This document shows positions 1-64,000 of a stretch of 64,000 nucleotides of DNA, in pieces. Position 1 is the first letter of the stretch, and the number at the start of each line of letters is the position of its first letter. The translations under genes were made by a program, and so were the position numbers. The DNA is from an uncultured Anaerolineales bacterium (GTDB lineage Bacteria; Chloroflexota; Anaerolineae; CG2-30-64-16), in NCBI GenBank assembly GCA_964474695.1, contig CAYYTK010000024.1:2490-66489 (forward strand), read 5' to 3'. The notes beneath the pieces are model-generated. The model ran no database searches. It had not been told where the DNA came from and worked only from the letters and a program-made list of their open reading frames with translations.

Positions 1-117
1 TGGCTGACATCCAAGACAAGGATTAGACTCATCTAATCGGGGCGATAAGTACTCACCCGAACAACCGAACTCCATGTCTACCCCTGAAAGGCGATCCAGT
101 CTACGCGCCATGTCCCT

Positions 118-684
118 TCACCACAAGGTCATCTGTCCGTTGTCATCGCCGGCCTTCGCCTCGGCCTTGCGCTGGGCCAGGAACTGGTGGAGCGCGGCCA
201 ACGGGGTGTCGCTCTTGGCGAGGATGTCCCGGCTCAAGAAGAACCGCAGGGAACCCAGGCCTTCCGGCACCTGCTTGTCGTAACCGCCCTCGAACCACTC
301 ACAGACCTGGCGCATGAACGCCTCCGCGCGCCGGTTATTGGCCAGGGCGCGCTGGCGCTTGCGGTAGAGATCGTGGTACCAGAGGAGCAGCTTCTCGAAG
401 TTGCAGTTCCGCACGAGCGCCTCGGCGGCTTCCCGCTCCTGCTCGATGCCGACCAAGACCCCGCGGCAGACCGCCAGGTAGTAGCGCGTGGTGAACGCTT
501 TGCACGCGTCACAGTAGAGATCATCGCCGACGATGCGGATCTCCTCGGCGTGCGCAATGCAGTCACCGATCCGGTACTCGTCGAGCGTACACTCGAAGGC
601 TTTGGTCTGATCCGAGCGGATCTCCGCCCCGCACCTGAGGCAGGGGATCGGCCGGTCGAAGATGATGGTGTCGAACATGCCCAT
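118..684 (-). CDS. Hypothetical protein with two CxxC pairs (Zn-ribbon-like)
   Basis: 188-aa ORF with CLRC and CDAC motifs and ordinary globular composition; the overlapping + strand ORFs look like shadows. Confidence 0.6.
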   Translation of the reverse strand: MGMFDTIIFDRPIPCLRCGAEIRSDQTKAFECTLDEYRIGDCIAHAEEIRIVGDDLYCDACKAFTTRYYLAVCRGVLVGIEQEREAAEALVRNCNFEKLLLWYHDLYRKRQRALANNRRAEAFMRQVCEWFEGGYDKQVPEGLGSLRFFLSRDILAKSDTPLAALHQFLAQRKAEAKAGDDNGQMTLW

Positions 685-1076
685 AGCCGCTACTCCACAG
701 AAGGCTCTACACCTGCATTATAGCACTCCTGTTCGACTTTAGCCAGGTCAACGCTGATTCCTCCAGACATGCACAACAACTGATATGAGCTGAACCTCAC
801 CGCCTCTCGGTTTTCTCTGACAAGTGAGATGTAGTATAATCAGGTGCCAAGAAACATAAGGCCTCGCCGCCGCTCAGAAATCCAAGAGTGTGAGAAACGC
901 GAGAAACGCTTAGCATGTCCGACTAGGGCCAAGCGTGTTTGGATTAGTTCCGGTACTTGGTCAGGATTGATAAGTGAGCTTTCTGCCCGATTCTTTATCC
1001 GCGGACTTCTTCTCAGGATGGGCAGGATGGGCATAGAAAAACGCAAGGTTTGAGATCCGTCGGTTTGATACATCTG

Positions 1077-1085
1077 TGCTAGAAT
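1077..1085 (+). promoter_or_regulatory. Possible extended -10 promoter of the defence operon
   Basis: TGCTAGAAT (TGn + TAGAAT) ~46 nt upstream of the ATG at 1132. Confidence 0.3.
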
Positions 1086-1131
1086 GAAATCCAGTGTTCC
1101 CATCATTGATACAGAACAAAAGTGATATCCT

Positions 1132-4100
1132 ATGGCTGTTCAGATTCCATGTCGTCCCAACATTCCAACCCCTGGTGAGTTCGCGCCATTTCGGCCCGAG
1201 CTTCAGGAGCGGTTCCTGACACGATTCTACCTCGCCGCCAAGGAATTGACGCGGCAAGCACCGCCGGATTGGGATACCCTTGTCCGTCAAGAAGTAGAAT
1301 GGGCAGACACTTCTGGGGGCAATCCCTCTCAACAAGCTATGTACCGCGCGGTTTGGCTTTTATTGCGCGACCTGCTCCGCGTTGGATGGGTACCAGCGTG
1401 GAATGATCAGACAGCGACTTTCGAAATAGCGCCGCCATTCGTTCAGGAACATCCCCGCACTGCTGAGGAAATCCAGGCCCACAAACAAGCTCGACGCGAC
1501 ATGATGCGACCTGAACGCCTAACCCGGCTGTTGCAGGCGCGTGAGTTCGTGCAGAGCATGGAGTCACCTGCAAGGGGACTACCTGTGACTGCATTGATCG
1601 CTGATGGCCGCGCTCTTGCTGAGGACTTGCGGCGCGTTCGCGCAATCGCAGGCGTTCCTGAGCGACACGAAGCGTTGAGTGAGATCATCAAGCCTTATCT
1701 TCAATTAGTTGAAGATAATAAGCGCTGCCAACATACTGGTCTTTTGCTTAAGGACATTTGGCGTTATTTTCGGTTAACTTGGTCATCACCCGTCTATAAT
1801 ACGCCCGGGCGCAGCATGTTCTATCTCGTACGCGATGCCGCTCGACCTCTTCATCCAGTTATGGGAATTGCATCCCTGGAGAACTCGCCGATCTTCATCG
1901 GAGCCCGCGATGACCTTCTCGGATGGACCGTAGATTCATTCATTGCGTCTCTCGAACGAGAGACGGCAGAAGCTAAGGCACACGGATTGCCAATTGAGGC
2001 ACCAGTGCTCGCAGCGTTTCATCGACTGCTCTCCTACATTCGCCAAGCTTCTGGTGAGATAAGCCTGGATCAGCTCTGCACTGTGGCCGAAGTGGCAAAC
2101 CCAACACCAGCGGTAGTTCGCCATCTCACGGGCTTGGCCGGTCAGTTTGCCAGTGAACGTGAAGACGCACTGCGCGAATGGACAGTGGCCCGCGACCAGC
2201 GCGCTGGCGGCAACGACAGCAGTGACCTCAAACGCAGCAGCTTTGGCAATATCAGTGAAGACGCCTACGATCTGCTGTTTCTGAAGAAGCGCTCCGGAGA
2301 GTTGGCGCGCTTGCTGGGCGCGCGTCTGACGATTGAGCAGTTCTTGGCACAGCCTAATGTTGAAGAGACATGGCGAGCCTGGTGTGACAGTGAACGAGGC
2401 CGCAGCGCCGTGCGTAATGGACTATTGTCCATCAAGAACCGCCACGTAGGTACCAGCATTCTTGAATTGAATGTGTGCGGGGCGATTCCGCCTTACAACC
2501 ATCTGCTGGCCGGCAAACTCACAGCATTGCTCATGTGCTCTCCACAAGTCGCATCTGATTATCGAACACGCTACGGCAGCATGCCGAGCGAGATCGCGTC
2601 GCAGCTCAGGGGAGAGCGTGTTATTCGTCCCGCAGAACTCGTGTATATCGGCACAACGGCGCTTTACACCGCCGGTGCCAGCCAGTACAACCGGCTAAGG
2701 CTGCCTGCTGGTCTGCTCCGCGAAGATGCGCCAGAGACGCCGATACGATATCTAGGTACTACCGTCGGCTATGGCACTGCGCACATCAGTGACGCGACCA
2801 CGGCTGCACTGGAGATGACATCCGACGGTGATTTTTTGCAGGTGAACCACGTTCTCGGAGAAGGCGTCAGCCCAAAAATGCGCATAATCCGCCGCGGACT
2901 GGACGCCATATTTCGTGACGGGCAACGGGTCCTCTCTGACAAGATGGCGCAGCACCAGATGCAGCGCCTAATCTATGGGGTATGGTTGGCAGAAAACGGG
3001 CGCGATTACCTATTGGGCATGACCAACCAGCCTCGCTACATCTGGGAAGAAACACTTTCGCCCACAGAAGGCACAGAGCGTATTGCGGCCTTTTGGCGTG
3101 CGCGCTGGCTTGATGCCCGCATTAGGCACGACCCGGCACTGATGCAAATGGAGAGATTTCGGGTCGAAGAGATCTTGGTATCGCGGGATCTGGGTGGACA
3201 GGCAGAGCTTGACTGGGCATACACACTAGTCAAGCATCGACCCAATCCCGTCGTCACACAGATAAGCTCGGACGGTACGCAGATGACAGCCGATGAGCAC
3301 CAACGCCAACTAGTACGCGATCTCTATCGCGGCCGCACGGGTTACGCGGACGACGTGTCCCTTGATGACCTACGCCGTCTACATGTGCCCACACACCTGG
3401 ATGCTGTGATCTCGGAACACATTCGCGCCCGGCGTAGTGTGGTGCTCACCGGAAACCCTGGTGATGGCAAGACACATCTACTTCGCATTCTGGAACCGGA
3501 AATCGCGGAGTTGGACGCAGTAGTCGAGCGCGATGCCAGTGCCGTGCCCAATGATGTTATCGCCGAGAACTGGCACCAGGCGGCAGCAACCGGCAGGCCC
3601 TACTTCATCGCAATTAATGAATCCGTGCTATTCAAACTCGCGACTGCCTATCCAGACTTCATCCCGCTTCAGCGGGCACGACAACAGGTCGTGAAAGCCA
3701 TCGCCTACGATAGTCCACCCGATCTGCCCATCACTGACGTAGTTGTGTTTGATCTCAGTCACCGCAACACGTTGAGCCCGAACTTGGTCAGCGCGGTCTT
3801 TGATAAGCTGACGGATGCCGCCCTACTACCTCGCTGTGCGCAGTGTCCACGCCAAGGCTGTGACCGCGAGCGCAACCGCATACTCCTGCAAGGTGCGAAT
3901 AACCGCATTCGAGAGCGGCTGCAGGCGGTTTTCTCATCCGTTACTCGGCGCGGGACACACGTGACCATGCGTGATCTAGAAGGGTTTGTGGCCTACCTAC
4001 TATTCGCCAACCGCGACTGCACCGCTTTGCTTCGTCAGAGTGATAACGCAGATCTCGCCTTGCCCCAGTTGCCCTACCTAGGGCAAGGACCGCTTTTTGA

Positions 4101-4857
4101 TGCTATACGCGAGACCTTTGACCCATCACGCGTCTGCCATCCTATCTTCGACGATGCTCTTCTCAACAACACGCTTGTGGCCAACGACTGGTGGGATGAA
4201 AGCAGTGCCTATACCGGTTCACTGGATGCGCAGGCTGTTGAACGCTTCGCCCGGCGCAAACGCGAATTCTACTTCTATCACCGCCAAGGTGACGCGCTTC
4301 TGCAAATGGCAAATGACGACGAACAAGCCTTTACCGCCTTCCTGGTCGAGTCCGACATGCGTAAGGCGCTACGCAGCATCCTTCAGAAACTCACCGCCTT
4401 CTTCGGCCGCGTAGCCGACGCCGACCGGCTCCCGGTATGGCAGAGTCATCGCTACGATCAGAGCGCACAGCGCATTCTCTACGCGATCCAGGATCGCGAA
4501 CGCAAGGAATTCGAGTTGCTCCGTCCTCAGCTGGCTAAACACATGGCGGCTGCGTTCGACCTAGCCGATGATCACCGGCTGCTGCGGCTAAAGAGCAGTC
4601 CGCAGGCGTCGTTACGGATTGATTTCAGACTATTCCGTCTGCTTCATCAGGCTGAACGTGGGTTGCCGGTGCTGCTTCTACAACCTGAAGCTACCCGTCG
4701 CATATGGCAGTTCCTTGAGCAGTTGCCGGATCAAAAGCTGTCAATTGAGGAGGAAGCCAAGGTGCAGATTCTCGACCCAGTGACTGGCGAGAAATTCGAC
4801 GTGACAGTTGACACACAGACGAACAAGTACCTTGCCATCGAACGCCGGGAGCGCTAA
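1132..4857 (+). CDS. DruA (DUF4338)-like N-terminal domain fused to a DptF/SspF-like P-loop domain
   Basis: N-half motifs recalled from DruA: IKPYLQLV, IWRYFRLTWS..TPGR.MFYLVRDAARPLHPVMGI, ELNVCGAIPPYNHLLAGKL, GTTALY..GASQYNRL. C-half has Walker A LTGNPGDGKT and a CAQC...C cluster, as in DptF-like proteins. Confidence 0.75.
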   Translation: MAVQIPCRPNIPTPGEFAPFRPELQERFLTRFYLAAKELTRQAPPDWDTLVRQEVEWADTSGGNPSQQAMYRAVWLLLRDLLRVGWVPAWNDQTATFEIAPPFVQEHPRTAEEIQAHKQARRDMMRPERLTRLLQAREFVQSMESPARGLPVTALIADGRALAEDLRRVRAIAGVPERHEALSEIIKPYLQLVEDNKRCQHTGLLLKDIWRYFRLTWSSPVYNTPGRSMFYLVRDAARPLHPVMGIASLENSPIFIGARDDLLGWTVDSFIASLERETAEAKAHGLPIEAPVLAAFHRLLSYIRQASGEISLDQLCTVAEVANPTPAVVRHLTGLAGQFASEREDALREWTVARDQRAGGNDSSDLKRSSFGNISEDAYDLLFLKKRSGELARLLGARLTIEQFLAQPNVEETWRAWCDSERGRSAVRNGLLSIKNRHVGTSILELNVCGAIPPYNHLLAGKLTALLMCSPQVASDYRTRYGSMPSEIASQLRGERVIRPAELVYIGTTALYTAGASQYNRLRLPAGLLREDAPETPIRYLGTTVGYGTAHISDATTAALEMTSDGDFLQVNHVLGEGVSPKMRIIRRGLDAIFRDGQRVLSDKMAQHQMQRLIYGVWLAENGRDYLLGMTNQPRYIWEETLSPTEGTERIAAFWRARWLDARIRHDPALMQMERFRVEEILVSRDLGGQAELDWAYTLVKHRPNPVVTQISSDGTQMTADEHQRQLVRDLYRGRTGYADDVSLDDLRRLHVPTHLDAVISEHIRARRSVVLTGNPGDGKTHLLRILEPEIAELDAVVERDASAVPNDVIAENWHQAAATGRPYFIAINESVLFKLATAYPDFIPLQRARQQVVKAIAYDSPPDLPITDVVVFDLSHRNTLSPNLVSAVFDKLTDAALLPRCAQCPRQGCDRERNRILLQGANNRIRERLQAVFSSVTRRGTHVTMRDLEGFVAYLLFANRDCTALLRQSDNADLALPQLPYLGQGPLFDAIRETFDPSRVCHPIFDDALLNNTLVANDWWDESSAYTGSLDAQAVERFARRKREFYFYHRQGDALLQMANDDEQAFTAFLVESDMRKALRSILQKLTAFFGRVADADRLPVWQSHRYDQSAQRILYAIQDRERKEFELLRPQLAKHMAAAFDLADDHRLLRLKSSPQASLRIDFRLFRLLHQAERGLPVLLLQPEATRRIWQFLEQLPDQKLSIEEEAKVQILDPVTGEKFDVTVDTQTNKYLAIERRER

Positions 4858-4859
4858 CA

Positions 4860-6311
4860 ATGCTGTTTGATATCAAGAAGGAACGCCAAGGGATTGAGCA
4901 CCAGTATATCGGCTTCAGTCCTAATACAACAAATGTAAAGCCAGTGCATCTGGCAAATGGCATGTTCCGGAGGCTGTTAGACGAGGCTCACGACACACGG
5001 CGTCTCTTCCAATTTGTGTTCTCTGCAAAGAGCGACGGTACGATTCCCAAGGGCCACCAGGCAGAAGACGTCTTCCAATGGTTGCTAGACGAGGATCGGA
5101 TCTCGCAAGGTGATGTGACGCAGGATTCGGCTTCCATGTTTAGGCCCACATTGCTCAAGATCGTTGCCGCGGACAAGCCAAGTGCCGTCTCCACAGGCGG
5201 AATGGAATCCTATTCGGCAGGATTCTCCTCCTTTGTGTCGAATGATCGCATCGCTCAGGATGCCGGTGAGTTTCTGAGCCTGTGGTTGTCAAGGCAAGCG
5301 CCGGAGTTTGCAGAACTACTTGCAGGTTCTATCCGTGACGATACTGATCCTATCACTATATTGTCGAGACCGCTTTTCAATTCCCCGACAACCGCGAAGA
5401 TGCAGATTGAGAATCCAGACGGCATTCGCTGCTTTCAGGATACCTGTCCGCCTCCGGTGTCCACAGGAATGCGCGACCTAGCCGCCGCCGCCACCCGACT
5501 CTCGCTGCAACTGAAACAGCACCCAAATAAACTCGTTCGATTGCGCATGGTCGTGATGCTCGGCGCTTTCTTGATCCTGCGGTATATGGCGGATCTAGAG
5601 TATCTATACGCAGCAGCTGAAAATCAGCGGAGACCTGCCTTTCTACTCGACTTTTCGACGAGCGAGCGATCTCCGATGCGCCTTGCTTCACAGCACTCAT
5701 ACATCCTGGTATGTCAATCTATTACGCGTTTCTACGCTTGGATGTTTGCGGACTTTCTTCGTTCACGACAACTCGATCTTGACGATCTCGCACAAGATAA
5801 TCCAGCCTATGGCCAGCCAATGAAAGAAAAGGATGAACTGATCTGCCGTGAAGTCTGGCAAGAAGCTGTGGTTCAAGCAAAGACCGCAGGGGATCCATAT
5901 CTTGTCTACGGACAGGCGGTCTACGACATTCTCGCTCTTTTGGCCGAAGCGACTCCCATACAATACCTCAGACAGATTGGAATTCGGTGTGGACTCTTTT
6001 GGCCTCCTTATAACCTCCAACCAACGAAGCATCTTTCGCCACGTCAGGACATGCTGGAGGTGTTAGTACGGAGCGTCGCAAGCCCCGGAGAACTCCTGGA
6101 CATGGAGACGCTACAGGATCGCTTATGGGCCACTTTCGGCATTGTGATTGGTGGACGATCAGACGATTTAAGTCTTCTGCTTGAGAGAGGGATCTACCAA
6201 GCAGATGACCGAGCACTAGAAGAAAACCAAGCGGCATTCGCACAGAAGCTCAGCGATCTAAACTTCGCTAGACTGCTCGCTGATGGCGTCCTCCAGATTC
6301 AGGTGGGATAA
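4860..6311 (+). CDS. DptG/SspG/Mad7-like protein
   Basis: 483 aa, 2-bp gaps to both neighbours; size, middle position between the P-loop protein and the HerA-like ATPase, and the C-terminal LSDLNFARLLADG fit the DndFGH-type middle subunit. Confidence 0.55.
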   Translation: MLFDIKKERQGIEHQYIGFSPNTTNVKPVHLANGMFRRLLDEAHDTRRLFQFVFSAKSDGTIPKGHQAEDVFQWLLDEDRISQGDVTQDSASMFRPTLLKIVAADKPSAVSTGGMESYSAGFSSFVSNDRIAQDAGEFLSLWLSRQAPEFAELLAGSIRDDTDPITILSRPLFNSPTTAKMQIENPDGIRCFQDTCPPPVSTGMRDLAAAATRLSLQLKQHPNKLVRLRMVVMLGAFLILRYMADLEYLYAAAENQRRPAFLLDFSTSERSPMRLASQHSYILVCQSITRFYAWMFADFLRSRQLDLDDLAQDNPAYGQPMKEKDELICREVWQEAVVQAKTAGDPYLVYGQAVYDILALLAEATPIQYLRQIGIRCGLFWPPYNLQPTKHLSPRQDMLEVLVRSVASPGELLDMETLQDRLWATFGIVIGGRSDDLSLLLERGIYQADDRALEENQAAFAQKLSDLNFARLLADGVLQIQVG

Positions 6312-6313
6312 GC

Positions 6314-9300
6314 ATGGAACTAAACGTTAACGACATTCTCACTCATCTATTGTGCGTTAACTTGCCTGACGCCAAGCTTGGCGTGGTTGTCCGAGGTATT
6401 CAACAGATTGACCCGGTGCAGATTGCGGAAGCTGTCGCCGAAACACTGAACCGAAAGCTTGTGGTTGCCATCATAGGCTATGACGCCTCTCCTTCGACGG
6501 TTGAAGGCGGCGTCTCTGAGGATGATAAGAATCGCACAGCTATTGAGATAGCGACTTCTATCGAGACAGCAGTAGACTGGAGAAATCACGCAGGCGACTA
6601 TGCTGGACGCATCTTGATCTTTGTGCCTGGCGAGGTTGACAAGCTTGGCTCGTTGCGAGGTCTTGATATCCTCACAACGCGCGACTTGACGCTCCATTTG
6701 ATACAATGGGTCAGCAATAGCATTGTGCGCAATGCGCCGCAACGTCGTTTTTGGCAAGCTCTGGCGAATATCGCCGCAACTTTACCCTTTAGAATGCTTC
6801 TCGATTTCACGCGTGCAGTCTCTGCACAACCAGACAACGTGAATGCCATTCCAACCGAACTCTGGCGATTGGGGCTGCTCGAGGATAGCGTACTGCTAAA
6901 CGCCGAAACCGATGTGGGCGACCGCCTGGAGCGGAACCGCGAGCTAATCGCTGGGATTGGCCAGCTTTCGGACAAGAGCCGAAAACGCATGAATCAGGTT
7001 CTGCGGCGCGCAGCAGGAGATCAGCAGCGCGAACTGCGGGCTGCCGCCCAACAACTCCGCGAGTTCTTTGCCACCGGCACGCCCAGGCTACTGCAGGGCC
7101 TGCGCCTGGACACAGTCGAGCAGTTGATTGAAGCTGGCCGCTCGGAGGCTGAGCCTCCGCCGATTCCACTGCCCACCGACGAAGGTGAGGTGGTGGTTGC
7201 TCCACCGCTCAAGCCAGAACGAACACTGCGCGGTGCTGAACTGATCGAAACCGTCGCTCGGCGGATCGTGGGCGGGAGCGACCGTGAGGCGGTGGCTGCC
7301 TATGTCGACCGAGTACGTAGCCAGATGGCTGACACCGAAGACGACAACGGGGACCCCATCGATGATGAAGTGCTGCGACCGCTAACCGCCGGACGACCGC
7401 TTGCAACCAATGTCAAGCCACAGACGCGCACGCTGCGCGCCTTTCTGACAGCGTTTTGTGGTGCCGAGCGATGGGGCGGCGCATTGCAAGCCGAACAGCA
7501 CAGTCTGCGCGACGTCATCCAACGTTTCACTCCGAACAGCAAGGCGGAGCCGTTCAACCCTTACGCTGCCTCCGAGGACGACCAAAGCATGGTTGGCTTA
7601 CTCGCCAACATTGATTCGCAATTGTCTGACCGCCCCGGTTTAAGTGTCAGTTGGAAGACCATCGCTGCAGCACGCGCTGACCTTGTTCAGGACCTCGACC
7701 TGCTCGTCGCTGACCCCATTGCCCTGCTCTATACTGACGATAGGGCTCGTGACGCGATGGGGCGCTACCTGGATGCTTACGCCGACCTACTACGGTTGTT
7801 GAGCACCCACATGGGGGAACTAAACACACGCTTCCGGAAGGCATATCGCGCCATCTTGCAGGGGCTACTGCGACTTGATGTGGTATTTGTGGCCACACCC
7901 GGAGAGAACCCCGGCGAAGCCGATCTTATTTGGAAGGCGCTACTCACCCCCTTGCATCCGCTCCATCTGTGGCGCTATCGTACGATTCTGGAAAAGACCG
8001 GTCCGCACTTGACCGAAGATGAACAGCACCAACTGACGGAGGCGTTACCCAAACTGCCGCATTTGCTTCATTTTGTAGCAGTAAGCGATATGCGTCTGGG
8101 GCGAATTACGCTGCCTTTAGCGGGCGCACTGGAAGGACTGCCCATCTATGAAAACCGTACCAACCGCTATCTGGGTAGCGACGGTCTCGAGTTCTTGGGC
8201 GACCTGTTGCGCAGTTGGTTGACATTTGCGCCTTACAGCCAGCCCCACATCCGCCTGGCTTTGATCGATCCACCGTATCTTCCTGACGCTCTGCGCGCGG
8301 TCCGGGAGTTCCTGCGTGGCCGGGCTCAGACCCGGGTAGTTGTTGATGCCTACCGTACACGGCCACAGAATGTGCTCGAACACTTAGCGGAAATGGAGTT
8401 CGAGGGACAGGATAGCGCAGTTGCCGAATTATTACTTAGTGGGCAGATCGGCCTCAATCTGCATGTCTGCGATAACCTGACAGAAGTTGCAAAGCGATTG
8501 ACCGAACGACCAGTGCACATCGTTTATAGCTTCGATCAGTCCTCCTATGACCTAACCAAGAGTGGCCGGCATCGGCACCTGGTTGTGAGCCCGCTAGTCA
8601 TCACCTACGAATACACCTTTGACGAGGCATATAAGAAGGGATCAATTGCACCGTCATCCGATGCCGAGAGTGGATTGTTTGCCGACTATCATACGCTAGT
8701 TAACCAAGCCATTGACCTTCAAGAAGATCAATCATTCCAGGTACAGATCGGCAGTGGTGCGGATGTGGGAGCCCTCAACAGAGTGTTGCACAGCGAGTGC
8801 GCGCAGTGGCTAGCCGTGGCTGACCGAACACTTCTGGGCTACGCGCCTCTGGCCGCCGTACCCCTGGTCGAACAACTCCAAGGCCGCCGTGAAGTGGCGG
8901 TGTGGGCGCATGCCACATCGCGGTCAGTGAGCCAATTTGCTGCCATGCTGCGCGAGCGTTACAACTTGCTGCCAGATGGTAATTATCTCGTGCACCTAAT
9001 GCAGCAGTTCGGACACATTGCCGCAGGTGGCCTCTTCAGTGCAGTGCGCGCCAATAACCTCAACGCCCAGCAACGCGACCGCCAACGAAAAGGACTGGTT
9101 GGTACGGTGTTGGCAGCACATTGGTATAGGAGCCAGTACCCCGGCGCCCTAATTGCGTCATTGGACAGTGGGTTGGCGCGCCAATGGCTGGCCTTGCAGG
9201 CACCAAGTCGTGAACGTGCCGACCTAATCGGGCTCCGCCAAGATGAGCAGGGTAACCTAATCATTGATATCATTGAAGTAAAGGCAGTCGAACAGGCACA

Positions 9301-11173
9301 AAGGGAAGTGCAAATACGCACTGCCCCACAGAGTAGGCAAGTGACATTGAGCGGGCCGGCTGTTAATCAATTGCGATCTACGCTTAGCGTTGTCACACCC
9401 ATTTTTGCACAAGCTAACACGCAACTTGACCTGTTCGGACAGGCGCGGCGCGAGGCTCTCAAATATCAGCTCTATCGCGAGTGCTTCCGGGAATTACACG
9501 CTAACGAAGATCAGTATCGCTGGTACAAACTACTCAATACGGCTTTCCGGGAGCCGTCAGCGCGGACTACCTCTGCAACGCGCTGTCAGGGGTTAGTCGT
9601 ACACCTGCTCTTTGAGGAAAACGGCGCAGATGAACGCTTTGTCGACAGTAATGGCGACGTTACGCTGGTGCGCCTACGGACCAACAGTATCCAAGCGTTA
9701 TTGACTCCAGATGGCGACAGTTCCACAAGCATGGGACCATCAAACGCGGTTCCACTCCCGCCGGAGCCACCGCCCCCCAGCTCGGCCCCTGGTTCACCCG
9801 TGCGAGATACCCGACCAACGGCCATTGCACCAATGTATCCGCGAGCAGGCGATGCCTCGCCGCACAGAGAAGGGGTGACGAGCCAATCGTCATTGCTCTC
9901 CGGCACCGCTGACGAGCTCAGCCCAGCCACTTCGTCTGGCGAACCATTGTTACCGCCAGCACCAATGATGACACCGCCAGCGTACGATATCCTTCTGGGT
10001 GACACAGCAGGTTCAAGCCAATATGGGGTGCTTGGACGAGCCGGGACCAAAACGGTTGTGCTCGACCTCAACGGTACAAACACTATCAGCATCTTTGGTG
10101 TCCAGGGAAGTGGCAAGTCATATACGGTGGGAAGTGTCGTCGAGATGGCGACCCAATCTTTTGCAGGAACCAACTTGTTGCCATCGCCGTTAGCCTCGGT
10201 CATTTTTCACTACCACGCGAGCCAGGACTACCCGCCCGAGTTCGTATCCATGATCGCGCCCAACAGCCGTCAAGATGAAGTACGCGTGCTAACTGAGGAA
10301 TATGGCGCGCACCCAGGTCGCCTGGAAGACGTACTGATCCTCACATCGGCAGACAAGGTTCGGGATCGCCAGGCCGAGTTTCCTTCAATCCGTGTTGAGC
10401 CGATCCTCTTCAGTTCGAGTGAACTATCGCTTAAGGACTGGCAGTTCCTGATGGGTGTCTTCGGCGACCAGATGTACATGAAGCAAGTTACCCTGATTAT
10501 GCGGCGCTTACGCCGACAACAACTCACTTTGGCGAACCTTCGCGAGGAAATTGACGCTTCTGGCCTTAGCGACAACCAGAAGGCGCTGGTCAATACTCGC
10601 TTAGATTTCGCTGAACCATTCATTGACGACAGTTACCGACTAGCGGACATATTGCGCCCAGGTCGGCTTGTGATTGTTGACCTTCGCGATGAGCTAATCA
10701 CTAAAGAAGAAGCGCTCGGCCTCTTTGTCGTCATGCTCAACATCTTCGCGAATGCCGAGCGAGACCAGAACTTCAATAAACTGATTGTCTTCGATGAGGC
10801 GCATAAGTACATGAGTGACGTTGAACTGGCAGACTACATCGTCGATGTGGTACGTCAGATGCGCCATCAGGGTGTGTCTGTGTTGATTGCATCACAGGAT
10901 CCGCCGTCACTACCTAATGCAATCATCGAGCTATCGACCTTGGTTGTTCTCCACCGATTCAATTCACCCAAATGGCTCAAGCACGTTCAGCAATCAGTGA
11001 CCGCGCTGGGCGAGCTTCAGCCAGAGCAATTGGCCAGTCTGCGCTCTGGAGAGGCATATGTCTGGGCAGCCAAAGCCACGGACGTGAACTTCACGCGGCA
11101 TGGCGTGAAGATGCGTTTTCGCCCGCGGGTCACCCAGCATGGTGGTGGAACCAAGACGGCAGTTGAGCCATAA
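6314..11173 (+). CDS. DptH/Mad8-like large protein: PD-(D/E)XK motif plus C-terminal HerA/FtsK ATPase
   Basis: 1619 aa; Walker A FGVQGSGKS, Walker B LIVFDEAHKY, MRHQGVSVLIASQDP; ADL..(x13)..EVK motif; Pro-rich linker before the ATPase. Confidence 0.75.
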   Translation: MELNVNDILTHLLCVNLPDAKLGVVVRGIQQIDPVQIAEAVAETLNRKLVVAIIGYDASPSTVEGGVSEDDKNRTAIEIATSIETAVDWRNHAGDYAGRILIFVPGEVDKLGSLRGLDILTTRDLTLHLIQWVSNSIVRNAPQRRFWQALANIAATLPFRMLLDFTRAVSAQPDNVNAIPTELWRLGLLEDSVLLNAETDVGDRLERNRELIAGIGQLSDKSRKRMNQVLRRAAGDQQRELRAAAQQLREFFATGTPRLLQGLRLDTVEQLIEAGRSEAEPPPIPLPTDEGEVVVAPPLKPERTLRGAELIETVARRIVGGSDREAVAAYVDRVRSQMADTEDDNGDPIDDEVLRPLTAGRPLATNVKPQTRTLRAFLTAFCGAERWGGALQAEQHSLRDVIQRFTPNSKAEPFNPYAASEDDQSMVGLLANIDSQLSDRPGLSVSWKTIAAARADLVQDLDLLVADPIALLYTDDRARDAMGRYLDAYADLLRLLSTHMGELNTRFRKAYRAILQGLLRLDVVFVATPGENPGEADLIWKALLTPLHPLHLWRYRTILEKTGPHLTEDEQHQLTEALPKLPHLLHFVAVSDMRLGRITLPLAGALEGLPIYENRTNRYLGSDGLEFLGDLLRSWLTFAPYSQPHIRLALIDPPYLPDALRAVREFLRGRAQTRVVVDAYRTRPQNVLEHLAEMEFEGQDSAVAELLLSGQIGLNLHVCDNLTEVAKRLTERPVHIVYSFDQSSYDLTKSGRHRHLVVSPLVITYEYTFDEAYKKGSIAPSSDAESGLFADYHTLVNQAIDLQEDQSFQVQIGSGADVGALNRVLHSECAQWLAVADRTLLGYAPLAAVPLVEQLQGRREVAVWAHATSRSVSQFAAMLRERYNLLPDGNYLVHLMQQFGHIAAGGLFSAVRANNLNAQQRDRQRKGLVGTVLAAHWYRSQYPGALIASLDSGLARQWLALQAPSRERADLIGLRQDEQGNLIIDIIEVKAVEQAQREVQIRTAPQSRQVTLSGPAVNQLRSTLSVVTPIFAQANTQLDLFGQARREALKYQLYRECFRELHANEDQYRWYKLLNTAFREPSARTTSATRCQGLVVHLLFEENGADERFVDSNGDVTLVRLRTNSIQALLTPDGDSSTSMGPSNAVPLPPEPPPPSSAPGSPVRDTRPTAIAPMYPRAGDASPHREGVTSQSSLLSGTADELSPATSSGEPLLPPAPMMTPPAYDILLGDTAGSSQYGVLGRAGTKTVVLDLNGTNTISIFGVQGSGKSYTVGSVVEMATQSFAGTNLLPSPLASVIFHYHASQDYPPEFVSMIAPNSRQDEVRVLTEEYGAHPGRLEDVLILTSADKVRDRQAEFPSIRVEPILFSSSELSLKDWQFLMGVFGDQMYMKQVTLIMRRLRRQQLTLANLREEIDASGLSDNQKALVNTRLDFAEPFIDDSYRLADILRPGRLVIVDLRDELITKEEALGLFVVMLNIFANAERDQNFNKLIVFDEAHKYMSDVELADYIVDVVRQMRHQGVSVLIASQDPPSLPNAIIELSTLVVLHRFNSPKWLKHVQQSVTALGELQPEQLASLRSGEAYVWAAKATDVNFTRHGVKMRFRPRVTQHGGGTKTAVEP

Positions 11174-11372
11174 CAATAGGTCATGCAGAGTCATGGAGGA
11201 GTCACCTCTCGGCAACCAACCACACTAGACCACGGTTCTCCCGCTTCACAAGACGCCTGTGGCGTGACACCAGGTCATGGCTTAAGGGAGAATCTGACTG
11301 ATCTTCAGACCGTCAACCTAGCTGTGCTTCGTGGGGTGTCGGAGGGATAGCTCACACAATAGAATACCAGCA

Positions 11373-11552
11373 AGAAACCGCACCGTCGAGTCTCGCGCAA
11401 TTGAGCTGCTGAGGATTCTGTTCCCGGACAAGACCCCCCGGAGCAGGACTTCTATCGCTTCTGCGTCAATCAATCTGGCCATGGAGATGCGGCAACGGGT
11501 ACGCGATGAGCTGAGCAAGCTGGATCGGGAGTATGCGCCGGTGTCGATGCGG
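11373..11552 (+). pseudogene. brxL: Fragment resembling the BREX BrxL (Lon-like) region
   Basis: Translation ELLRILFPD...LAMEMRQRVRDELSKLDREY resembles the recalled BrxL segment GLLKL.HPD...YAMEVRRRVKEQLKKL; there is no full ORF around it. Confidence 0.6.
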
Positions 11553-11872
11553 TCGAAGTGCCCGGATCAGTTTCAGAGGGAACATCGAAAGTCGCAGTTT
11601 GTAGAGCCAAGTGCGGTGAATTGAACAGACTGACCGGTGATTCGATTTTGGGGCGTGAAAGAGAGAGCCGAGAGGGAACTCCGATGCCAATCACTCATGA
11701 AGATGAGTAAAGGGGTCTGAAGTCGTATGCACTTCTCACAATCTACTGGAATTCTTGCCTGAAGGCTAATTCCCAAAGGCCAAACAAGGCAAGCACAGAC
11801 GGGAGCGGGCCAAACTTCGACCGATACCAAGGAATGTACGGAGAAACCGGCCCCCAACAGGGGTGAGACAAC

Positions 11873-14800
11873 ATGACCACTCACGTCAACAAACCAATGC
11901 CGTTGTCCATCCTCAACAAGGCGATGAACGAGGATTTCCGCAGCATCGTGGTCAGGCGAGCGCTCGACTGGGCCGATCGGGCCAGCGCTCAGGCACGACG
12001 AGGGTTTTGCGCTGCGTTACGTAAGGATGTCAGGCTATCCGGATTTACTGACTCGTCCCGCGCCCTGAACAGTCCTAAGCGGCCGGCGCTCGCGGCCGAG
12101 ACCATCAAAGCATCCCACTACTCCAACGAACTGATGGGCGCCATCCTTCGCGTGTGGGACGAGTCCCATGCAGAGCTACATCGGGTCGCGCTGGAGTTCT
12201 TGCGAAATTCAGCAGAGCCAGTGCAGGAACCCGTGCTTATTGAAACCGAGTTCCCGGCGGTCTGGTCTACGGATGACATGGAGACAGCTGCTTCCGAGTT
12301 CTTACGGCAGCATGCCTCCTTCGATGAGGATGACGTAGCCCTGATGCTCTGCTATCTCAGTGGACGGGCACCTGTGCCGGTTGAGGTTTTGGAGCACCTG
12401 GCCTCTGCTGCGACATCAATGGACCGGTCCCAACAGCCCGAATCGGGTACGCTTCAGGTTGCCGTGCCGACTCAACTCACCAGCAGATCAGAGGTACCTA
12501 TCGTGTCAGACACTCCCACAATCTTCATGGATGTCCTAGCCCGGCTACAGGCCTTGTCTCCTGACGCTCAAGAATGGGATCGTATGCCGTTGCTGATCGC
12601 TTCCATCGAGGCATTAGGCCAAAGCAAACGGGCAGAACGCGAACAGGGGCGCGATCAACTCCGCCAGGCCCTTATCACCCTCCACCGCGAAGCCGAGGCA
12701 GCTCTGGACTGGTGGGGCTACGATATTGGAGCCTGGTCGGCCGATAGCTGCCCGTGGAACCAGGCTGCTGAGCTGGCCGTGCAAATCGGACAATGGCAGA
12801 CCGACCTGCTGCAACATGCTCATCTCCGGCAGGCACCGACGACCAGCAGGGCGGAGGAGCAGTCCCGACGTAAGGCCGTGGACGAATTGGAAGTCAACAT
12901 TCAGCGCTGCCACGCTGAGCTTGATGCGACGCTTAGCAGCGGCGGCCCTGGTCCTGGCGGGCCTCGAGACGATGAAAAGGCACCTACCAGGATTCCGCCT
13001 GAACCCGCTGAGGAAGTTGCTCCGTCGCCTGCCGGCCTTGTGTCCGGCGTCGCCGATCTTTCGGTCGTTCCGGTACAGGAGACCAAGCAGGCAGAACCTG
13101 TTCCACCGCGGGCGGACGTCGCAGAGGCGCCCCCAGCCGGCCCGATCTCGCCCGAGACATCGGAACCCCAGGTTATTGAATCCCCTTACGACATCGCTGG
13201 TTTCGAGGTGATCGAGCCGGTTGAAGGACCGATCGGGGAACCGCCCCTCAAGGCCCTACAGCCAAGCGTGAAAACAAGCGCACCGGCCTCCATTCAGGAA
13301 GAGCCTGCTTCCACCCCGTTTGCGGCCCCAATGGACGAATCGGATGCGGCATGGCACACCCTGCTGTGGGGCATGGTAGCCGAAGATGATCTGGCGGGCG
13401 CCTATTGGCTGGTGAGGTCCCTTATTGCCATGGGGCGGCCCACACCAATTCCCGAATGGCTCCTGGCGGCTCTGCTCGGTTCCCGCTGGATCACCGCCGA
13501 CACAGCTGGGTTGGCACGTGATTTGCTGCAAATCGCCAATTCACACGTCACGACCGACCACGCACCCACTCTAGAACTACTATCGCTTGCAGCTGCTTTG
13601 CGCCCCGCGCTGACTGCGCCCTATAGTGGCATGGTGGCCTGGCTAAACACCCCTTCCTGTTGCCCGGCGCTTCGTGATTTAGTTGAGGCTATCCATTTAT
13701 TCGCCGGCTTCGGAATCGGCCTCCATCAAGAAGATGTCCTCGGTGTGGCTGGCGAAGAACAACGTGACGAAGCGATTGCTGCGGCCGCCCGTGAGGCTCG
13801 CAATTGGCTTGACGGAGCATCGAGCCGCCGCGAACGCGTGAGCAGTGTCTGGCATGCCCTGGTGGGCTCCAAAGGCGCGCTGAGGGAGTTCCTGTTGCCA
13901 GTGAGCGAAAACCGGCAGGAGAAGGTCGATGCTGTCCGCTCGGAACTCAGGATGTGGCAGGATCGGCCCGCTGTCTACAAGCGTTTCGATGAAATGAACG
14001 TCGCGGCTAGCATCGGAAGACCCGAACGCGTCATTGGTAGCGGCAAACAAGACCTCTATCGCGAGGTGGAGAGAGCGACCGAGCTGGCCGCGCGCTGGTG
14101 CGATCTCGTGGAGCGTGCACGCGCTATTGCAGCGCGCGGGGATTGGTTCGGCGAACAGATTGCAGAACTCCGGGAGGGTATCGAGACGGACCTGCCAGGC
14201 ATTGAGGCGGCCCTGGATCAGTTGATCGCCTCCCAACCCGTAGACGTCGCCTCCTCGGGGCGAGCCTTGCGAATCAGCCTCCGACAGCTCCGTGAGTTGC
14301 TCAACCTTGTGATAGCAGATGAGCAACCGCCGGTTGCCGCCTCTGCGCTAGAAACCCCGATTGCCGCGCTCGATTCTCTTGATGCGATGCTGGCTAACCG
14401 TCTCCTGTATCTGCCCGAAGTTGCGCTCAACAACGCAGGTGCGCCCACCCAGGAAGGCATGCTCAAAATCGCCTCTGTCCTCCAGACAACTCGTCATGAG
14501 GATCGGACCATCTACTCAGCGGCTCAACAGTGGCTGATTCAACAGGACTACCGTTTCTTCGATCGCGTGTTCGCTGCCACAACTGATGAGAATCTGGCTG
14601 CAGATCTGCGTCAGCGATATGATGAGGCCTTGACCGCCTCCAGGGCGGCCTTGCGCGCCTCCATTGACGAGACAGGAAGCCTGCTTGAACAGGCGTTGCT
14701 GGATCAGGTGATCAACGATGAGGAGCGGGCCAACTATGGCTCACGCTTTGCCTCACTGGCTCTGGAAGAAGTCAGGAATTTCAAGGCCAAGCTGGCTGAT

Positions 14801-17800
14801 CTGGAGCAGGTGCGACTGGAAATCCACCAGAGATACGAGCAACGTCTGGCATATTTGCAGGAGCAGTATGAGCTGATCGCCGATCGCTTCAGCGCGTCCC
14901 ATATCCCCGCTGAGCGGCAAAAGGAAGCGTTGGCCCTTGTGGCCTCGGCTTTGGAGCGACGGGATGTGAGAGTGGTAGATGAGTCCCTCGCGCGGCTTCG
15001 GGAAGTACTGGATACAGGCGCCACCTTGCCGGATGACTGGTACGCGCCAGCCGCAAGCAGGGATTACCTGGAAGAATTCAGATCCGCTTCCCAAAGGATC
15101 GAACTGTGGCTCGAACAAACCCGTGGCGACTTGCGCGCCCTGGCCGACGCTGCTCAGAATGGTACCACAGCTGCAGGCATTCAGTTTGGCAGGCTCGGAG
15201 AACCAAGACGAAAGGAGGCTTCAGAGGCTTTCCTCTCGTGGCGTGCGCTCAAGCAATCTTCGGGCAAGGGCAATAACGCGGCCTGGATTGCTACCATCCT
15301 GCGCTATCTGGGCTTTGACCTCAAGACCGGAGCCGGCGCTTCTGTCGCCGTTGAACCGATCGGCACCGACTGGCTTCACGCCCGAGTTCAGATGGCAGCT
15401 GGCGATCTTGCGCGGCCAATACCTGAGTTTGGCTCACAGGCTCAAGGCCACTATGACGTGATCTGTCTCTGGGAGCGCCCCGGCGCTGACACCATTGCAG
15501 CGCGTCTTCGCGACCTGAATCTCGATATCCACACGGTCATCGTGCTCTACCTGGGACGGATTACGGATCGTCAGAAACGCGATGTCATCCGCGTCAGCCG
15601 CGACAGGGAACTGGCCATCGCCGTTCTCGATGAGACTCTTCTGGTCTTCCTCGGGCAAGAACACGATGTGCGATTGCCGGCATTCCTTCGCTGCACACTT
15701 CCTTTCTCTGCCCTGAACCCTTACCGGCCTTTCCAGGCCGGTGATGTGCCACGTGAGATGTTCTTCGGCCGCGAAGACATGGCTCGGGAGATCCTGAGGC
15801 AGGGCGGAAGTTGTCTGGTCTACGGCGGTCGACAACTCGGCAAGTCCGCGTTGTTGCGCCACGTCGAACGGCAATTCCATCGTCCAGAACGAGATCAATA
15901 TGCGTGGATCGAGAACATGAAGCTGGTTTTCGATCCCCCCGCAGGAAAGAGCTTCAGCAATATATGGCGTAGTCTGCGCGAAGGGTTCAAAGCTCATGGG
16001 CTTCTTGATTCGCGCGTCAGTACTGACCGGTCGGAAGAGATCGCACGATATATCCGAGAGTCTATGCGCTCCAATCCTGGACGTCGCGTTATCGTCATGC
16101 TGGACGAAGCAGATTCATTTCTGGATGCCGACGCTCGGGAAGGTTTCCGCACTGTCGTCGCCCTTCGCGAGTTGATGTTAGGCACAGGACAGCGGTTTAA
16201 GATTGTCTTCGCCGGTCTGCAGAACGTCCAGCGCTTCCAGGGTATCCCGGATCAACCCCTCGCCCACTTCGGCACGCCCATCTGTGTGGGGCCGCTGGAA
16301 GCAGGGGAGGCCCAGCAGCTTGTCCGGCAGCCGCTGGAGGTGTTGGGATATCGCTTCGCCAACGATAGCGCGGTGCTCAGAATCCTATCCTACACAAACT
16401 ATCACCCAGGCTTGATTCAGTACTTCTGCCAGGAGCTGCTCAAACACCTGCGGGACCATGCCAGCGCGATGCTGCCGCCCCAGGTGGTGCTGCAAGAAGA
16501 CATCGAGGCTGTCTATCGCTCATCGCAGGTGCGAGAACGCATTCGTGAGCGTTTCGAATGGACACTGGCTCTTGATATGCATTACCAGGCGATCGCATGG
16601 GCGCTAATCGAAGATCAGGGCAAGGATCGGGATGGCTACGGTCGCGCCTATTCTCCCGGTAACATCTCGCATCTCGTGAGGGAATGGTGGCCAGCGGGCT
16701 TCCAGGATATAAGCACTGACCAACTGCGAGGATGGCTGGACGAGCTATGCGGCCTGGGCGTGCTGGTACGCAACGTGAACAATGGCCAGTACCGGCTGCG
16801 GAGTCCCAACATGGTGCGGCTCCTCGGCAAAGAGACAGACATAGAGGAACGGCTTCTCGAGCTGAACACGAAGCCGCCGGTCGTGGCCATGGAGGCCGAT
16901 AGCCATCACGCGCCGCTTGATGATCGAGCCAGTCGATATGGCCCATTGACCTACGCACAAGAACGTAGTCTGTCGCAGCCGCGATTTGGTGTTGGCCTGA
17001 TCTTTGCTTCCGAAGCTCTGGGTTGGAAGCTGCTGCCTGCGGCAATTCGCCGCTTCCTTCCTGCGGATCTGCCGGCCGGGTTTGGTGATTGCACACACAT
17101 TCCAACCACGCTGGCAGCTGAAGACCTCGATGACTGGTTGAAGGAGTATCTCAAATCGCACGCGAAAACGGAACGGATGATCCTGTACCGTGAAGTCCGA
17201 TGTGCTGATTCGCCAGCTATGGCGGGGCTGGTTGACAAGGCCCTGCGCTTCTGTCAGCGTCACCAGGCCAAGGATCGCTGGATGCGCCTCTTGTTCTTGT
17301 TTGACCCTCAGTCCACCTGGCAATGGGTGGGCCTACCGGAACCAGAGCGGCTTGGTCTTGAGGAGGCAGCTGATGCTGCACTTTGGCCTTGGCCGTGGAC
17401 CGCTTCGGCGGTAAGGCGCCGGCTTGCTCAACACGAGAAGTGGGACAACAACGACGAAGGGACCAAGGCTGCCTTGCAGGCGACAGGGGGATGGCCACAT
17501 CTTCTGGATGTCTTGTTTGAACGATGCGGCAAGGAAAGCGATCTCAGGCCAAGTGCCGGGCAGTTCGCGCAAGAGCTGGTCGATCCGATCTCTCAACTGG
17601 CGAGCGACTTCCGATCAGGTTTAGGAGTCGACAAGAACAAGCTAGGCCACCGAATACTGAAGTTCGTCATCGAGGACGGACATGGGCAACTCGCTGAAGA
17701 AGACCTCACTCCCGTTCTGATCGGCGGTGCCCCAGAACTGACAGAGGTACAGTGCCATCAGGCTAAGGATTTCCTGCTCCGGCTTGGCTTGCTGCGACTT

Positions 17801-17857
17801 GAGAGCCAAACGCTAATCGCAGATTCGATCATCATGCGATTGATGGTTCAAGAATGA
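11873..17857 (+). CDS. Very large STAND/AAA-like ATPase (N-terminal helical and coiled-coil regions, restriction-enzyme-like fold, P-loop, wHTH)
   Basis: 1994 aa; NPY..GDVPREMFFGRE, Walker A YGGRQLGKS, Walker B IVMLDEAD, wHTH-like WLDELCGLGVL, and a possible degenerate second NTPase at the C-terminus. Confidence 0.75.
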   Translation: MTTHVNKPMPLSILNKAMNEDFRSIVVRRALDWADRASAQARRGFCAALRKDVRLSGFTDSSRALNSPKRPALAAETIKASHYSNELMGAILRVWDESHAELHRVALEFLRNSAEPVQEPVLIETEFPAVWSTDDMETAASEFLRQHASFDEDDVALMLCYLSGRAPVPVEVLEHLASAATSMDRSQQPESGTLQVAVPTQLTSRSEVPIVSDTPTIFMDVLARLQALSPDAQEWDRMPLLIASIEALGQSKRAEREQGRDQLRQALITLHREAEAALDWWGYDIGAWSADSCPWNQAAELAVQIGQWQTDLLQHAHLRQAPTTSRAEEQSRRKAVDELEVNIQRCHAELDATLSSGGPGPGGPRDDEKAPTRIPPEPAEEVAPSPAGLVSGVADLSVVPVQETKQAEPVPPRADVAEAPPAGPISPETSEPQVIESPYDIAGFEVIEPVEGPIGEPPLKALQPSVKTSAPASIQEEPASTPFAAPMDESDAAWHTLLWGMVAEDDLAGAYWLVRSLIAMGRPTPIPEWLLAALLGSRWITADTAGLARDLLQIANSHVTTDHAPTLELLSLAAALRPALTAPYSGMVAWLNTPSCCPALRDLVEAIHLFAGFGIGLHQEDVLGVAGEEQRDEAIAAAAREARNWLDGASSRRERVSSVWHALVGSKGALREFLLPVSENRQEKVDAVRSELRMWQDRPAVYKRFDEMNVAASIGRPERVIGSGKQDLYREVERATELAARWCDLVERARAIAARGDWFGEQIAELREGIETDLPGIEAALDQLIASQPVDVASSGRALRISLRQLRELLNLVIADEQPPVAASALETPIAALDSLDAMLANRLLYLPEVALNNAGAPTQEGMLKIASVLQTTRHEDRTIYSAAQQWLIQQDYRFFDRVFAATTDENLAADLRQRYDEALTASRAALRASIDETGSLLEQALLDQVINDEERANYGSRFASLALEEVRNFKAKLADLEQVRLEIHQRYEQRLAYLQEQYELIADRFSASHIPAERQKEALALVASALERRDVRVVDESLARLREVLDTGATLPDDWYAPAASRDYLEEFRSASQRIELWLEQTRGDLRALADAAQNGTTAAGIQFGRLGEPRRKEASEAFLSWRALKQSSGKGNNAAWIATILRYLGFDLKTGAGASVAVEPIGTDWLHARVQMAAGDLARPIPEFGSQAQGHYDVICLWERPGADTIAARLRDLNLDIHTVIVLYLGRITDRQKRDVIRVSRDRELAIAVLDETLLVFLGQEHDVRLPAFLRCTLPFSALNPYRPFQAGDVPREMFFGREDMAREILRQGGSCLVYGGRQLGKSALLRHVERQFHRPERDQYAWIENMKLVFDPPAGKSFSNIWRSLREGFKAHGLLDSRVSTDRSEEIARYIRESMRSNPGRRVIVMLDEADSFLDADAREGFRTVVALRELMLGTGQRFKIVFAGLQNVQRFQGIPDQPLAHFGTPICVGPLEAGEAQQLVRQPLEVLGYRFANDSAVLRILSYTNYHPGLIQYFCQELLKHLRDHASAMLPPQVVLQEDIEAVYRSSQVRERIRERFEWTLALDMHYQAIAWALIEDQGKDRDGYGRAYSPGNISHLVREWWPAGFQDISTDQLRGWLDELCGLGVLVRNVNNGQYRLRSPNMVRLLGKETDIEERLLELNTKPPVVAMEADSHHAPLDDRASRYGPLTYAQERSLSQPRFGVGLIFASEALGWKLLPAAIRRFLPADLPAGFGDCTHIPTTLAAEDLDDWLKEYLKSHAKTERMILYREVRCADSPAMAGLVDKALRFCQRHQAKDRWMRLLFLFDPQSTWQWVGLPEPERLGLEEAADAALWPWPWTASAVRRRLAQHEKWDNNDEGTKAALQATGGWPHLLDVLFERCGKESDLRPSAGQFAQELVDPISQLASDFRSGLGVDKNKLGHRILKFVIEDGHGQLAEEDLTPVLIGGAPELTEVQCHQAKDFLLRLGLLRLESQTLIADSIIMRLMVQE

Positions 17858-19164
17858 GGTCCCGGTTTCTTGATCTGCTGGCGCAGCTTCCCAGTGTGAA
17901 GGCATTCGTTGACAACATCACTGAGGACATCGGCGCCCGGCGAAGTGTTGTGGTCTTGGTGCCGGTCACCGTTAGTCCCGGTTGGGTGTGGTCTTTGCTA
18001 GATGCCGGGCTGTGGCGTCGCCAGTTTCTCGTTGAGTCGCTAGATTCGCTGGCTCTTGGCAGCGGCGGTACGCCTGTCGAGGCACTGGGTGAGGCACTAC
18101 ACGTCAAGTGGCCCGCACAACAATCGAGAGATGTGGCTTCCCTCATGATGAGCGAAGGCCTGCCAGATGTTGTTGTACTCGAGGGTATCGAGACCCTGGA
18201 GCCAGCGCGGCGTGACGCATGGCTGCGTTTCGTGGGGCAATGGGCTCAGATAGGCCAGAATCTGGCAGGGCGATCTTCACCTACGCCGGTTCTCTGCGCT
18301 ATTCTCCAGCCTGCCTGTTTTGCTTTCGATGCCCTCGAGAGCAACGTCTTGCTTGGGATTCACTGGTGGTGGGGGCTCCCCTCTGTTCTCGAACTCAAGC
18401 TCCTGTGTCGGCTCGCAAGTCGGAAAGACATGGGCAACGGCTCGGATGCCAGATGGCTGGAATATCTTCTACCGGCCCTGGCCACCAACGATATCGTTCT
18501 CCTCGAAAGGCTGTGGGACGCCCATCTGGTGCAGATCGATCAATTCATGGCTTGCATACGGGAACTTGGGCATGAGAGAGAGTGGACTGGTGATTGCCTA
18601 AGGCAATGGGGAGCCGCTCAGTTGATGAGCTCCAATCTCGGCCGAAACGGCCCACTTCCACCGGTGCCCCCAGCAAATGTGCGCGTCTTGTGGTCGCGCG
18701 GAGCAGTCCACGCGACCCATGAGTATGGCGTCGAGCTGCATCCTTCCGCCCTCCATATGCTCGGCCGCCAAAGCGAGCTGCAGCATCGCCTCTGGCGAGG
18801 ACAGGCCGAACTACTACAGCCTACGCTGGATAGCATTCGACTGGACTTCTGCAGCTACCTCACGCGGTCATACGGCAGAGAATGGCCTGTAAGATGGTTC
18901 AGACCTGAACATCCGGACGAAGAGGCCGCCGTCCGTGAGAATCCTCTGGCTTGTCAGTGGGGCTACCTTGAGTGGCTGATCAAGAATTGTCCTCAGTTGT
19001 CACGCGAGCGTCGCTGGCTGTCTTTGATCACGCCAGCTGCACGCGCGCGGAATGCCGTCGCCCACTACCGAGTTGTTTCTCGTGGGGATTATGAACACAT
19101 CTTGCTGCAGCATAGGCAATTCGCAGAGGCAACAATGACCCCGACTGGCGCAGCATTCTCGTGA
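17854..19164 (+). CDS. Protein with a degenerate P-loop-like N-terminus and a C-terminal HEPN-like RxxxxH motif
   Basis: 436 aa; ATGA overlap with the upstream ATPase stop; RNAVAH at 19048-19065 within a helical C-terminus. Confidence 0.6.
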   Translation: MRSRFLDLLAQLPSVKAFVDNITEDIGARRSVVVLVPVTVSPGWVWSLLDAGLWRRQFLVESLDSLALGSGGTPVEALGEALHVKWPAQQSRDVASLMMSEGLPDVVVLEGIETLEPARRDAWLRFVGQWAQIGQNLAGRSSPTPVLCAILQPACFAFDALESNVLLGIHWWWGLPSVLELKLLCRLASRKDMGNGSDARWLEYLLPALATNDIVLLERLWDAHLVQIDQFMACIRELGHEREWTGDCLRQWGAAQLMSSNLGRNGPLPPVPPANVRVLWSRGAVHATHEYGVELHPSALHMLGRQSELQHRLWRGQAELLQPTLDSIRLDFCSYLTRSYGREWPVRWFRPEHPDEEAAVRENPLACQWGYLEWLIKNCPQLSRERRWLSLITPAARARNAVAHYRVVSRGDYEHILLQHRQFAEATMTPTGAAFS

Positions 19165-19470
19165 GTATCTGGACCGTTTCTTGAACCCAAGACCCCGAGA
19201 CCGGAGAGATGGCTTGCTGTGACTACCCCATGGTGTGCGCTGAAATGCTGGTAGTGCTTTACTGGTTGCCACTCCAACATTGACGCCGCCCCAACCCTGA
19301 GGTAGAGTCAACTCAGGGTCGCCTTTCAGCAGCCAATCCCACCGTCCAGCGGACTTCCGTTCTTCCAGGACGCTTGCGACCCGACAGCAGGCCATCTCGC
19401 CGAAGCATTCTGCGCTCGGTTCGAGGTGATCTGCTCTCGGGCCGCAAACATCTGACACGGAGCGAGAGCC

Positions 19471-19722
19471 ATGCTGCACAGTCCGCTGTTCTTCGTCTGG
19501 ATCGGCTGGGTGCTGATCGTCGGCGTCATCGCTGTGGTGCGCGGGATCTACGCCAGGCGGGAGAATGCCGAGCGGGAACAGAGGCGCACGGAACGCGCTT
19601 CGCGACGGGTCGGACGCACTCAGCATCCGATCAGTCTCCCGCAGCGCCACTACCTGCCGCCTGACTACCGCCAGCACCTCATTGATGCCGGCATCATCAA
19701 GCCTGCGGGCGATCCTACCTGA
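19471..19722 (+). CDS. Small single-pass membrane protein
   Basis: 83 aa with an N-terminal hydrophobic helix followed by a basic stretch. Confidence 0.5.
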   Translation: MLHSPLFFVWIGWVLIVGVIAVVRGIYARRENAEREQRRTERASRRVGRTQHPISLPQRHYLPPDYRQHLIDAGIIKPAGDPT

Positions 19723-19810
19723 CCGGGCTTACGTCCCGGATAGGCAAGCTTACGCTTGCCATGAACGCCAGACATCAGTTCTGGCGTTTCTTCTTTGAGC
19801 AGCACCCGTC

Positions 19811-20077
19811 ATGGACTTCGAGCAGGCGCCCGACGACTTCGGGTACATCGTCTTCGACCGCACCGACCGGGAGGCGGACGCGCGACGCTTCTACATGATC
19901 GCCTGGCAGGCCACCCTGGTCGATGACGGCGCAGTGGTGCGCACCTTTGGCCGCAAGGGGCGCTGGAAGCGCGTCATCACCACCCCTTACCCCTCGCTCC
20001 AGGCTGCCTGGCCTTTCATTCGCGCCACGGTCAAGACCCGCCTCCGCCATCACTACCGCATCGTCGAATCCGGCTGA
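19811..20077 (+). CDS. WGR domain protein
   Basis: 88 aa; RRFYMIAWQATL.D..VVRTFGRKG is the typical WGR pattern (here FGR). Confidence 0.75.
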   Translation: MDFEQAPDDFGYIVFDRTDREADARRFYMIAWQATLVDDGAVVRTFGRKGRWKRVITTPYPSLQAAWPFIRATVKTRLRHHYRIVESG

Positions 20078-20088
20078 CCCCGCCCAAC

Positions 20089-20114
20089 AAAAAAGGCCCA
20101 GCCGAAGCTGAGCC
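20089..20114 (-). terminator. Intrinsic terminator after the VWA gene
   Basis: Minus strand GGCTCAGC-TTCG-GCTGGGCC-TTTTTT. Confidence 0.8.
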
Positions 20115-20168
20115 TCTGGCCTGACACGAGAATCAGGCCGCGGTGCCGGGACGTAAGCCCGGCGGTAA

Positions 20169-21638
20169 TCAGGCGACCGTGGCCCGGGGGATGAGCAGCG
20201 CCATCGCCCAGGGCAGGTCGCGCGGGTCTTTGAGCACGATCACCGAGTTGCAGATCTCGGCCATCTTCTCCGGCTTGCCGTCGGGGATCACCACCGCCCC
20301 CGTGCGCGCCCGGTCGGGCGTCGCCGCGTAGGGCACGTAGCCGTCCCCGTCGGTGACCAGCACCACCCAATGGTTCGGGTAGCGCCGCCACAGGTCGGCC
20401 AGGAAGGCGAAGTAGGTGCCGCCCTCGGTGGGCCAGGCCGCCGGCGCAAAGAGGAGCGCATCGCCCCACCCCGCGCCGATCAGCCACGTGTCGTCGAACA
20501 GCACCCCGACCACGTCCCCGCCGGCGTCGCGCACGGCCAGGGCGATGGCCTGGGCCGCCACCCGCGCCGCCCAGATCTTCCCCTTCGAGTACCACATCGA
20601 CTCGCTGACGTCCAGGCAGATGACCACCTGGGGTCGGGGAGCGGAGCGGCCGGGCAGGTCCAGCCGGAACGGGATGCCGTCCCCGCGGGCCGCCTCCCGG
20701 CGATCCAGCCGGCCGGGCGCGACCACCTCGACGCCGCCCTTCGGGACGGCGAAGCGCAGCCGGATGGCCCGGGCGATGGTCACCGCGTCGGGCTCCGGCG
20801 GGCCGGGCTGCACGGGCAGCTCCTTGCGCTCCTGGCCGTCCATCGGCTCACGCTCGCGGGTGTTGGCCTGCGCCTCGACCTGCGCCGCCTGGCCGGTGCC
20901 GCGGGCGGCGATCTTGGGGTCGCCGAGCGGCATGGTCAGGCCTGAGCTGGCCTTGAGCTCCGGAAACTGCTCGATGATCTGCCGCAGCAGGCCGGGCAGC
21001 TCCTTGGCCGCGGTCCAGTGCGCGGCGGCCAGCAAGCCCAGAAACTCTTTGACCTGCTGGCCCCAGGGCTCGGCGTCGAAAACGGCATCGAGTACCCGGT
21101 AGGTCGGCAGACTGTACCACTCCGCCGCGAACGGCTGATTCGTTTGGGCGAACCGCCCGGCCAGCGCCGCCGCGCAGGCGACGCCGGCGAAGTCGGCGCC
21201 GACTTGCCTCAGCTCGGCCAGGTACTCGGCCATGCGCGCCCGGTTGACCGCATCGCGTACGGCGGTCAAAGGGACGGCCAACGGCGGAAAGAGACAGGCC
21301 ACCTGCGCCTCGCCCTGGATGTCCAACAGGATGTTGGCCAGCCAGTGCGGCGCGCCGGTCTCCTGTTCCACTTGCTGGAGCTCTTCCAACGGCTGCAGGA
21401 AGTGCCCCAGCTCGTGCGCCAGCAGCCCGATGGCCACCGGCGCGTCCTGCGTCACGTCGACGCCCTCGAACGCCGGCGGCAGCCAGATGTGCACTCCGTC
21501 GGTCGAGGCGGTATCGTCCTCGGCCACGGTGACCGCCGCCTGCACCAGCCGCGATGTGGCCGGCGCGACGACGGCCAGCACCTGGTTGGCCGCGGCGTTG
21601 AGCGTGCGTTCGACGGACGGTGCGTTCTGCGTGTACAT
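20169..21638 (-). CDS. HEXXH metallopeptidase-like plus VWA domain protein (CobT/DUF2201-like MoxR partner)
   Basis: LAHELGH; MIDAS motif ICLDVSESM, GGT, VTDG; lies directly downstream of the MoxR ATPase. Confidence 0.8.
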   Translation of the reverse strand: MYTQNAPSVERTLNAAANQVLAVVAPATSRLVQAAVTVAEDDTASTDGVHIWLPPAFEGVDVTQDAPVAIGLLAHELGHFLQPLEELQQVEQETGAPHWLANILLDIQGEAQVACLFPPLAVPLTAVRDAVNRARMAEYLAELRQVGADFAGVACAAALAGRFAQTNQPFAAEWYSLPTYRVLDAVFDAEPWGQQVKEFLGLLAAAHWTAAKELPGLLRQIIEQFPELKASSGLTMPLGDPKIAARGTGQAAQVEAQANTREREPMDGQERKELPVQPGPPEPDAVTIARAIRLRFAVPKGGVEVVAPGRLDRREAARGDGIPFRLDLPGRSAPRPQVVICLDVSESMWYSKGKIWAARVAAQAIALAVRDAGGDVVGVLFDDTWLIGAGWGDALLFAPAAWPTEGGTYFAFLADLWRRYPNHWVVLVTDGDGYVPYAATPDRARTGAVVIPDGKPEKMAEICNSVIVLKDPRDLPWAMALLIPRATVA

Positions 21639-21650
21639 GGCGCCCTCCCG

Positions 21651-22841
21651 CTACGCGACCGTGACCCCGATGCCCTGCAGCACCTTGCGGAACCCCTCGG
21701 CGGCTGCAGGGTCAATCGCCCCGAGCCGGCCGAAGTAGCCCGCCAGGAACCGCCGGTCGTCGGGCGCCTCGGCGGTCGTGAGCGCCTGGTACTCGATGGG
21801 CAGCGGCAGCTGCCCGCCCTGCACCGCCTTCCACGACGCCTCGATGGCGTTCTGCACCGGGGTCGTGAAGAGGCGGGCCACGGCCGGCGCGAACGCCACC
21901 GGCACCGGCGTCACCCGGCGCACCACCGCCGGGTCCAGGACGCTGCCCCAGGGATTGCAGGCCAGCGCCAGCTTCGCCCGCGAGCAGGGCGCCCACTCGA
22001 CGCCCCACAAGGGCGCTTCGAGCAGCCGCACGAACTCGTCGGTCCGGATGCCCATGGCCTGCGCCACGCTCGGCGGCGTCGGCAGGAGCGGCCGGACGAG
22101 GATGTCCTGCGCCCGCGTGTTGAAGCGGAGGAACTCGTCGATGAACAGCAGGACTTGTTCCCCGTCCCGCGCCCGCCGGAAGGCCCGGGCGAACGGCCCG
22201 GCGATCTCGACCCCGCCGGCCATCTTGACGCCGGCCAGGTCCGCATCGGCGAACGAGGGGCTGCCCGAGACCTCCTCGAAGCCCCAGGCGTTGCGGGTGG
22301 CCACCAGCCGGACCGCGGAGGTCTTGCCGCAGCCGGTGGGGCCGATCAGGAAGGGCACCTCGCCGGCGGCCAGCACCGCCTCCACCTGGTCGGCGAGGGC
22401 GGCGATCGCCCCGGCCACGGCCTGCAGGATCTTGTCCCGGAAGGTCGCGGCCGGCACCGGTGAGGGCGGTGTGGCCGTGGTGGGCGGCGCGGCCTGGGCC
22501 GGGCCCGCACCGAGCACCAGGATGTTCCCGGTGTCGGGCACGGGGCCGACCTTAAGCGCCAGCGCCAGCAGGTGTTTGCACGGCTGGCTGAAGTGTTGGC
22601 CCCGCTGTTGCCAGTCGGGGCAGTCGCACTCCAGGTCCAGCACGGCCGGGTTCGTCGCGTCCAGCGTGATGCTGGTCCGGTAACGGCCGACGATCTCGCC
22701 GGCGATCTCCTGCGCCGTGGCGGTGCTGACCCGCACCCGGCCCAGGTCGACGATCTCCTGCGCGCGCTCGACGCGGCGCTGGTCCACGGTGCCCCACTGG
22801 CGCAGCAGGTCCAGCAGGGCGGGCTGTGCTCCTTGTGTCAT
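21651..22841 (-). CDS. SWIM zinc finger plus MoxR/CbbQ-type AAA+ ATPase
   Basis: CDCPDW..PCKH SWIM; Walker A GPTGCGKT, Walker B LLFIDEF; start moved to the ATG at 22841 with an AAGGAG SD. Confidence 0.8.
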   Translation of the reverse strand: MTQGAQPALLDLLRQWGTVDQRRVERAQEIVDLGRVRVSTATAQEIAGEIVGRYRTSITLDATNPAVLDLECDCPDWQQRGQHFSQPCKHLLALALKVGPVPDTGNILVLGAGPAQAAPPTTATPPSPVPAATFRDKILQAVAGAIAALADQVEAVLAAGEVPFLIGPTGCGKTSAVRLVATRNAWGFEEVSGSPSFADADLAGVKMAGGVEIAGPFARAFRRARDGEQVLLFIDEFLRFNTRAQDILVRPLLPTPPSVAQAMGIRTDEFVRLLEAPLWGVEWAPCSRAKLALACNPWGSVLDPAVVRRVTPVPVAFAPAVARLFTTPVQNAIEASWKAVQGGQLPLPIEYQALTTAEAPDDRRFLAGYFGRLGAIDPAAAEGFRKVLQGIGVTVA

Positions 22842-22945
22842 GGCGTGTGTCTCCTTCGGGTGTGCCGGAGGAGCGCAAGGCGTCCCGGCCGGGGCGCCCT
22901 GCGCCCGGTGCCGGGAACTGTGATGGCGGCTGAGGGCCGCCGCGG

Positions 22946-23371
22946 TCACTTGGCGTGTGATCGGCGGAGCGCGTCCGCGTCGGGCAGACGCGGGCTCCCG
23001 CCTGTGGCCGCCTGTGAATCGGGCTGCTTACCCTTGTGGCGGTAGTACAGCGCTACCGGGCCGGAGACGAGCCGGGCGAAGCGCACCAGTGAGGCGTTCG
23101 CCAGCCGGCCCAACCGGGTCGGCCCGAAGGGCGGCTCGGCCAGCCGCTCGACCGGCGCCAGGTACGCCACGCGCGGGGTGGACCCGCACAGGCGCACCCG
23201 CCAGATCTCGTACGGCTTGGGCCAGGGCCACTTCCCGCGCCAGAAGTAGCCGGACGGGAAGGCCACTTTGCCACCCGGCAGGTAGGCCATGACTGCGGTG
23301 CCGGCGCCGCGCCCCTGCCTGGCAGGCCTGCGAGCCGGCTCGAAGCAAACTTGGTAGATCTCGGTGTCCAT
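22946..23371 (-). CDS. Hypothetical protein
   Basis: Start MDTEIY with a GAGGAGG SD; sits in the operon between the Cas4-like and MoxR genes. Confidence 0.55.
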   Translation of the reverse strand: MDTEIYQVCFEPARRPARQGRGAGTAVMAYLPGGKVAFPSGYFWRGKWPWPKPYEIWRVRLCGSTPRVAYLAPVERLAEPPFGPTRLGRLANASLVRFARLVSGPVALYYRHKGKQPDSQAATGGSPRLPDADALRRSHAK

Positions 23372-23385
23372 CGTGCGTCTCCTCC

Positions 23386-24210
23386 TCAGTCGGCGACCTT
23401 GGGCCGCGCGCTGCTCAGCCGATCCGGGCAGCACGTGGCGTGCGTGCAGTAGCGGCACAGCCAGGCCTCGACTGCGTCGCCGGCCGGCCCCGCAGGGCCG
23501 CATTCGGTGATCGCCCGCGCCTTGGCCACCGCGTGCGCCCGGGTGCGCGCCAGCCCTTCGGCGTCCGGCATCGCCACGTCCACGGACAGCACGGTGTGCA
23601 TGTCCATGTAGGTGACGCGGCCGGCCAGGGGCGGCGCATAGCCGTTCTCGGCCAGCAGCCAGGCGTAGAGCCAGAGCTGCCGGCGGTGCTGCGGCTTGGG
23701 CAGGTCCAGGCTGGTCATGGCCTTGCCGAAGCTGTTGATCGTCTTGTAGTCCAGCGCCGTGCGGGTCAGCGGGTCGTAGTGGTCGATCTTGCCCGACACC
23801 CAGGCCCGCGCGCCGGCACGCTGGTCAGCGTCGAGCCGGACGACCAGCCGCACTTCGGCGACCGCGTCCGCCCCGGCCAGCGCTTCCAGCGCGGCGTGGA
23901 AGATCGTGCCGCGCAGCCGCGCCCAGTGGCGGCCCGGCGTCTCGAGCGGAGCCGGGCCGTGCAGGGCGTACCACGCCTGCCGCGTGCAGCCCAGGAGCGA
24001 CGTGACCCTGAGCAGGGCCACGCCTGCCTCGGCCGCCCGCGCCCGCAGTTCGGCCAGCTCCATCTCGCCGGCCAGGCTGCGCGCGAGCGCGGCCAGGATC
24101 GTCGGCGGGTAGGGACAGGCCGGCTGCCGTCGGTAGCGGGCGCATGCCAGGCAGTCAGCCAGCGGCACCGGTTGACCGGTGACTTCGCACAGCCAGAGAT
24201 GTGTGTTCAT
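23386..24210 (-). CDS. Cas4/RecB-like PD-(D/E)XK exonuclease
   Basis: LLGCTRQAWY, RGTIFH, VSGKID, LDYKT, QLWLYAWL, and C-terminal CRYC..C (Fe-S type cysteines); start MNTHLW at 24210. Confidence 0.8.
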   Translation of the reverse strand: MNTHLWLCEVTGQPVPLADCLACARYRRQPACPYPPTILAALARSLAGEMELAELRARAAEAGVALLRVTSLLGCTRQAWYALHGPAPLETPGRHWARLRGTIFHAALEALAGADAVAEVRLVVRLDADQRAGARAWVSGKIDHYDPLTRTALDYKTINSFGKAMTSLDLPKPQHRRQLWLYAWLLAENGYAPPLAGRVTYMDMHTVLSVDVAMPDAEGLARTRAHAVAKARAITECGPAGPAGDAVEAWLCRYCTHATCCPDRLSSARPKVAD

Positions 24211-24239
24211 GTGGTTGCTCCGTGTGGGGTGCGGTGAGT

Positions 24240-24947
24240 TCAGAAGCCGAGGCCTCTGGTCTTCAAGGAAATCCAACCCGACTTCGCCACGATGATGTGG
24301 TCGATCAGGTCGATGCCGAGCAGTTGCCCGGCGTCGCGGATGGCCCGCGTGCACTGGACGTCTTCGGGCGAGGGGGTCGGGTCGTTGCCCGGATGGTTGT
24401 GCGCGATGACGATGGCGGGCGCGTTGGCCCGCACCGCCGGCCGCAGCACTTCCGCCGGCCGCACGACCGCGGCGCCGACGTTGCCGCGGTAGACGTCCTC
24501 CATAGCCAGCACGTGGTAGCGCGTGTCCAGGACGATGACCCGCAGGTGCTCCTGCTCCAGGAGCGCCATCTCGGGCAGCAGCAGGTCCGCGATCTGCGCC
24601 GGCGACGTGATGGCCGGCCGCGCCTCGGACGCGTGCAGCTCTTCGATCAGGCGCTGGCCGAGCGCCAGCGCGGCCTTGACCTGCAGCGCCTTGCCGGGCG
24701 CGAGGCCCGCGGCGCGCAGCTCGGCCGGCGTGGCTTGCGCCAGGCCGGTCAGGCCGCCGCAGCGGAGCACCAGGCCCTGGGCGAGCGCCAGCCCGTCGGC
24801 CGTGCCCAGGAGCACGGCCAGCAGTTCGGCGCTGGTCAGGATGCCCGGCCCGTGCCGGCGCAGGCGCTCGGCCGGCCGGTCGGCGGCGGGCAGCTCGCGG
24901 ATCAGGAAGGTGGGAACGGTCTTGTCGGGGCGTGTGATGGTGTGCAT
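24240..24947 (-). CDS. radC: RadC/JAB domain protein
   Basis: RPAERL..G...L..AELLA; QEHL.V..LD; AHNHPG.DP.PS.ED; LIDHIIV. Confidence 0.9.
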   Translation of the reverse strand: MHTITRPDKTVPTFLIRELPAADRPAERLRRHGPGILTSAELLAVLLGTADGLALAQGLVLRCGGLTGLAQATPAELRAAGLAPGKALQVKAALALGQRLIEELHASEARPAITSPAQIADLLLPEMALLEQEHLRVIVLDTRYHVLAMEDVYRGNVGAAVVRPAEVLRPAVRANAPAIVIAHNHPGNDPTPSPEDVQCTRAIRDAGQLLGIDLIDHIIVAKSGWISLKTRGLGF

Positions 24948-25133
24948 GAGAACTCCTGTCTGTGGGTTGGTCTGTGTAGCCGCCGCAGGCAGGCGCATGG
25001 TCGTGAGGGGACTCCCGGTCAGGGAGCGGCTCCCTCCGGGAGCTTGGCGCCTCCCTGCCGGGCAGCCGTGCGTGTGGGAATGCCGTGGTATGCGTGAGGA
25101 CTAACGGCTGCTAACGGGCGTCGAACGGGGCTA

Positions 25134-26126
25134 TTACACCCCGTGGGCCGCGAGCCAGGCGGCCAGCGAGCCGTCCTGCAGGCGGTCGTTGGCGTCCAGT
25201 CCGCCCTCCGACCACAGGGCATACCCGGTGGCCGGCGCGATGGCTGGCACGGCGGCCGCGGCGCGGGCGAGGTCGTCCAGCCAGATGAAGACCCGGCGGT
25301 AGGCCTCGACCACGCTGTCCAACAGGCGCAGCGTGCGCCGCTGGGCCAGCCCCTCCTGGCTGCCGCACGAGAGCACGTCGGCCCGCCCGGACAGCACCTG
25401 CCAGAGCGAGACGGCGTTGAGCTCCCCTTCGGCGAGCACCAGCGTGTCGCGGCCCGTGCGCAGGTCCAGCCCGTACAGCAGCCGCTCCCCGCCCTTGCGC
25501 TGGCTGAAGCGTTCCGGCTTCGCCAGCTCCGGGAAGATGAAACGGTACTGCACCGCCTGGAGCGCGGCATTTGCCTGCCAGGGCAGCGTGATGGCCGGCA
25601 GCTTGGTCTTGAGCCGCGGGTGCCAGGCCGGCGTGTAGCCCAGCCCCCACGCCTGCCAGGCGCATGGGGCGAGGCCCCGGCCGGTGAGATAGGCGCGGCC
25701 CGGCTCAGCCGTCGGAGCGTGGTTCAGGCTCCAGGCGGCCTGGCGGACCTCGGCCTGCGCGGCCCGCTGCCAGCGCGGCTCGCGCCACGCGGGCGTGTGG
25801 ACCTGCACTCGGTAGCCGGTCTGGCAGGCCGGCTGGCCGTGCGGCGCCAGGCCGGCGAGCCGGCTGAGCGCTTCGTGAAACGTGAGGTGATCCCGCCGGC
25901 GCAGGTAGTCGATGGCGTCGCCCCCACGCGGGGCGCACTGCCGGCAGAACCAGCGACCGCCCCCGTAGGCGGGCTGGACGTGCAGCCGGTCCTCGCCGCC
26001 GCAGAAGGGGCAGGGTCCCGCCCACTCCCCGCCGCGCGTGCCCGCGATGCGGACGAGCGGCGTGTCGCGGCCGATGAACTCGGCCAGGTCGAGGCGTTGC
26101 TTGATGGCGGTGATGTCTGTGGTCAT
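25134..26126 (-). CDS. DNA primase-like protein (CHC2 zinc finger plus Toprim)
   Basis: CPFCGGEDRLHV..WFCRQC..GDAI; Toprim LAEGELNAVSL and WLDD. Confidence 0.8.
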   Translation of the reverse strand: MTTDITAIKQRLDLAEFIGRDTPLVRIAGTRGGEWAGPCPFCGGEDRLHVQPAYGGGRWFCRQCAPRGGDAIDYLRRRDHLTFHEALSRLAGLAPHGQPACQTGYRVQVHTPAWREPRWQRAAQAEVRQAAWSLNHAPTAEPGRAYLTGRGLAPCAWQAWGLGYTPAWHPRLKTKLPAITLPWQANAALQAVQYRFIFPELAKPERFSQRKGGERLLYGLDLRTGRDTLVLAEGELNAVSLWQVLSGRADVLSCGSQEGLAQRRTLRLLDSVVEAYRRVFIWLDDLARAAAAVPAIAPATGYALWSEGGLDANDRLQDGSLAAWLAAHGV

Positions 26127-26168
26127 GGCTGTGCTCCGAGCTGTGGGGTCTGTGAGGCCGTGTGGTCA

Positions 26169-26203
26169 AACAAGAAAGGGGAGGAACAGGCCGTCCTCCC
26201 CTT
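26169..26203 (-). terminator. Intrinsic terminator after the Rad52-like gene
   Basis: 10-bp stem AAGGGGAGGA/TCCTCCCCTT followed on the minus strand by TCTTGTTT. Confidence 0.6.
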
Positions 26204-26296
26204 CGGATCAGGCGTAAGCCTGGCAGGTGGGCCGATCCCGTCCGGTGTGAAGCGGGACGGGATCAGCGAGACGGCTGACGTGTCGAGACGACGGGC

Positions 26297-27082
26297 CTAG
26301 AAGGGGTCGTCGGCGGTGGGAGCGGGGACGCCGGCAGGGATCGCAGGCATCAGGAGGGCCGCAGCCGCCGCCTTCAAAGGCGCGAACTGGGCGTTCTCGC
26401 TGAGCCACTTGACGTAGCCGGGGTCCTGCGCCAGCACCTGGCCGAGGGTCTGCCCCTTGAACTTGCCGAACTTGACCTCCATCGCGGCCGGGTCGCCGTG
26501 CGCGGCAGCGCCGTTACCGGCGGAGCCATTGCCGCCGTTGCCGTTGCCGCCGTGACCCTGCGCGTCGGCCGGCGCGCCGTTGCTTGCAGGCGGCTTGCCG
26601 GTGCGCAGCATCTCGCGCAGCGCGTCGAGCGCGGCGGGCGGGAAGGCCCGCTTGGCCGGGTCGTAGTCGGCCCAGACCTGGGGCACCGAGTACAGGTAGC
26701 GCCCCAGCGAGAACTTGGCGCACGCCCGCTTGAAGGCCTGCGCCTCCGCGCTGGTGGCCGCGTTCTCCTCCGCGCCGTTGGCCGTGGCCACCAGGCACTC
26801 CCCGATGGCCTGGCGGGTGACGCCGCCCAGCGTGAGGGTGCAGGTGACGACCACGCGGCCTTCGGGGTACTCGCGCAGGTAGGCGTTGGACCAGGCGGGA
26901 TCCGCCTCATCCAGCCGCGTCTCGTACGCGCGAGCGTCCACGTAGGCCAGCGCCAGCGCACGGTTGCTGCTCTTGGCGACTGCGCCAGGCTTGAACTCGA
27001 CCACGGCCGGGTCGAACGGCTTGGCCAGCTCGGCCAGGATGGCTTCGAACGCCTTCGGGTTCTGCGTGTTTGCGGATGACAT
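26297..27082 (-). CDS. Rad52/Rad22-family single-strand annealing protein with a C-terminal KFGKFKG domain
   Basis: LAKPF...VEFKPG..ALAYVDARAYETRLD..W....V.C.LTL.GVTR..IG...A.A.AFKRACAKFSLGRYLY; MEVKFGKFKGQTLGQV..DPGYVKWL tail. Confidence 0.85.
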   Translation of the reverse strand: MSSANTQNPKAFEAILAELAKPFDPAVVEFKPGAVAKSSNRALALAYVDARAYETRLDEADPAWSNAYLREYPEGRVVVTCTLTLGGVTRQAIGECLVATANGAEENAATSAEAQAFKRACAKFSLGRYLYSVPQVWADYDPAKRAFPPAALDALREMLRTGKPPASNGAPADAQGHGGNGNGGNGSAGNGAAAHGDPAAMEVKFGKFKGQTLGQVLAQDPGYVKWLSENAQFAPLKAAAAALLMPAIPAGVPAPTADDPF

Positions 27083-27188
27083 GATGGGTTCTCCTTGTGT
27101 GGAATGTGTTGGCAGACCAGCAGCCTGCCAGGCTTGTGATGAGACAGTGTCAGATCGGTGCGGAGCGCTTGGGCGGCAGGGGTAGGCA

Positions 27189-27260
27189 GCAGGTGTCAGG
27201 AGGCAGGAGTCAGACCGATTCCTGATGCCTGATCCCTGACCCCTGTTCTCTGATTCCTGC
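27189..27260. repeat. Inverted arrays of ~7-nt tandem repeats (CAGG-rich / CCTGA-rich)
   Basis: caggtgtcaggaggcaggagtcag...ttcctgatgcctgatccctgacccctg; related arrays at ~28452-28560, 30873-30998 and 55160-55200. Confidence 0.7.
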
Positions 27261-27728
27261 TCACTGGCCTGCCGCCTCCTGCGCCAGTTCGGCCAGGACC
27301 GTCTCGGCGATGGCCCCGCTCTGTTCCTCGACGACGGCCATGACCGCCGTCAGGACGTGCGAGAGCGCGCTGCGCACGGCCGCGCGCACAACTGCTTCGG
27401 GGACCGGCGCCGCGGCCGCCGGCGGGACGGCCGACCGGGCCTTCGCCAGATAGGTTTCCAGCCGCGCCGGCCACTGCGTCAGCACGGCCGCCAGCAGGTG
27501 CTTGCACGGGCCACCGCGCTGCTGCCAGTCGTCACAGGTGCAGGTGCCCAGTCCGTGGGGCGTGGCCTGCCCGAAGTGGACGGTGTAGGCCGCGCTGCCG
27601 CCGTTGGCGATGATGAACGCGTTGGGCGTCTCGGCCGCAGTGACCGTGACGCTGCCCGCCGTCACCACCTCCCGGGCGCGCGCCAGCCGCGCTTCCACAT
27701 CGGGCCAGGTGAGCTTGGTGCCGTTCAT
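27261..27728 (-). CDS. SWIM zinc finger protein
   Basis: YTV....GTCTCDDWQQRGGPCKHLLA. Confidence 0.8.
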   Translation of the reverse strand: MNGTKLTWPDVEARLARAREVVTAGSVTVTAAETPNAFIIANGGSAAYTVHFGQATPHGLGTCTCDDWQQRGGPCKHLLAAVLTQWPARLETYLAKARSAVPPAAAAPVPEAVVRAAVRSALSHVLTAVMAVVEEQSGAIAETVLAELAQEAAGQ

Positions 27729-27899
27729 GATGATTCACCTCCTTGTCGTGTGATGGTGTAAGATGTCTCGCTCTGTGTCTCTGTGCGCCGTCCGTCTCCG
27801 TGCCGCTGTGGGCACGACCGCAGAGGGCGAGGGCGAATGGCGAATAAGTCACTTCGAGATTCGCTGATTCGCTGATTCGCTCTCGTCCGCTCCGGTCGT

Positions 27900-27972
27900 G
27901 CCCACAGAAACAAAAACACGCCCGGGGCGACCGGCGCTGGTGCGCGGTCGCGGGCGTGTCCGTTCTGTGGGC
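27900..27972 (-). terminator. Nested hairpin / terminator-like structure
   Basis: GCCCACAGAA..TTCTGTGGGC outer stem enclosing an ACACGCCC/GGGCGTGT stem; TTTTTGTTT follows the inner stem on the minus strand. Confidence 0.45.
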
Positions 27973-28039
27973 GAGCTTGTGTGCTTGTTACGTGATTGCG
28001 ATCTTCAGTTGTTAAAGTGCAGCAGCCGGGCGGGCCGGC

Positions 28040-28438
28040 TCAGGTCGGGCCGCCGGTCACATTCAGCCGCTCGACGATCACCTCGTTAAGCACGTGCGGC
28101 TTGCGCACCTTGTCGCCGAACGCGGCGATCAGCTCGCGCAGCGCCTTCAGCCCGGCCTCGTCGCCGGTGGCGGTCTCGGCGAAACGCGCTAGCGGGATGT
28201 CGTAGTCGCGGCTTGCCAGCTGGCCGTGCGCCCGAAGGCGCGTCCCTTCGGCCAGCGCGCTCGCGGCGAGCGCATGCGCGCCCTCGCAGCGCAGGGTCAG
28301 GTAGTCCGGCTCCTCCCGGCTGCCCGTGCGCCGCAGCGCGCGGCCGGGATCGGGATAGCAGGCGAGGCGCACGAAGCGCGTGTCGCCGAACGCCCAGACC
28401 TTGACCACCACCCCTTCGACGTGTGTCTCGTTCAGCAC
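28040..28438 (-). CDS. ssb: SSB-like OB-fold protein (no acidic tail)
   Basis: LNETHVEG.V...PDYLTLRC.G..A......EGTRLRAHGQLASRDY pattern. Confidence 0.65.
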   Translation of the reverse strand: MLNETHVEGVVVKVWAFGDTRFVRLACYPDPGRALRRTGSREEPDYLTLRCEGAHALAASALAEGTRLRAHGQLASRDYDIPLARFAETATGDEAGLKALRELIAAFGDKVRKPHVLNEVIVERLNVTGGPT

Positions 28439-28558
28439 TGCTTCCTCCTTGTCCGGGGGCAGGGGGCAAGGGACAGAAGCCGAACTGACAGCTGCCGCCT
28501 ACGCGGTGCGCGCACCCCGCAGACGCAGGCATCCCCGGCTCCTGTCCCCTGCCTCCTG

Positions 28559-29875
28559 TCACCACGTCTCCGCCCACAGTGCGCCGCGATCGTCGCCGGC
28601 GAGCAGCAGCTCCAGGTCGGTCGCCCGGCCGTGGACAATGCCCGCGGCCTTGGCGTCCGCAACCAGATGCTGCCGCACCTGGCGCGTGGGCGCACACAGC
28701 GCGACCGCGCCCTGCGCGTCCGTCAGTTCGGCCCACGGGGTGGCCGGCTCGGCCCCCCGCACAACCGCGTAGACCTGCTCGGCGCCTTTCACCAGCAGCA
28801 GGTCGGGCCGCTGCGGCCGTGTGGCCGGCGGGCAGACCTCGGTCTGGTAGCCGCGCTGGCGGGCGTGGCCCGCCAAAGCGCAGACCCAGGCGCTGTGCTT
28901 GACCTGGTCCGCGCCGTCGCGCGCTTCCAACCGGCCCCATTCCGACGCCACCGGCGTGACGCCGATCTCGTTCAGGACCCGTTGGCCCAGGTTGGTCAGC
29001 CGCAGGATGGCAATCCGCACCTGCCCGTCAGGTGCGCCGGCAGCAACCGTGCCCTCGATGCTCTCCGTGGCCTGGTGGATCAGGTTACGCTGCGCCAGCG
29101 GCCCAAAGAGGTCTTGTAGGCTCTTGTCCCGCTCGTTGACGCCGAGCTGCTCGACCACGCGGCGCAAGATCGCCTGGCGCAGCGACCAGCCCGTCGTCGC
29201 CAGCGCCACCAGCGCCCGCCCTTGCACGGGCCAGTTATCAAACAGCCGGGCGTACTTTGCCGGCGGCGCGGGCAGGTCCGCGGCGGCCGGCGCTGATGCA
29301 GCAGGTTGCGCTGCGCTGCGGCCGGGCTGGTCCGGCGCGCCGGGCGGCTGCGCCTCAACCGGCTCGGCCGCGTCAGCCTCCGCGTGTGCGGCGCCTTCCG
29401 CGGGGCGCGCCTTGGCCCTCTGCGCCGGGGTCCGCTCCGCCCGCTCCTTGTCCTTCAGTTCCCGCAGAGCCGCGGCCAGCGTCATCTTCTCCTGGCGCAA
29501 CTGCTGCGTCAGATCGCGCAGCCGGTTGTTCTCGGCCCGCACGACCCGCAGCTCGTCGCGCAGCCGGTTCAGCTCCGGCGCGCCGGGCGCCGCATCGGCA
29601 GCGGCCGGTAGGCCCCAATGGGCGCCGGCCGGCGGCGTCGGTCCGCCCTGGCCGGCGGAGAAGAAGACCAGCCATTCCGCGGCGGTCAGCCGTCGGAAGT
29701 AACCGGCTTCGCCGCGCTTGGCTGCGTCGGCCGCGGCCGGCGCCAGGGTGTGCGCCAGCCGTTCCAGCACGCCGACGTATTCCCGCACCTGGCCCTCGGC
29801 CAGCACCCGCAGCGCGTGCTCCCCGTCAAGGAGCTGCTGCCAGGTCTGGTCGAAGGCCGGATCGGACATCCCCAC
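28559..29875 (-). CDS. Coiled-coil plus wHTH plus restriction-endonuclease-like protein (Replic_Relax-like, uncertain)
   Basis: 438 aa; coiled coil, LRLTNLG wHTH end, KHS..V..L...GY...RPDLLL..G..VYAVV; the expected acidic catalytic residue is missing. Confidence 0.45.
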   Translation of the reverse strand: MGMSDPAFDQTWQQLLDGEHALRVLAEGQVREYVGVLERLAHTLAPAAADAAKRGEAGYFRRLTAAEWLVFFSAGQGGPTPPAGAHWGLPAAADAAPGAPELNRLRDELRVVRAENNRLRDLTQQLRQEKMTLAAALRELKDKERAERTPAQRAKARPAEGAAHAEADAAEPVEAQPPGAPDQPGRSAAQPAASAPAAADLPAPPAKYARLFDNWPVQGRALVALATTGWSLRQAILRRVVEQLGVNERDKSLQDLFGPLAQRNLIHQATESIEGTVAAGAPDGQVRIAILRLTNLGQRVLNEIGVTPVASEWGRLEARDGADQVKHSAWVCALAGHARQRGYQTEVCPPATRPQRPDLLLVKGAEQVYAVVRGAEPATPWAELTDAQGAVALCAPTRQVRQHLVADAKAAGIVHGRATDLELLLAGDDRGALWAETW

Positions 29876-30380
29876 CTGCCATCATGAGCGCCAGGTAGCT
29901 CCGGCGCAAGGCGCCCTCAGGCGCGGGCTCCGCCGGCCCGGCCAGCACCTGGATCCGGGCCAACGCCTCGTTCAGCGCGGCGACCGCCCGCTCGCGGGTC
30001 ACTGCCCCGCTGGCATACTGGGCGGCGGCCGCGGCCGCGTCGATCAGCGCCTGCCGCGCCCCGGCCGTGGCCGACACACCCTGCCGGTGCCCGGCGTAGA
30101 GCCGCTGCGCCAACAGCATCGCCTGCACCGGGTCCGGGCTGGCCGGCCCCGCCAGCAACGCCCGCAGCTCGCCGGCGTCGCGGGCCAGCCGCGCAGCCTC
30201 GCCCCGCGCCTGGCGCGCGAGGCTGGCGGCCGCCCAGCGCGCGGGCGTCAGCACAGCCGGGCGATCCGCCTCGACCGGCGTGACGCCGCGCCCCAGGAGG
30301 GCCAGGCCGACCAGGACCAGCGCAGCCAGGCAGCCGAACAGCAGCCGCTTGGCCGGCCACGCGCCCAGCTCGATCTCCAT
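29826..30380 (-). CDS. Membrane-anchored helical hypothetical protein
   Basis: N-terminal TM segment (LLFGCLAALVLVGLALLG) followed by Ala-rich helices. Confidence 0.55.
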   Translation of the reverse strand: MEIELGAWPAKRLLFGCLAALVLVGLALLGRGVTPVEADRPAVLTPARWAAASLARQARGEAARLARDAGELRALLAGPASPDPVQAMLLAQRLYAGHRQGVSATAGARQALIDAAAAAAQYASGAVTRERAVAALNEALARIQVLAGPAEPAPEGALRRSYLALMMAGGDVRSGLRPDLAAAP

Positions 30381-30440
30381 GCCTGCCCTTCCGCGCACCG
30401 GCACTCCCGCCGGCGCGCCAGTCCCTTCAGCGCGTCCGGT

Positions 30441-31007
30441 TCAGCGTTGGTCCATCCTGAACCGGCTCTGCGCAACGACCGGCACGGTGAAACGCGGCGA
30501 CAGCGCGAAGAAGACCTGCGTCGTGCCGCCGGCGTACACCGTGACCGTATCGCCCCCCTCATCGATCTGGAGCGCGCCCAACGCGGGCGCGTAGCCGCGC
30601 GCGGCCAGGTCACCCGTCGCGCGGACGAACTCGGCTGCCGCGTTGCCGTAGGCGTCGCCTGCCAGCCGCACCTCCCCGGTATTGCGGAAGTGCGGGATGT
30701 CCACGCTGCGCGCCGCGGCCTCCGCGGCCGCGTCCGCAGCCAGTTGCAGCCGTGTGCGCAGGGTGAAGTAGCGCGGCACGTCGATCGCCAGCCCGGCCAG
30801 GGGGATCAGCACGGTGATCACCACCAGGGTGTTCCACACCAGATCCCCGCGGCGGCCGAGCAGCCAGCGGACGGGAGTCAGGAGCCAGGTGACAGGTGTC
30901 AGACGCCAGCTGCCGGATTGCCTCCTGGCGCCTGATCCCTGATCACTGACGCCTGGGTTCTGTTCCCCGACTCCTGACCCCTGGTCCCTGATCCCTGCGT
31001 TCACCAT
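30441..31007 (-). CDS. TadG/Tad-domain pseudopilin with a repeat-derived N-terminus
   Basis: RRGDLVW..TM..LAIDVPRY..R..LQLAADAAAEAAA; start at 31007 overlaps the tadE stop. Confidence 0.75.
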   Translation of the reverse strand: MVNAGIRDQGSGVGEQNPGVSDQGSGARRQSGSWRLTPVTWLLTPVRWLLGRRGDLVWNTLVVITVLIPLAGLAIDVPRYFTLRTRLQLAADAAAEAAARSVDIPHFRNTGEVRLAGDAYGNAAAEFVRATGDLAARGYAPALGALQIDEGGDTVTVYAGGTTQVFFALSPRFTVPVVAQSRFRMDQR

Positions 31008-31399
31008 CCCTCCTTCCGGAATGCGCTGACGGCTTCCCCCTGGAGCGGCTGGTTGGCGCCGCCGAAGAGCGGCATCAGGCTGCCGTAGACGTTGGGAAAC
31101 TCCCAGCCGACGCGCACGACCACCTGGCCGCCGGGCGCGGTGTCGGCGGCCACCTCGACATGGTACGTGCCCACCCCGCCGGCCAGCGCGTGCTGCGCTG
31201 CAGCCAGGCCGCGGTTGACCGCGTCGGTCTGGCTGACCGACGCGGCGCGCGCCGCGTAGTTGGCCGCGTTGTTGGCCGTCACGGAGCAGTACCCGGCGAG
31301 CGCCAGGTTGACCAACGCCAGCGCGACCAACGCCATCAGGGGCATGGTCAGCGCACTTTCGACCATGTCGCCCCGGCGCCCTTTGAGCCACTGGATCAT
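31001..31399 (-). CDS. tadE: TadE-like pseudopilin
   Basis: RRGDMVESALTMPL...NAANYAARAASV. Confidence 0.85.
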   Translation of the reverse strand: MIQWLKGRRGDMVESALTMPLMALVALALVNLALAGYCSVTANNAANYAARAASVSQTDAVNRGLAAAQHALAGGVGTYHVEVAADTAPGGQVVVRVGWEFPNVYGSLMPLFGGANQPLQGEAVSAFRKEGW

Positions 31400-31435
31400 G
31401 CTGGCCTCACAGTAGCGGGTGAGCGCCCGCCTCGC

Positions 31436-31582
31436 CTAGAACGAGCCGACGACGGTGGTCAGCTTCTCCGCCAGCCGCTGGCCCAGGGTGACCCAGAGCG
31501 CGACGGCTGCGACGACGATGGCGGCGAGGATCAACCCCCTTTCCACCATATCCCCTTCCGTGCCCAGAAGCCACTGCCTCAT
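31436..31582 (-). CDS. flp: Flp pilin (48 aa, absent from the ORF track)
   Basis: MRQWLLGTEGDMVERGLILAAIVVAAVALWVTLGQRLAEKLTTVVGSF; AAAGGAGG SD; directly upstream of tadE. Confidence 0.8.
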   Translation of the reverse strand: MRQWLLGTEGDMVERGLILAAIVVAAVALWVTLGQRLAEKLTTVVGSF

Positions 31583-31633
31583 GCTGCTACCCTCCTTTGC
31601 GCAAGATGACGGCGCCCGTGCCGGGCGCTTAAC

Positions 31634-31666
31634 AAAAAAAGGGGTCCCTCCCTTGCGGGGAACCCC
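31634..31666 (-). terminator. Promoter-proximal intrinsic terminator upstream of flp
   Basis: GGGGTTCCCC-GCAA-GGGAGGGACCCC-TTTTTTT on the minus strand. Confidence 0.8.
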
Positions 31667-31684
31667 TTTCAGACAACTACCGCT

Positions 31685-31722
31685 ATTCTACCAGGCCTCC
31701 CACGCGATGTCAAGATGCGTGG
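31685..31722 (-). promoter_or_regulatory. Near-consensus sigma70 promoter with an inverted repeat over the -35
   Basis: TTGACA (31713-31708), 17-bp spacer, TAGAAT (31690-31685); CCACGC/GCGTGG inverted repeat at 31700-31722. Confidence 0.8.
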
Positions 31723-32019
31723 CGCGAGTTTGAGCCCATGCGCACAATCGTATGATTCTCACGATTCTGTACACGCCGGACGATCCCACTACGCCAATCA
31801 ACGCCCGGCAAGCCGGCGCGCCTACAGGCATGACAGGGGTCATGGCGGCAGCTCGGACGCCGGCATAAAATGGAGACAAGCGCGGCTAACGGACTACACA
31901 CAGCAGTTCTTCCAGCGGTGCAACACTGGCCCGGCGGCGCTGACGGTTTGATCTGCGCCCAGATAGACCCAAGATCTGGCGCAGTCGGCGGCCTCTGTGA
32001 AGTGGCAGGAGGAGGAAAT

Positions 32020-32505
32020 ATGGGAGATTGGGTCTTTATTGCGCTCGTGGGTGCGGCGGTCGTGCACATCTTCGAGGAATACGTCTACCCCGGCGGGTTC
32101 GCAGAGGCATGGCGGAAGCTGCTGCCAAGGGCAGCCCATCTTTTCACGGCGAAGTTCCAGCTCGCGGTGAACGGCGTGTTCCTCCTGCTGTGTCTGCTCT
32201 GCGCGTGGATCGGTCGGGCCAACCTGGTGATAAGCTTGTCCGCCTTCAGCCTGATCTTCGCCAACGCTCTGCTGCACATCCGCGGGGCCATTCTCCAGAA
32301 GAGGTACTATCCCGGCGTCATTTCGAGCGTGTTGATCTACATCCCGCTGGCGATCTACGCGTACGCCGGGTTTCTCGCGGCCGGCCAACTGACGTGGCCG
32401 CAGGCGGGCCTCTCGGTGCTGTTAGGCGCGGCGTGCATGGGGCTGCTCATGGTCTACGTTCTGCGTCGCCAGGTGCATGCCGGCGGGCTGCCCAGGAGCA
32501 AGTAG
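32020..32505 (+). CDS. HXXEE domain membrane protein
   Basis: VHIFEEY..PGGF; multiple TMs; YYPG; strong SD. Confidence 0.85.
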   Translation: MGDWVFIALVGAAVVHIFEEYVYPGGFAEAWRKLLPRAAHLFTAKFQLAVNGVFLLLCLLCAWIGRANLVISLSAFSLIFANALLHIRGAILQKRYYPGVISSVLIYIPLAIYAYAGFLAAGQLTWPQAGLSVLLGAACMGLLMVYVLRRQVHAGGLPRSK

Positions 32506-32509
32506 CGCA

Positions 32510-32890
32510 ATGATCGATGTATCCATCCAGGGAAGTAGGATTGTCTTCCAGGTTAGCGAATCGGATCGGCTGTGGTCGCTCCAAAGCCGGCTGGAGATTC
32601 CCATCCCGCACATCCAAGCGGCCACCATTGACACCCATCCCGCGATGGGCTGGTTCCAGGGCTTCAAGCTGGCGGGTACAGACGTGCCCGGTGTCTTTCG
32701 GGCCGGCACCTTTCATCAAGACGGCGGCCTGGTGTTCTGGGACGTGCGGCGCCCCGAACACACCATCGTTATCGAGCTCAAGCATGAGAAGTATCAGAAA
32801 CTGATCGTTGAGGTGGCTGATCCCGATGCCGTCGTGAAGATGATCAACGGCGTTCTGGCCGGGGACGGAGCGCCTCATGGCGCAGCCTGA
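32510..32890 (+). CDS. Conserved-looking hypothetical protein (PH-like)
   Basis: LWSL..RLEIP..HI...G.K.AGT.VPGV..AGTF...G...FWDVR pattern. Confidence 0.65.
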   Translation: MIDVSIQGSRIVFQVSESDRLWSLQSRLEIPIPHIQAATIDTHPAMGWFQGFKLAGTDVPGVFRAGTFHQDGGLVFWDVRRPEHTIVIELKHEKYQKLIVEVADPDAVVKMINGVLAGDGAPHGAA

Positions 32891-33137
32891 CGACGCCGCA
32901 GGGGCTGCAGAGGGCCCGGATCTCGGGTTCACCTACCGCGTTAGAAAGAGCGGCGAGATCGAAATCCGCCATCGAGGACGCATCGCGGCCATCCTGCGCG
33001 GGCGGGCGGCCGCCGGCTTCCTGGCCGAGGCGGAGAGCGGCTTCACGGCGGCGCAGCAGGCGATGGCGCGGCTCACCGGCAACTATAAACACGGGAATGA
33101 GCACGCCGCGCGCCGGCATCCCCGCAACCGGCCCTGA
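32877..33137 (+). CDS. Small hypothetical protein
   Basis: FTYR.RK.GE.EI..RGR.A..LRG..A..F...QQ.MAR.TGNYKHGNE; overlaps the upstream stop. Confidence 0.65.
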   Translation: MAQPDDAAGAAEGPDLGFTYRVRKSGEIEIRHRGRIAAILRGRAAAGFLAEAESGFTAAQQAMARLTGNYKHGNEHAARRHPRNRP

Positions 33138-33176
33138 CCGGCGCGCGAGGTATATCAGACGGGAAAGGAGCAGCAA

Positions 33177-33851
33177 GTGGATACTGCAGCGCACCGGAAC
33201 ATGCTTCTGGGTTTGGCGGCGGTCTTGGGTTTGACCTTGTCCCTTGGGCTAATGGCAGTGTTGTCCGCGCCTCCACCCGTGCAGGCCGCGGGCCAGGCCG
33301 GGCCCCTGGCCCGTGACGCCGCAGGCCACCCGGTGGACCCTGCGACCCACCCGGCCATCCGCCCGTCGGCGGTTGAAACCGTCACGACCTTCATCATCAG
33401 CAACGAGGCCCCCGGCCATCTGGTGGACGACCTGATCGTCCGGGGCCACGGCAACGACACCCTGCTGCAGGTCCTGGCGCACCTGCGAGCGCAGTCGGGC
33501 GGGGCCATCCCCGACGCCTTCTACAACCAGGTGGCCGCCGCGCCGCCCGGCAGCGAAGTGTTTACTGCTCGCCTGAACTCGTACGCCGGGCTGGTCGGGG
33601 GGATTGAGATCGGGGCAGATGGAACTGTCTCCATTCCAGAAGTTGAGGGCCAGGCCTACGCCGGTGTGCCGGGCTTCACATCGACGCCCAGCCTGGATGG
33701 CCGGTTCACCTTCACGGTCACCCAGGATCGCGAGCGGTACATCTACACCCACAGTAATGACTACGGCGGCGGCTTCACCAGGAACTACTACGCCTTCGGC
33801 ATCGCGTGGCGGGGAAGGCAGATGGTCTTTCTGCCCCTCGTGCGGCGATGA
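33177..33851 (+). CDS. Secreted protein with a C-terminal FLPLV tag
   Basis: N-terminal signal/TM; ends MVFLPLVRR. Confidence 0.7.
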   Translation: MDTAAHRNMLLGLAAVLGLTLSLGLMAVLSAPPPVQAAGQAGPLARDAAGHPVDPATHPAIRPSAVETVTTFIISNEAPGHLVDDLIVRGHGNDTLLQVLAHLRAQSGGAIPDAFYNQVAAAPPGSEVFTARLNSYAGLVGGIEIGADGTVSIPEVEGQAYAGVPGFTSTPSLDGRFTFTVTQDRERYIYTHSNDYGGGFTRNYYAFGIAWRGRQMVFLPLVRR

Positions 33852-33984
33852 TCGAAGACACTGCGCGCACTGACCGCACGGGCCGGCGGCCGGGCGCATC
33901 CTGAATCCCAAGCAAACGAGGCCGGTGCCGGCTGACGCCGCCGGATGCTCGTTCACGCTGCGGCACACAAGGAGTGCTTACTGC

Positions 33985-34956
33985 ATGCCCAGGATCACAG
34001 CCATCCCCTATCGCACCGACGATCACGGCAGCTTTGAGGAGGAGTGGGGCTGCCACCAGCGGGTCTCGGAGTGGTGGTACGCCACGGGCTACTTCACGGC
34101 CGCCGAGGATCGGATGTACTCCTACCAGTTCACCCTGGTCCGGCCGCACCTGTTCGGCCTCCGCCCCAACGTGCTCATGCTGGCGCTGACCGATTTCGCC
34201 ACCGGCCGGCACACCTACGCGCAGCAGACAGCCTTGACGAGCAGTGACATCACGATTGACCGCCAGGGAGTCCAGTGGGGCGACACCGCGCAACTGGTCA
34301 AGGGCGCGCAGGGGATGCACTTCACCGGCCGGCATCGAGACTTCGCGCTCGACCTGGCGCTCGACTACGGCAAGGGCGCGGTCTGGCACTGCGACGACGG
34401 CGTGCTGCACATGGGGCTGGCCGCGCCCAAGGAGACCACCCTGTACTTCTCCTACACCAACATGCCCACCACGGGCACGCTGACCCTGGGGGATCAAACC
34501 TGGCCGGTGCGGGGCAAGTCCTGGTTCGACAAGCAGGGCGGCCCGTTCAGCCTCATGAATCGGCTGACGCATTGGGAGTGGTTCTCGCTGCGCTTCTTCG
34601 ACGACGAGGAGTTGATGCTGTTCACCTTTCCGCAGAGCGGCTATCAGGACGGCACCACCATCCCCCGCGCCGGCGGCGCCCGGCGGCTGACGGCGTACAC
34701 CGTCCGGCCGCTGGACTTCGTGACGGTCAACGGCGCCAGGTTTTCCACCGGCTGGACTCTGGACGCACCCGGCCTGAAGGCCGAGCATTACACGATCCGG
34801 CCGCTGATGCAGGGCCAACTCAACCTGGCTTACTTCGAGCAGTTGGCCGGCGTCTACGATCCGGCGGACCAGCAGGTCGGGCTGTGTTTCGTGGAGCTCC
34901 TGCCCGGCGTCTACAACAAGGTGTCCCCGGCGCTGCTGTTCAAGAAGGTGGGGTAG
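33985..34956 (+). CDS. Lipocalin-like / AttH-CrtC hydratase family protein
   Basis: SEWWY.TG, YFSYTN, V.GKSWFDKQGG, WEWFSL, YFE..G..ELL. Confidence 0.8.
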   Translation: MPRITAIPYRTDDHGSFEEEWGCHQRVSEWWYATGYFTAAEDRMYSYQFTLVRPHLFGLRPNVLMLALTDFATGRHTYAQQTALTSSDITIDRQGVQWGDTAQLVKGAQGMHFTGRHRDFALDLALDYGKGAVWHCDDGVLHMGLAAPKETTLYFSYTNMPTTGTLTLGDQTWPVRGKSWFDKQGGPFSLMNRLTHWEWFSLRFFDDEELMLFTFPQSGYQDGTTIPRAGGARRLTAYTVRPLDFVTVNGARFSTGWTLDAPGLKAEHYTIRPLMQGQLNLAYFEQLAGVYDPADQQVGLCFVELLPGVYNKVSPALLFKKVG

Positions 34957-34996
34957 AGACGGCCCGGCCACGGGGCGAGGACTGCGGGGGGATGCT

Positions 34997-35458
34997 ATGG
35001 AACCGTGCCTGACGTGTCAATTGGTGGCGCGACGGGACGCCGGCGCGGCCCCACCGTGGGACTGCATCCAGCGGACCCAGTGTTGGGATGTCGTACACAG
35101 CTACAATACGGCCCTGCCGGGTTGGCTGGTGATCGTGGCGCGGCGGCACATCGAGGCGCTGCACGAGCTCACGCCGCCGGAAGCGGCTGAGCTGGGCCTC
35201 CTGATCCGCCAGGTCTCCATAGCCCTGCGCGACGTCACCGGCTGCCTCAAGACCTATGTGATCCAGTTCGCGGAGGCCGCCGAGCATCCGCACGTGCATT
35301 TCCACATCGTGCCGCGGATGGCCGATCAGCCCGAAGCGTATCGGAGCACCAAGGTGTTCGCGTACTTGGGCGTCCCCGAAGCGGAACGGGTCAGCGACGC
35401 GTGGATGAACGAGATCGCGGCCCGGATCCGGCCGCTTTTGCAGGCACCGATGCAGTGA
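34997..35458 (+). CDS. HIT family hydrolase
   Basis: [26 protein letters not shown]. Confidence 0.9.
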
Positions 35459-35481
35459 CCGCCGCAAGGTCGGAGGAGAGC

Positions 35482-36393
35482 GTGAGAGCAGTCGTCTATA
35501 CCAGGTATGGTCCACCGGACGTGCTCCAAGTCCGGGAAGTGGCGCAGCCCGTTCCCGGAGAGCACGAGATCCTGGTGCGCGTGCACGCCGCCACGGTGTC
35601 GGCCGGCGACGTGCGCATGCGCAAGGCCGACCCGTTTGCAGCACGGCTCTACAACGGCCTGCTGCGGCCAAGCCGGGTGACGATCCTGGGCTTTGAGCTG
35701 GCCGGGGAGGTCGCCGCGATCGGCAGCCGGGTCAGTCGCTACCGGCCGGGCGATCCGGTCTTCGCCTTCACCGGGTTTCGCTTCGGCGCCTATGCCGAAT
35801 ACCGATGTCTGCCGGAGGTCGGAACGGTCAATCAAGGGCTGGTGGCCGTGAAACCGGCTAACATGACCTACGAGGAGGCCGCCGCGCTGCCCGGCGGGGG
35901 GCTTACGGCGCTGGGCTTCCTGCGCAAAGGTGAGATTCAGAGCAAGCGCAAGGTGCTCATCTACGGCGCTTCCGCCAGCGTGGGGACCTATGCGGTGCAG
36001 TTGGCCAGGCACTTCGGCGCGGAGGTCGTCGGGGTCTGCAGCACCACCAACCTGGAGCTGGTGCGCTCGCTGGGCGCCGAGCGGGTCATCGACTACACTC
36101 GTGAGGATTTCGCCCGCCGCGGCGAGACCTACGATCTCATCTTCGATGCGGTGGGCAAGGCCGCGCCGGCGCACTGCCAGACCGCGCTCAGCCCCGGCGG
36201 GGTCTACCTTGCCGTCACGGGGTCGGCCAAGATCGCACCTGAGGACTTGACCACCCTCAAGGAGCTGGTCGAGGCAGGAGCGGTGCGGGCGGTCATCGAC
36301 AGGCGCTATCCGCTGGATCAGATCATCGAGGCGCACCGGTACGTCGAAGGCGGGCACAAGGTGGGAAATGTCGTCATCACAGTCGCGCCATGA
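35482..36393 (+). CDS. NAD(P)-dependent alcohol dehydrogenase / quinone oxidoreductase (MDR family)
   Basis: [53 protein letters not shown]. Confidence 0.9.
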
Positions 36394-37340
36394 GCCGCGG
36401 AACAATGCCGGCGGGAACCGCCGTCCCGCATGACCTGTTGCTCCAACTGCTGAGACAGACGCTTGGCGCCGGGGTCGAGGTGGCCGGCTGCAAGATCGCC
36501 AACCAGCAGCATGAGTATCTTGTCCTGCTGCTCCAACTCCGCCGCCCAGCCATCAAGGTGGTGGCGAAACTGGCCGGACCCGCCGCGCCGCTGGCAGCCG
36601 CATTTGAGCGCACCGCCATGCTCCAGCGCCTGGTGGCGACGCAGACGACCATCCCCATGCCCGAAACGCTGGCTGTCGACACCGCCTGCCGGGCCTGGCC
36701 CTGGCGCTACTGCATCAAGACGCACATTCCGGGCCAGGAGTGGGCGACCGCAAGGCGCCAGATGACCGGGGAGGAGTTGTCCGACGCCTACCGGCAAATC
36801 GGCAGCGCCGTGGCACAACTGCACATGATTCACTTCCCCGCCTTCGGTGAACTCGCGGCGAATGGCGATGTCCGGGGCGATCAGCCATACCCGGCAGCGT
36901 TACAGGAACATGCACGGGCGATCATCAGGAGCGCACGCCTGTGCGATCTGTTCTGCTCGGCGTTGGAGCAACAGCGGCCGCTCTTCCTGGATGTGCCGCA
37001 CGCCAGCCTCTGTCACGAAGACCTGCACAAGCACAACATCCTGTTCAGGCGTCACCGGGGGCGGTGGTGCCTGGCAACGATCCTGGACTTCGACAAGGCG
37101 TGGGCCGGCCATCATGAGACGGACCTGGCCCGGCTTGAGTTGTGGCAGGGCATGACGAGCGCTGAATTCTGGGAGTCGTATGAGGCAATCTGTCCTGTCG
37201 CGCCGCTGTATAGAGAACGGCGCGCGCTCTACCAGCTGCTCTGGTGTCTCGAGTATGCCCGCCCTACGGCCGAGCACCTCGCAGATACGCAACGCCTCTG
37301 CCAGGAACTCGGACTCCCGCGTTTTGAGCGGTTTGACTGA
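36390..37340 (+). CDS. Aminoglycoside phosphotransferase / choline kinase-like protein
   Basis: [24 protein letters not shown]. Confidence 0.85.
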
Positions 37341-37402
37341 AAGCCCCAGTCCGCGGCCTGGGACTGATCAACCGTCTATCGGGAGCGGCTCTGGGAGCTA
37401 TC

Positions 37403-38800
37403 TCAGGCGTCCACGCTGGTGACATCGTCCGGCGTGAACACATGCACGTTCTCCTCGCCCAAACCGGCGTGTGTCACCTGGCCCAGGGTGCGCGCGAAGA
37501 AGGCGTAATGGACGTCCCAGCGGGCCGTATCACCCTTGAGCCACAACAGGCCCTTCTCCATCAGCGCGTGCAGATCGGCGGTAGTCACCGGCGTATTGCG
37601 CCAGCGCGCCTCACCGAAGACCACCCGATGATCGGCGCGGTTCACGCCGACCACGTCGATTTGCGCGCCGCGCGTCCACCACGATCCGACCTCCTGCACG
37701 GGGAAGGGAATCTGGCCGCGGCCGGAGGCAGCCAACAGGTGTTGGCGCGCCAGAGCCTCCCACACCGGCGCCACGATGTACGGCAGGTTGTTGCGGATTT
37801 CGCTCAGCGTCTCAGCCTGGCGTTGGTTGATCTCCAACAGCGCCCGGTGCGGCGCGGCCCAGCGATGCCAGAAGCGCAGGAAGGGATCCAGGATGTGGTA
37901 CGTGCCCACCCGCCCCTCGTCGCGCACCCGGTTCAGCGGCAGGCGGTGCTCCACCAAGCCGTTGGTCACCAAATCGTTGAGATAGTGCTGAGCCGACGCC
38001 AACGTCAGGTTGGCCGCCGCCGCGATCTCCTGCCGCGGGTGATTGCCCGCAGCGATTGCCTCCAGGACACGGCTGAAGGCGTCCACCTCGCCCTTGAGCT
38101 CCTCGTGGAGGAGCAGGCGCACTTCGCTGAACAGATTGCCCGCCGGATCGAGGACCTCCCGCTCGACGTTGCGCATGAGCGAGCGCTGCGGGTCCAGCGC
38201 CAGCAGGTTGCGCGGCATGCCGCCCAACACGGCGTAGGTCTCGATCAACTGCTCGGCGTCGAGCGTGGGAACGAAAGCTCGCAAGTCAGACGGTTGTAGC
38301 GGCAGCAGCTCGTAGGCCCAGGTGTGGCGCCGGTAGAGCGGCGCCGCGCCGTCCAGGATCTCCCGCCGCATCACGCTGTAGGTGGAGCCGGTCAGACACA
38401 GGAACAGGTTCGTGTGCTGCAGGACGGTGTCCCAGGCGCGCTGGAGCAGCGTCGAGAAGCCGGGCGCCGAATCGGCCAGGTAGGGGTATTCGTCAATCAC
38501 TACGACAAAGCGGCGCTCGCGCCCCAGCTCCGCTAGCGCCAGCAGCGCGCTGTCCCAGTCGGCGAAGGTGCGCTCAGGCTGACCGAGCGCGACCGCCAAC
38601 TGCTGTCCGAACTCATGCAGCAGCACCTGGCTTGGCAGCCGCGCTGCAAAGAAGTACAAGTGCGGCTTCTCGCGGCACCACTCGTAGATCAGGCTGCTTT
38701 TGCCCACCCGCCGGCGGCCGTAGAGGACAGCGAATTCCGCACCAGGCCGCGCATAGCGGCGTTCCAGGTAGCCGAGCTCACGTTGGCGATTGCGAAACAT
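37403..38800 (-). CDS. Archaeal-type ATPase plus wHTH plus DUF234/PD-(D/E)XK (DEXX-box ATPase)
   Basis: FRNRQREL, YGRRRVGKS, VIDEYPYL, LCLTGS, DPFLRFW, GSWW..QIDVV..FGEARW. Confidence 0.9.
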   Translation of the reverse strand: MFRNRQRELGYLERRYARPGAEFAVLYGRRRVGKSSLIYEWCREKPHLYFFAARLPSQVLLHEFGQQLAVALGQPERTFADWDSALLALAELGRERRFVVVIDEYPYLADSAPGFSTLLQRAWDTVLQHTNLFLCLTGSTYSVMRREILDGAAPLYRRHTWAYELLPLQPSDLRAFVPTLDAEQLIETYAVLGGMPRNLLALDPQRSLMRNVEREVLDPAGNLFSEVRLLLHEELKGEVDAFSRVLEAIAAGNHPRQEIAAAANLTLASAQHYLNDLVTNGLVEHRLPLNRVRDEGRVGTYHILDPFLRFWHRWAAPHRALLEINQRQAETLSEIRNNLPYIVAPVWEALARQHLLAASGRGQIPFPVQEVGSWWTRGAQIDVVGVNRADHRVVFGEARWRNTPVTTADLHALMEKGLLWLKGDTARWDVHYAFFARTLGQVTHAGLGEENVHVFTPDDVTSVDA

Positions 38801-38820
38801 GGGTCCTCCCGAGTAAATCG

Positions 38821-38873
38821 TATCTTAGTAAGATAGCTTATGAGAGTATATCACAATAAGATACGTTTGTCAA
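38821..38873 (-). promoter_or_regulatory. sigma70 promoter with palindromic operator for the DEXX-box ATPase
   Basis: TTGACA (38873-38868), 17-bp spacer, TATACT (38850-38845); palindrome TATCTTA-G-TAAGATA at 38821-38835; extra half-site in the spacer. Confidence 0.8.
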
Positions 38874-39345
38874 CCCTATCGCGATACAATCCGATTCGGC
38901 GGCTGTCGCCAGCCTCCGGTCAGATAAGTCCACGAAAGTTCATCATGGTGACCTCAGTGAGATTCGCCGGCATGTGCTCCGATCCGAACCAGGTGTTCGC
39001 ACGGTCCCGCTCGACTCGTGAGTAGCCAGTCGGGGGCGACAAGCCACTGCCGAGGCAGTCTCGATGGACTTTCAGTATCAGTGAAAGCAAGTAGCTAAAT
39101 GTTTTCATTCATAGTAAAATCATCAGATAAGCAAGCCCGATTTCACCGACCTGGCATCTTGTAGAACTCGATCCCCTGGCTCTCCAGGACACCCGCAGCA
39201 CCGACCGTCAGATGAGGCGAGACCCCCCTCGTCCCGTGCGTACGCTCTGCCATCTTGATCTTGCTTCCCCGCATCATTCTGTGGTAGCGTGTGTGCAAAA
39301 CAGTGCTCCAGAGACAGCGTTACGCACACAGAAGCAGGCCGAGGC

Positions 39346-39672
39346 ATGACCACACAGAACTGGGCTGGCAGGCTCTACCTAGTGGCTGCAGGCCAGACTG
39401 GCTATGTCACGCGCCATCACGCTGCTGTGGCAGCCGGAGGGCGTCGAGGCCACCTACATGCTTGGACACCATTCACGCAGTTGGCGCAGGAGGACCTGAT
39501 CCACATGCCGGAGTCGGTGCAGTAGACCGAAGGACCGCCAGACAAGCAGCCGTGCGCAGTCGCACATATGTGGAACGAATCGGCGTACATGGGCGTCTGG
39601 TGGAGAGAGTTGGAAGTGGCGCGGCATGTCTACTGGCCGGAGGATGTCGTGGTCGTGGGCAGCCGAAGATGA
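39346..39672 (+). pseudogene. ORF interrupted by an in-frame TAG
   Basis: 108 codons from ATG 39346 to TGA 39672 with one TAG at codon 60; protein-like sequence on both sides. Confidence 0.35.
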
Positions 39673-39711
39673 AGGATCGAGATTGCGAAGGCAAGTGATA
39701 GAGAGCGAGAC

Positions 39712-40134
39712 GTGCGCAGAAAGACCTTGGCCGCTGGCTGCGGCGTGCTGCTCATCCTTGGATTATTTGTGGCAACGGCCGTCTTCCTCGACGGCTTCTA
39801 CCTGCCTGGCAAGCCCTGCCGGCCCGTGCGCTACCCGGATGGTCAGAGGACTGCCAACGCTTTTCAGTGTGTGGTGAACGCCGACCTGGCCGATGTTCTG
39901 GCGTTCTACGATAACGCGCTGGACGTGCAGCCGCGGCCGGGAGACACGGGGCTTTGGACGCGCCAAGAGCTGGCGCCAGCTGTTCTCCTGTATACTTGTT
40001 ACGGCAGCGACATCAACCGCCTGTCCACGGAGACGGGCTGCATTACTGTGCGCCGGCAAGCCCAGGGAACGGTCAGCATCGAGGGGCTGCTGCTGCGGTC
40101 AGAGGGGAGCAACGCTCAGTGTCCGTTCGAATGA
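39712..40134 (+). CDS. Membrane-anchored/secreted hypothetical protein
   Basis: N-terminal basic plus hydrophobic segment; Cys-containing ectodomain. Confidence 0.6.
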   Translation: MRRKTLAAGCGVLLILGLFVATAVFLDGFYLPGKPCRPVRYPDGQRTANAFQCVVNADLADVLAFYDNALDVQPRPGDTGLWTRQELAPAVLLYTCYGSDINRLSTETGCITVRRQAQGTVSIEGLLLRSEGSNAQCPFE

Positions 40135-40189
40135 AAGCCGTTACCGACCTTTGGCGGCGCGACGATGAGATGCAGCGCGGTACACGGCC

Positions 40190-40681
40190 ATGAGGGGCAT
40201 TAAGCGCCCTCGGTCCAGCCTTCTTCTTGTCGTCCTCGGAACAGGTCTCGGCGTTTGCCTGATCCTGTTCGGACTGGGCATCGCGCTGCCCCGGATCCTA
40301 GATCCGGTCACCCGCTCGACCGATTGCGGGCGGGTGGCCCGCGCCTTCGTCGACGCTATAAGAACTGGCGATGCCCGGCTCGCCCGCTCACTTGCCGTAT
40401 CGGACGCCGGCATCGTTGAATGGATGTCAACGCGCCGGGGCTTTTCCTGCCCGTTTTCGCTCGATCTCGAGGCATACGACAGTTCGATGGTCTGTGGCTC
40501 CAGCAACCTATCCACCGAGTGGAACTGCGGGTTCCACTACTTCTGCTGGCTCGGCGGCAGGTATCTCTTCAGGCTCGAAAGAATCGAGTTGGAACAGAGG
40601 GCCGAGGGGTGCCGGGTGACCTACTGGAGCGAGCCGTGCGAAGCGTTCGGGGACGAGGTATTTGGCGACAAGTGTCGGTGA
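40190..40681 (+). CDS. Membrane-anchored Cys-rich hypothetical protein
   Basis: N-terminal TM; multiple Cys. Confidence 0.6.
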   Translation: MRGIKRPRSSLLLVVLGTGLGVCLILFGLGIALPRILDPVTRSTDCGRVARAFVDAIRTGDARLARSLAVSDAGIVEWMSTRRGFSCPFSLDLEAYDSSMVCGSSNLSTEWNCGFHYFCWLGGRYLFRLERIELEQRAEGCRVTYWSEPCEAFGDEVFGDKCR

Positions 40682-40743
40682 ACGTGGCGAGCGGGTGTCC
40701 GTACGCGGCCAAGAACTAGCGGAGGAATGGGGCATGTTATACT

Positions 40744-41247
40744 ATGCGTACAGGCGCGCTGTCAATCATGCTGGATAGGACGGAGATTATGCGGCGATCA
40801 ATCCTCGACCCCGCAATAATGGCGGGAGCAATGATGGTTCTGCTCCTGGCAGCGCTGTTGAATTGGCTCCTCCCAACTTTGGGCGTGCTTGATGCGTTGA
40901 CCGGCAATGGATTAGGCCGGCTTCCAGCTGAATTCTTCCTCATGGTGATCCCGATGCTCCTGGGCTGGACCATCCATTGGCGCATCCATGAGCTGAAACT
41001 TCCGGCGTGGTACGGCCTGCTCGCCCTTGCACCGATCATCGTTGCATTCGGCATTGCGCTTCTGGATGTGCAAGCCCAAGAGGCCGCCTTGGAGGGCTGT
41101 TTCACGGCCTGGTGTGATCAGCAGCCGATGGTAGTCGAGATGAACTGGGTGCTCATCTTCCTGCAACACTCTCTGAATGGGCCAGCAGTGGCTGCTATCG
41201 GTGGGCTCTATTGGGCTGTAGGGCGCAGGCGCCAGTCAGCGCTCTGA
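40744..41247 (+). CDS. Multi-pass membrane protein
   Basis: About four hydrophobic helices. Confidence 0.6.
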   Translation: MRTGALSIMLDRTEIMRRSILDPAIMAGAMMVLLLAALLNWLLPTLGVLDALTGNGLGRLPAEFFLMVIPMLLGWTIHWRIHELKLPAWYGLLALAPIIVAFGIALLDVQAQEAALEGCFTAWCDQQPMVVEMNWVLIFLQHSLNGPAVAAIGGLYWAVGRRRQSAL

Positions 41248-41282
41248 GGCACAGCGAGTTGAGTATGTTCAGGAATGCAAGG

Positions 41283-41936
41283 ATGAAAAGAAGCCGATAC
41301 TCCTGCTGGCGACTGACGCGCAGTTTGCTGGGGTTGCTGATAGGCCTCCAAGTCGCAACGGCGTGCTTGAGCCCGTTGAGATCGCCCCTAGACTCCACGG
41401 CCACGGAAACGCCCATTAATCGGATTGAGCGGGGAATGCTGGATGCGACTGATCTACCGTTCGGATGGCGGCGCGAATCAACTGGCGTGCCTCAGGACCT
41501 GACGGGCGGAATAATCGCCCGATACAGAGACTATCGCGGCCCGGCAAATACACCGATCTTCGTCAGAGCCGGCCAGTCGATCGCCCTGTATGCAAGTGAA
41601 ACTGAGAGCGATGCCGCCTATCGCGCGACCGCAAGAAAAGTGATTCCGGTAGGGCATGAAGATCAGTGGCCGCGTCCACCGGAACTGGATTTCACAATGC
41701 AAGCGGATGCGATCACTGTCGGCTGCAACGCCGCGGGTGTCTTCGATGGAATCCCAGCCCATAGTTGCAGCATCGTCGCCCGGTATGGAAAGTTAGCAAC
41801 AACCATTGATGGTCAAGTCTTCGACGATCATTGGCTGACGATGGCACAGTTCCGGAATCTGTTGGAACGCGTTGACGCCAAGATGGCGGCAATCCGGGAA
41901 CCGCAAGGAAGTGGCGTTCCGGCACCGACGCCATAG
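41283..41936 (+). CDS. Putative lipoprotein/secreted protein
   Basis: Basic N-terminus, hydrophobic core, ATAC lipobox-like motif. Confidence 0.55.
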   Translation: MKRSRYSCWRLTRSLLGLLIGLQVATACLSPLRSPLDSTATETPINRIERGMLDATDLPFGWRRESTGVPQDLTGGIIARYRDYRGPANTPIFVRAGQSIALYASETESDAAYRATARKVIPVGHEDQWPRPPELDFTMQADAITVGCNAAGVFDGIPAHSCSIVARYGKLATTIDGQVFDDHWLTMAQFRNLLERVDAKMAAIREPQGSGVPAPTP

Positions 41937-42099
41937 GGAAAGATGCTGGCCGTCCACGAATGCTGCCCGAATCGCCGGTCGCAAGCATTGTGTATCCGTG
42001 CGAGATTCATGGCCGGCCCCACATCACCACCCTGGGGGCCCGCGCCACGCTGCGTTACCCCGGCGGCTCAGTGACATCCTTGGGCTGCTGGGCCTGATT

Positions 42100-42891
42100 T
42101 CACCGGCCCGCCGCCTGGTAGAATTGGATTCCCTGGCTTTCCATAATGCGACGGTGCCGATCGTCGGGCGAGACGACAACCCACTCCCCTTGCACGTACT
42201 CCTGGTACATGCGGATCTGGCGGATGAGCTCCCCGGCGCTGGGCAGCGTGGCTTTGACCTCGAAGTAGACCGGCATGACTTGCCAGTGGTCGCTCACGAC
42301 GGCCCGCAGCGTGCGCGGATCGGCTGCGCGGCGGTAGACCTCCAGGCCGGTACGACTATCCGCATAGGTGTAGCCGGCCAGGGCCAGCCGGGGCTGGCGC
42401 ACTGCGACATACAGGTCCACGAAGCCGACCAGGAACTTGCTGTCCGTCTGCAGCGGCAGCTCCCACACCACCTTGTCCACCGCGAACAAGGGCCGCGGCG
42501 GCAGCGTCAGCCCCGCATAGCGGCGGCGATACTCGGCCGCCTGCTGCTGGCTGGCGCTGATCAGATCCGGGATGCTCCGTTCAATGGCGGCCCGCTGCAC
42601 CGCGTCGGCGGCATGGATCGTGCTGAGGCCGATCTTTTCCGCCAACGCGGCGCGCGCCGCCCACTCGGTGAGCACCAGCGCCGCCGACGTCTGGTTGACG
42701 ACCGCCTGCGCCTCCTGCTCCACCAGCTGGCGCTCCTCGGCCGGCCAGGCCGAGTCCCAAAAGAGCTCGATGATCACCTGCTCGATATGCTCCGTTAACC
42801 AGGTCAACACGTCATCGTGCGATGCTGTCTTGAGGTCATCATCCAGAAAACCAAAGTGTTGTTGCAGGGTTTGCCCGCGGGGTCGTGCCAT
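42100..42891 (-). CDS. PD-(D/E)XK nuclease-like protein
   Basis: LVGFVDL...YFEVKA...GELIRQIRMYQ; start moved to MARPRG. Confidence 0.7.
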   Translation of the reverse strand: MARPRGQTLQQHFGFLDDDLKTASHDDVLTWLTEHIEQVIIELFWDSAWPAEERQLVEQEAQAVVNQTSAALVLTEWAARAALAEKIGLSTIHAADAVQRAAIERSIPDLISASQQQAAEYRRRYAGLTLPPRPLFAVDKVVWELPLQTDSKFLVGFVDLYVAVRQPRLALAGYTYADSRTGLEVYRRAADPRTLRAVVSDHWQVMPVYFEVKATLPSAGELIRQIRMYQEYVQGEWVVVSPDDRHRRIMESQGIQFYQAAGR

Positions 42892-42923
42892 GTGTTCACT
42901 CCAGTTTGATATCCAACGTTCAC

Positions 42924-43364
42924 TCAGACGTGCGCCGGCAGATAGCGCAAGAAAGCCAGCGCCAGCGCCGCAATCGCCGCGCCGAGATAGAGACCGACCA
43001 CGCCGGGCAGGGGCGTCGCATGTCCGGCGCGCTGCCGGGCGTACAGAAACAGCAGCCCCTGGACGATCACCCCAGCCAGTAGGGCCGCTGGCGCACAGGC
43101 AGCCAACCCGACCGCAAGTTTTCCGTCCGCCGGCCCCATGCCCCCGCCCCACCGCCAGGCGACCACCACGCCGATGAACACGGCGCAGGTCAACAGCAGA
43201 TTGCCTGTCAGCAGCGCGACCGGCCAGGCTGCGACGAACAGCGGCACGGTCAGCCAGTTAGACACGCGCCGTGTCCGGTAGTCCTGCAGCGCGCACGGCA
43301 GCAGCCAGAGCGTCAACACGACGGACCGCAGGAGCGGATCGCGCAGAAAGTCGAGCAAATTCAC
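42924..43364 (-). CDS. cpaA: Prepilin peptidase (A24, TadV/CpaA-like)
   Basis: ALQDYRTRRVSNW and GGMGPADGKL catalytic Asp motifs; hydrophobic. Confidence 0.85.
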   Translation of the reverse strand: MNLLDFLRDPLLRSVVLTLWLLPCALQDYRTRRVSNWLTVPLFVAAWPVALLTGNLLLTCAVFIGVVVAWRWGGGMGPADGKLAVGLAACAPAALLAGVIVQGLLFLYARQRAGHATPLPGVVGLYLGAAIAALALAFLRYLPAHV

Positions 43365-43594
43365 GGCCGGTTCCTCCCGGACTTACCGGCTGCCGGCGCG
43401 GCGGAGCGTTTCCGGTAAGCTGCCAGCAGCGCGCGCACGCGCGCCTGCCGGGCTGCGGCGGGTGAATGCCGCAGCCAGAGACGCTCAACGACCGCGCCGA
43501 GCAGTTCAAACCCCGTCAGGGCCAGCAGCAGCGCACCACTCCCGGCCAGGGCCGCGGTCGAAGCTATCAGCAGACGAAGATCATACACCGGCAT
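43361..43594 (-). CDS. Small membrane protein
   Basis: One TM; start/stop overlap with the peptidase gene. Confidence 0.5.
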   Translation of the reverse strand: MPVYDLRLLIASTAALAGSGALLLALTGFELLGAVVERLWLRHSPAAARQARVRALLAAYRKRSAAPAAGKSGRNRP

Positions 43595-44587
43595 TCAACC
43601 CGCCCAGCGGATCGGCCGGCAGCGCCAGCGGCCGGCGCCCGGCGCACCTGGCGGTTGGGCCGCATGCAAGACGCGCAGCATGCGGCCCGAGATCAGCCGG
43701 AAGGGTTCAGCCGTGCGCACGCAGAACGGCTCCGGGTCGGTCGGCAGCCGTGCCAGCAGATCGCGCTCGCAGCGGATGCGCCCAGCCTGAGCGGTGGTCT
43801 CCCAGTAGTCCCCGTCAGGCAGCGCACCTCGCTGCAAGCAAAGCCCCGGTTCCTCCTCGTAGATCGTCTCGCCGGCCGGTGCAGACGGGTGGCAGGCCAC
43901 GATCGTGGGCCGGCCGCACGCGGGGCAGCGGGTGCGGACGTGCAGGGGTGTCTCCGGCTCAGCCAGCGCCACCACACCCTGCGGCAGCACCTGCCAGGCA
44001 GGCGCGGAGACCGCGTCCGGCAGACGCACAGGACGCACCGGGGGTGCGGCCCAGCCGCGCCAGCGTTGATATACCTCGTCGGCGATCACCAGCTCGTGGT
44101 TGGCCGTCGCCACCGGCGGGCGCCAGGGTGCGTCCGGGGCGAGCGCCAGGTCGGCCACCTGGCGCAGCGCAACCGACCCACATTGGGTGCAGAGACCGTC
44201 GCGCCGAGGCTCCGGCCGGTAGTACGCGGTGAGCGGCGGCGCCAGATCGAGCCGCTCTTCGACCACCAACTGCACCACCGGCTCCTGGGCCAGCTCGGCG
44301 TACTCGTAGGCCGGCCACCGGCGCACCCGGCGCAGCAGCGGCCGGGGCGGCTGCCGGGCGCCGGTCAGGCGGCCGAGCAGCGACGGCTGAACCTGCCGGC
44401 CGGCGGCATGCGCCAGCAGCTCGGCCAGCGGCGCGTCCGCGGCGTCGAACACCAGGACCGCGGCCCAGCAGTCCGCCAGGGCGCGGTCCGCCAGGAACGG
44501 GGCCAGCCGATCAGACAGCGCGCGCGGGAGCTGCCGCCGCGCCTGGGGCCAAGAGGCGTTCAACGCAACCGCGACCTGGGTGCGCAT
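43595..44587 (-). CDS. Double-CxxCG motif protein
   Basis: CTQCG and CPACG motifs; start moved to MRTQV. Confidence 0.6.
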   Translation of the reverse strand: MRTQVAVALNASWPQARRQLPRALSDRLAPFLADRALADCWAAVLVFDAADAPLAELLAHAAGRQVQPSLLGRLTGARQPPRPLLRRVRRWPAYEYAELAQEPVVQLVVEERLDLAPPLTAYYRPEPRRDGLCTQCGSVALRQVADLALAPDAPWRPPVATANHELVIADEVYQRWRGWAAPPVRPVRLPDAVSAPAWQVLPQGVVALAEPETPLHVRTRCPACGRPTIVACHPSAPAGETIYEEEPGLCLQRGALPDGDYWETTAQAGRIRCERDLLARLPTDPEPFCVRTAEPFRLISGRMLRVLHAAQPPGAPGAGRWRCRPIRWAG

Positions 44588-44588
44588 C

Positions 44589-45275
44589 TCAGCTCTTGTC
44601 CTCGGCCACCTGCTGCTGTACCAGGCCGTCCAGCAGCGCCGTGAGCAGGTCGCGGATCGCCAGCAGGCGTTCAACCGTCACTGGCTCTTCCTCCTCATTG
44701 AATGCGACTGCGCCTCTGTCAGCGATGGCGCGTTGCAGCAGCCCGGCGGTCAGTGGGCCGATGTAGAGGCTGCTGGATGGCCGGCAGGCCGCAGTCAGGC
44801 GCGCCAGCACCGCGGGCTCACCGAGCAGGGCGGCAGCCGCCGCGGCATCGCTGGTGCGGACGCTGTAGATGCTGTCTAGCTCAGGCAAACCCAAAGTCAC
44901 CACCGGCGGCCGGCGGGCCGCCAGGACCCAGCTGCGCCTGGCGACTGCTTTGGGCAGCAGTTCCAACTCAAACGGCCGGAGCGGACGATACTCCCCATAG
45001 GCATTCAGGTGCTGATAGGACACGATGGCTGTGCCGGGGCCGTCCAGACTGTAAGACACCGTGAAGGTGAGGGGCCAACCGCCCGCCGGCAGCTTGACGA
45101 CCTGACCGAACCCGGCCACCTGCCGCCGGAACGTGCCCTGCGCCTGCTGCGCGAAGGCCTGCAGCGCCGCGCGGGTCGGGCCGGGTCGCCCCCGGTTGGC
45201 GGCCATCAGCAGCGCCGCGACCACTGCGAAGATCAGCAGCGCACCCAAGATGACGGATAGTGGCATGGTTTTCAC
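44589..45275 (-). CDS. Single-pass membrane hypothetical protein
   Basis: N-terminal TM; L...A...G.F pattern also seen in the 46339 ORF. Confidence 0.6.
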   Translation of the reverse strand: MKTMPLSVILGALLIFAVVAALLMAANRGRPGPTRAALQAFAQQAQGTFRRQVAGFGQVVKLPAGGWPLTFTVSYSLDGPGTAIVSYQHLNAYGEYRPLRPFELELLPKAVARRSWVLAARRPPVVTLGLPELDSIYSVRTSDAAAAAALLGEPAVLARLTAACRPSSSLYIGPLTAGLLQRAIADRGAVAFNEEEEPVTVERLLAIRDLLTALLDGLVQQQVAEDKS

Positions 45276-45349
45276 GTCTGATTCTGCTCCGTAATGCTCC
45301 GGCCAGGCAACTGCAGATCGGTGTCGAGAGCGTTCACCCGGCGCCGCGC

Positions 45350-45790
45350 CTACGGCTGGGCCAGCATTTGTTCGATCACCATACTATCTCGGCCGCTTCC
45401 AGGGATGCGGTGCGAGAGCCGGGGGTGCTGGAGCGCCACCACCCGGTAACGGCCCCCGGCGGTGAACTCGCTCCCCTCGTGCACCACCAACATCTCGGCC
45501 TGCGGCGCCTGGCCGTCCCAGACGCTGATCCGGGCCAGCAGGCCAGTGCGGGCTTGTCCGGTCACAGCAGTGTAGCGGCCCCGGTAGATCATCTCCAGGC
45601 CCACCTCCCAACCGTCGTCCAGGCGCAGCACCGTACCCGCCGTAATGTGATGCGTACGCACGGCAGGCGCCGCCGGTTCTCGCGCGGGCAGGATGTGCTG
45701 CCCATTGTCGTCCGCGCTGCGGCAGCCAGCCAACAAACAGACGCACAGCGCGGCGAATCCAAGCCGTAAATCAGTGGCGTTGCCGATCAT
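45350..45790 (-). CDS. Putative lipoprotein
   Basis: LLAGC lipobox. Confidence 0.6.
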   Translation of the reverse strand: MIGNATDLRLGFAALCVCLLAGCRSADDNGQHILPAREPAAPAVRTHHITAGTVLRLDDGWEVGLEMIYRGRYTAVTGQARTGLLARISVWDGQAPQAEMLVVHEGSEFTAGGRYRVVALQHPRLSHRIPGSGRDSMVIEQMLAQP

Positions 45791-46335
45791 GTCGGCGAAC
45801 CTCCCCTTGCCAGGCGATCTGCGATGAAGCGTCTGGCGCGCACCCAATCGGCCGCCGAGGCCAGGCTCAAGTCCAGCGTCAGATCGGCGTCCGTCAACCC
45901 CCAACGCTTGCTCAGCCGCTCAAGCGCCGCGTATTGGGTTGCGTCGTGCATGGTCAACAGCAGCCACTGCGGGCTGAGCCATCTGGTCAGGCGCCCGGTT
46001 TGGTCCGCCGGCGACACCTCAGCCACTGCCCGGATCTCGGCGTAGGGGATCGTCACCCGGCGCCGCACGTCCACCAGCCGATCGGGGTACAGCAACAGGA
46101 TCGGCCGCGTGGCGACATAGACCGTTGTCCCCAACCCGACCAGCCCCAGCAGGAGCACCAGGAGGCCGCCGAGGAACACCCGGCCCGCTGACCACCGCGC
46201 GGGCGGCGGCAACATCAGCATCAGGGCCCCGACCACCACGAACGCCAGCGAGCCCAACGCCAGCAGCGCATGTTTGTCTGCTGCGCCCCGGATGATCAGC
46301 GCGATCGGAGCGGCATCTGCGTCAACTTCAGCCAT
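45787..46335 (-). CDS. Two-TM protein with PH-like soluble domain
   Basis: Two TMs, then LLLYPDRLVD..VTIPYAEI. Confidence 0.6.
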   Translation of the reverse strand: MAEVDADAAPIALIIRGAADKHALLALGSLAFVVVGALMLMLPPPARWSAGRVFLGGLLVLLLGLVGLGTTVYVATRPILLLYPDRLVDVRRRVTIPYAEIRAVAEVSPADQTGRLTRWLSPQWLLLTMHDATQYAALERLSKRWGLTDADLTLDLSLASAADWVRARRFIADRLARGGSPT

Positions 46336-46338
46336 GCA

Positions 46339-46983
46339 TCACCTCGCGACAGTCTCCGGCAGCGCACGGTAGACGCCCACACCGGCCGCCAGGATGGCCG
46401 CAAGGGCCGCCGGCGTCAGTCGCGTCCGCCAGGGTTCGTAGTAGATCAGCAGCCCACCCTGCAAGGCAGCCGCGGGCCAGCGGCCCTGACCGGCCAGCAG
46501 TGCGCACTGCCCCAGCACCGCCCGGCCCGGGCTGCCGGTCAGGACGTAGGCATCCAGCTCCGGGAAGTCCACCAGCAGATCGGCTGCGTCGTTGTTTGGC
46601 TTGAGGTTATTGAGCGAACCCCGGGGGCGGAGGTAGAACTCCGGCCCCGCCAGGTCGGCCGCAAAGAGCGCCACGATGTAGGGTGTGAAACCGCTGCTGA
46701 CGAAGCTCCCGTAATCGTAGGCCAGCACGCGCAAGGGGATGCCCTGGTAACTGCCCGCCAGCAGCCCATCCGCGCGCGAGGCCGCCACCGGCGTGAACAG
46801 CTCGAACCCGGCCAGCTGACGGCGCAGCGCCACATCGTCGGCGGCCACCCAGGTCAGGCCCAGCTCCGCGGCCAGCGCGCGTAACCGGGCCTGACGTTGG
46901 CCGCGCCATACCCTCAGGCCGGCCAACAGGCCAAACGCCAGCAGCGCAGTCAGGATGGCAACGGGCCAGGCCTCCCTGGGCAC
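46339..46983 (-). CDS. Single-pass membrane hypothetical protein
   Basis: GTG start immediately after the upstream stop; N-terminal TM; LRALAAELGLT pattern. Confidence 0.55.
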   Translation of the reverse strand: MPREAWPVAILTALLAFGLLAGLRVWRGQRQARLRALAAELGLTWVAADDVALRRQLAGFELFTPVAASRADGLLAGSYQGIPLRVLAYDYGSFVSSGFTPYIVALFAADLAGPEFYLRPRGSLNNLKPNNDAADLLVDFPELDAYVLTGSPGRAVLGQCALLAGQGRWPAAALQGGLLIYYEPWRTRLTPAALAAILAAGVGVYRALPETVAR

Positions 46984-46984
46984 C

Positions 46985-47296
46985 CTACACCTCAATGCTG
47001 CTGATGAGCGGGATCTGCACGTCCTGGCCCCGGTAGGCGCGCACACCGCAGACGACCAGGTAGAGCCAGCAGGCGGCCGACAGCAGCATGCCCAGGGAAC
47101 TCAACGCCAGGATCAGCCCCAGTGCGGCGGAGATGATTGCCGCGGCGATGCCGGCCAGCAGCCCCTGTTTGGCATGGCGCTTGAGCGCCGGGTCATCCCC
47201 GGCCAGCAGCAGGGCTACCAACGAGCCGACCGGCGCCAGCGCATAGGCGACCAGCGCCCAGATGCGGTTCTCGGTTTGTACTTGGAATTGGTTCAC
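46985..47296 (-). CDS. DUF4870-like small membrane protein
   Basis: W.LVAY..APV..L...LKRHAKQGL...GVRAYRGQD..IPLI. Confidence 0.7.
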   Translation of the reverse strand: MNQFQVQTENRIWALVAYALAPVGSLVALLLAGDDPALKRHAKQGLLAGIAAAIISAALGLILALSSLGMLLSAACWLYLVVCGVRAYRGQDVQIPLISSIEV

Positions 47297-47306
47297 GCTT
47301 TTTCTC

Positions 47307-48140
47307 CTATAGACAGACGGCCACGGCCTGCAGCGACTGGATTCCGGACACGAGGAACTCCAACGTGAAGTGCCCGGTCGCGTCCGGGGCCAGCTCGCTC
47401 AGGTCGGTCCCGAACTCCCGCAGCCCAGGGGTGGGGTACACCAGCGACTCCGCGACGTCCAGCAGGTTGCCCTGGGCGTCGAAGCCGGCGGCCACCACCA
47501 GCGGCTCGGCGCAGCCCGCGGCCGGGGTGACCGTGCCGCGCGCTAGGTAGGCCGGCGCGCCGTCGAAGGCCGGTTTGAGCGCCGTCTGGCTGGTGAGCAT
47601 TACCTGGGCCATACCGGCGGGATCGGCCGCATACGCTTGCTCCAGGGCCAGCCGGTGGCTGGCGTAGGCACCGTTCAGCCGCTCGACATCGCGCAGATAC
47701 AGGTAGAACATGGTCCCGTCGGGCGGAATGGCGTAGGCGCTGCGCATCTGCTCGCCGGCGTTGGTCGCCGCGCGGTTGACCAGCGCCTGGCCGGCCGCGT
47801 CGAGCAGCTCCACGTCGATGACGACGTCGGCCCACTCCTGCGAGTGGTTGCGCACCAGGGCGGGGATGTGGACAAAGCCGTTGATCACGCGGCCCTGGCC
47901 GCCCACCAGCTCGAACTGGCCGCGCGTCTGGGTTGTTGGGGTCATACCATCATCTCCTGAAGGTTGATTCACTTGCGCCTCCGGCGCGCGCGTCGGGTCG
48001 ACCGGCGCGCTTGCCGGCGCGTCGCCGACGACCGGGGTCAACGGCTCTACATCGATATGGCCTGAGCTGCCGCCCAGGCGCGGCAGGGTGCACCCGGCGC
48101 ACAGCAGCGCCAGCAGCACCGCACAGATTGGTCGTAACAT
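47307..48140 (-). CDS. Lipoprotein with Ig-like (FxLYD-like) domains
   Basis: LCAGC lipobox; VRN..WADV.IDVELLDAAG pattern. Confidence 0.65.
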   Translation of the reverse strand: MLRPICAVLLALLCAGCTLPRLGGSSGHIDVEPLTPVVGDAPASAPVDPTRAPEAQVNQPSGDDGMTPTTQTRGQFELVGGQGRVINGFVHIPALVRNHSQEWADVVIDVELLDAAGQALVNRAATNAGEQMRSAYAIPPDGTMFYLYLRDVERLNGAYASHRLALEQAYAADPAGMAQVMLTSQTALKPAFDGAPAYLARGTVTPAAGCAEPLVVAAGFDAQGNLLDVAESLVYPTPGLREFGTDLSELAPDATGHFTLEFLVSGIQSLQAVAVCL

Positions 48141-48210
48141 GCTTACCTTCCTTCATAACTGTTATGTCGATACGTTAGTGCTGCCACCAAAGCGTATTTC
48201 TGCTGCCGCA

Positions 48211-49116
48211 TCACCGGACCGGCAGACTGGTCAAGTCTCCGGCCAGGTCCACCAGCTCGGCCAGCACCCAACCGTACTGGTCGCCGGCCACGCAGCAGAC
48301 CTGCACCCAGCGGCCCGCGGCGTCCCGGCCAACCGGCGTCAACCGGCTGCCCGCCGGCAGCGTTGCCAGCACCAGGGTGTCCGTGCCCGGCCCGGCGCGC
48401 ACATTCAGCCCCTGGGCTGGTCCCGGCTTCACCAACACAACGCCGGGGGTCGCCGTGGGCGCCGGCGTGGCCGTCGGCGCCAATGTCGGCGTCGGTGTCG
48501 CTGTCGCTGCCGACGCTGCTGCCGTAGGCGTCATCAACCGTTCCAGCGGCGCCAGGGTCAGCGCGGCGTCGGCCCGGCCTGAAGCCGTCAACAGCGCCGG
48601 GACCAGGTCTTGACTGCTCTCCAGCGCCACCACCAGTTTTCCACCCGCCTGCTCAATGATGGCTACCACCCGCAGGCTCGGCCCCACCAGGCGATTCGCC
48701 TGCCAGACATCCACGCGCTGGCCAGCTAGAAGCAGATCGCCGGGCACGTGCGTCTCGGCCACGGTCATGCCGAGCACCACCGCCTGCGCGTCCGTGGTGT
48801 AGCGCAGCTCCGCGGCCGGGACCGCATACGCGCGCAAGAGCGGGACGCCGGGCAGAAGCTCCAGCCGGGCGAGCCGGCCCACAACCTCGGCCGGATCCGC
48901 GTAGGCCGGCTGAACCACTGCGCCGCGCGGCAGATAGGCGATCTCGATCATGTCGTCCGTGATGGTCGTGTAGGGCGGGATCGCCGTTCGCGCGACCACC
49001 ACGGGGATCGGGTCGATCAGGGCGTGCAGCCGGCCCAGGGTAGTGCGCACCAGAGACAGCGCGGCCAGCAGCGCCAGCAGGCCGGCGACGCCCCGGTACA
49101 GGTTGCGTCTGAGCAT
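48211..49116 (-). CDS. CpaB-like SAF domain plus C-terminal SH3b domain protein
   Basis: VVVARTAIPPYTTIT SAF; PT linker; LNVRAGPGT...GRD...W.QV..YGWV SH3. Confidence 0.85.
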   Translation of the reverse strand: MLRRNLYRGVAGLLALLAALSLVRTTLGRLHALIDPIPVVVARTAIPPYTTITDDMIEIAYLPRGAVVQPAYADPAEVVGRLARLELLPGVPLLRAYAVPAAELRYTTDAQAVVLGMTVAETHVPGDLLLAGQRVDVWQANRLVGPSLRVVAIIEQAGGKLVVALESSQDLVPALLTASGRADAALTLAPLERLMTPTAAASAATATPTPTLAPTATPAPTATPGVVLVKPGPAQGLNVRAGPGTDTLVLATLPAGSRLTPVGRDAAGRWVQVCCVAGDQYGWVLAELVDLAGDLTSLPVR

Positions 49117-49155
49117 GTCACCTCAGGGCATACTGCATTGGCCACGGTGCGGGCC

Positions 49156-49269
49156 TCACGGCTGGTCGGGCAGCGCCAGCGGATCCGGCAGTCCCAGCGG
49201 CGATCCGGCGCGCACTTCCAGCTCGGCCTCGTAGACAACCGCGGGCGGTTCGTAGGTTGGTTTGTCCAT
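49156..49269 (-). CDS. 37-aa RiPP-precursor-like peptide (absent from the ORF track)
   Basis: MDKPTYEPPAVVYEAELEVRAGSPLGLPDPLALPDQP; GAGGTG SD; YxxP leader-like motif. Confidence 0.65.
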   Translation of the reverse strand: MDKPTYEPPAVVYEAELEVRAGSPLGLPDPLALPDQP

Positions 49270-49277
49270 CGCCCACC

Positions 49278-51923
49278 TCATGGGTGCCGCCATTGGCGGC
49301 GCAGCAGCTTCTGCCGGCGCCGCCGCACGAGCAGAATGGCCAGGATCGTCGCCAACGCCGCGCCTGCGCCGACCAGGGCCGGCGATGCGGTCGCCGCAGC
49401 GCGGAAGTCGGTGACCGTCACCGAGTTCGGGCTGAAGGCGAACAGGTAGTCCTCCACCTCCCCCTCCGGCGCGGGGCCGGTGGCATTAAGTCCATCTGCT
49501 GAACTAAGTCGGAAGCGACCGTAGATGCTGTGGTTCGTGCCCCCGCCAAAGGTGCCGGCCGGCACGTCACAGGTCACGACATGAGTCCCGGTTGCGAATG
49601 TGCCGTCCGGGATCGGCGTCCCGGCCGCATCGCGCAGCACGATAGGTTCCAGTCCGTTGCCGAAGTCCAGCCACGCCTGCACCACCCCAGGGCCGTTGGT
49701 GATGGTGAGCTCCAGGCGGCAGCCGTCGCCATCGGCAGCCAGGCCGTCCGTCCAGCCGCCCGCCGGTGCGTTGGGCGCGGCGAGCCGCACGACGCCGTCG
49801 TCCGCGTCGCCGTCCGCATACTGCCCCGGCTGAGCGCCGGCCTCGGCGGTGACGTTGGCGCCCAGCCGCAGGCTGCCCAGCGGGTGCCAGGCGGGCGTGT
49901 CGCCATCATAGGGAGCCGGCAGGTCGCCGTAGTCGCGCACCGTGGCCACCAGGCCGGCGTCGAGGGTCATGTCGAACTGCGCGGGTACGGCCACGGCGGC
50001 GATCCGGCCGGTGGCCGGGTCAGGATCGCTGTCCAGGGCGCGATCGTCCCCCTGCCAGCGCGGGCTGAAGACGTAGCCCTGCGACAGCGCGAAGCCGATG
50101 CCGTAGACGCCCTGCTCCATGCCGAACTCGTACCAGCCCTCATAGGTAGGCATGCTCTCGATCACGGCGCCGGAGAACGAGTAGAGCGTCACAGTCACCC
50201 CGTCCAGGCCCGGCTCGCCGGCCTCCTGGAGGCCGTCCGCGTCGTAGTCGAGCCACACGAAGTCGCCCAGGCTGCACGGGTCGCCCAGTGGTGCCTGGTG
50301 CAGGCCCGCATCGATCGTGGCGTCATGCTGGCCGGCGACCAGGACGATAGCGGCCGTCCGGCCCGTAGCCGGGTCCGGGTTGCTGTCGCGCGCGGGGTCG
50401 CTGCCCTGACCGGCCGCGCTGAAGACGTAGCCTGGAGGAGTGCTGAAGCCGACTTGATACGTGCCCGCGACTAACCCGGTGAAGCTGTAGGCACCGTCCG
50501 CGTCCGTGACGGTGGTGGCCAACTCCTGGCCCGCACTGTCGTAGAGCGTGACCGTGACGCCGGCCAGGCCCGTCTCGCCGGCGCCCTGCACGCCGTCCAG
50601 GTCGGCGTCGTGCCAGACCCAGTCGCCCAGGCTGGCCGGTTCAGGTGTGAGGGTAGGGGTCGGCGTGGGAACCAGGTTGACGCCGGCGTCCCAGGTGAAG
50701 TCGTCCGCCGCCGGCAGCGTGATGAGCGGGGTGCGGCCGAGCGTGCCGTTGGGAGTGAAGTCGGAGTCGAGCGCATCATTGCCGCCCTGGTCGACCGGGC
50801 TGAACTGCCAGGCGCTGCTCGCCAATTGCAGCTCGACGAAGTACTGCCCGCCGGCCGGTAGCCCGCAGAACTGGTAGCCGCCGCTGCTGGCGGTCGTCGT
50901 CGTGGCCAGCACGTTCGCCGCCGGGTCCAGCAGGCGCAGCGGCAGCCCGGCCAGCCCGCTCTCCCCCTTCTCCTGGATGCCATCCCGGTCTGCGTCGTGC
51001 CACACGAAGTCGCCGAGGCAGTAGGTCGCCGGGGTCGCGGTGGCCGTCGGGGTTGCAGTGGCCGTCGCGGTGGGCGTGCGCGTGGGTGTGAAGGTCGCCG
51101 TCCGCGTGGCTGTCGGCGTCGGCGTGCGCGTCGCCGTGGCCGTCGGTGTGCGGGTCGGCGTGTGCGTTGGCGAAGAGGTGGCGGTAGCCGTCAGCGTCCA
51201 GGTCGGCGTGTAAGTCGCCGTCGCGGTGCGCGTCGGTGTGGGCGTGTTGGTCGGCCCGCTCCCGCAGCACAACAGGTTCTCGACGCTGCACACCACCGGA
51301 TCGCCCAGCACGTTGACGTTGACCCACGATCCCAGGTTGTTCGGCGTGTAGCGGCAATCCGCCTGGTCCGCGTTGCCGCCCACGTCGGTCACCCAGCGCG
51401 CATCCCCGAAGCTGTGGGCGCGCGTCTGCTCGCAGCGGTAGATCTCGATCTTCCAGTTGTTGGTGGCGTCGACCACCGCGTTCAGGTGCCAGGTCACGGA
51501 GCCGCCGGCCGGCACGGTGACCGGGCAGCCGCTGTTCGTGCTGCCGCCGTAGCACTGCGCCCAGCGGCCCCACATGCTGTCGTAGGCCCAGAAGGTGACC
51601 GCCGCGCTGCAGCTGTTGAACAGCTCGATCAGGCCGACCTCCGTATCCGGCGCGAGCGCGGGCGCCTCGCTCAGCAGCGGTGCAGTGGTGCGGTCGCGCC
51701 ACGCCGGCGACACCTGAGCGGCCGCATGGGTCAGCACGTAGGCGCAGTCCTGGCCCGCCGGGTTGACGATCCGTTGCGCAACCACCGCCTGCGAGCCGGC
51801 CGGAACAAGGTCTTGCGCTACGGCTGCGCCCGGGAAGTCCGGAGCAGCGGCCGCGCCGGTGGTCAGGATCATGCCGAGCAGCAGGACACCCAAGATGGTA
51901 AGTGCAGATGGTGTGCGGATCAT
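49278..51923 (-). CDS. Cell-surface protein: three SdrD B-like domains, GEVED domain, PT linker, C-terminal TM anchor
   Basis: Three LGD(F/W)VW.D...DG.Q..GE.GL repeats with DSD motifs; GEVEDY; [15 protein letters not shown]; signal peptide from MIRTP. Confidence 0.9.
51020..51260 (-). repeat. Pro/Thr-rich coding repeat (TPTATAT)n
   Basis: Low-complexity linker inside the SdrD-type protein. Confidence 0.85.
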
Positions 51924-51983
51924 GGCTCCTCCTCCAGGTGCAGGATAGCCTCCGGGGTCAACTGGCCCCGGAGGCCAACTCAC

Positions 51984-52283
51984 TTACGGCAGTCGCGGCC
52001 GCGGCAGCGGCGGCAGCTTGGTTGGGGGCGGGCACTTGAAGATGAACACACCGTCCACCAGCATGCGCGCCGGCGTCGGGCAGTCTGGGGTGGCCAGCCG
52101 CACGTACTGGCCGTCGATGAAGGCGCCCTGCGGCAGGCCGCCGGACGACGCGGTGTAGACCATAGACATGGGCCGGCTGGTGGTCGGGACGTTGCCGGCG
52201 GCCAGCGCCGGGGCGACCGACGTGGCGAGCAGCAGGACGACCAGGGCCACCAGGGCTACAGCGGAATGTTTCGGATGTTGCAT
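51984..52283 (-). CDS. Small secreted protein
   Basis: Signal peptide; Pro-rich C-terminus. Confidence 0.6.
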   Translation of the reverse strand: MQHPKHSAVALVALVVLLLATSVAPALAAGNVPTTSRPMSMVYTASSGGLPQGAFIDGQYVRLATPDCPTPARMLVDGVFIFKCPPPTKLPPLPRPRLP

Positions 52284-52354
52284 ACGGCTACTCTCCTTGC
52301 AGATATGAACACGAGATAGGCCACCGGCAGGCCGGACGCCTGCCGGTCGGGCGG

Positions 52355-52873
52355 TTACTTCTCCGGCGCGGGTGCCGCAGCATCCAGATGGCGCGGCGGC
52401 GGTTCGAGCACGCAGGGTGTCGGGGTCGCTGCGCTCACCCGCGGCACGCCGGGCTTGAGCGGTTCCGCCGTCGGCCGGGCGACATCGCGTTGCGTGCCAC
52501 CTGCCGCAGTGGCAGCCGGGCGCGCGACCTCAGGACGCGCGCCAGTGACTGCGGCGACGGGCAGCCCATCCCGCGCGGCCCCAGGCCGGCTCTCTTCAGC
52601 CGCGCTTGACACAGCAGCAGCCGGTGGCGGGACCACCGGACGGGGCAGATTCACGGTCGGTGCGCGACGCGCCGGTGCAGCCGGCGGCAGGCGCGTGGCG
52701 GTGGACGGCGCCGGCTCGACTGCCGGCGCGGGCTGCGTAGTCCCCCCTATCAGCACGGTCTCGTGCGGCGCGACCGGCCGCGTGACCTGTTCCAGTGGCG
52801 CTATCTGTCCACCGGCCAGGCCCGCGCCGATCAGCAACCCGAGCGCCGCAACGAGACCCCAAATCAAACGCAT
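52355..52873 (-). CDS. Secreted Pro/Ala-rich protein
   Basis: Signal peptide; GGAGGA SD. Confidence 0.55.
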   Translation of the reverse strand: MRLIWGLVAALGLLIGAGLAGGQIAPLEQVTRPVAPHETVLIGGTTQPAPAVEPAPSTATRLPPAAPARRAPTVNLPRPVVPPPAAAVSSAAEESRPGAARDGLPVAAVTGARPEVARPAATAAGGTQRDVARPTAEPLKPGVPRVSAATPTPCVLEPPPRHLDAAAPAPEK

Positions 52874-53118
52874 CAGCTTCCTCCTGTCAGTGCAGGTGCG
52901 TGGGCAAGTGATGCTCCGCTTGCCCGGTCGATCCAGCGTCAGCTACATCATGCTTTGGTAAGCCACCTCCTTCCTCGTCTGCCGCACCCGGGGCCGGGTT
53001 ACCGGCCCGGCACTGACGGATGCTCAGCATACGCGCTCGCATGCGTCCATAAGCCAGGCGCATCAGCCGCGCCCGGTCGTAAGGATCTTTCGGAATATGG
53101 GCGCCGCCCACGTCAACC

Positions 53119-53997
53119 TCAGAGCGCGTTGATCACCGGCAGCAGCAGCGGCACCAGGATCAGGAACATGAACGGCAGAAAGAAGAACAGCACGGTCGGC
53201 ACGGCCAGCCGGCTCTCCAGCGCCTCGGCCTCGCGCAGCGAGCGGTCCTTGTAAGCAATGATGAGCGTGCGCGCCAGGCCTTCCATCAGCTCCGGCCCGG
53301 CCACGCCGGTGCGCGACGCCTGGTCGATCTGCGCCGCAAACGCCTTGACCGGCGGCAGGTCGTAGCGGTTGACCACCTCGACCAGGACCCCCGCCACGTT
53401 CTCGCGGCTGAAGAGCGGCCGGCCGCTGGTGCGCGCCTCCTCGACCGCCCGCCGCAGCAGGTTGCCCAGCGGCCCGCCGAACTCCGCCGCGCGCGCCAGC
53501 GCCCGGTCGGGTGGGTTGCCGGCGCTCATCTCGGCCGCCATCAGCGCGGCCAGGTCGGGCAGGCTGCGCTGCACCCGCCGGCGCACCGCGTTGCCCTGGC
53601 TGCGCAGGCGCGCGAAGGGCGCGACCGCGCCCAGCAACGCCGCGGCGACGAGCGCAGGCACGCCGGTGACCACGGGCAGCAGCAGGCCCAGGCCGCCAAA
53701 CACGATGGCCAGGCCCCAGATCGCCGCGGCCGAAGGCGCATCGCCGACCAGCAGCAGCCAGCGGCGGTGGGCCTCCACGTCCACCAGCCCGCCCAGCGCC
53801 GGGAAGCGGTTCAGCGCCGCGCCCCCGACCTGCTCGAACGCGTTGCCCTCCGCGCGGCCCAGATAGCCAGCCACGACGGAGCCGGGCGTGCGCGAGAAGG
53901 CGAAATCGGTGCGGGCGGCGAGCAGCGCCACCAACAGGCCGGCGCACAGGGCCGTCCCGGCCACCAGGAGCTGCTGGGTGAGATAGGTAGATGGCAT
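53119..53997 (-). CDS. tadC: TadC / T2SS F-family pilus platform protein
   Basis: LPDLAALM..SAG..ALAR...LG...C-terminal TM. Confidence 0.85.
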   Translation of the reverse strand: MPSTYLTQQLLVAGTALCAGLLVALLAARTDFAFSRTPGSVVAGYLGRAEGNAFEQVGGAALNRFPALGGLVDVEAHRRWLLLVGDAPSAAAIWGLAIVFGGLGLLLPVVTGVPALVAAALLGAVAPFARLRSQGNAVRRRVQRSLPDLAALMAAEMSAGNPPDRALARAAEFGGPLGNLLRRAVEEARTSGRPLFSRENVAGVLVEVVNRYDLPPVKAFAAQIDQASRTGVAGPELMEGLARTLIIAYKDRSLREAEALESRLAVPTVLFFFLPFMFLILVPLLLPVINAL

Positions 53998-53998
53998 C

Positions 53999-54931
53999 TC
54001 ACGCCTCCAGTGCGTCGTTGATCATGCCGTTCAGGAACACGTACCCGAACGCCATCGCCGCGAGCGACGCGCCCGCGACCAGCTGCGCGGTCGGCGCGGC
54101 GAAGCCGGCCCGGATGCTGGGCGAGGAGAGCATCATGCCCAGCACGATGCCCATGATGACCAGCATGGTCAGCACCGCCCCCCGCGCGGCCTCGGCCTTG
54201 GAACCGGCCACCGCCCGCGCCTCCAGGATCGCGGACAGCTCGTCGGCGGTCGTGGTGAACGCCACCGCGAAGCCCGTGCCGCCGGTCTCGGCCAGCCGGC
54301 CGATCTCGTACAAGACCAGGCCCAGCAGCGGCGTGATCTGCATCGCTTCGGCGCGGGCCTTCTCCAGATAGGCGCTGCCTTCCAGCCGCAGGCCTTTCAG
54401 CAGCCGCGCCAGCCACAGCCGCAGGACGCTGCCCTCGGCCAGGTTGCCCACCACCTCCTCGACCGCTTTGAGCGGCGCCTGGGTGACGAGCAACTGCCCG
54501 CCGAGCTGGCTGACGAAGAGCGGCAGGTCGGCCTCGACCGCCAGCCGCGCCTTGCGCCAGCGGCCCTTCAGAAACGTATCGGCCAGGATGTAGCCCAGCG
54601 CGGCCAACCCCAGCGCGGGGATGAGCGGCAGCCCCATCAGCAGCGCCAGCAGCCACGGCGCGACCGCGCCGCCGATCTGCGCGGCCAGGACGAGCCGCCG
54701 CGGCAGTAGGCCCAGCGCGGCGTTGATGCCGGCGGCTTCGGCGTCGGCCTCGGGGGCCGGTTGGACCGCGGCGGGCGCCATGTAGCCCGCCACGACCTGG
54801 CCCGGGCCGCGGCCGAACGACACCCGGCTCGCCACGGCGGCGACCGTGCTCCCGGCCGCGATGGCCAGCGCCAGCACCAGGAGCGGCTGGAGCAGCGGAT
54901 TCCCCAGCAGTCCTCGAATCAACTCTTGCAT
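53999..54931 (-). CDS. tadB: TadB / T2SS F-family pilus platform protein
   Basis: TMs; EADLP.F..QL...A.AEA.....C-terminal TMs; follows the CpaF gene. Confidence 0.85.
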   Translation of the reverse strand: MQELIRGLLGNPLLQPLLVLALAIAAGSTVAAVASRVSFGRGPGQVVAGYMAPAAVQPAPEADAEAAGINAALGLLPRRLVLAAQIGGAVAPWLLALLMGLPLIPALGLAALGYILADTFLKGRWRKARLAVEADLPLFVSQLGGQLLVTQAPLKAVEEVVGNLAEGSVLRLWLARLLKGLRLEGSAYLEKARAEAMQITPLLGLVLYEIGRLAETGGTGFAVAFTTTADELSAILEARAVAGSKAEAARGAVLTMLVIMGIVLGMMLSSPSIRAGFAAPTAQLVAGASLAAMAFGYVFLNGMINDALEA

Positions 54932-54949
54932 AAACAGACCTCCCCCTTC

Positions 54950-55171
54950 TCAGGCCCAGGCCCGGCGCACGGGCCAAGTCAAGATGACGGCCGCGATCGT
55001 CACCCCCAGAATGCCGACGACCGGAACTTCCAGCAGTGTCCCTGTCAGGCAGATGGCCACGGGCCAGACCACTTGCAGGGTCCTGGGGCGCCAGGATGGG
55101 CAAGCCAGCGCCAGCCCGATCGCCGCAGCCAGCAAAATCAGAAACCGATAGACCGTCATTGCTCCTGACAC
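54950..55171 (-). CDS. Small membrane protein
   Basis: 73 aa, largely hydrophobic, lies between cpaF and tadB. Confidence 0.5.
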   Translation of the reverse strand: MSGAMTVYRFLILLAAAIGLALACPSWRPRTLQVVWPVAICLTGTLLEVPVVGILGVTIAAVILTWPVRRAWA

Positions 55172-55198
55172 CTGCCCCCTGATCCCTGACGCCTGCCC

Positions 55199-56443
55199 TC
55201 ACTCCCGCCGCCGGCTCGGCGCCTTGAGCTCGGCCTCGCCCGGCAGCCAGAGCGGCTCCAGCCGCACGTTGCCGCCGGACGTCAGCCCGCCGACCTCCCA
55301 GGCGCCCAGCGCCACCCGCCGTCCCTCGCGCCAGCCGACCTGGACGATCAGGTCGATCGCCTCGGTGAACATCCCTTTGGCCGCCTCCGCGCGCACGTTG
55401 GCGTCGGAGTTCATGATGATGCCGATACGGTGCACCGCGTGCTCCGGCCCGTCGGCGTGGAAGGTGGTCAGGCCCGCGTGGTCGCTCATCATGGCCCGGA
55501 ACAGCGACAGTGCCGCGTCCCCCTTGCGCACCTCGCCGACGATCAGGTGGCTGGGCGCCAGGCGCAGCGCGTCGTCCACGCCGTGCCTGACCTCGTAGGC
55601 CGGCACGGTTGAGCCGGGCGGCGCAGGCCGCGCTTCCAGCGTGGTCACGTTGGGATGCGGCAGCCAGATCTCCTCCGGGTCCTCGACCTTGACGACGCGG
55701 GCGTCCAGCGGCACGCCGTGGCAGAGCGCCGACAGCAGTGTGGTCTTGCCCGTGCCCGTGCCGCCGATGACCATCACCCGCAGCCGGCGGCCCACCGCAT
55801 CCAGCAGCGCATCCATGACCGGCGGGGTGAAGACGCCCCACGCCACGACCTGCGCCGGCGTCACCGGCAGCGGCTCAAAGAGCCGGATCGCCAGCGTCGG
55901 GTAGCCGCCGCCCGGCGCGATGCAGGGGTGCAGGACCTTGACGCGCGCGCCGCCGAAGCCGATCTCCCGGTCGCGCGGCAGCTTGGTGTCCACCGACGGT
56001 GTGGCTTCCGAGCAGGCCCGGCCCTCCGGGGCGAGCAACGCCTCGACGGCTCGCCACACCTCTTCTTTGGTCGGGGCCAGGTATTCCAGCCGCGCAAACG
56101 CCATCGCGGTCTTGCGCCGCGTCCACACCGCGCCGTCGGCGTTGACCAGCACGTCGGTGTACTCGGTGCAGTGCGGCGGGAACAGAGCGTCCAGGAAGCC
56201 CAGGCCGCCGACCCGCGCCACCACCCGGTTGACCATCCCCTGCAGCTGGTTGTTGTCGGGCTGCGGCCCGCCCACCGCGCGCAGCCCGTTGCGCACCGCC
56301 GCCTCGGCCCGCCGGCCTACTTCGGCCCGGTTGCGCAGTTCAGCCAGCGACAGGCTCGACAGCTCCTTGCTGGCGCTCTCGACCACCGCCGTGACCTGCT
56401 CCGGCGTCAGCGCGTTCTGTACCGCTCCCCAGCTCATAGTCAC
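55199..56443 (-). CDS. cpaF: CpaF/TadA pilus assembly ATPase
   Basis: GGTGTGKTT, VEDPEE, LRLAP..LIVGEVR, TTFHA. Confidence 0.92.
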   Translation of the reverse strand: MTMSWGAVQNALTPEQVTAVVESASKELSSLSLAELRNRAEVGRRAEAAVRNGLRAVGGPQPDNNQLQGMVNRVVARVGGLGFLDALFPPHCTEYTDVLVNADGAVWTRRKTAMAFARLEYLAPTKEEVWRAVEALLAPEGRACSEATPSVDTKLPRDREIGFGGARVKVLHPCIAPGGGYPTLAIRLFEPLPVTPAQVVAWGVFTPPVMDALLDAVGRRLRVMVIGGTGTGKTTLLSALCHGVPLDARVVKVEDPEEIWLPHPNVTTLEARPAPPGSTVPAYEVRHGVDDALRLAPSHLIVGEVRKGDAALSLFRAMMSDHAGLTTFHADGPEHAVHRIGIIMNSDANVRAEAAKGMFTEAIDLIVQVGWREGRRVALGAWEVGGLTSGGNVRLEPLWLPGEAELKAPSRRRE

Positions 56444-56451
56444 CTCAAGTC

Positions 56452-56520
56452 AGAAGGATGAAGGCGGAAGGATGAAGAACCGCTAATCTCCTTCAGCCTT
56501 CATACTTCAGCCTTCATCCT
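56452..56520. repeat. Inverted heptamer arrays (AGGATGA/AGGCGGA versus TTCAGCC/TTCATCC)
   Basis: aaggatgaaggcggaaggatgaa...cttcagccttcatacttcagccttcatcct between cpaE-like and cpaF. Confidence 0.75.
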
Positions 56521-57836
56521 TACATGCGTATCCGGATCGGCCCCAGGTGGATCACCCGGCCGGGTCGGGCGGCGTCGGGCAGGATCGGCGGCGGGCCGGC
56601 GAAGAGCAGGTCGCCCAGCGTCTTGGCAGCCCGGCGCACCTCGTCGGACCGGAAGTAGGCCGGCTTGCCCTCATTCGCCGCGGCCTCCACCTGCGGGTCG
56701 TCGGCGATCGCCGCGGCCAGCGACGGGAAGTCGCGCTTGGCGCGGCGCGCCTCGGAGCCCGCGGTCGCCACTTCATTGGGCGACAGGGTGCTCTGGCGCA
56801 CGCCGTTGACCACCAGGTGGATCGCCTCCGGCGGGATGCGGTGCTGGCCCGCCATCACGTCGTGGATCACGCGCGTGCCCTCGGCCGCGGCCAGCACCCC
56901 CGGCACGTCGGGCCGCGCCACCAGCACCAGGGTGTTGGCCGCGCTGAGCGCGGCCGCGGCCAGCTCCTGCGCCGAGACGTCGAAGATCACCGGCACGAAG
57001 CCGGCCTGCGCGGCCGTGTAGGCCAGGCTGCCCAGCGCCTTCGGCCCGGAGAGCGCCTCCAGGTTGTAGTTCATCAGGCTCATCAGGTCGGGGAACCCGG
57101 CCAGCAGGCTGACGCCGTGCACGTTGCGCACGCAGGCGCGCAGGCCGTCCACGGTCGGGTTCGTGGTCCAGGCGACCAGGTTGGGCTCCGGCGCGTTCAG
57201 CCCCGCCATCAAGGGCAGCGGGTCGGGCGCGCCGAGGCCGACGAGCAGCGCGGGCAGGCGGCGAGAAGCGGCTTCCAGCGCCAGCGCCAGGGCGAGGGTG
57301 GACTTGCCCACCCCGCCCTGCGGCGACCACACCGCGATGGCCCGCCAGCCGATCATGGCCCCGCCCGGGGACTGGAACGGCAGGAACGCGTCCCGGCCGC
57401 CGGGGTTCAGGCTCGCCTGGCGGCGCAGCAGCACTGCGGCGTAGATCTGCCCGGCGAGCGCAGTCAGGTTGACCTCGCCGACCAGCGCCTCCTTGACGCA
57501 CGGCAGCCCGCGCACCGCCGCGACCTGGTTCTCCGGCACGTTGGCGGGCAGCAGCACGTAGCAGACGCCGGGATACTCGCCGAAGATATCCTTCAGCTCG
57601 GTCGGGCCGCTGAAGACCTGGCCCTCGATGACCGCGGCTTCGGGCTGCATGGCGAGCTTGGCGCGCGTGTCGTCCGCGCTGGTCGCCATGGCCAGCACCT
57701 GGAAGCGCGCGTCCTTGACCAGCAGGCCGTAGAGCGCCTGGGCGCGCGCCGGCTCGCCCGCCACCAGGATCGTGACGGGCCGCTCGCCGGGGATCGGGCC
57801 GGCCGCCGGGGCCGGCCGCGTGAAGCCCCACGTCAT
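56520..57836 (-). CDS. cpaE: CpaE/TadZ-like receiver plus ParA/MinD ATPase
   Basis: N-terminal receiver-like domain; WSPQGGVGKST deviant Walker A; VIFDVS. Confidence 0.8.
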   Translation of the reverse strand: MTWGFTRPAPAAGPIPGERPVTILVAGEPARAQALYGLLVKDARFQVLAMATSADDTRAKLAMQPEAAVIEGQVFSGPTELKDIFGEYPGVCYVLLPANVPENQVAAVRGLPCVKEALVGEVNLTALAGQIYAAVLLRRQASLNPGGRDAFLPFQSPGGAMIGWRAIAVWSPQGGVGKSTLALALALEAASRRLPALLVGLGAPDPLPLMAGLNAPEPNLVAWTTNPTVDGLRACVRNVHGVSLLAGFPDLMSLMNYNLEALSGPKALGSLAYTAAQAGFVPVIFDVSAQELAAAALSAANTLVLVARPDVPGVLAAAEGTRVIHDVMAGQHRIPPEAIHLVVNGVRQSTLSPNEVATAGSEARRAKRDFPSLAAAIADDPQVEAAANEGKPAYFRSDEVRRAAKTLGDLLFAGPPPILPDAARPGRVIHLGPIRIRM

Positions 57837-57850
57837 GGTCGCCTCCTGCG

Positions 57851-58852
57851 CTATTTGCCGGCCCTGCCGGGGGTGGGCGTCGGCGCCGGCGTCGGCCGGG
57901 CGTGCTCCACGTCCGCCGCGAGGTCCGCCAGCGAGAGCCCGCTGGTCGTGTACGGCTCGGCGTGCTCCGGCGCCAGCACCAGGGTGAAGGACGCGTCGGT
58001 CGCGTTGAGCGCGGCCAGCAGCTCCACCGGCACCAGTAGGCGCTCGATGATCTGCGGGCGCTGCGCGTCAGCGGCAGCCGCCCCACCCGGCGCCTTGCCC
58101 CCGGCGAGCAGCCCCAGCGTGTCCGAGACCGGCACGGTCGTCGTGATCATCTGATAGGTGATCGAGATCGGCTTGGTGCTCGCGGCGAGTACGATCACGC
58201 CCTCGCGCAGGTTTGTGGCGGTCGTCGGCGAAGAACTCGACGCGGCGGGCTGCGCGGCGAGCAGGCCGGTGTTCGACTTGCCCTGGCCGCCGCTGACCGT
58301 TGCGGAGGCCGTCACGGGCGTGTAGGGCCGCGCCTGGAACTCCGGCGGCACGTAGAGCACCCGCACCCCTTCCAAGAGCGCCTTGGCGTAGACGGTGCGC
58401 ACGGGGGCCGCGATCACGCCCGGCTGGATGTCCGCCGGGTCCTGCGTCTGCCCGGCCAGCGTCGCCACCACGCCTACGGTCATGCCGGGCCGCAGCAGGC
58501 CGGCCAGGCCGGTATCGGCCTTGACCTGCACCGCGATGCCCCGCTCGTCCGGCTTGAGGCTCACGGCCGGCCCTAAGTGCCGGGCGGTCACCGGCTCGCC
58601 CGCGAAGCGCACCACCGCCAGCGACTGGCCCACCAGCGCCGCCGGGTCGGCCAGCGCGTCGGCCGGCGCCTGGCTGGCCGGCAGCGTCGCGGTCGTCAGG
58701 TCGGACGCGGCCAGCGCCAGGCCCGCGCCCAGGTCGCGCGCGGCCACGACCACGGTCTTTTGCGGCTCCTCTTTCGGCCACAGCACCAGCGCCAGCAGGG
58801 CGCAGGTGATCACGCCCAGGGCCAACGGTAGGCCCACTCCTTTTCTGCGCAT
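57851..58852 (-). CDS. cpaB: Flp pilus assembly protein CpaB/RcpC
   Basis: TM; VVVAARDL.AG..L SAF; ERGIAV...GL..L.PG..V.V; VLYV. Confidence 0.9.
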   Translation of the reverse strand: MRRKGVGLPLALGVITCALLALVLWPKEEPQKTVVVAARDLGAGLALAASDLTTATLPASQAPADALADPAALVGQSLAVVRFAGEPVTARHLGPAVSLKPDERGIAVQVKADTGLAGLLRPGMTVGVVATLAGQTQDPADIQPGVIAAPVRTVYAKALLEGVRVLYVPPEFQARPYTPVTASATVSGGQGKSNTGLLAAQPAASSSSPTTATNLREGVIVLAASTKPISITYQMITTTVPVSDTLGLLAGGKAPGGAAAADAQRPQIIERLLVPVELLAALNATDASFTLVLAPEHAEPYTTSGLSLADLAADVEHARPTPAPTPTPGRAGK

Positions 58853-58864
58853 CTTCCTCTCCTT

Positions 58865-59113
58865 TCAGTCGGCAGCCGCCCCGGGGGCAGCCGCCTCAAC
58901 GGGCTGGCGCGCGGCCAGCGTCGCGGTCACCGCCGCACGGGTCGTCCAGCGGGCGTCGATCAGCTCCTCGCCCTCGTACAGCAGCGCCACCACCGGCATC
59001 TCGCCCGGCAGCGCCTGCAGCGCCGCCAGCACCGCGGCCCCCTGCTGCGGCTGCCCCAGGCCCGGCAGCGCGGTGGCCGGCCGGCCTGTGTCACGGGATC
59101 TCTGTGCGGACAT
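58865..59113 (-). CDS. Small hypothetical protein
   Basis: 82 aa; AGGAGA SD; in operon. Confidence 0.5.
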   Translation of the reverse strand: MSAQRSRDTGRPATALPGLGQPQQGAAVLAALQALPGEMPVVALLYEGEELIDARWTTRAAVTATLAARQPVEAAAPGAAAD

Positions 59114-59144
59114 CTCCTCGCTCCTCCTACTGGGTGCTGACGTG

Positions 59145-59849
59145 TCAGCGAATGCTGACCCGGATCACGCACGGCTCCGGGTAGTTGCCGGTGCGATCCA
59201 CGGCGGTCAACCGGAGCTGGTAATCGCCGCGCGGCACCGTGCGCGTGTTGAACTCGATCAACAGGCCGTCCTGCACCGCCGCGTTCGACCGGTACAGCAT
59301 CGTCCAGCCCTGGCCGTCGGCGGACAGCTCGCCCTTCCAGTACTCCTGGTTCGGGATCGCGGCGGTCCCGACGATGTTCCACCAGCCGGCCTTGCCCGCC
59401 GTCGTTATTGAGGCAATCTTCACGTCGCCGCGCGGGCAGCTCAGGACCGCGAACTTGACCGGTTCCCCGGCGTTCAACCCGCCGCCTCCGCCGGCGCCCA
59501 GGCTCAACTTGGGCAGCGCCGGCAGGCCTGGCAGGGCGGGCGTGACCGTGACCGGCGCCGTGGCCCACCAGCCCGGCGTCGGCGTGATCGTGGCCGTGGG
59601 CGTCGGTAGCGGCTGATAGGCCAGACCGTCCACCGCGGCCGGCGGCCGGGCGAACCCGCGGCTGGCGATGGCGGCCAGTCCGACCAGGATCGCCAGCGCG
59701 GCCAGCGCGAGCAGGATCACGTCAATGCGCAACCGCCACGGCGCGCGTGACCGCACCGCCGTCCCGCCATCAGAACTGATCGCACTGTCGCCCCAGCCCA
59801 CCGTCTCCGCGTCTCCCTTTCTCCCCATCTCCCCTGCTCCCCCGCTCAC
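59145..59849 (-). CDS. Membrane-anchored protein with a C-terminal Ig-like domain
   Basis: TM; PT linker; GTA..P..YW....W...G.L..FNTRTVPRGDYQLRL.AVD..GN. Confidence 0.7.
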   Translation of the reverse strand: MSGGAGEMGRKGDAETVGWGDSAISSDGGTAVRSRAPWRLRIDVILLALAALAILVGLAAIASRGFARPPAAVDGLAYQPLPTPTATITPTPGWWATAPVTVTPALPGLPALPKLSLGAGGGGGLNAGEPVKFAVLSCPRGDVKIASITTAGKAGWWNIVGTAAIPNQEYWKGELSADGQGWTMLYRSNAAVQDGLLIEFNTRTVPRGDYQLRLTAVDRTGNYPEPCVIRVSIR

Positions 59850-62800
59850 ACCACGATCTCCCCCAACTGCGCCACGATCTCATCGCGCGTCGGGGCCGGC
59901 ACGTCCAGCAAGAGCGGCTGGATGTAGACCGGCTCCACCTGCGCCCGGTCGGTCGTGTAGCCCAGCTTGACCACCGCACGCGCCACCGGCATCGAGGCCA
60001 GGAAGCGGCGCCACGGTTCGTCCACGAACCCCTTCTCCGAGCGGGCCAACGCCGCGATCATGGCGTCGCGATCCTTGGGGTTCTTCAGGTTGGCCACCAC
60101 CATGTTGTTGCACGACGACAGGATGCCGGTCGGGATCAACGACGGCGACTGGGTGATCAGGTGCAGCCACATGCCGTACTTGCGCGCGTCGCGCCACCAG
60201 TTGGTGAGCTGCTCCGAGACCGACACCCCGCCGCCCGTCTCCTCGTCCGCGCCGGTGTCCAGGCCGGAGAGGATCTTGTTGGCCTCCTCGAACACGATCT
60301 GGATGCGCGCGTCCCCGGTGACCCCCAGCTCGTCGCGCTGGATCACGGCGTCGTTGTAGAAGTGCCACGCCGCCCAGCCCAGCAGGAACGCCTTGGAGAA
60401 GTCGTCCAGGAACTTGCCGCCCTCCAGGATGGCGATCCCCCAGTCGCCGGGCACGACCGTGTTGATGTCGATGGCGTCCAGGCCCTCGGCGTACTGCCGC
60501 GCGGCCTGGCCCTGCACCAGCGGGTGCAGCCGAAACAGGATGCCTTCCAGCACCCCGCGCAGCGTGGTGTCGCGCTCCGGCACGCCGCTCAGCTTGGTCT
60601 CGACGTCGCCGTAGAGGTCGCCCAGCCCCACCACCTGCGAGCGCGCCACGGCCAGCTGCTGGCGGGCTGGCGCGGGCAGCGCCGCAAGCCGCGTGCCCGC
60701 GGGGTGGCCGATCAGGACGGACTCGTCCGGCCGGACGACGCCCCACACCTTGTCCCGCCGGCACTCCGGGTCGTCCACCAGCACCCCGGAGCCCAGGTAG
60801 ACCCGGCGCAGCGCCTCGCGCAGCTCCGGGATCTGCCGCCGGACGCCCGCGCGCGCCACCGTGCCGAAGAAGTCGCAGAAGATGCGCCACTGCACCTCCG
60901 GCGGGATGTAGCGGCCGATCTGCAGCGGGTTCCAGCGCAGCGGCCGTACGCCGCCCGGCGACAGATGGCGGATCTCCACGTGGCCCGCCAGGCCCGGCGC
61001 GTTGAGCAGCTTGCGCCAGCCCGCGCCGAAGTCGAGCACCACCGTGCGCAGCCGCCAATGCAGCGTGGTCTCGTAGACCATCCGCTCCGCGGCCACCGAC
61101 TTCCCGAAGCCGGTGTCACCCGCGAACAGCGTGTGGAAGTGCCGGTCGCGCGCCAGGCGCAGGGGGGCCGTGGTCAGGTCGGCGGTCTCCGGGCTGACCT
61201 GGTGGCCGAGCACCACCTCGCCGGGCAATTCTGGATAGAAGCCCAGCGGCGGCAGCTTCTCCTGGATGGTGACCGCCGTGCCCTCCTCGAACAGGTTGGG
61301 GCAGGTGTAGGCGGCCAGCATCGCCGGGGTCAGCAGCGTCCCCCACTTCGACCACAGGAGGCCGATGCCGAACGGATCGCCGTCCGGCTCCAGCGACGGC
61401 CGGAACGCCAGCGCGTGCTGGCGCAGCGACTCGTCCGCCGGCACGGTCAGCACCGGGGTCGGCACGCCCGGCCCGTGGAACGACTGCGGCACCAGCGCCT
61501 GGGCCGCGCGGCTGCCCTGCTCGCCGACGAACATCAGCGCGGTGGTCAGGAAGCCGCCCTCGTGCGAGGCGGTGTTGAGCAAGGACTCCAGGCCGCGCGC
61601 GATCTCGGTGAGCCGGATGGCGACGTCGTCTTCGGTCTGCCAGCCGCGGGAGATCGACAGCCCCGGCACGATGCCCGCGGACAGGCCGCCGGAGAAGGCG
61701 TGGCCGCCCGACATGGCGAGCGCCTGGCCCGCGGTGATCCCCTCACCGTGGGAGCGGCTGGCCTGTTCCGAGCGGGACACCGAGCGCCCCTCCGACCACC
61801 CCTCAGAGACCGCCTCGCCCCACGATTCGGAGTCGGCGCTGCCGTGCGTGGCGCTGTGCGAGCTGGATACCGAGCTGAACGTGCCCCGGCTGCCGCTCAC
61901 CGAATCCGCGCTGCCCCGGCTGGTCGCCCAGCCGGCGGTGTCCGCGGTGCCGCGCGTATCCGCCGCGCCGCGGGTGTCCGCGCTGCCCCGCGTGTCGGCC
62001 CAGCCGCGCGTGTCCGCCGTGCCCCAGCTCTCCGAGGTCGTGTCGGAGCTCGATCCGCCCGTGGTGTGACTGGAGCTTTGCGAGCCGCCGGTCGACTGCG
62101 CCACGCCGGATGAGTCGGTGTGCCCCGTGCTGCCGCTGACGCCGGAGCTGGTGGAATCCGCGCTGCCGGTCGACTGCGCCTGGCCCGTGCTGGCCGAGGC
62201 GGAGGCGCCCCAGGTCGTGCCCTGGCTCTCGGCCGTGCCGGATGAGTCGGCGTGGCCGGTGGACTGGCCGGTCTCGGTGCTACCGCTCTGGCCGCTGCTG
62301 GCGCCCGCGGTCCAGCCGTGGCTGTAGCCCGCGCTGGCGCTCGCCACGCCGGGCAGCCCTGCGCTGACGCCGCCCGAGACGGTGTCCGACTGGCCCTGGC
62401 TCTCGCCGCTCGACCAGCCCGAGCTCTGCGCCGACGACTGGGTCGCGCTGTCGGTTTGCGACTGGCTCACGGTCGTGCCGGCCGAGCCGCCGCTGCTGAC
62501 GCCGACGCTGGCGCCCTGCGAGGCGGTCTGGCCCGTCGAGTCGGTGTGCGCCTGGCCGGACGACCAGCCGCTCGCCTGGCTGTCGGACTGGCCGCTGGAA
62601 ACCGTGCTGCCCCAGGAAGAGCCGCTGGTCTCGGTGTCAGACCAGGAGCTCCCCTCGCTGTGCGCGACGCCGGTGGCGTGGCTGTCGGTGTGGCTGCCCG
62701 AATCGGTGTGGGCCGTGCTGTCGGTGTGGGCCACGGAGTCGGTGTGCGCCTGGCTCTCGGTGTGCGCGCCGGAGACGGTCTGCGCGGCGCTGTCGGTGTG

Positions 62801-63808
62801 GCCCCAGCCCGCGCTCTCCGAGACGCCGCTGGAAGTGCCGACCGAGTCGGTGACCGCCTGGCTCTCGGTGTGCGCGGTGCCGTGGCTCTCGGTCCGGCCC
62901 ACGCTGTGGCCCCACGACTGCCCCTCCCCCTCGCTCCACCCCTGGCTGACGCTGTCCGCGCTGGAATGCGCGGTCGAGTCGGAGCGGCCGGCGTTGGCCG
63001 CATAGGCGTTGGAGAGGGCCGCGGCCAGCGGGATGGCGATGGAGAAGCCCAGGCCGATGTTGCCGCGCTGGCGCGAGGCCACCTGGCTCGCGTAGCGCGC
63101 CATCTGGACCAGCGCGCCGGTGATCTCCGGCCGCGGCACGTGCGCGGAGGTGACCTGGAACACGAAATCCTCGCGCAGCTTGGCCAGGCCCCGCAGCAGG
63201 TTCTCGCCCTGCTGGCTCAGCAACTCGTCGTCGGCGATCCCCAGGGCCCCGTCGCGGCCCAGCCCCTTCTTGGCCAGCCGCGGGTCGGGGTGGCCCAGGA
63301 TCGCCAGCATGCGCAGCCGCTCCATGCGCTCAATGAGCAGGCGGATCCGCCGGATGTCAGCGGGGATGAGCTTCGACTGGGGGTAGTTGGCCAGGGTCGC
63401 CTCGACCGCGGCCATGCGCCGGCGGGCCTCGCCGGCCGCCGCCGCCTCGGTGAGCGCCTCCGCGGCCGCGCCGTAGAACTGCGCCACGCCCAAATGCTCC
63501 GGTGCGAACGCGCCCAGCGCGGTGTAGCAGAAGTCCACGTCCGCGTTGTAGAGGCCGCGCAGCGCGGCCCACTGCTTGCCCAGCATGTCGGGGTCGTCGC
63601 GGGTCTCCAGGGGCAGGTAGGCCAGCTCGCGGAAAGTGACGGCGCGCACCAGCTCCCGGCCGCCGGCAGCAGCCAGCCGGAACCAGAAGTAGTGCAAGCA
63701 GCCCGCCGCAAAGCGCCAACCGCTCTCCACGACCCGAAATTCCACGCCCACGCTCTCCCCCCGTCCTTTCAGGCTGCCGACAACGCCGGCCGGTTTGTTG
63801 GCCCCCAC
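59846..63808 (-). CDS. HerA/VirB4-like ATPase with a ~475-aa Ser/Gly/Thr-rich insert
   Basis: Walker A FAGDTGFGKS (61097-61120), Walker B IVFEEANK, RDARKYG..LITQSP; low-complexity insert at 61637-63064. Confidence 0.85.
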   Translation of the reverse strand: MGANKPAGVVGSLKGRGESVGVEFRVVESGWRFAAGCLHYFWFRLAAAGGRELVRAVTFRELAYLPLETRDDPDMLGKQWAALRGLYNADVDFCYTALGAFAPEHLGVAQFYGAAAEALTEAAAAGEARRRMAAVEATLANYPQSKLIPADIRRIRLLIERMERLRMLAILGHPDPRLAKKGLGRDGALGIADDELLSQQGENLLRGLAKLREDFVFQVTSAHVPRPEITGALVQMARYASQVASRQRGNIGLGFSIAIPLAAALSNAYAANAGRSDSTAHSSADSVSQGWSEGEGQSWGHSVGRTESHGTAHTESQAVTDSVGTSSGVSESAGWGHTDSAAQTVSGAHTESQAHTDSVAHTDSTAHTDSGSHTDSHATGVAHSEGSSWSDTETSGSSWGSTVSSGQSDSQASGWSSGQAHTDSTGQTASQGASVGVSSGGSAGTTVSQSQTDSATQSSAQSSGWSSGESQGQSDTVSGGVSAGLPGVASASAGYSHGWTAGASSGQSGSTETGQSTGHADSSGTAESQGTTWGASASASTGQAQSTGSADSTSSGVSGSTGHTDSSGVAQSTGGSQSSSHTTGGSSSDTTSESWGTADTRGWADTRGSADTRGAADTRGTADTAGWATSRGSADSVSGSRGTFSSVSSSHSATHGSADSESWGEAVSEGWSEGRSVSRSEQASRSHGEGITAGQALAMSGGHAFSGGLSAGIVPGLSISRGWQTEDDVAIRLTEIARGLESLLNTASHEGGFLTTALMFVGEQGSRAAQALVPQSFHGPGVPTPVLTVPADESLRQHALAFRPSLEPDGDPFGIGLLWSKWGTLLTPAMLAAYTCPNLFEEGTAVTIQEKLPPLGFYPELPGEVVLGHQVSPETADLTTAPLRLARDRHFHTLFAGDTGFGKSVAAERMVYETTLHWRLRTVVLDFGAGWRKLLNAPGLAGHVEIRHLSPGGVRPLRWNPLQIGRYIPPEVQWRIFCDFFGTVARAGVRRQIPELREALRRVYLGSGVLVDDPECRRDKVWGVVRPDESVLIGHPAGTRLAALPAPARQQLAVARSQVVGLGDLYGDVETKLSGVPERDTTLRGVLEGILFRLHPLVQGQAARQYAEGLDAIDINTVVPGDWGIAILEGGKFLDDFSKAFLLGWAAWHFYNDAVIQRDELGVTGDARIQIVFEEANKILSGLDTGADEETGGGVSVSEQLTNWWRDARKYGMWLHLITQSPSLIPTGILSSCNNMVVANLKNPKDRDAMIAALARSEKGFVDEPWRRFLASMPVARAVVKLGYTTDRAQVEPVYIQPLLLDVPAPTRDEIVAQLGEIVV
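61934..62767 (-). repeat. Two 5 x 18-bp coding repeat blocks (AHTDSx and GxADTR)
   Basis: AHTxSx x5 at 62678-62767; GxADT(R/A) x5 at 61934-62023. Confidence 0.9.
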
Positions 63809-63984
63809 CGAGGCCCCCGCAGGGCGTCCGCCCCGCCGGCCTTCACGGCCTCATACGTCTCGAAGTCCACCAGCACCGCCACCGGCACGCGGCCCTCGGC
63901 GGTCACCAGCAGCACCGGCTGTTTGTCGTCGCAGACGCGCATGAAGGTCGCCTCCAGGGCCGCCTCGGCCTCGTCTACGGTCAT
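63769..63984 (-). CDS. Phd/YefM-family antitoxin-like protein (start may lie beyond the window)
   Basis: TV.EA.A.L....RV..D.QPVLL...G.PVAVLVDFETYE; the frame stays open to the window edge. Confidence 0.7.
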   Translation of the reverse strand: MTVDEAEAALEATFMRVCDDKQPVLLVTAEGRVPVAVLVDFETYEAVKAGGADALRGPRWGPTNRPALSAA

Positions 63985-64000
63985 CGTGATCAGCGGGATC

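Follow-up and report, generated by a model that had tools for sequence, protein, structure and literature searches.

A giant ATPase gene that overlaps a smaller gene with a ribonuclease-like motif, found in an uncultured Anaerolineales bacterium, raises the question of whether the two encode a sensor and an effector of antiviral defense. On the evidence presented below, we consider it probable that the pair is an autonomous, horizontally mobile defense module in which an NTPase gates a toxin, a putative and likely anti-phage suicide switch. We develop this reading from the gene pair, the partner and the giant, and weigh four alternatives where the evidence bears on them.

An unnamed operon of uncultured bacteria

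The pair lies on the plus strand of the window, by which we mean the whole stretch of DNA analyzed (64,000 nucleotides; GCA_964474695.1 CAYYTK010000024.1:2490-66489); all features described here are on that strand. A first-pass annotation had claimed a 1994-aa ATPase and a 436-aa partner joined by an ATGA overlap. Both open reading frames are present, at 11873..17857 and 17854..19164, and the stop codon of the giant and the start codon of the partner share ATGA at 17854-17857, read directly from the junction (...caagaATGAggtcc...). Through this overlap, translation of the partner is coupled to that of the giant on a shared mRNA; evidence for transcription of the pair amounts to traces. Both are real genes rather than chance open reading frames, because their length, order and motifs are retained in dozens of homologues from other phyla.

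A pattern-seeded scan of 185,579 GTDB species representatives returned 35 with the partner, all of them MAGs and patchily spread over about ten phyla. In 32 of these 35 loci, and in every additional metagenomic locus, the gene immediately before the partner and in the same orientation encoded a giant homologue, which bears out the co-occurrence on which the first-pass annotation had staked its reading. Across the approximately 40 loci examined, full-length giants (1700-2150 aa) adjoined the partner upstream in most, and the 4-bp gene overlap recurred in 22 distinct loci besides the window. Three-gene and four-gene split versions were also found, and because these exist, the parts of the giant are separable subunits. 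The partner family is uniform, at approximately 425 aa, and comprised 1,466 clusters at 50% identity (E<=1e-3), nearly all of the top 150 being approximately 400-445 aa long.

At reporting thresholds, nothing in Pfam, PADLOC (including the PADLOC-DB 2.0 HMMs) or NCBIfam matched the partner family, and NCBIfam gave nothing meaningful for the pair. Against PADLOC-DB 2.0, the giant matched only mad8 (E 0.043, over the P-loop region) and no Avs model. In PADLOC 2.0, Pfam and NCBIfam, neither protein has a match to a family-specific model, which bears out the earlier statement that the pair belongs to no named system; it constitutes an as yet unnamed operon, conserved among uncultured bacteria. We found no copies in phages, plasmids or viral contigs. 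Two loci (L028 and L036) carry multiply frameshifted copies and one has an IS630-type (DDE_3) insertion; together with the patchy spread over phyla, this is the turnover typical of defense genes.

The partner joins a pseudo-AAA+ domain to a probable HEPN ribonuclease domain

The AF2 model of the partner (pLDDT 89.6) placed a pseudo-AAA+ domain with a helical lid at aa 1-295 (17854..18738). Foldseek matched it to ORC/Cdc6, RuvB, RFC subunits, the E. coli clamp-loader delta subunit, Roq1 and Avs3, over approximately 300-360 alignment columns with E values from 3e-4 to 1e-2. A GxxxxGK[ST] P-loop was absent from the partner sequence. The N-terminus had been described as degenerate and NTPase-like, and a modeled AAA+ fold lacking the P-loop motif confirms that description. 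Within this domain, W130, W172 and L179 are invariant and G174, P176, E180, C185 and R186 nearly so, with Cys185-Arg186 lying in the helix that follows a core strand. By hhalign, the partner N-terminus showed no homology to the C-terminal domain of the giant.

The remainder of the partner, aa 296-430 (18739..19143), is probably a Swt1-like HEPN domain with putative RNase activity, an assignment drawn from the AF2 model and sub-threshold profile matches. The model is all-helical, with helices at 306-340, 354-362, 369-378, 380-403 and 410-427 (pLDDT >90); matches to the AAA+ part predominated when Foldseek was run on the whole protein. PF18731 HEPN_Swt1 matched 17 of 28 homologue C-terminal domains (best E 1e-4), whereas no other Pfam family matched more than three of the 28. 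All of these HEPN_Swt1 matches fell below the Pfam cut-off (12-20 bits against 27.5), and the C-terminal domain from the window itself had none. Near-matches in PADLOC comprised CARF-HEPN (3 members), Cas13a, Csx1/Csm6 and PDC-M34B, an uncharacterized candidate family (E ~0.02); a sequence search of the PDB with the domain found nothing. Few as they are, these PADLOC near-matches belong mostly to HEPN families. The HEPN fold proposed earlier is accordingly favored by the recurrence of HEPN_Swt1 and by the all-helical model, but every HEPN match is sub-threshold.

The C-terminal RNAVAH (Rx4H) motif was located at aa 399-404 (19048..19065) in the checked translation. Its conservation, which the first-pass annotation had named as a test of its claim, is strict: R399, N400, A403 and H404 were invariant in both alignments (A1, 35 sequences down to 29% identity, and A3, 28 sequences), as were R312, W314 and R315 elsewhere in the C-terminal domain. 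N400 supplies the polar residue that follows the arginine in HEPN motifs.

The giant couples an ORC/STAND-type NTPase to a large N-terminal region

The NTPase core of the giant occupies aa ~1290-1665 (15740..16867), supported by Pfam AAA_22, Foldseek and conservation, and is the best-conserved part of the protein (identity 0.58-0.59). AAA_22, a generic ORC-like AAA family, matched aa 1310-1453 with an E value of 2.3e-8, which passes the curated cut-off, whereas an AAA_16 match fell below its own; nSTAND1 and ATPase_2 gave weak matches only, in homologues or paralogues of the giant (ATPase_2 in paralogue P0090). The checked translation gave a Walker A motif, GGRQLGKS, at aa 1318-1325 (15824..15847) and a Walker B motif, MLDEAD, at aa 1409-1414 (16097..16114). 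In alignment A2, seven of the eight Walker A residues were invariant and Q1321 nearly so, D1411, E1412 and D1414 of Walker B were invariant and A1413 nearly so; a G1473-P1474-L1475 motif that follows the sensor-1 strand was also invariant. Because Walker A, Walker B and the RNxxAH motif of the partner are invariant or nearly so, these catalytic motifs are under selection.

The core was modeled by AF2 (pLDDT 83) as nucleotide-binding, helical and winged-helix domains, and Foldseek matched it to 2qen (TMt 0.65), 2fna (TMt 0.55), Cdc6/Orc1, NRC3, CED-4 and the NRC1 NB-ARC. The giant therefore presents both the Walker A/B motifs and the domain layout of STAND proteins, and its description as STAND-like stands, with ATPase_2 proteins, Cdc6/Orc1 and NLRs as its nearest structures. 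Beyond the winged helix, the AF2 model leaves only approximately 330 aa, with no large repeat-type sensor C-terminal to the NTPase. The C-terminal domain itself (aa ~1679-1994; 16907..17854), recognized from its beta-alpha-beta pattern in AF2, consists of an alpha/beta domain without a P-loop, followed by a helical and beta-hairpin end. The split versions of Dehalococcoidia and L048 lack this domain, their HMM match stopping at ~1715-1720. Whole-model Foldseek matches to the tandem-AAA+ proteins ClpC, NSF and Hsp104 were weak (TM 0.15-0.19). The large extra region of the giant, approximately 1100 aa, instead sits N-terminal to the NTPase, unlike the usual STAND layout.

This N-terminal region had been described as approximately 1200 aa of helical and coiled-coil sequence. 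Its size is closer to 1100 aa, and its helical or coiled-coil character is suggested by an A/L/R/E-rich composition and a weak match to one Pfam family of coiled-coil type (CEP63, E 0.035). Alignment A5 resolved an N-terminal module at aa ~10-350 (11900..12922), made of domain A (aa ~10-170), a variable acidic linker and domain B (aa ~215-350), in which G57, W95, L110 and W235 are invariant. A Pro/Glu/Ala-rich low-complexity linker follows at aa ~355-490 (12935..13342; P 0.21, E 0.12, A 0.12; mean pairwise identity 0.18), and then a presumably helical, A/L/R/E-rich middle region at aa ~491-1100 (13343..15172; mean identity 0.33-0.39), a candidate sensor or scaffold. The giants of Latescibacterota and Binatia lack domain A, their HMM match beginning at ~213-225, whereas at L041 and L035 domain A, or A and B together, is fused directly to the HEPN domain; by hhalign, the giant N-terminal domain showed no homology to HEPN. 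The N-terminal module and middle region also form a stand-alone protein of 1205-1240 aa (P0082, P0086 and P0089; L048) and are encoded as separate genes in Dehalococcoidia. The giant is thus built of two units that are separately encoded elsewhere, an N-terminal module of approximately 1100 aa and an ORC/STAND-type NTPase core.

Paralogous giants exchange the downstream effector

Paralogous giants, at 23-29% identity, have the P-loop GGRxLGK[ST] in common with the giant. In Streptosporangium, a paralogue gene has a 4-bp overlap with a gene for an MBL/beta-CASP/RMMBL nuclease; another shares 4 bp with a DrmE_C gene that precedes a DEAD helicase; and further paralogous giants are fused to pPIWI-RE. 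Since paralogues exchange the downstream partner for obvious nucleases, the position of the partner is an effector slot, and this modularity is typical of immune systems.

These arrangements bear on a toxin-antitoxin or addiction reading of the pair, in which a HEPN toxin neutralized by the giant stabilizes the island and no phage is sensed. HEPN toxins with a cognate neutralizing partner are common (HepT/MntA; PMC13000451), the two genes are tightly coupled, the island is of foreign origin, and addiction and defense are not mutually exclusive roles. However, an NTPase that is conserved, 2000 aa long and intact in its catalytic motifs goes far beyond the needs of an antitoxin, the chassis also pairs with DrmE_C and PIWI-RE, which are not toxin-like, and Pfam detected no NTP_transf_2/MNT or other known antitoxin domain in either protein. 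We regard this explanation as unlikely.

The roles could also be reversed, with the HEPN domain serving as an RNA-binding sensor or catalytically regulated reader and the giant as the effector, for example through its pre-NTPase domain, or as an ORC-like loader or remodeler. [quoted passage not shown] Yet no canonical nuclease triad was evident among the conserved residues of this domain, whereas the HEPN motif never varies at R, N or H, as catalysis would predict, and the paralogues place obvious nucleases in the partner slot. Such a reversal is improbable in our estimation.

Genomic context suggests a probable mobile defense module

In the window, the pair lies within a low-GC island (0.54-0.61 against 0.70-0.73), beside a BrxL remnant and downstream of a DndFGH/SspFGH-like system (DUF4338-DndF/SspF, SspG-like and DndH/SspH-like). 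Defense genes recur near the pair elsewhere: BREX with SIR2-HerA, type I R-M with Dcm/Vsr, GmrSD, BrxA, DruE3, DRT, SoFic and methyltransferases. The defense context is not universal: a sugar ABC-transporter operon adjoins several Latescibacterota copies, which occupy one conserved site. Synteny downstream of the pair is common to the window and L006.

Both the conserved Latescibacterota site and the synteny between the window and L006 would suit a housekeeping or regulatory role in RNA processing, such as RNA quality control in Chloroflexota and Latescibacterota, and eukaryotic Swt1 is a housekeeping nuclease (PMC3710099). Against such a role stand the patchy occurrence in approximately ten phyla and 35 of the 185,579 scanned species representatives, the atypical GC of the window pair, the IS disruption and pseudogenes, the recurrent BREX, R-M, GmrSD and SIR2-HerA neighbors, and the exchange of effectors in paralogues; we find it highly unlikely.

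Least probable, and in our judgment very much so, is that the pair is not autonomous but belongs to a five-gene system with the upstream DndFGH-like genes or is a BREX accessory: the five genes do share one strand and one low-GC island, and the pair has BREX genes or remnants as neighbors in the window (BrxL remnant), L003 (PglZ and BrxL) and L008 (BrxA), but a 700-bp gap with a gene remnant divides the upstream genes from the pair, tblastn found no homologues of the three upstream proteins in the other approximately 40 loci, BREX genes are absent from most loci, and identical 7.9-kb contigs from other sludge samples carry the pair alone.

A proposed model for NTPase-gated RNA cleavage

The first-pass reading of the pair as a sensor-RNase defense system is therefore supported, its defensive role and the division between sensor and effector being drawn from context and architecture. 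If the pair is an NTPase-gated toxin, the giant-partner complex would be inactive at rest, the dead AAA+ domain docking the partner onto the giant by analogy with inactive clamp-loader or ORC subunits. The N-terminal module of the giant would serve as sensor or scaffold, and a phage-derived trigger may be recognized by the variable N-terminal and/or C-terminal regions of the giant. Recognition could then induce an NTP-dependent conformational change or oligomerization, which would unite two HEPN domains into a composite active site. Cleavage of RNA (tRNA, rRNA or mRNA) would stop growth of the infected cell, resulting in abortive infection.

A broader proposal, which we advance only tentatively, is that the pair may be the first known member, the founding example, of an unrecognized superfamily of modular immune chassis, in which an N-terminal scaffold or sensor of approximately 1100 aa and an ORC/STAND-type NTPase serve interchangeable effector subunits. 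Candidate effectors would be the pseudo-AAA+-HEPN partner, the beta-CASP nuclease, the DrmE-like protein and the fused PIWI-RE, and the HEPN version would operate by hetero-AAA+ assembly, a dead ATPase subunit plugging into an active one as in a clamp loader. The chassis system occurs almost only in lineages without cultured members and is therefore invisible to cultured-genome screens.

Should the defense reading be correct, a sizeable family would be missing from current catalogues, the partner alone accounting for the 1,466 clusters noted above, and defense discovery in cultured genomes would be under-sampling phyla such as Chloroflexota and Latescibacterota. Its architecture would depart from the Avs/NLR template in carrying the effector subunit on a pseudo-ATPase, in its N-terminal accessory region and in reusing its NTPase chassis with at least three other effector types. 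The pair would offer a tractable case of STAND/ORC-type switches that recruit and license effectors in trans, and could yield a new regulated RNase.

Relationship to known systems

Avs proteins and bacterial NACHT proteins (PMC13581612) resemble the pair in combining a P-loop NTPase of nucleotide-binding, helical and winged-helix domains with a very large extra region and a nuclease-type effector in defense islands, and in their presumed logic of trigger binding, NTP-dependent assembly and effector activation; the Foldseek matches of the pair also include Avs3, Roq1, NRC3 and CED-4. In contrast to Avs, a single polypeptide ordered effector-NTPase-C-terminal sensor, the pair carries its putative effector as a separate protein on a pseudo-AAA+ domain, its large non-catalytic region is N-terminal, and its nearest structures are archaeal ATPase_2 proteins and Cdc6/Orc1 rather than NACHT or NB-ARC.

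Anantharaman et al. (2013) catalogued fusions of Swt1/Abi2-type HEPN domains, among them HEPN-STAND-TPR-S1 proteins (e.g. Npun_F6454) and Ava_2192, a HEPN domain fused to a DUF499-type AAA+ ATPase (PMC3710099). As the pair probably does, these bring together a Swt1-like HEPN domain bearing an active Rx4-6H motif and an NTPase of the STAND or AAA+ type, in the setting of conflict systems. They are single proteins with an N-terminal HEPN domain and an active ATPase, whereas in the pair the putative HEPN domain follows an inactive AAA+ fold and a second protein, of 2000 aa, supplies the active NTPase; Pfam gave no sequence match to DUF499 in the pair.

In PrrC and RloC, an NTPase domain is linked to a latent HEPN-type RNase, which phage infection releases to cut tRNA, a combination that the pair would share. 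The NTPase of PrrC is an active ABC-type domain on the RNase polypeptide itself, and a type I R-M enzyme keeps the RNase latent; the pair has instead a dead NTPase fold attached to its probable RNase, together with a giant STAND-like protein. Both anticodon nucleases have been classed as HEPN (PMC3710099). CoCoNuT-type McrBC systems (PMC10542128) unite, as the pair would, large helical or coiled-coil proteins, HEPN domains and an ATPase or GTPase motor in a predicted RNA-targeting defense; their motor is of the McrB GTPase family, the pair lacks McrC, and no sequence relationship between the two was detected.

The likeness to clamp loaders and ORC/Cdc6, some subunits of which keep the fold without a P-loop as the partner N-terminus does, is one of analogy only; those complexes function in replication rather than in the immunity or toxicity proposed for the pair. 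The best structural matches to the NTPase core of the giant were PABY2304 (2qen) and SSO1545 (2fna), archaeal Walker-type ATPases of Pfam ATPase_2; these proteins are approximately 350 aa long and, unlike the giant, have neither the 1100-aa N-terminal module nor the extra C-terminal domain nor a HEPN partner.

The two genes form a conserved, translationally coupled operon

The two genes that the first-pass annotation had read as a two-component sensor-RNase defence system were recovered by ORF calling as described, at 11873..17857 (+, 1994 aa; hereafter the giant) and 17854..19164 (+, 436 aa; the partner), and reading of the sequence confirmed that an ATGA at 17854-17857 is common to both. Translation of the giant revealed a Walker A motif, GGRQLGKS, at aa 1318-1325 and a Walker B motif, MLDEAD, at aa 1409-1414; aa 1310-1453 matched Pfam AAA_22 over the curated cut-off (E = 2.3e-8). 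The RNAVAH motif that had been noted at the C-terminus of the partner lies at aa 399-404, and searches of Pfam, PADLOC 2.0 and NCBIfam returned no match for this protein.

The pair is a conserved, translationally coupled operon. The partner profile identified 35 loci in GTDB contigs (one genome per species), all of them in metagenome-assembled genomes (MAGs); when every ORF of these loci was searched by hmmsearch with the profiles of giant and partner, a giant homologue lay directly 5′ of the partner on the same strand in 32. Every extra metagenomic locus also had a giant homologue directly upstream on the same strand, and the 4-bp overlap was found again in 22 distinct loci. The partner loci were distributed across Chloroflexota (Anaerolineae, Dehalococcoidia, Caldilineaceae, Roseiflexaceae and Chloroflexia), Latescibacterota, Binatia, Acidobacteriota, Armatimonadota, Entotheonella, Thermodesulfobacteriota, Bacillota, Myxococcota and Spirochaetia.

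A word-seeded search for the partner yielded 72 clusters. All carry the annotation 'hypothetical', and nearly all are ~430 aa in length. Exhaustive HMMER searching of 1.84 billion cluster representatives with the partner profile extended the family to 1,466 clusters at E<=1e-3, with 423 at E<=1e-30; the best 150 covered the full profile and were ~400-445 aa long in nearly all cases, with a few shorter fragments.

The partner joins a P-loop-less AAA+ fold to a probable HEPN domain

The AlphaFold2 model of the partner (pLDDT 89.6, pTM 0.85) comprises an alpha/beta domain (~aa 30-190), helical segments (to ~aa 280) followed by a beta-hairpin, and an all-helical C-terminal domain (aa 297-427). Foldseek comparison with the PDB matched its first ~300 residues to AAA+ proteins at E values of 3e-4 to 1e-2, among them Roq1, Avs3, RuvB, Drosophila ORC/Cdc6, RFC subunits and the delta subunit of the clamp loader. 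Walker A is absent from the partner sequence; the N-terminus, earlier described as degenerate and NTPase-like, was thus borne out as an AAA+ fold without a P-loop.

Among 35 partner sequences with identities down to 29%, R399, N400, A403 and H404 of the RNxxAH motif are invariant, as are R312, W314 and R315 of an HRLWRGQ motif and, in the Trp-rich motif HWWWG(F/L)PS, W130 and W172. The C-terminal 141 residues of 17 of 28 family members matched the Swt1-like HEPN family PF18731 (best E 1e-4), with the RNxxAH segment falling on profile positions ~76-105; single domains scored 12-20 bits, all under the gathering score of 27.5. Every other Pfam family matched at most 3 of the 28 domains, and the C-terminal domain of the window partner itself had no PF18731 match. 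Near-matches in PADLOC were confined to CARF-HEPN (3 members), Cas13a, Csx1/Csm6 and the candidate family PDC-M34B, and PDB sequence searches with the partner and HEPN-domain profiles returned nothing useful. We regard the C-terminal domain as a probable, unproven HEPN domain.

The NTPase of the giant is intact and of ORC/STAND type

The model of giant residues 1100-1994 (pLDDT 83) contains an alpha/beta domain to which no fold was assigned (aa ~1112-1280), nucleotide-binding, helical and winged-helix domains (aa ~1290-1665), a second alpha/beta domain lacking a P-loop (aa ~1679-1860) and a helical end. Its best Foldseek matches were the archaeal Walker-type ATPases PABY2304 (2qen, TMt 0.65) and SSO1545 (2fna), followed by Cdc6/Orc1 (2qby, 1fnn, 2v1u) and then the NLRs NRC3, CED-4 and NRC1 NB-ARC, and a profile search of PDB sequences found no relative. 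Alignments with the tandem-AAA+ proteins ClpC, NSF and Hsp104 were long and poor (TM 0.15-0.19), a tentative hint that the C-terminal alpha/beta domain may be AAA-like. Comparison by hhalign gave no signal for homology between the C-terminal domain and the pseudo-AAA+ domain of the partner. Mean pairwise identity peaks in the NTPase core (0.58-0.59) and is 0.29-0.39 in the N- and C-terminal regions, the pattern that would be expected if these regions face a variable ligand. The idea that the N-terminal domain of the giant is a second, inactive HEPN domain heterodimerising with the partner is without sequence-level support, since hhalign against HEPN gave a probability of <1%.

The operon occurs in split, interrupted and fused forms

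The subunits of the system are encoded separately in other genomes. Four Dehalococcoidia loci (L005, L030, L033 and L034) and L048 carry split operons of three or four genes, in which an N-terminal module of 650-1221 aa, at times with an extra ~240-aa protein, and an NTPase of 590-616 aa lacking the C-terminal domain of the giant precede the partner. At loci L001 and L040, an IS630-type element (DDE_3 transposase and HTH; 6114-7249 in L001) interrupts the giant gene at HMM positions 1141/1143, the boundary between the N-terminal and NTPase modules; two intact ORFs remain, and the insertion point coincides with the gene split of other lineages. The giants of Latescibacterota, Binatia and some Acidobacteriota are without the first ~220 residues, and multiple frameshifts mark the pairs at L028 and L036 as decayed copies.

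At two loci, the giant N-terminal domain is fused straight to the HEPN domain: L035 (6630-8480, 616 aa; HMM 19-415) and L041 (3826-4590, 254 aa; HMM 21-134). The L041/P0243 fusion is 249-254 aa long. These fusions could be minimal variants that function or products of in-frame deletion. No recurrent minimal architecture was recovered: a search with the HEPN-domain profile gave almost only fragments of ordinary partners, so the fusions may derive from the operon by in-frame deletion. The L035 fusion neighbours a NurA-domain protein, an S8 protease and a TPR protein, and that of L041 an M78 peptidase and DUF4411.

The pair lies beside a DndFGH-like system in an island of foreign composition

GC content is 0.54-0.61 over window bases 1-20000 versus 0.70-0.73 over the remainder, which places the pair in an island of foreign composition. 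Upstream, three tightly packed plus-strand genes at 1132-11173 constitute a stand-alone DndFGH/SspFGH-type restriction module: a 1241-aa DUF4338(DruA)-DndF/SspF fusion (1132-4857; PADLOC DruA 2e-127, SspF 2e-12), an architecture already described (PMC10853773), a 483-aa SspG-like gene product (4860-6311; 3e-6) and a 1619-aa DndH/SspH-like protein ending in a HerA/mad8-type ATPase (6314-11173). No dnd/ssp modification genes were seen in the examined part of the island. Between this system and the pair sits a 97-aa ORF (11331-11624, +) that matches the Pfam BrxL_ATPase profile (E = 7.6e-5) over the final ~50 profile positions and shows a weak alignment with the BrxL of L003; it is most likely the remnant of a deleted BREX locus. 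At L003, intact PglZ and BrxL stand upstream of the homologous pair, with SIR2-HerA downstream.

One rival reading takes the pair to be a dependent accessory of the DndFGH-like system or of BREX. By tblastn, homologues of the three upstream window genes were absent from every other locus, which indicates that the pair is autonomous. Elsewhere it adjoins type I restriction-modification genes with Dcm/Vsr, GmrSD, and BrxA, DruE3, a DRT-associated gene, SoFic, methyltransferases and transposases. The defence context is not universal, several Latescibacterota copies lying beside a sugar ABC-transporter operon. An association with MADS/PARIS was rejected: the PADLOC neighbour matches to mad3, mad8 and AriA were sugar ABC-transporter ATPases and hence false positives.

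Window positions 11530-19451 recur as 100% identical 7.9-kb Logan contigs in two other sludge-metagenome runs, both ending at nearly identical coordinates on either side. A search for flanking repeats and att sites around this unit turned up only short repeats at chance level, leaving the common ends unexplained by repeats; the assemblies may break where strains differ in surrounding context. No copies were found on PLSDB plasmids or in GenBank phages and IMG/VR, and the window contains no tRNA genes. Promoter and terminator scans performed no better than on shuffled sequence. One sludge metatranscriptome and two 'RNA-Seq' runs that may be genomic yielded a few contigs of 150-250 nt, a single one of which is 100% identical, and these cannot show transcription or co-transcription of the pair.

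Exchange at the partner position points to a probable immune effector

Distant relatives of the giant carry its P-loop signature, GGRxLGK[ST], and are 23-29% identical to it over aa ~1100-1850, and the position of the partner is interchangeable among them. P0081 (2028 aa) of Streptosporangium lutulentum has a 4-bp overlap with the gene for a 683-aa metallo-beta-lactamase/beta-CASP/RMMBL protein (L045 8001-16135). A 4-bp overlap also joins P0090 (2249 aa) to the gene for a 929-aa DrmE_C protein, after which comes a DEAD helicase (L047 8001-17536). Another relative, P0088, adjoins an S8 protease, an MmeI-type restriction-modification enzyme and a NERD-kinase, and P0085 and P0092 are fused to pPIWI-RE modules. 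Comparison by hhalign gave no signal for the pseudo-AAA+ adaptor in the beta-CASP and DrmE_C alternatives. No other single argument speaks as strongly as this modular exchange for the partner being the effector and the whole an immune system. The other rival readings reverse the roles of the two proteins, or take the pair to be a housekeeping RNase or a toxin-antitoxin or addiction module.

We favour, with moderate confidence, an NTPase-gated HEPN RNase defence system. The dead AAA+ domain would attach the partner to the giant, whose variable N- and C-terminal regions would recognise a cue of infection; binding or hydrolysis of NTP would then reorganise or oligomerise the complex such that the HEPN domains dimerise, cleave RNA and abort the infection. 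So conceived, the pair would function in the manner of an Avs/NLR-type STAND sensor joined to a HEPN RNase of abortive infection, and it resembles the fusions of Swt1/Abi2-HEPN with STAND or AAA+ ATPases that were catalogued in 2013 (PMC3710099). Unlike either, its putative effector acts in trans and is borne on a pseudo-ATPase; furthermore, the large region of the giant is N-terminal and not C-terminal, and the pair is restricted to uncultured lineages (35/35 GTDB loci). Judged by sequence, it lies outside every named defence system that could be compared in PADLOC 2.0, and literature searches returned no description of it.

Other genes of the window

At the left end of the low-GC island is a 188-aa ORF (118-684, −) with two CxxC pairs (CLRCG...CDAC), a zinc-ribbon look and no Pfam match; the left boundary of the island lies beyond the window. 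Downstream of the pair are an ORF of 83 aa whose N-terminus is hydrophobic (19471-19722) and an 88-aa WGR-domain protein (19811-20077; Pfam E 6.5e-5). The WGR gene is flanked by a perfect 17-nt inverted repeat, CCGGGCTTACGTCCCGG (19723-19739 and 20146-20162), and likewise by terminator-like hairpins. Its product is 90% identical in L006, compared with 46-48% for the adjacent pair of that locus.

The rise in GC to 0.72 starts at a four-gene minus-strand cluster (20169-24354). Three of its genes encode a 489-aa protein with a DxSxS-like ICLDVSES motif and no Pfam match, which we would guess, judging by sequence alone, to be vWA-like; a 432-aa protein in which a MoxR-like AAA domain accompanies a SWIM zinc finger; and a 322-aa PD-(D/E)XK (PDDEXK_1) protein. 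The fourth is a 185-aa ORF. The 489-aa, 432-aa and 322-aa genes are in synteny in L006, with 49-58% identity.

Follow-up and report, generated by a model that had tools for sequence, protein, structure and literature searches.

What does a HerA-like ATPase do at the head of an operon for a Tad pilus? The question is raised by a 64,000-nucleotide stretch of DNA from an uncultured Anaerolineales bacterium (below, the window), the source organism being a sludge Chloroflexota bacterium. A preliminary description had read part of it as a transfer region of a mobile element, in which a Tad pilus pulls cells together and a hairpin of the ATPase forms the DNA channel. We called genes with the guidance of GC3 and assigned families by Pfam, with ORFs scanned at E≤0.01. 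From 63808 to 53119 on the minus strand, there is a single tightly packed operon encoding a 1320-aa ATPase, CpaB, a TadZ/CpaE-like ATPase, CpaF, TadB, and TadC. Its ORFs, with a small one that overlaps the ATPase start by 40 nt, are as follows.

63769..64000, minus: Phd/YefM-like small ORF, truncated at its 5' end by the window edge (Pfam PhdYeFM_antitox, sub-cutoff E of 7e-4)
59846..63808, minus: 1320-aa ATPase, NF033849 "serine-rich protein" (NCBIfam, AF2/Foldseek)
59145..59849, minus: single-TM-helix protein of 234 aa whose C-terminal domain is beta-rich, overlapping the ATPase stop by 4 nt
58865..59113, minus: 82-aa ORF with no assigned function, shared with the closest relative, L001, only
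57851..58852, minus: CpaB/RcpC with SAF and RcpC domains and an N-terminal TM (Pfam RcpC 2.9e-8, SAF 9.4e-7)
56520..57836, minus: TadZ/CpaE-like ParA/MinD-family ATPase (Pfam CbiA E 4e-5; NCBIfam CpaE_hom_Actino E 2.3e-9)
55199..56443, minus: CpaF/TadA pilus ATPase (Pfam T2SSE E 1.5e-21, 76.9 bits against a cutoff of 24.9)
54950..55171, minus: 73-aa protein predicted to have a pair of TM segments (homologs known from L001, L081, and L082)
53999..54931, minus: TadB-like platform protein with 4 predicted TM segments (synteny and TM prediction)
53119..53997, minus: TadC platform protein (Pfam T2SSF E 7.7e-7, 29.6 bits against 25.2)

Gaps between the operon genes range from -40 to +76 nt, with no terminator-like sites between them on the minus strand. 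The gene calls and Pfam matches confirmed that the Tad genes have the same orientation as the ATPase gene and follow it in transcriptional order. The Phd/YefM-like ORF has a 65% identical counterpart in the same place in an ortholog of the locus, L081, and the 234-aa protein, which has no Pfam or NCBIfam match, has homologs that occupy this position in 11 loci. The RcpC domain of CpaB scored 34 bits against the Pfam cutoff of 28.8, and CpaB/RcpC was found in 56 of 80 loci centered on the ATPase. The TadZ/CpaE-like assignment is weak (CbiA, 24 bits against a cutoff of 25.4; CpaE_hom_Actino, also below cutoff), and the gene is syntenic in 54 loci. The TadB-like protein has no Pfam match; its gene is kept between those for CpaF and TadC in 50 loci.

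The remaining Tad parts of the preliminary description, a CpaB-SH3 paralog, a peptidase, and pilins, all exist, but Pfam and homology placed them outside 53119-63808, at the positions below, which are listed with those of a surface protein and of a 192-aa protein.

49278..51983, minus: 901-aa surface protein with 3 SdrD-B repeats, a GEVED domain, and N- and C-terminal TM (Pfam SdrD_B 4e-94)
48211..49116, minus: CpaB paralog with SAF and C-terminal SH3_3 (Pfam SAF 1.9e-9, SH3_3 3.7e-9)
42924..43364, minus: TadV-type A24 prepilin peptidase (Pfam Peptidase_A24 E 7.5e-8, 33.2 bits against 26.5)
31433..31582, minus: 49-aa Flp pilin (homology to the Flp genes of L063, L074, and L078)
31001..31399, minus: TadE-like pseudopilin (Pfam TadE 6.8e-6)
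about 30441..30850, minus: TadG-like pseudopilin, start approximate (Pfam Tad 2.6e-7 within ORF 30441-31391)
29826..30404, minus: 192-aa protein, one TM helix, its gene kept downstream of tadG in 12 to 13 loci

The SdrD-B protein, encoded between the tadC and peptidase genes, is variable cargo that only 2 related loci have; in Caldilineaceae loci, the A24 peptidase gene directly follows tadC. A regular-expression search of the window for the classical Flp motif (G-xxxx-EY) returned nothing, and the pilin was recovered by homology only. Its predicted cleavage motif is TEG|DMVE, with G|DMVE instead of the classical G|xxxxEY. The gene has a ribosome-binding site ahead of its start and a terminator-like hairpin at about 31640-31670, and the protein is 100% identical in L085 and L087. 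The window thus holds what marks the monoderm form of Tad: CpaF/TadA, a split TadB and TadC, Flp with an A24 peptidase, and a TadZ-like protein with CpaB/RcpC. No secretin family (RcpA) was matched by Pfam in the window ORFs scanned, which bears out the "secretin-less" label but makes no peculiarity of it, since monoderm Chloroflexota are expected to lack a secretin (PMC6668835), and for this reason we did not count the absence against Tad membership.

The ATPase is a member of NF033849, a family of unknown function, at 1085.1 bits against a cutoff of 650; relatives in Ruminococcus albus, Alkaliphilus, and Anaerolinea scored 1615.6, 1116.3, and 1161.5 bits. It consists of an N-domain (residues ~1-280), a low-complexity linker of Ser, Gly, Thr, His, and Asp (~280-700), and a HerA-clade P-loop ATPase (~720-1320), an architecture conserved in 63 ORFs; at the head of the operon, family members are 1,050 to 1,660 aa long. 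Walker A (GDTGFGKS at residue 897 of the window protein) and an "EEANK" Walker B are invariant. An AF2 model (pLDDT 79) gave HerA as the best Foldseek match (E 2.5e-14); the top 45 matches were HerA, TdpA, and DndH-C (TM 0.4-0.55), with TrwB and VirB4 (4ag5) at ranks 46 and 48. A phmmer search of PDB sequences found HerA/DUF87 at E 2e-4. No curated HerA family in Pfam (DUF87/HerA_C) matched at E≤0.01, the NCBIfam HerA models reached 18 to 33 bits against cutoffs of 800 to 970, and no gene for NurA, the partner of HerA, was found. The CedD model scored 20 to 29 bits on these ATPases against a cutoff of 600 (E 2.4e-4 for the window protein, 5.8e-7 for that of L060), and AAA_10 (VirB4) scored 13.8 bits against 27.5 and covered Walker A only. 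The modeled fold is closest to HerA and not to VirB4. The N-domain was modeled at low to moderate confidence (pLDDT 58) and had no Foldseek match in the PDB (best E, 0.065). No DNA-binding domain was identified in the protein.

The proposed channel-forming hairpin did not survive. In 63 family members, the segments flanking the Ser-rich region are weakly hydrophobic, with Kyte-Doolittle maxima of about 0.9 to 1.5 and 0.2 to 1.3. By its composition, the central region is a low-complexity Ser/Gly/Thr tether and not a demonstrable hairpin. A gene for a polytopic membrane protein of ~190 aa lies directly upstream of the ATPase in 65 of the 80 loci, a position that falls beyond base 64000 for the window locus, and its predicted product is a better channel candidate than the ATPase hairpin. 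Secreted or anchored proteins are also encoded ahead of the ATPase in most genomes, and the genes next to it encode surface proteins that are secreted, Cys-rich, and SdrD-like.

The Pfam scan at E≤0.01 covered the window ORFs, including some of the small or ambiguous ones at 39-42 kb, and matched no VirB4, VirD4, VirB6, VirB8, TcpC, relaxase, integrase, or lytic transglycosylase, in agreement with the claim that no type IV secretion system (T4SS) channel genes are recognizable. The missing parts had been thought possibly to lie beyond base 64000. The ortholog L081 extends about 7.6 kb past the position of the window edge, and Pfam found no VirD4/TcpA, relaxase, VirB6/VirB8/TcpC-like protein, or cell wall hydrolase there; this upstream region has an HTH_17 (excisionase-type) ORF, and the locus also carries TIR/PNP defense genes.

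The pilin genes at 30.4 to 31.6 kb and the gene for the 192-aa protein are followed by a block of conserved genes, many of them for DNA processing, that ends with the gene for g489.

28559..29875, minus: 438-aa coiled-coil protein (g438) containing a wHTH-like region and, at the C terminus, a PD-x(n)-ExE-type motif (family alignment)
28040..28438, minus: 132-aa protein conserved in 28 loci, an SSB-like OB fold suspected from sequence reading only
27261..27728, minus: SWIM zinc-finger protein (Pfam SWIM 1.9e-8)
26297..27082, minus: Rad52/Erf-type single-strand annealing protein with an ExoX-like C-terminal motif (Pfam Rad52_Rad22, ExoX-like_C; PHROG Erf-like SSAP 1e-18)
25134..26126, minus: DnaG-type primase, zinc ribbon and part of the catalytic region (Pfam; PHROG DNA primase 1.5e-25, residues 14-323; TIGR01391 3.9e-11)
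24240..24998, minus: RadC, JAB domain (Pfam RadC 2.1e-37)
23386..24354, minus: Cas4-like PD-(D/E)XK exonuclease (Pfam PDDEXK_1 2.3e-10; PHROG exonuclease and Cas4 matches)
22946..23503, minus: 185-aa conserved protein of unknown function (conservation)
21651..22949, minus: SWIM and AAA(+) ATPase, AAA_5/MoxR-like (Pfam SWIM, AAA, AAA_5)
20169..21638, minus: 489-aa protein (g489) with an HExxH motif and a vWA/MIDAS-like C terminus (alignment motifs; weak vWA matches)

The 132-aa protein has no family match. The only match of g438 is a weak one of MarR type, and in relatives a g438 paralog adjoins the ATPase. A relaxase, Rep, or integrase hidden in g438 or g489 was considered, and profile searches against PDB sequences returned coiled-coil, MarR-like, and vWA matches only.

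The association of these parts recurs across genomes. Where at least 4.5 kb of sequence is available downstream, co-oriented Tad genes lie within 6 kb of the ATPase in 50 of 57 loci, and the ATPase heads the Tad operon. Its identity to the window protein correlates with that of CpaB, CpaE, CpaF, TadB, and TadC (r, 0.72 to 0.94). The genes flp-tadE-tadG are collinear with the Rad52/exonuclease/primase/RadC block in many diverged loci at 28 to 70% protein identity. We counted Rad52 linkage from loci seeded on Rad52, of which 10 of the 14 with at least 5 kb upstream have TadE upstream of the Rad52 block; the module is in 0 of the 80 ATPase-centered loci because these end about 10 kb past the ATPase. 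Linkage of ATPase and DNA block is seen in L083 (same contig as L002) and L084, cpaF-tadB-tadC leads straight into the DNA block in L128 and L131, as tadB-tadC does in L145, and one MAG contains a pair of diverged copies, both having a Rad52 block of their own. The co-occurrence of ATPase, Tad, and Rad52 module that had been put forward as a check is thus positive, and the parts are collinear across diverged genomes. In the window, the operon and the pilin/DNA halves are about 21 kb apart, and Caldilineaceae genomes have neither pilin genes nor a DNA block within about 4 kb after the A24 gene.

The layout also recurs in Clostridia, including the megaplasmids pRUMAL01 of R. albus and pB6464 of Alkaliphilus. 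Both carry primase, SSB, a small membrane protein, the serine-rich ATPase, CpaB, TadZ, CpaF, TadB, TadC, Flp, A24, and TadE; both are typed as lacking a mating-pair apparatus, and no T4SS was recognized on them. One locus, L169, has the same linkage together with a cell wall hydrolase, and some Firmicutes copies of the ATPase are solitary, with no Tad genes (L167 and L168). Cultured carriers of the ATPase include R. albus 7, Anaerolinea thermolimosa, and Litorilinea aerophila. An apparent spread to Verrucomicrobiota, Akkermansiaceae, and Armatimonadota was set aside as likely misbinning, the contigs having 69 to 72% GC and DNA 87 to 91% identical to Anaerolineales loci. Metatranscriptome contigs match both cluster halves and hardly the cargo at 31.7-39 kb; they come from relatives, are unstranded, may contain DNA, and were not counted as expression or cotranscription.

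We propose, at a probability of roughly one half, that these genes make up the core operon of a distinct subtype of monoderm Tad/type IVc pilus, headed by the HerA-clade NF033849 ATPase and equipped with a DNA translocation module. The gene content suggests pilus-coupled DNA uptake or transfer. A wider and more tentative proposal is that the ATPase, the polytopic membrane protein, and the Tad pilus form an unrecognized T4SS-independent DNA translocation machine of monoderms, with its own Rad52/exonuclease/SSB/primase set, as a counterpart of Ups/Ced or of TraB/TdtA, on chromosomes and megaplasmids of Anaerolineae and Clostridia. The ATPase would form a hexameric ring, its N-domain and long flexible Ser-rich tether would dock on the membrane partner, and the ring would pump DNA across the cytoplasmic membrane. 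The Tad pilus would make contact with DNA or with another cell, and the linked nuclease, annealase, and SSB-like set would process the translocated DNA. By analogy, we lean towards import followed by recombination, as in Ups/Ced or in Tad-dependent transformation, which has precedent (PMC4322843), given that the recombination genes are encoded in cis; a donor role like that of TdtA or TraB would be nearly as likely.

Counted against the DNA translocation reading were the N-domain with no fold match, the failure to identify a DNA-binding domain in the ATPase, the Caldilineaceae loci with no DNA block, the 21-kb split, the solitary Firmicutes copies, the ability of FtsK-HerA ATPases to move proteins, and the adhesion literature.

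The best of the alternatives, which we hold to be unlikely, is an ordinary pilus for adhesion and aggregation. The ATPase and its membrane partner would then be accessory, serving export or anchoring of secreted proteins and adhesins or helping assembly or retraction, and the DNA block would be a functionally unlinked neighbor island. FtsK-HerA ATPases can also move proteins, as EssC and VirD4 do. The secreted, Cys-rich, and SdrD-like proteins beside the ATPase and the Caldilineaceae loci with no adjacent DNA block fit such a pilus, as does the literature, where the Anaerolineae Tad cluster is published as an adhesion pilus (PMC4877987, PMC7332563, 10.1101/2025.08.19.671072) with roles in adhesion and aggregation (PMC4877987; 10.1101/2025.08.19.671072). 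However, the nearest structural and sequence relatives of the ATPase are all DNA-acting HerA-type enzymes, and a chance neighborhood is hard to invoke for pilin and DNA block genes that stay collinear at 28 to 70% protein identity, with SSB and primase in another phylum.

That the 45-kb region is the transfer region of a mobile element, whose donor Tad pili pull cells together and whose ATPase hairpin replaces the T4SS as DNA channel, is improbable. It would account for the lack of recognized T4SS genes in the window, for the presence of the family near primase and SSB genes on the two megaplasmids whose typing shows no mating-pair apparatus, and for the two Rad52-bearing copies in one MAG; the variable cargo and the adjacent defense island (1-19 kb of the window) have a mobile-element flavor, and TdtA and TraB are single-ATPase donors (PMC5365140). 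Yet searches of about 53 kb turned up no relaxase, integrase, Rep, tRNA, or att site, and any ends of such an element would lie outside the window. Complete Caldilineaceae genomes have the locus on the chromosome, what is conserved instead of the unsupported hairpin is a dedicated membrane protein, and the family is not found in IMG/VR or the phage collection. A prophage or virus origin was likewise rejected on the IMG/VR and phage collection searches, and a known defense system was rejected, the PADLOC matches being partial only. HerA-nuclease pairs are common in defense, the best non-self sequence models of the ATPase are anti-phage HerA, and defense genes lie nearby (TIR/PNP in L081, the island in the window), but an anti-phage system of ATPase, nuclease-like g438 paralog, and Phd-like ORF that merely adjoins the Tad genes is very improbable, the PADLOC and NCBIfam matches spanning only the C-terminal motif block far below cutoffs and the 50/57 synteny and Tad coevolution across two phyla being unlike a hitchhiking cassette.

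Sludge, digesters, and guts are rich in Anaerolineae and Clostridia, and little is known of how these exchange DNA; many of their large plasmids are typed "non-conjugative" for want of a T4SS. Should this Tad subtype move DNA, it would be a new horizontal gene transfer route that escapes tools of the CONJscan or MOB type, it would provide a function for a cataloged, unexplained protein family, and it would add two phyla to the archaea and Thermus in which a type IV pilus is paired with a HerA-like pump. Should it not, the findings still define a distinct Tad subtype, in which at least four conserved components are unstudied.

Among known systems, the Tad/Flp/type IVc pili of monoderms (rcpC-tadZABC of Chloroflexota, and those of Actinobacteria) share CpaB/RcpC, TadZ-like, CpaF/TadA, TadB, TadC, Flp, TadE/G, A24, and the lack of a secretin. 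Unlike those described, the operon here is headed by a HerA-clade ATPase with a polytopic membrane protein and secreted proteins, and pilin genes of this type are joined to a recombination/replication block. Published descriptions of the Anaerolineae Tad cluster do not mention the ATPase, membrane partner, or secreted proteins, and the literature searched, with incomplete coverage of journals, yielded no description of the ATPase-Tad association. Linear plasmids of Cutibacterium acnes also have a tad locus beside putative DNA transfer genes in a monoderm, and their authors ask about a functional link (PMC5696575), but they have recognizable T4SS parts (FtsK/TraB-like, VirB4, and TcpC homologs), and no NF033849 members were found on them. 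In Streptomyces, TraB, a single FtsK/HerA-superfamily ATPase, suffices for double-stranded DNA transfer between filamentous monoderm cells with no relaxase or T4SS (PMC5365140, PMC5696575); it differs in its FtsK clade, TM helices, C-terminal wHTH that reads clt sites, and lack of a pilus. TdtA of Thermus thermophilus transjugation, a HerA-like hexameric membrane-associated ATPase with an adjoining nuclease gene, pushes DNA out without a T4SS, and DNA entry there uses a type IV pilus-based apparatus (PMC5365140). TdtA is about 64 kDa, has neither Ser-rich tether nor N-domain, and lies outside any pilus operon, on a 14-kb ICE that carries a recombinase and has tRNA att sites. Ups/Ced of Sulfolobales, which imports DNA, likewise combines type IV pilus contact, a HerA-clade ATPase, and a polytopic membrane protein with no classical T4SS, its parts being the membrane proteins CedA and CedE and the HerA/VirB4-like ATPases CedB and CedD (PMC11868833, PMC9905601). 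No CedA1-type conjugative pilins were seen at the window locus. CedB and CedD contain TM segments and an N-domain that is VirB4-like, in contrast to the NF033849 N-domain, which has no detectable fold match. Ups/Ced is archaeal, and its ups and ced genes form separate loci.

The window has 56% GC in its 1-19 kb part and 65 to 73% in the remaining part, and GC3-guided gene calling placed every gene of the finding on the minus strand. Gene calls and Pfam matches confirmed the ATPase and the Tad genes of the preliminary description as a co-oriented run, which reads from 63808 down to 53119 as follows (Pfam and transmembrane [TM] predictions):

59846-63808 (-), ATPase, 1320-aa ORF
next (-), 234-aa protein with one predicted TM helix, then an 82-aa ORF
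next (-), CpaB/RcpC, a TadZ/CpaE-like ParA-type ATPase and CpaF
next (-), 73-aa protein with two predicted TM segments
next (-), TadB-like protein, then TadC, ending the operon at 53119

The gaps between these genes measure -40 to +76 nt, with no terminator-like site between them on the minus strand, and the run is one operon. The CpaB-SH3 paralog, prepilin peptidase and pilins once assigned to the same interval do exist but lie outside it, the pilins at 30441-31582:

48211-49116 (-), CpaB paralog (SAF+SH3_3)
42924-43364 (-), A24 prepilin peptidase
31433-31582 (-), Flp pilin, 49 aa, with its own ribosome binding site and a terminator-like hairpin upstream, recognized only by homology to Flp genes of related loci
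31001-31399 (-), TadE
about 30441-30850 (-), TadG-like gene

The predicted processing motif of Flp and the TadE/TadG-like pseudopilins, (R/E)G|D(M/L)V(E/W), is unusual relative to the classical Flp motif G|xxxxEY and is common to the Anaerolineae Flp genes found in this analysis. Monoderms would not be expected to have a secretin (PMC6668835), and none was recognized here. A Pfam search of nearly all ORFs from 20 to 64 kb found no VirB4, VirD4, VirB6, VirB8, TcpC, relaxase, integrase or lytic transglycosylase, and the reported absence of a type IV secretion system (T4SS) thus stands. No tRNA genes were found in the window.

The ATPase consists of an N-domain of about 280 aa, a 420-aa low-complexity stretch of Ser, Gly, Thr, His and Asp, and a 600-aa C-terminal P-loop domain (Walker A GDTGFGKS; Walker B EEANK, invariant). 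It matched no Pfam family, AAA_10 reaching only 13.8 bits over Walker A, and the full-length protein scored 1085 bits (cutoff 650) against NCBIfam NF033849, "ser_rich_anae_1, serine-rich protein," a catalogue entry by name with no assigned function. Modeled with AlphaFold (pLDDT 79), the C-domain had its best fold matches in SIR2-HerA, HerA-NurA, TdpA, DndH-C and Sulfolobus HerA (E values from 2.5e-14 to 1e-12), and the coupling protein TrwB and VirB4 came only at ranks 46 and 48. Sequence searches agreed with the HerA-type matches. Because both lines favor HerA over TrwB and VirB4, HerA is the nearer clade, and the earlier label "HerA/VirB4-like" is valid at the superfamily level. The N-domain model, of low to moderate confidence, had no fold match.

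Sixty-three full-length relatives share this three-part architecture; their linkers span 194 to 674 aa, and the segments flanking them are only weakly hydrophobic. Because of these flanks, the "hairpin" that had been proposed to form a channel fits a putative disordered tether better than a hairpin in the membrane, and the hairpin channel is not supported. Such a tether can be likened to that of FtsK. The Ser-rich linker carries HTDS/ADTRG-like repeats (window 60700-62950). Several assemblies break or carry truncated gene calls inside it, the contig of the closest relative (L001) stops there, and many database entries of the family consist of the C-domain only.

The ATPase family comprised 240 representative clusters at an E value of ≤1e-30 among 1.84 billion. 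Its 202 relatives in species-representative genomes fell nearly all in Chloroflexota class Anaerolineae, with carriers that include complete Caldilineaceae chromosomes, the cultured Anaerolinea thermolimosa, Bellilinea caldifistulae and Thermanaerothrix daxensis, and a Litorilinea aerophila metagenome-assembled genome (MAG). Co-occurrence with Tad was borne out: of the 57 loci that extend 4.5 kb or more downstream, 50 have co-oriented cpaB-tadZ-cpaF-tadB-tadC genes after the ATPase, and ATPase divergence correlated with that of each Tad protein (r of 0.72 to 0.94). One Anaerolineales MAG carries four whole ATPase-Tad operons on separate contigs (L066, L069, L070 and L071; 97 to 98% protein identity), and three others carry two copies each at 65 to 73% identity (L001/L002, L024/L031 and L048/L050); these may be duplications, elements residing together or strain mixtures.

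Directly upstream of the ATPase, 65/80 loci encode a polytopic membrane protein, about 190 aa long and matching no Pfam or NCBIfam family, with secreted or anchored proteins ahead of it. In the window, these genes would lie beyond base 64000. The orthologous locus L081 shares 87 to 90% DNA identity with the window right up to its edge and continues upstream with a Phd-like ORF, a relative of g438 (a conserved 438-aa window protein), the membrane protein, more unknowns, and then unrelated TIR/PNP and HTH genes; it has no T4SS in this upstream region. The last of these genes, a defense-like TIR-PNP_UDP pair and an excisionase-type HTH_17 ORF on the opposite strand (L081 1169-3102), possibly mark the edge of a mobile region.

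No relatives of the ATPase occurred in the phage collection or IMG/VR, and full-length members in PLSDB were confined to two plasmids, the 420-kb pRUMAL01 of Ruminococcus albus 7 (typed "mobilizable, MOBP") and the 436-kb pB6464 of Alkaliphilus (typed "non-mobilizable"). Both ATPases score above the NF033849 cutoff, and their annotated neighborhoods follow the same gene layout, with a primase, a single-stranded DNA binding protein (SSB), a small membrane protein, the serine-rich ATPase, a CpaB-like protein, a TadZ-like AAA ATPase, CpaF, TadB, TadC, Flp, A24 and TadE. The clostridial branch held 88 clusters; one chromosomal member (L169) kept the Tad linkage, with a cell wall hydrolase upstream, and another (L167, L168) sat alone among glycolysis genes. 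We rejected an apparent spread to Verrucomicrobiota, Akkermansiaceae and Armatimonadetes (L004, L028 and L034), whose labels are probably binning errors of Anaerolineae contigs, judging by their 69 to 72% GC and 87 to 91% DNA identity to Anaerolineales loci.

Rad52 genes appeared in 0/80 ATPase-seeded loci, because these loci reach only about 10 kb beyond the ATPase. We therefore assessed this linkage on Rad52-seeded loci, which gave the opposite result and upheld the proposed co-occurrence with the Rad52 module. Many metagenomic loci shared a collinear block, flp-tadE-tadG-g192-g438-g132-SWIM-Rad52-primase-RadC-g185-Cas4-like nuclease-SWIM/AAA-g489 (g numbers are protein lengths), at 28 to 92% protein identity, and of the 14 loci that reach 5 kb or more upstream of Rad52, 10 have TadE in that stretch. 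In two compact loci (L128 and L131), cpaF-tadB-tadC directly joins the DNA block, as tadB-tadC does in L145. In one MAG with two copies, the second, diverged copy (72% ATPase and 61% Rad52 identity) has the whole arrangement on one 172-kb contig. Adjacency is not universal: in the Caldilineaceae genomes, the roughly 4 kb that follow A24 contain neither pilin genes nor the DNA block.

The DNA block encodes an Erf/Rad52 annealase, a Cas4-like exonuclease, a DnaG-type primase, RadC, and a MoxR-like AAA ATPase paired with an HExxH/vWA protein; its large unknowns gave no relaxase-, Rep- or integrase-like signal. Past the SWIM+AAA_5 (MoxR-like) ATPase and HExxH/vWA genes that close the block (window 19811-22949), the opposite strand has genes for a small protein with a WGR domain and a DUF4190-like ORF. 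Pairs of MoxR and vWA proteins typically serve as chaperone-like modules or as parts of conflict systems. The coiled-coil/wHTH protein g438 (window 28559-29875) has a paralog (L081 6691-7632, L002 6389-7402) that lies directly before the ATPase gene in the clade to which the window belongs and 2 to 8 kb upstream in others. A PD...ExE-type motif in the family consensus is suggestive of a candidate restriction endonuclease-like fold, recalling HerA-nuclease pairs.

About 21 kb separate the Tad half from the pilin/DNA-block half in the window, a variable cargo (SdrD-like adhesin, CpaB-SH3 paralog, metabolic genes and a low-GC stretch) that is missing or replaced in relatives. Contigs from sludge metatranscriptome RNA runs matched the ATPase, Tad core, flp and DNA block and hardly touched the cargo, which we count as weak evidence. 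Between A24 and flp (window 31700-42900) lie genes for a CrtC-like lipocalin, HIT, Zn-ADH, an APH-type kinase and an ATPase_2/DUF234 protein, with lower GC and small unannotated ORFs at 38.8 to 42 kb. This interval looks like an insertion hotspot; it is about 0.6 kb in L098 and L108 and holds other genes (AlbA_2/HATPase_c_4 and HTH_31) in L084. The ORF directly downstream of A24 (42100-42890, -) has no family match, and its C terminus reads like a PD-(D/E)XK motif (GFVDLYV ... VYFEVK); its true start is probably internal, since the annotated start overlaps A24.

A low-GC island (window 1132-19164, +; about 56% versus about 72% elsewhere) has five very large genes and looks like a composite defense locus:

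1241-aa DruA (PADLOC, 2e-127) fused to an SspF-like region
483-aa SspG-like protein
1619-aa mad8/HerA-like protein
1994-aa AAA_22 protein
436-aa protein of no named family

It appears to be an insertion specific to the window's lineage, because the alignment of the related locus L090 stops at about 19423.

From the observed gene content, fold class, synteny and distribution, we infer all function. We put at about one in two the probability that the locus is a distinct Tad subtype that carries its own translocation module, DNA being the most likely substrate. Import of DNA followed by recombination is slightly favored, because genes for a nuclease, an annealase and an SSB-like protein lie in cis. 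DNA donation from a large mobile element is a close alternative, favored by the presence of the family on megaplasmids, by diverged copies together in one genome and by the variable cargo. A role without DNA, in pilus biogenesis or protein export, is a serious but less likely rival. Taken as a whole, the preliminary description keeps its linkage and its absence of a T4SS, and neither its hairpin channel nor its reading of the locus as a mobile element's transfer region is supported.

Published work describes the tad cluster of Anaerolineae/Chloroflexota as a pilus for adhesion and aggregation (PMC4877987, PMC7332563, 10.1101/2025.08.19.671072); we found no mention there of the HerA-like ATPase, of the membrane protein that accompanies it or of the collinear DNA block. 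The locus is of interest as widespread, uncharacterized and testable in cultured strains. Our reading of it as a Tad subtype that would translocate DNA draws on its closest functional precedents, namely, the Ups pili of Sulfolobales with their Ced importer (PMC11868833, PMC9905601), transjugation driven by TdtA in Thermus (PMC5365140), TraB of Streptomyces, and Tad-dependent transformation in Micrococcus luteus (PMC4322843).

Follow-up and report, generated by a model that had tools for sequence, protein, structure and literature searches.

The stems of beta-barrel pore-forming toxins (anthrax protective antigen, alpha-haemolysin, aerolysin) consist of one amphipathic hairpin per subunit, with a two-residue periodicity, much Ser, Thr and Gly, and a hydrophobic tip belt flanked by aromatic residues. 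The barrel is made by the oligomer, from strands of ~30 to 50 residues (~10 nm). Long, matched antiparallel arms with a conserved apex and evolutionarily constrained lengths are found in the ATPases SMC, Rad50 and MukB, in which they are alpha-helical coiled coils and the ABC head is split between the two ends. Repeat-driven length variation, possibly serving to set a distance, characterizes rulers and tape measures (phage lambda gpH, YscP, FliK) as well as Lpp and the Ser-Asp stalks of ClfA and the Sdr proteins. All of these are single chains with no paired arm to compensate, and the SD region of ClfA, a Ser-X dipeptide repeat, is thought to span the wall. The hexameric translocases HerA, VirB4 and DndH are found in T4SS or defence contexts and have no giant hairpin insert, and the Tad loci of diderms include the secretin CpaC/RcpA, an exported oligomer of 12 to 14 subunits that forms a wide channel. 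In filamentous Chloroflexota, cryo-ET has revealed septal channels that pass straight through the wall and carry a hat-shaped cytoplasmic cap; homologues of the cyanobacterial SepJ and Fra proteins are absent from these bacteria, and pili are anchored nearby (PMC7332563).

Here we describe a protein that shares traits with several of these systems, in which a 454-residue insert with two length-matched arms precedes an ATPase of the HerA/VirB4 type.

RESULTS

A serine-rich ATPase gene heads the Tad pilus operon

Coordinates are positions in the window, i.e., the whole stretch of 64,000 nt that was analyzed; the gene and the Tad genes all lie on the minus strand. According to the open reading frame list, the gene occupies 59846..63808 (1320 aa including the stop). 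Homologue N termini, which align from residue ~22 to 26, make the GTG at 63745 (Val22) the probable true start. The product is a member of NCBIfam family NF033849 (ser_rich_anae_1, "serine-rich protein"), with 1085.1 bits over aa 372 to 1315 against a cut-off of 650. A literature search found no paper, function or structure for this family.

The protein comprises an N-terminal domain, the low-complexity insert and a C-terminal ATPase, in that order; neither a signal peptide nor a canonical transmembrane (TM) helix was found in it. The N-terminal alpha/beta domain (aa 1 to 249; 63062..63808) was modeled by AF2 with a mean pLDDT of 82. It has no Pfam match, and a Foldseek search of the PDB with the model returned no significant fold match, the resemblance to the N-domain of TrwK/VirB4 being weak. 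The C-terminal P-loop domain (aa 724 to 1320; 59846..61639) was assigned to the HerA/VirB4 fold with the model of a homologue, P0041, which matched HerA, VirB4 and DndH-C in Foldseek with E values of ~1e-9 to 1e-11. Its sequence contains a Walker A motif, GDTGFGKS (aa 897 to 904; 61097-61120), and a Walker B motif, IVFEEA (aa 1171 to 1176; 60281-60298), so that the combination of RecA-like fold and both motifs that defines the HerA/FtsK/VirB4 class is present.

Assignment to a particular family of this class failed. Searches of Pfam, PADLOC and PDB sequences with the protein gave only sub-threshold HerA and AAA_10 matches. For HerA proper, the best NCBIfam score was 31.6 bits over ~130 residues versus equivalog cut-offs of 800 to 970, and the PADLOC HerA models gave 39 bits at most. 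A VirB4/T4SS assignment is contradicted by the Pfam AAA_10 score (12.2 bits versus a cut-off of 27.5) and by the neighbors, which are Tad genes.

These neighbors, identified with Pfam, lie downstream on the same strand within 53119..58852 and code for CpaB/RcpC (57851-58852), a TadZ/CpaE-like protein (56520-57836), CpaF (55199-56443), a TadB-like protein (53999-54931) and TadC (53119-53997). The same arrangement, with CpaB-TadZ-CpaF directly downstream, occurs at 52 of the 58 species loci; in Anaerolineae and Caldilineae, the gene for this protein stands first in the Tad pilus operon. It matches no Tad family of Pfam or NCBIfam, and a secretin gene is absent from the neighborhoods listed for Chloroflexota loci of the family. 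Anaerolinea thermolimosa has two paralogues, one with an insert of 237 aa and the other with one of 305 aa, and a separate set of Tad genes goes with each. In this species a small polytopic membrane protein, reminiscent of the VirB3-VirB4 pairing, is encoded just upstream, and an exported protein is encoded upstream as well; these partners have no Pfam or PDB match. The window also holds a Druantia-like island, 40 kb from the gene and of different DNA composition.

The insert is a strict dipeptide repeat with a single proline at its middle

The insert is bounded by two base strands whose X faces are hydrophobic. Base strand 1 (aa 250 to 273, NIGLGFSIAIPLAAALSNAYAANA; 62990..63061) holds P260 and is the sole stretch of the protein with a 19-aa KD mean above 1.2, its peak of 1.47 lying under the usual threshold for a TM helix. 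Base strand 2 (aa 691 to 723, ITAGQALAMSGGHAFSGGLSAGIVPGLSISRGW; 61640..61738) holds P715 and is followed by a conserved WQTEDD motif. Both base prolines are invariant, corresponding to P240 and P461 of P0041 in alignment A1. Between them the only proline is P486, at position 226 of the 454 insert residues, followed by G487. The chain is thereby divided into arm 1 (aa 261 to 485, 225 residues; 62354..63028) and arm 2 (aa 487 to 714, 228 residues; 61667..62350).

Both arms are strict (small-X)n sequences of the same parity. In arm 1, Gly, Ala, Ser or Thr stands at every even position of each 20-aa window, and in face strings of the insert as a whole these small residues occupy 228 of 237 even positions, forming a (Gly/Ala/Ser/Thr–X)n repeat that has no phase slip in either arm. 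In an extended strand, one face would consequently bear small residues throughout, and the other would be variable. All homologues keep the same dipeptide phase, anchored to the base prolines.

The X face also bears a hydrophobic belt at the tip (aa 477 to 499; 62312..62380), in addition to those at the two bases. The belt consists of V477, V481, A483 and L485 on one side and of A489-A493, Y495 and W499 on the other, flanking the loop L485-P486-G487 (62348-62356), and it is conserved on both arms over ~8 X positions in 98 homologues. In the AF2 monomer model of a full-length homologue, paired strands of 60 residues per arm were drawn in the insert at a pLDDT of ~25, the other domains being modeled with confidence.

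The two arms change length together

Among 181 unique inserts, 101 have a single internal proline and 54 are proline-free. The proline lies at a relative position of 0.47 to 0.53 in 98 of the 101, and the hydrophobic maximum is at the middle in 50 of the 54. Over 58 distinct length pairs, with arms of 97 to 383 aa, the length of one arm predicts that of the other (r = 0.9988, slope 0.996). Arm lengths vary in steps of two, parity being constant within each tip class (17/17, 18/19 and 6/6).

Comparison of close relatives revealed how the match is kept: each indel in arm 1 is matched by one of the same size in arm 2, the two lying at similar, or roughly similar, distances from the tip. Between homologues L011 and L016, both arms gain 12 residues, within the two tandem arrays described below. 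Between the window protein and L085, 16 residues are lost at 96 residues from the tip in arm 1 and at 81 in arm 2. Two pairs of indels are mirrored in L069/L066, where arm 1 shows -12 and -14 and arm 2 shows -14 and -12, and in L066/L084, where the values are +6 and -14 for arm 1 and -14 and +6 for arm 2. For the window protein versus L102 and for L102 versus L085, the partner indels lie 23 to 40 residues off the mirror position, in alignments that are ambiguous because of low complexity. An example of this ambiguity is the 16-aa deletion, whose arm-2 partner falls 18 residues from the tip in the comparison with L011 and 81 in that with L085, both of which have 422-aa inserts. Within clusters of at least 90% identity, length variants reflected start-site or truncation differences, with no insert changes.

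The first-pass annotation had proposed that compensatory duplications keep the strands in register and that homologues should show equal, mirrored indels in the two arms. Indel sizes proved equal and their positions roughly mirrored. With arms matched from 97 to 383 residues (r = 0.999) and arrays that co-vary, compensatory register-keeping between paired arms is strongly supported.

Two unrelated 18-bp arrays are one case of the matching rule

Attention had been drawn to this insert by five 6-aa repeats in each arm, and the translation contains both blocks. In arm 1, five xHT(D/E)Sx units (AHTESQ, AHTDSV, AHTDST, AHTDSG, SHTDSH) occupy aa 348 to 377 (62678-62767); in arm 2, five GxADT(R/A) units (GTADTR, GWADTR, GSADTR, GAADTR, GTADTA) occupy aa 596 to 625 (61934-62023). 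With a looser motif each array has seven units, at aa 336 to 377 (62678..62803) and aa 596 to 637 (61898..62023), which remain mirror-placed around the tip. TRF detected periods of 18/36 at 62681-62802 and 61925-62025, showing that both blocks are genuine DNA tandem arrays. As claimed, they are unrelated in DNA: no meaningful direct or inverted similarity was found between them, and they belong to separate repeat families, so a DNA-level origin of the symmetry was rejected.

The reported distance of 108 residues from each block to the PG turn is exact (aa 378 to 485 and 488 to 595). Equal, mirrored placement held for this spacing; the blocks face each other, however, with an offset of one residue, because strand parity requires i+j = 972, with a three-residue LPG loop, rather than 973. 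Charge complementarity between the arms peaks solely at i+j = 970/972 and extends over positions 15 to 200 residues away from the base. In the register this implies, each arm-1 His is opposite an arm-2 Asp, and each Asp or Glu is diagonal to an Arg.

The arrays follow the arms. Copy numbers in arm 1 and arm 2 are 2/2, 4/4, 7/7 and 9/9 across homologues and move together, from 7/7 to 9/9 or from six to four in both arms; L016, L001 and L102 have nine copies in both arms, and the arm-1 array of L002 has four. Motif counts across the family correlate moderately (Spearman 0.55), the value being this low because other subclades have a different arm-2 motif, and they are superseded by the arm-by-arm alignments. 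The matched-arm pattern is a family-wide rule of which the two arrays are one visible case, and this rule excludes chance as the source of their symmetry.

The sequence is no assembly artefact. An insert of 454 aa is also found in the independent metagenome contigs L006 to L009, run X1 matches the stretch without differences, and a 1010-bp contig from a sludge metagenome, 96% identical, crosses both arrays gap-free. The sludge-metagenome contigs over the window are too fragmented and multi-strain to reveal uncompensated alleles.

DISCUSSION

The data make it very probable that the insert is a hairpin with compensated register. It would fold as a single antiparallel beta-hairpin of great length, set between the N-domain and the ATPase of HerA/VirB4 type, in which the arms pair continuously in one register from P260 and P715 up to the Leu-Pro-Gly loop. 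Its length would evolve through slippage in low-complexity DNA, including the two unrelated 18-bp arrays, and a change would survive only if it is even-numbered and accompanied by an equal change near the mirror position of the other arm. The paired arrays, described as five-unit and really seven-unit, would be one such matched set.

Arms matched to the residue, with paired indels, suggest a rod or tube of adjustable length, a type of structure without a described precedent. In an oligomer of the ATPase, the small faces of the hairpins could come together to build a long beta-barrel tube or rod, of ~60 to 75 nm here and 26 to 130 nm across the family; for a barrel or rod of this sort we consider the chances slightly below even. 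Such a structure might extend outward from the cytoplasmic membrane across the thick envelope of Chloroflexota, seat its tip belt in a distal hydrophobic layer and provide the Tad machinery with a conduit or spacer whose length can be adjusted. We propose this envelope-spanning role with Tad only tentatively. Taken as a whole, hairpin, tube or rod, and Tad envelope role are the best explanation we can offer, and we regard it as evenly balanced between right and wrong. The ideas of a tube and of an envelope ruler are plausible. Against envelope crossing, the lack of a signal peptide and of a canonical TM helix leaves the membrane passage of ~450 polar residues without an account; against a tube, a barrel of 12 strands would not be wide enough for a Tad pilus. 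The two arm lengths in the one genome of A. thermolimosa complicate a simple ruler with one length per envelope.

Comparison with described systems separates shared from distinct traits. The insert has the amphipathic hairpin of period two and the hydrophobic tip of a toxin stem, but one of its faces bears only small residues, both its ends are hydrophobic, a cytoplasmic ATPase is fused to it, its strands have 97 to 383 residues, and the barrel is putative. Nor is there a secreted soluble precursor, as the signal peptide is missing and the N- and C-domains are of cytoplasmic type. Unlike SMC, Rad50 and MukB, the protein has strands of period 2 rather than a heptad coiled coil, and its C-domain holds Walker A together with Walker B, in contrast to a split head. 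It differs from rulers and stalks in its two paired arms, and any structure that it might measure is hypothetical; its NCBIfam match to ClfA is far below cut-off (17.5 versus 1150 bits). With HerA, VirB4 and DndH it shares the C-domain fold and Walker motifs, with the differences that it carries the giant insert, falls under their family cut-offs and lies in a Tad context. Like CpaC/RcpA it is a component of Tad loci for which envelope crossing can be proposed, but it is unrelated to the secretin in sequence and fold and is a fusion to a cytoplasmic ATPase.

The hairpins might instead pack into a solid rod or tether without a channel, for example as a six-stranded, cylindrin-like barrel built of three hairpins or as face-to-face ribbons. 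Comparable to Lpp or to the Ser-Asp stalks of Gram-positive adhesins, such a rod would act as a stiff spacer and fix the distance between the ATPase and a partner or layer bound at the tip. An exclusively Gly/Ala/Ser/Thr face favors tight steric packing over a wide lumen, the matching, even steps and hydrophobic ends suit a rod equally, and the insert has a weak compositional match to the SD-repeat region of ClfA. A translocase-type ATPase at the base is nevertheless better explained by a conduit, and we deem the solid form rather unlikely. Alternatively, the hairpin may stay in the cytoplasm as an SMC/Rad50-like arm made of strands, its apex dimerizing or dipping into the membrane from inside and its length giving the reach of the ATPase. 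The missing signal peptide and TM helix and the combination of ATPase head, length-matched antiparallel arms and conserved apex fit such an arm, as does the fact that HerA-family ATPases act alongside Rad50-type machines. Hydrophobic faces at both bases too, strand rather than heptad periodicity and a neighborhood of envelope and pilus genes (membrane and exported proteins upstream in A. thermolimosa, a nearly universal Tad cluster) make it quite improbable.

Two further readings were rejected, the first because of synteny and the second because of the periodicity and matching data. In the first, the insert would be a pore-forming effector for suicide or defence: when phages attack, a HerA-like sensor ATPase would push a toxin-like amphipathic hairpin into the membrane of its own cell. 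This would agree with the weak anti-phage HerA matches of PADLOC and NCBIfam, with a hydrophobic tip like that of toxin stems and with the Druantia-like island in the same window. Those matches are far under the cut-offs (31.6 versus 800 bits), however, the island is 40 kb off and differs in composition, the gene heads Tad operons in 52 of 58 species rather than lying in defence islands, and the arms, at 100 to 380 residues, far exceed what a membrane pore needs; we hold this to be very unlikely. A disordered serine-rich linker, whose symmetry would be accidental or a side effect of common descent, is suggested by low AF2 confidence, low-complexity composition and the absence of Pfam matches. 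It gives no reason for a perfect dipeptide phase over 200 to 380 residues, for a lone midpoint proline through 58 lengths, for even-only indels and cross-arm pairing, or for register-specific charge complementarity, and we give it almost no credence.

Returning to the envelope-spanning hairpin, a more specific form would be a self-assembling, ATPase-capped beta-barrel nanotube of 26 to 130 nm with its base in the producer's cytoplasmic membrane and its hydrophobic tip in a second membrane. This might be the septal-channel protein of filamentous Chloroflexota or an equivalent envelope-crossing conduit for DNA or protein that cooperates with Tad pili in much the way that the archaeal Ced ATPase does with Ups pili; we consider this form improbable.

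If the hairpin is real, it would be the longest regular beta-hairpin known. We know of no earlier protein in which paired strands co-evolve through compensating indels, which would parallel the compensating substitutions of RNA stems. Chloroflexota are, to our knowledge, without secretins and BAM, and the protein is a candidate for how their Tad machines or cell-cell channels cross a thick multilayer envelope whose nature is debated. A strictly periodic, length-programmable and water-soluble beta-ribbon would also be of interest to protein designers and nanopore engineers, with natural variants of ~100 to ~380 residues per arm as a ready-made length series. The candidate is made testable by its cultured carriers, A. 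thermolimosa, Bellilinea caldifistulae (insert of 269 aa), Thermanaerothrix daxensis (241 aa) and Litorilinea aerophila (694 aa).

An uncharacterised ATPase family with a long low-complexity insert

Both repeat blocks lie in one ORF (window 59846-63808, minus strand; 1320 aa), whose product belongs solely to the uncharacterised NCBIfam family NF033849, "serine-rich protein" (1085 bits against a cut-off of 650). A literature search found neither a function nor a paper for this family. Its hundreds of homologues all come from Chloroflexota (Anaerolineae, Caldilineae and Thermoflexus), including the cultured species Anaerolinea thermolimosa, Bellilinea caldifistulae, Thermanaerothrix daxensis and Litorilinea aerophila. 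A close relative of the window gene, L085, which has a 422-aa insert and shares its Tad synteny and ORF234, was found in a metagenome-assembled genome labelled Verrucomicrobiota, probably a binning or labelling error.

From N to C terminus, the proteins comprise an alpha/beta domain for which we found no significant structural relative, a low-complexity insert, and an ATPase of the HerA/VirB4/DndH fold with clear Walker A and Walker B motifs. The window protein scores far below every HerA and VirB4 family cut-off; it is a new branch of the HerA/VirB4 ATPase class, neither HerA nor VirB4. The called ORF start, a GTG at 63808, probably lies too far upstream: homologue N termini align to residue ~22-26, and Val22 is also encoded by GTG (63743-63745; the interval is window 63743-63808, minus strand).

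Two tandem arrays placed symmetrically about a central turn

Translation bore out the first-pass annotation, which had claimed five 6-aa units per arm, 108 residues either side of a PG, in blocks unrelated at the DNA level. The arm-1 block (AHTESQ/AHTDSV/AHTDST/AHTDSG/SHTDSH, aa 348-377, minus strand) ends exactly 108 residues before P486-G487, and the arm-2 block (GTADTR/GWADTR/GSADTR/GAADTR/GTADTA, aa 596-625, minus strand) begins 108 residues after it, the outer block edges being window 61934 and 62767. A looser motif extends each array to seven units (aa 336-377 and 596-637) and keeps the mirror placement. At the DNA level, each block is a true tandem array (period 18/36); the two fall in separate repeat families, without meaningful direct or inverted similarity to each other. 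As they are also ~630 nt apart, a matched change needs two mutational events, or recombinational import of a pre-matched central segment. Insert length is identical in the independent contigs L006-L009, and run X1 reproduces this stretch without differences; the sequence is therefore not an assembly artefact.

The insert has the signature of two matched, two-faced beta strands

Between aa 250 and 722, Gly, Ala, Ser or Thr occupies 228 of the 237 even-numbered positions, the landmark prolines being among the exceptions. The lag-2 autocorrelation of this small/large pattern exceeds that of shuffled sequences by 6.7 and 3.9 SD in the two arms, with zero phase slips in the ~225 residues of each. 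The phase is unbroken in every homologue, in arms of up to 383 residues, and is anchored to the invariant proline at each base (P260 and P715 in the window protein). The odd-position face is hydrophobic at the bases (ILFIILAL... and ...LMGHFGLAIPLI) and around the tip, where the belt covers ~8 such positions per arm in 98 homologues, and is polar and charged in between. A pattern of this kind is what two long, two-faced beta strands would show, and not what a disordered linker would.

Arm lengths were compared among 181 unique inserts of 197-765 aa, in which the base prolines were found through profile matches to the flanking domains and the internal proline was then located with no presumption that it was central. 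Exactly one internal proline was present in 101 of the 181, at relative position 0.492 ± 0.021 (98/101 within 0.47-0.53); in proline-free inserts, a hydrophobic maximum fell at 0.45-0.55 in 50 of 54. The first-pass annotation had proposed length-matched arms, and they are matched across homologues: arm 1 (97-383 aa) correlates with arm 2 at r = 0.9988 with a slope of 0.996 (n = 98), over 58 distinct arm-length pairs, distinct lengths being counted instead of sequences because the latter are phylogenetically related. The arm-length difference takes few discrete values, set by tip type, and arm-length parity is constant per tip class (17/17 even for the xPG tips of the window type, 18/19 odd, and 6/6 even). 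Together with the matched arms, this parity implies that length changes in two-residue steps, equal on both arms. Seven homologues (P0125, P0131, P0192, P0199, P0144, P0126 and P0129) carry a proline-rich tip segment with up to ~38 prolines, suggesting an extra module displayed at the hairpin tip.

Cross-strand charges point to one continuous register

Because both arms keep their small residues at even positions, the numbers of any two paired residues must add up to an even sum. The implied loop is the three residues L485-P486-G487, with G484 facing V488 (sum 972); a bare PG turn (sum 973) is ruled out by the even-sum requirement. As an independent test, cross-strand charge complementarity was scanned against register offset family-wide. 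It was positive at sums 970 and 972 only (+351 and +194), and strongly negative in the flanking registers (-410 and -364), a signal that holds in windows 15-50, 50-90, 90-130 and 130-200 residues from the base. Reading the sequence directly in register 972 puts every His of the arm-1 array opposite an arm-2 array Asp (349/623, 355/617, 361/611, 367/605 and 373/599) and every Asp/Glu diagonal to an Arg (351/619, 357/613, 363/607 and 369/601). This pairing accounts for the need for unit length and copy number to match between the arrays. By its sequence, the insert acts as one antiparallel hairpin whose arms keep a single unbroken register.

An AF2 model of a full-length 1076-aa homologue (69 sequences) reached pLDDT ~90 in both domains and only ~25 in the insert, where DSSP assigned, at that low confidence, a 60-residue strand to each arm (246-306 and 392-452). 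This prediction is weakly compatible with a hairpin stable only within an oligomer.

Insertions and deletions are paired between arms

Close relatives were compared by aligning each arm separately, indel positions (in residues from the tip) being approximate owing to the low-complexity sequence. Between L011 and L016, arm 1 differs by +12 within its HTDS array (at 106) and arm 2 by +6 and +6 within its ADT array (105-116). The window protein against L085 shows -16 in both arms (at 96 and 81). L069 against L066 shows -12 at 131 and -14 at 38 in arm 1, and -14 at 25 and -12 at 109 in arm 2; L066 against L084 shows +6 at 98 and -14 at 44, and -14 at 22 and +6 at 95. For the window protein against L102, the changes are +12 and -16 in arm 1, and -16 and +12 in arm 2. 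In these close-relative comparisons every indel is even in length and has an equal-sized partner in the opposite arm, usually near the mirror distance and 23-40 residues off in two comparisons (window/L102 and L102/L085). Thus, of the mirrored indels anticipated from the window alone, equality of size holds throughout and mirroring of position approximately.

The HTDS array lies opposite the ADT array in all subclades. Short-armed homologues have copy numbers of 2/2 and L002 of 4/4; the window protein, L011 and L085 share 7/7, and L016, L001 and L102 share 9/9. A further subclade shows 6/6 against 4/4. This co-variation and the paired, even, equal indels uphold the earlier claim of compensatory change keeping the strands in register. 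The comparisons show that the length of the predicted hairpin evolves by such paired indels, among them slippage events in the two independent arrays. The genes of two long-armed relatives, L001:4875-8358 and L002:2491-6783, are split inside arm 1, one by a 1-nt frameshift and the other by an in-frame stop; the breaks reflect either true pseudogenes or errors of long-read assembly in repetitive DNA, and the genes were read through for length analysis only.

The gene heads a Tad operon

Directly downstream, on the same strand, lie genes for CpaB/RcpC, a TadZ-like ATPase, CpaF, a TadB-like protein and TadC; among the 58 species-level loci with sufficient flanking DNA, CpaB-TadZ-CpaF follows the family gene in 52. 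ORF234 (window 59145-59849, minus strand; 234 aa, no Pfam match) overlaps the ATPase stop codon, and its product has a single TM-like segment plus a linker rich in Thr and Pro. Only in the window's own subclade (L085, L091, L096 and L102) is the gene followed by a relative of ORF234; other species have two small ORFs at that place. Immediately upstream, a small ORF (window 63769-63984, minus strand) weakly matches PhdYefM antitoxins (E 0.0012), and a similar one precedes the homologue in L001. Further operon genes (window 47307-52873, minus strand) encode a 901-aa surface protein, with three SdrD_B domains, a GEVED domain, long Thr-Pro linkers and a C-terminal hydrophobic anchor, and a second SAF-domain (CpaB-like) protein carrying an SH3_3 domain.

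In A. thermolimosa, two tightly coupled genes precede the family gene (L060:6110-7997), one for an exported protein of 438 aa and one for a polytopic membrane protein of 187 aa, neither product having a Pfam or PDB match; a gene for an 81-aa single-pass protein follows. The position of the 187-aa protein resembles that of VirB3 before VirB4. P0098 looks like such a membrane protein fused or mis-joined to the insert. Several genomes hold two to four paralogues, among them Anaerolineales BS750m-G45 (L061-L063 and L093), each copy followed by CpaB-TadZ-CpaF genes of its own.

At the other end of the window, five large co-oriented genes (window 1132-19164, plus strand; 1241, 483, 1619, 1994 and 436 aa), including DruA-domain and AAA_22 proteins, have a GC content of ~0.56 against ~0.72 in the remainder, with a composition break near 20000. 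The region resembles a Druantia-type anti-phage island gained by horizontal transfer.

Possible roles of the hairpin

HerA/VirB4-class ATPases are ring oligomers, so several hairpins would lie side by side. The all-small face suggests itself as the surface by which they may pack to form a barrel; by our own calculation from standard barrel geometry, twelve strands from six subunits would give it a radius of ~1 nm. Taking 0.26-0.34 nm per residue, the arms would measure 60-75 nm in the window protein and 26-130 nm across the family. The belts at base and tip suggest that two hydrophobic layers anchor the structure. [quoted passage not shown] The reading we favour is that the hairpins may build a barrel or rod that spans the envelope, is adjustable in length and works for the Tad system, the more attractive variant being an ATPase-driven conduit for DNA or unfolded protein.

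Rival readings make the insert a solid spacer rod, a cytoplasmic arm like those of SMC/Rad50, a defence pore, or a disordered linker, the last being contradicted by the data. The idea of an envelope ruler is complicated by the two A. thermolimosa paralogues (L060 and L113), each with its own Tad genes, whose inserts are unequal (237 and 305 aa). Mechanistically, the putative hairpin resembles the stem of a beta-barrel pore-forming toxin, though its length is 3-10 times greater and it carries a fused cytoplasmic motor. Arm matching recalls the coiled coils of SMC/Rad50, although the arms here would be made of strands, and repeat-driven length recalls tape-measure proteins and SD-repeat stalks, except that here a second arm needs compensation.
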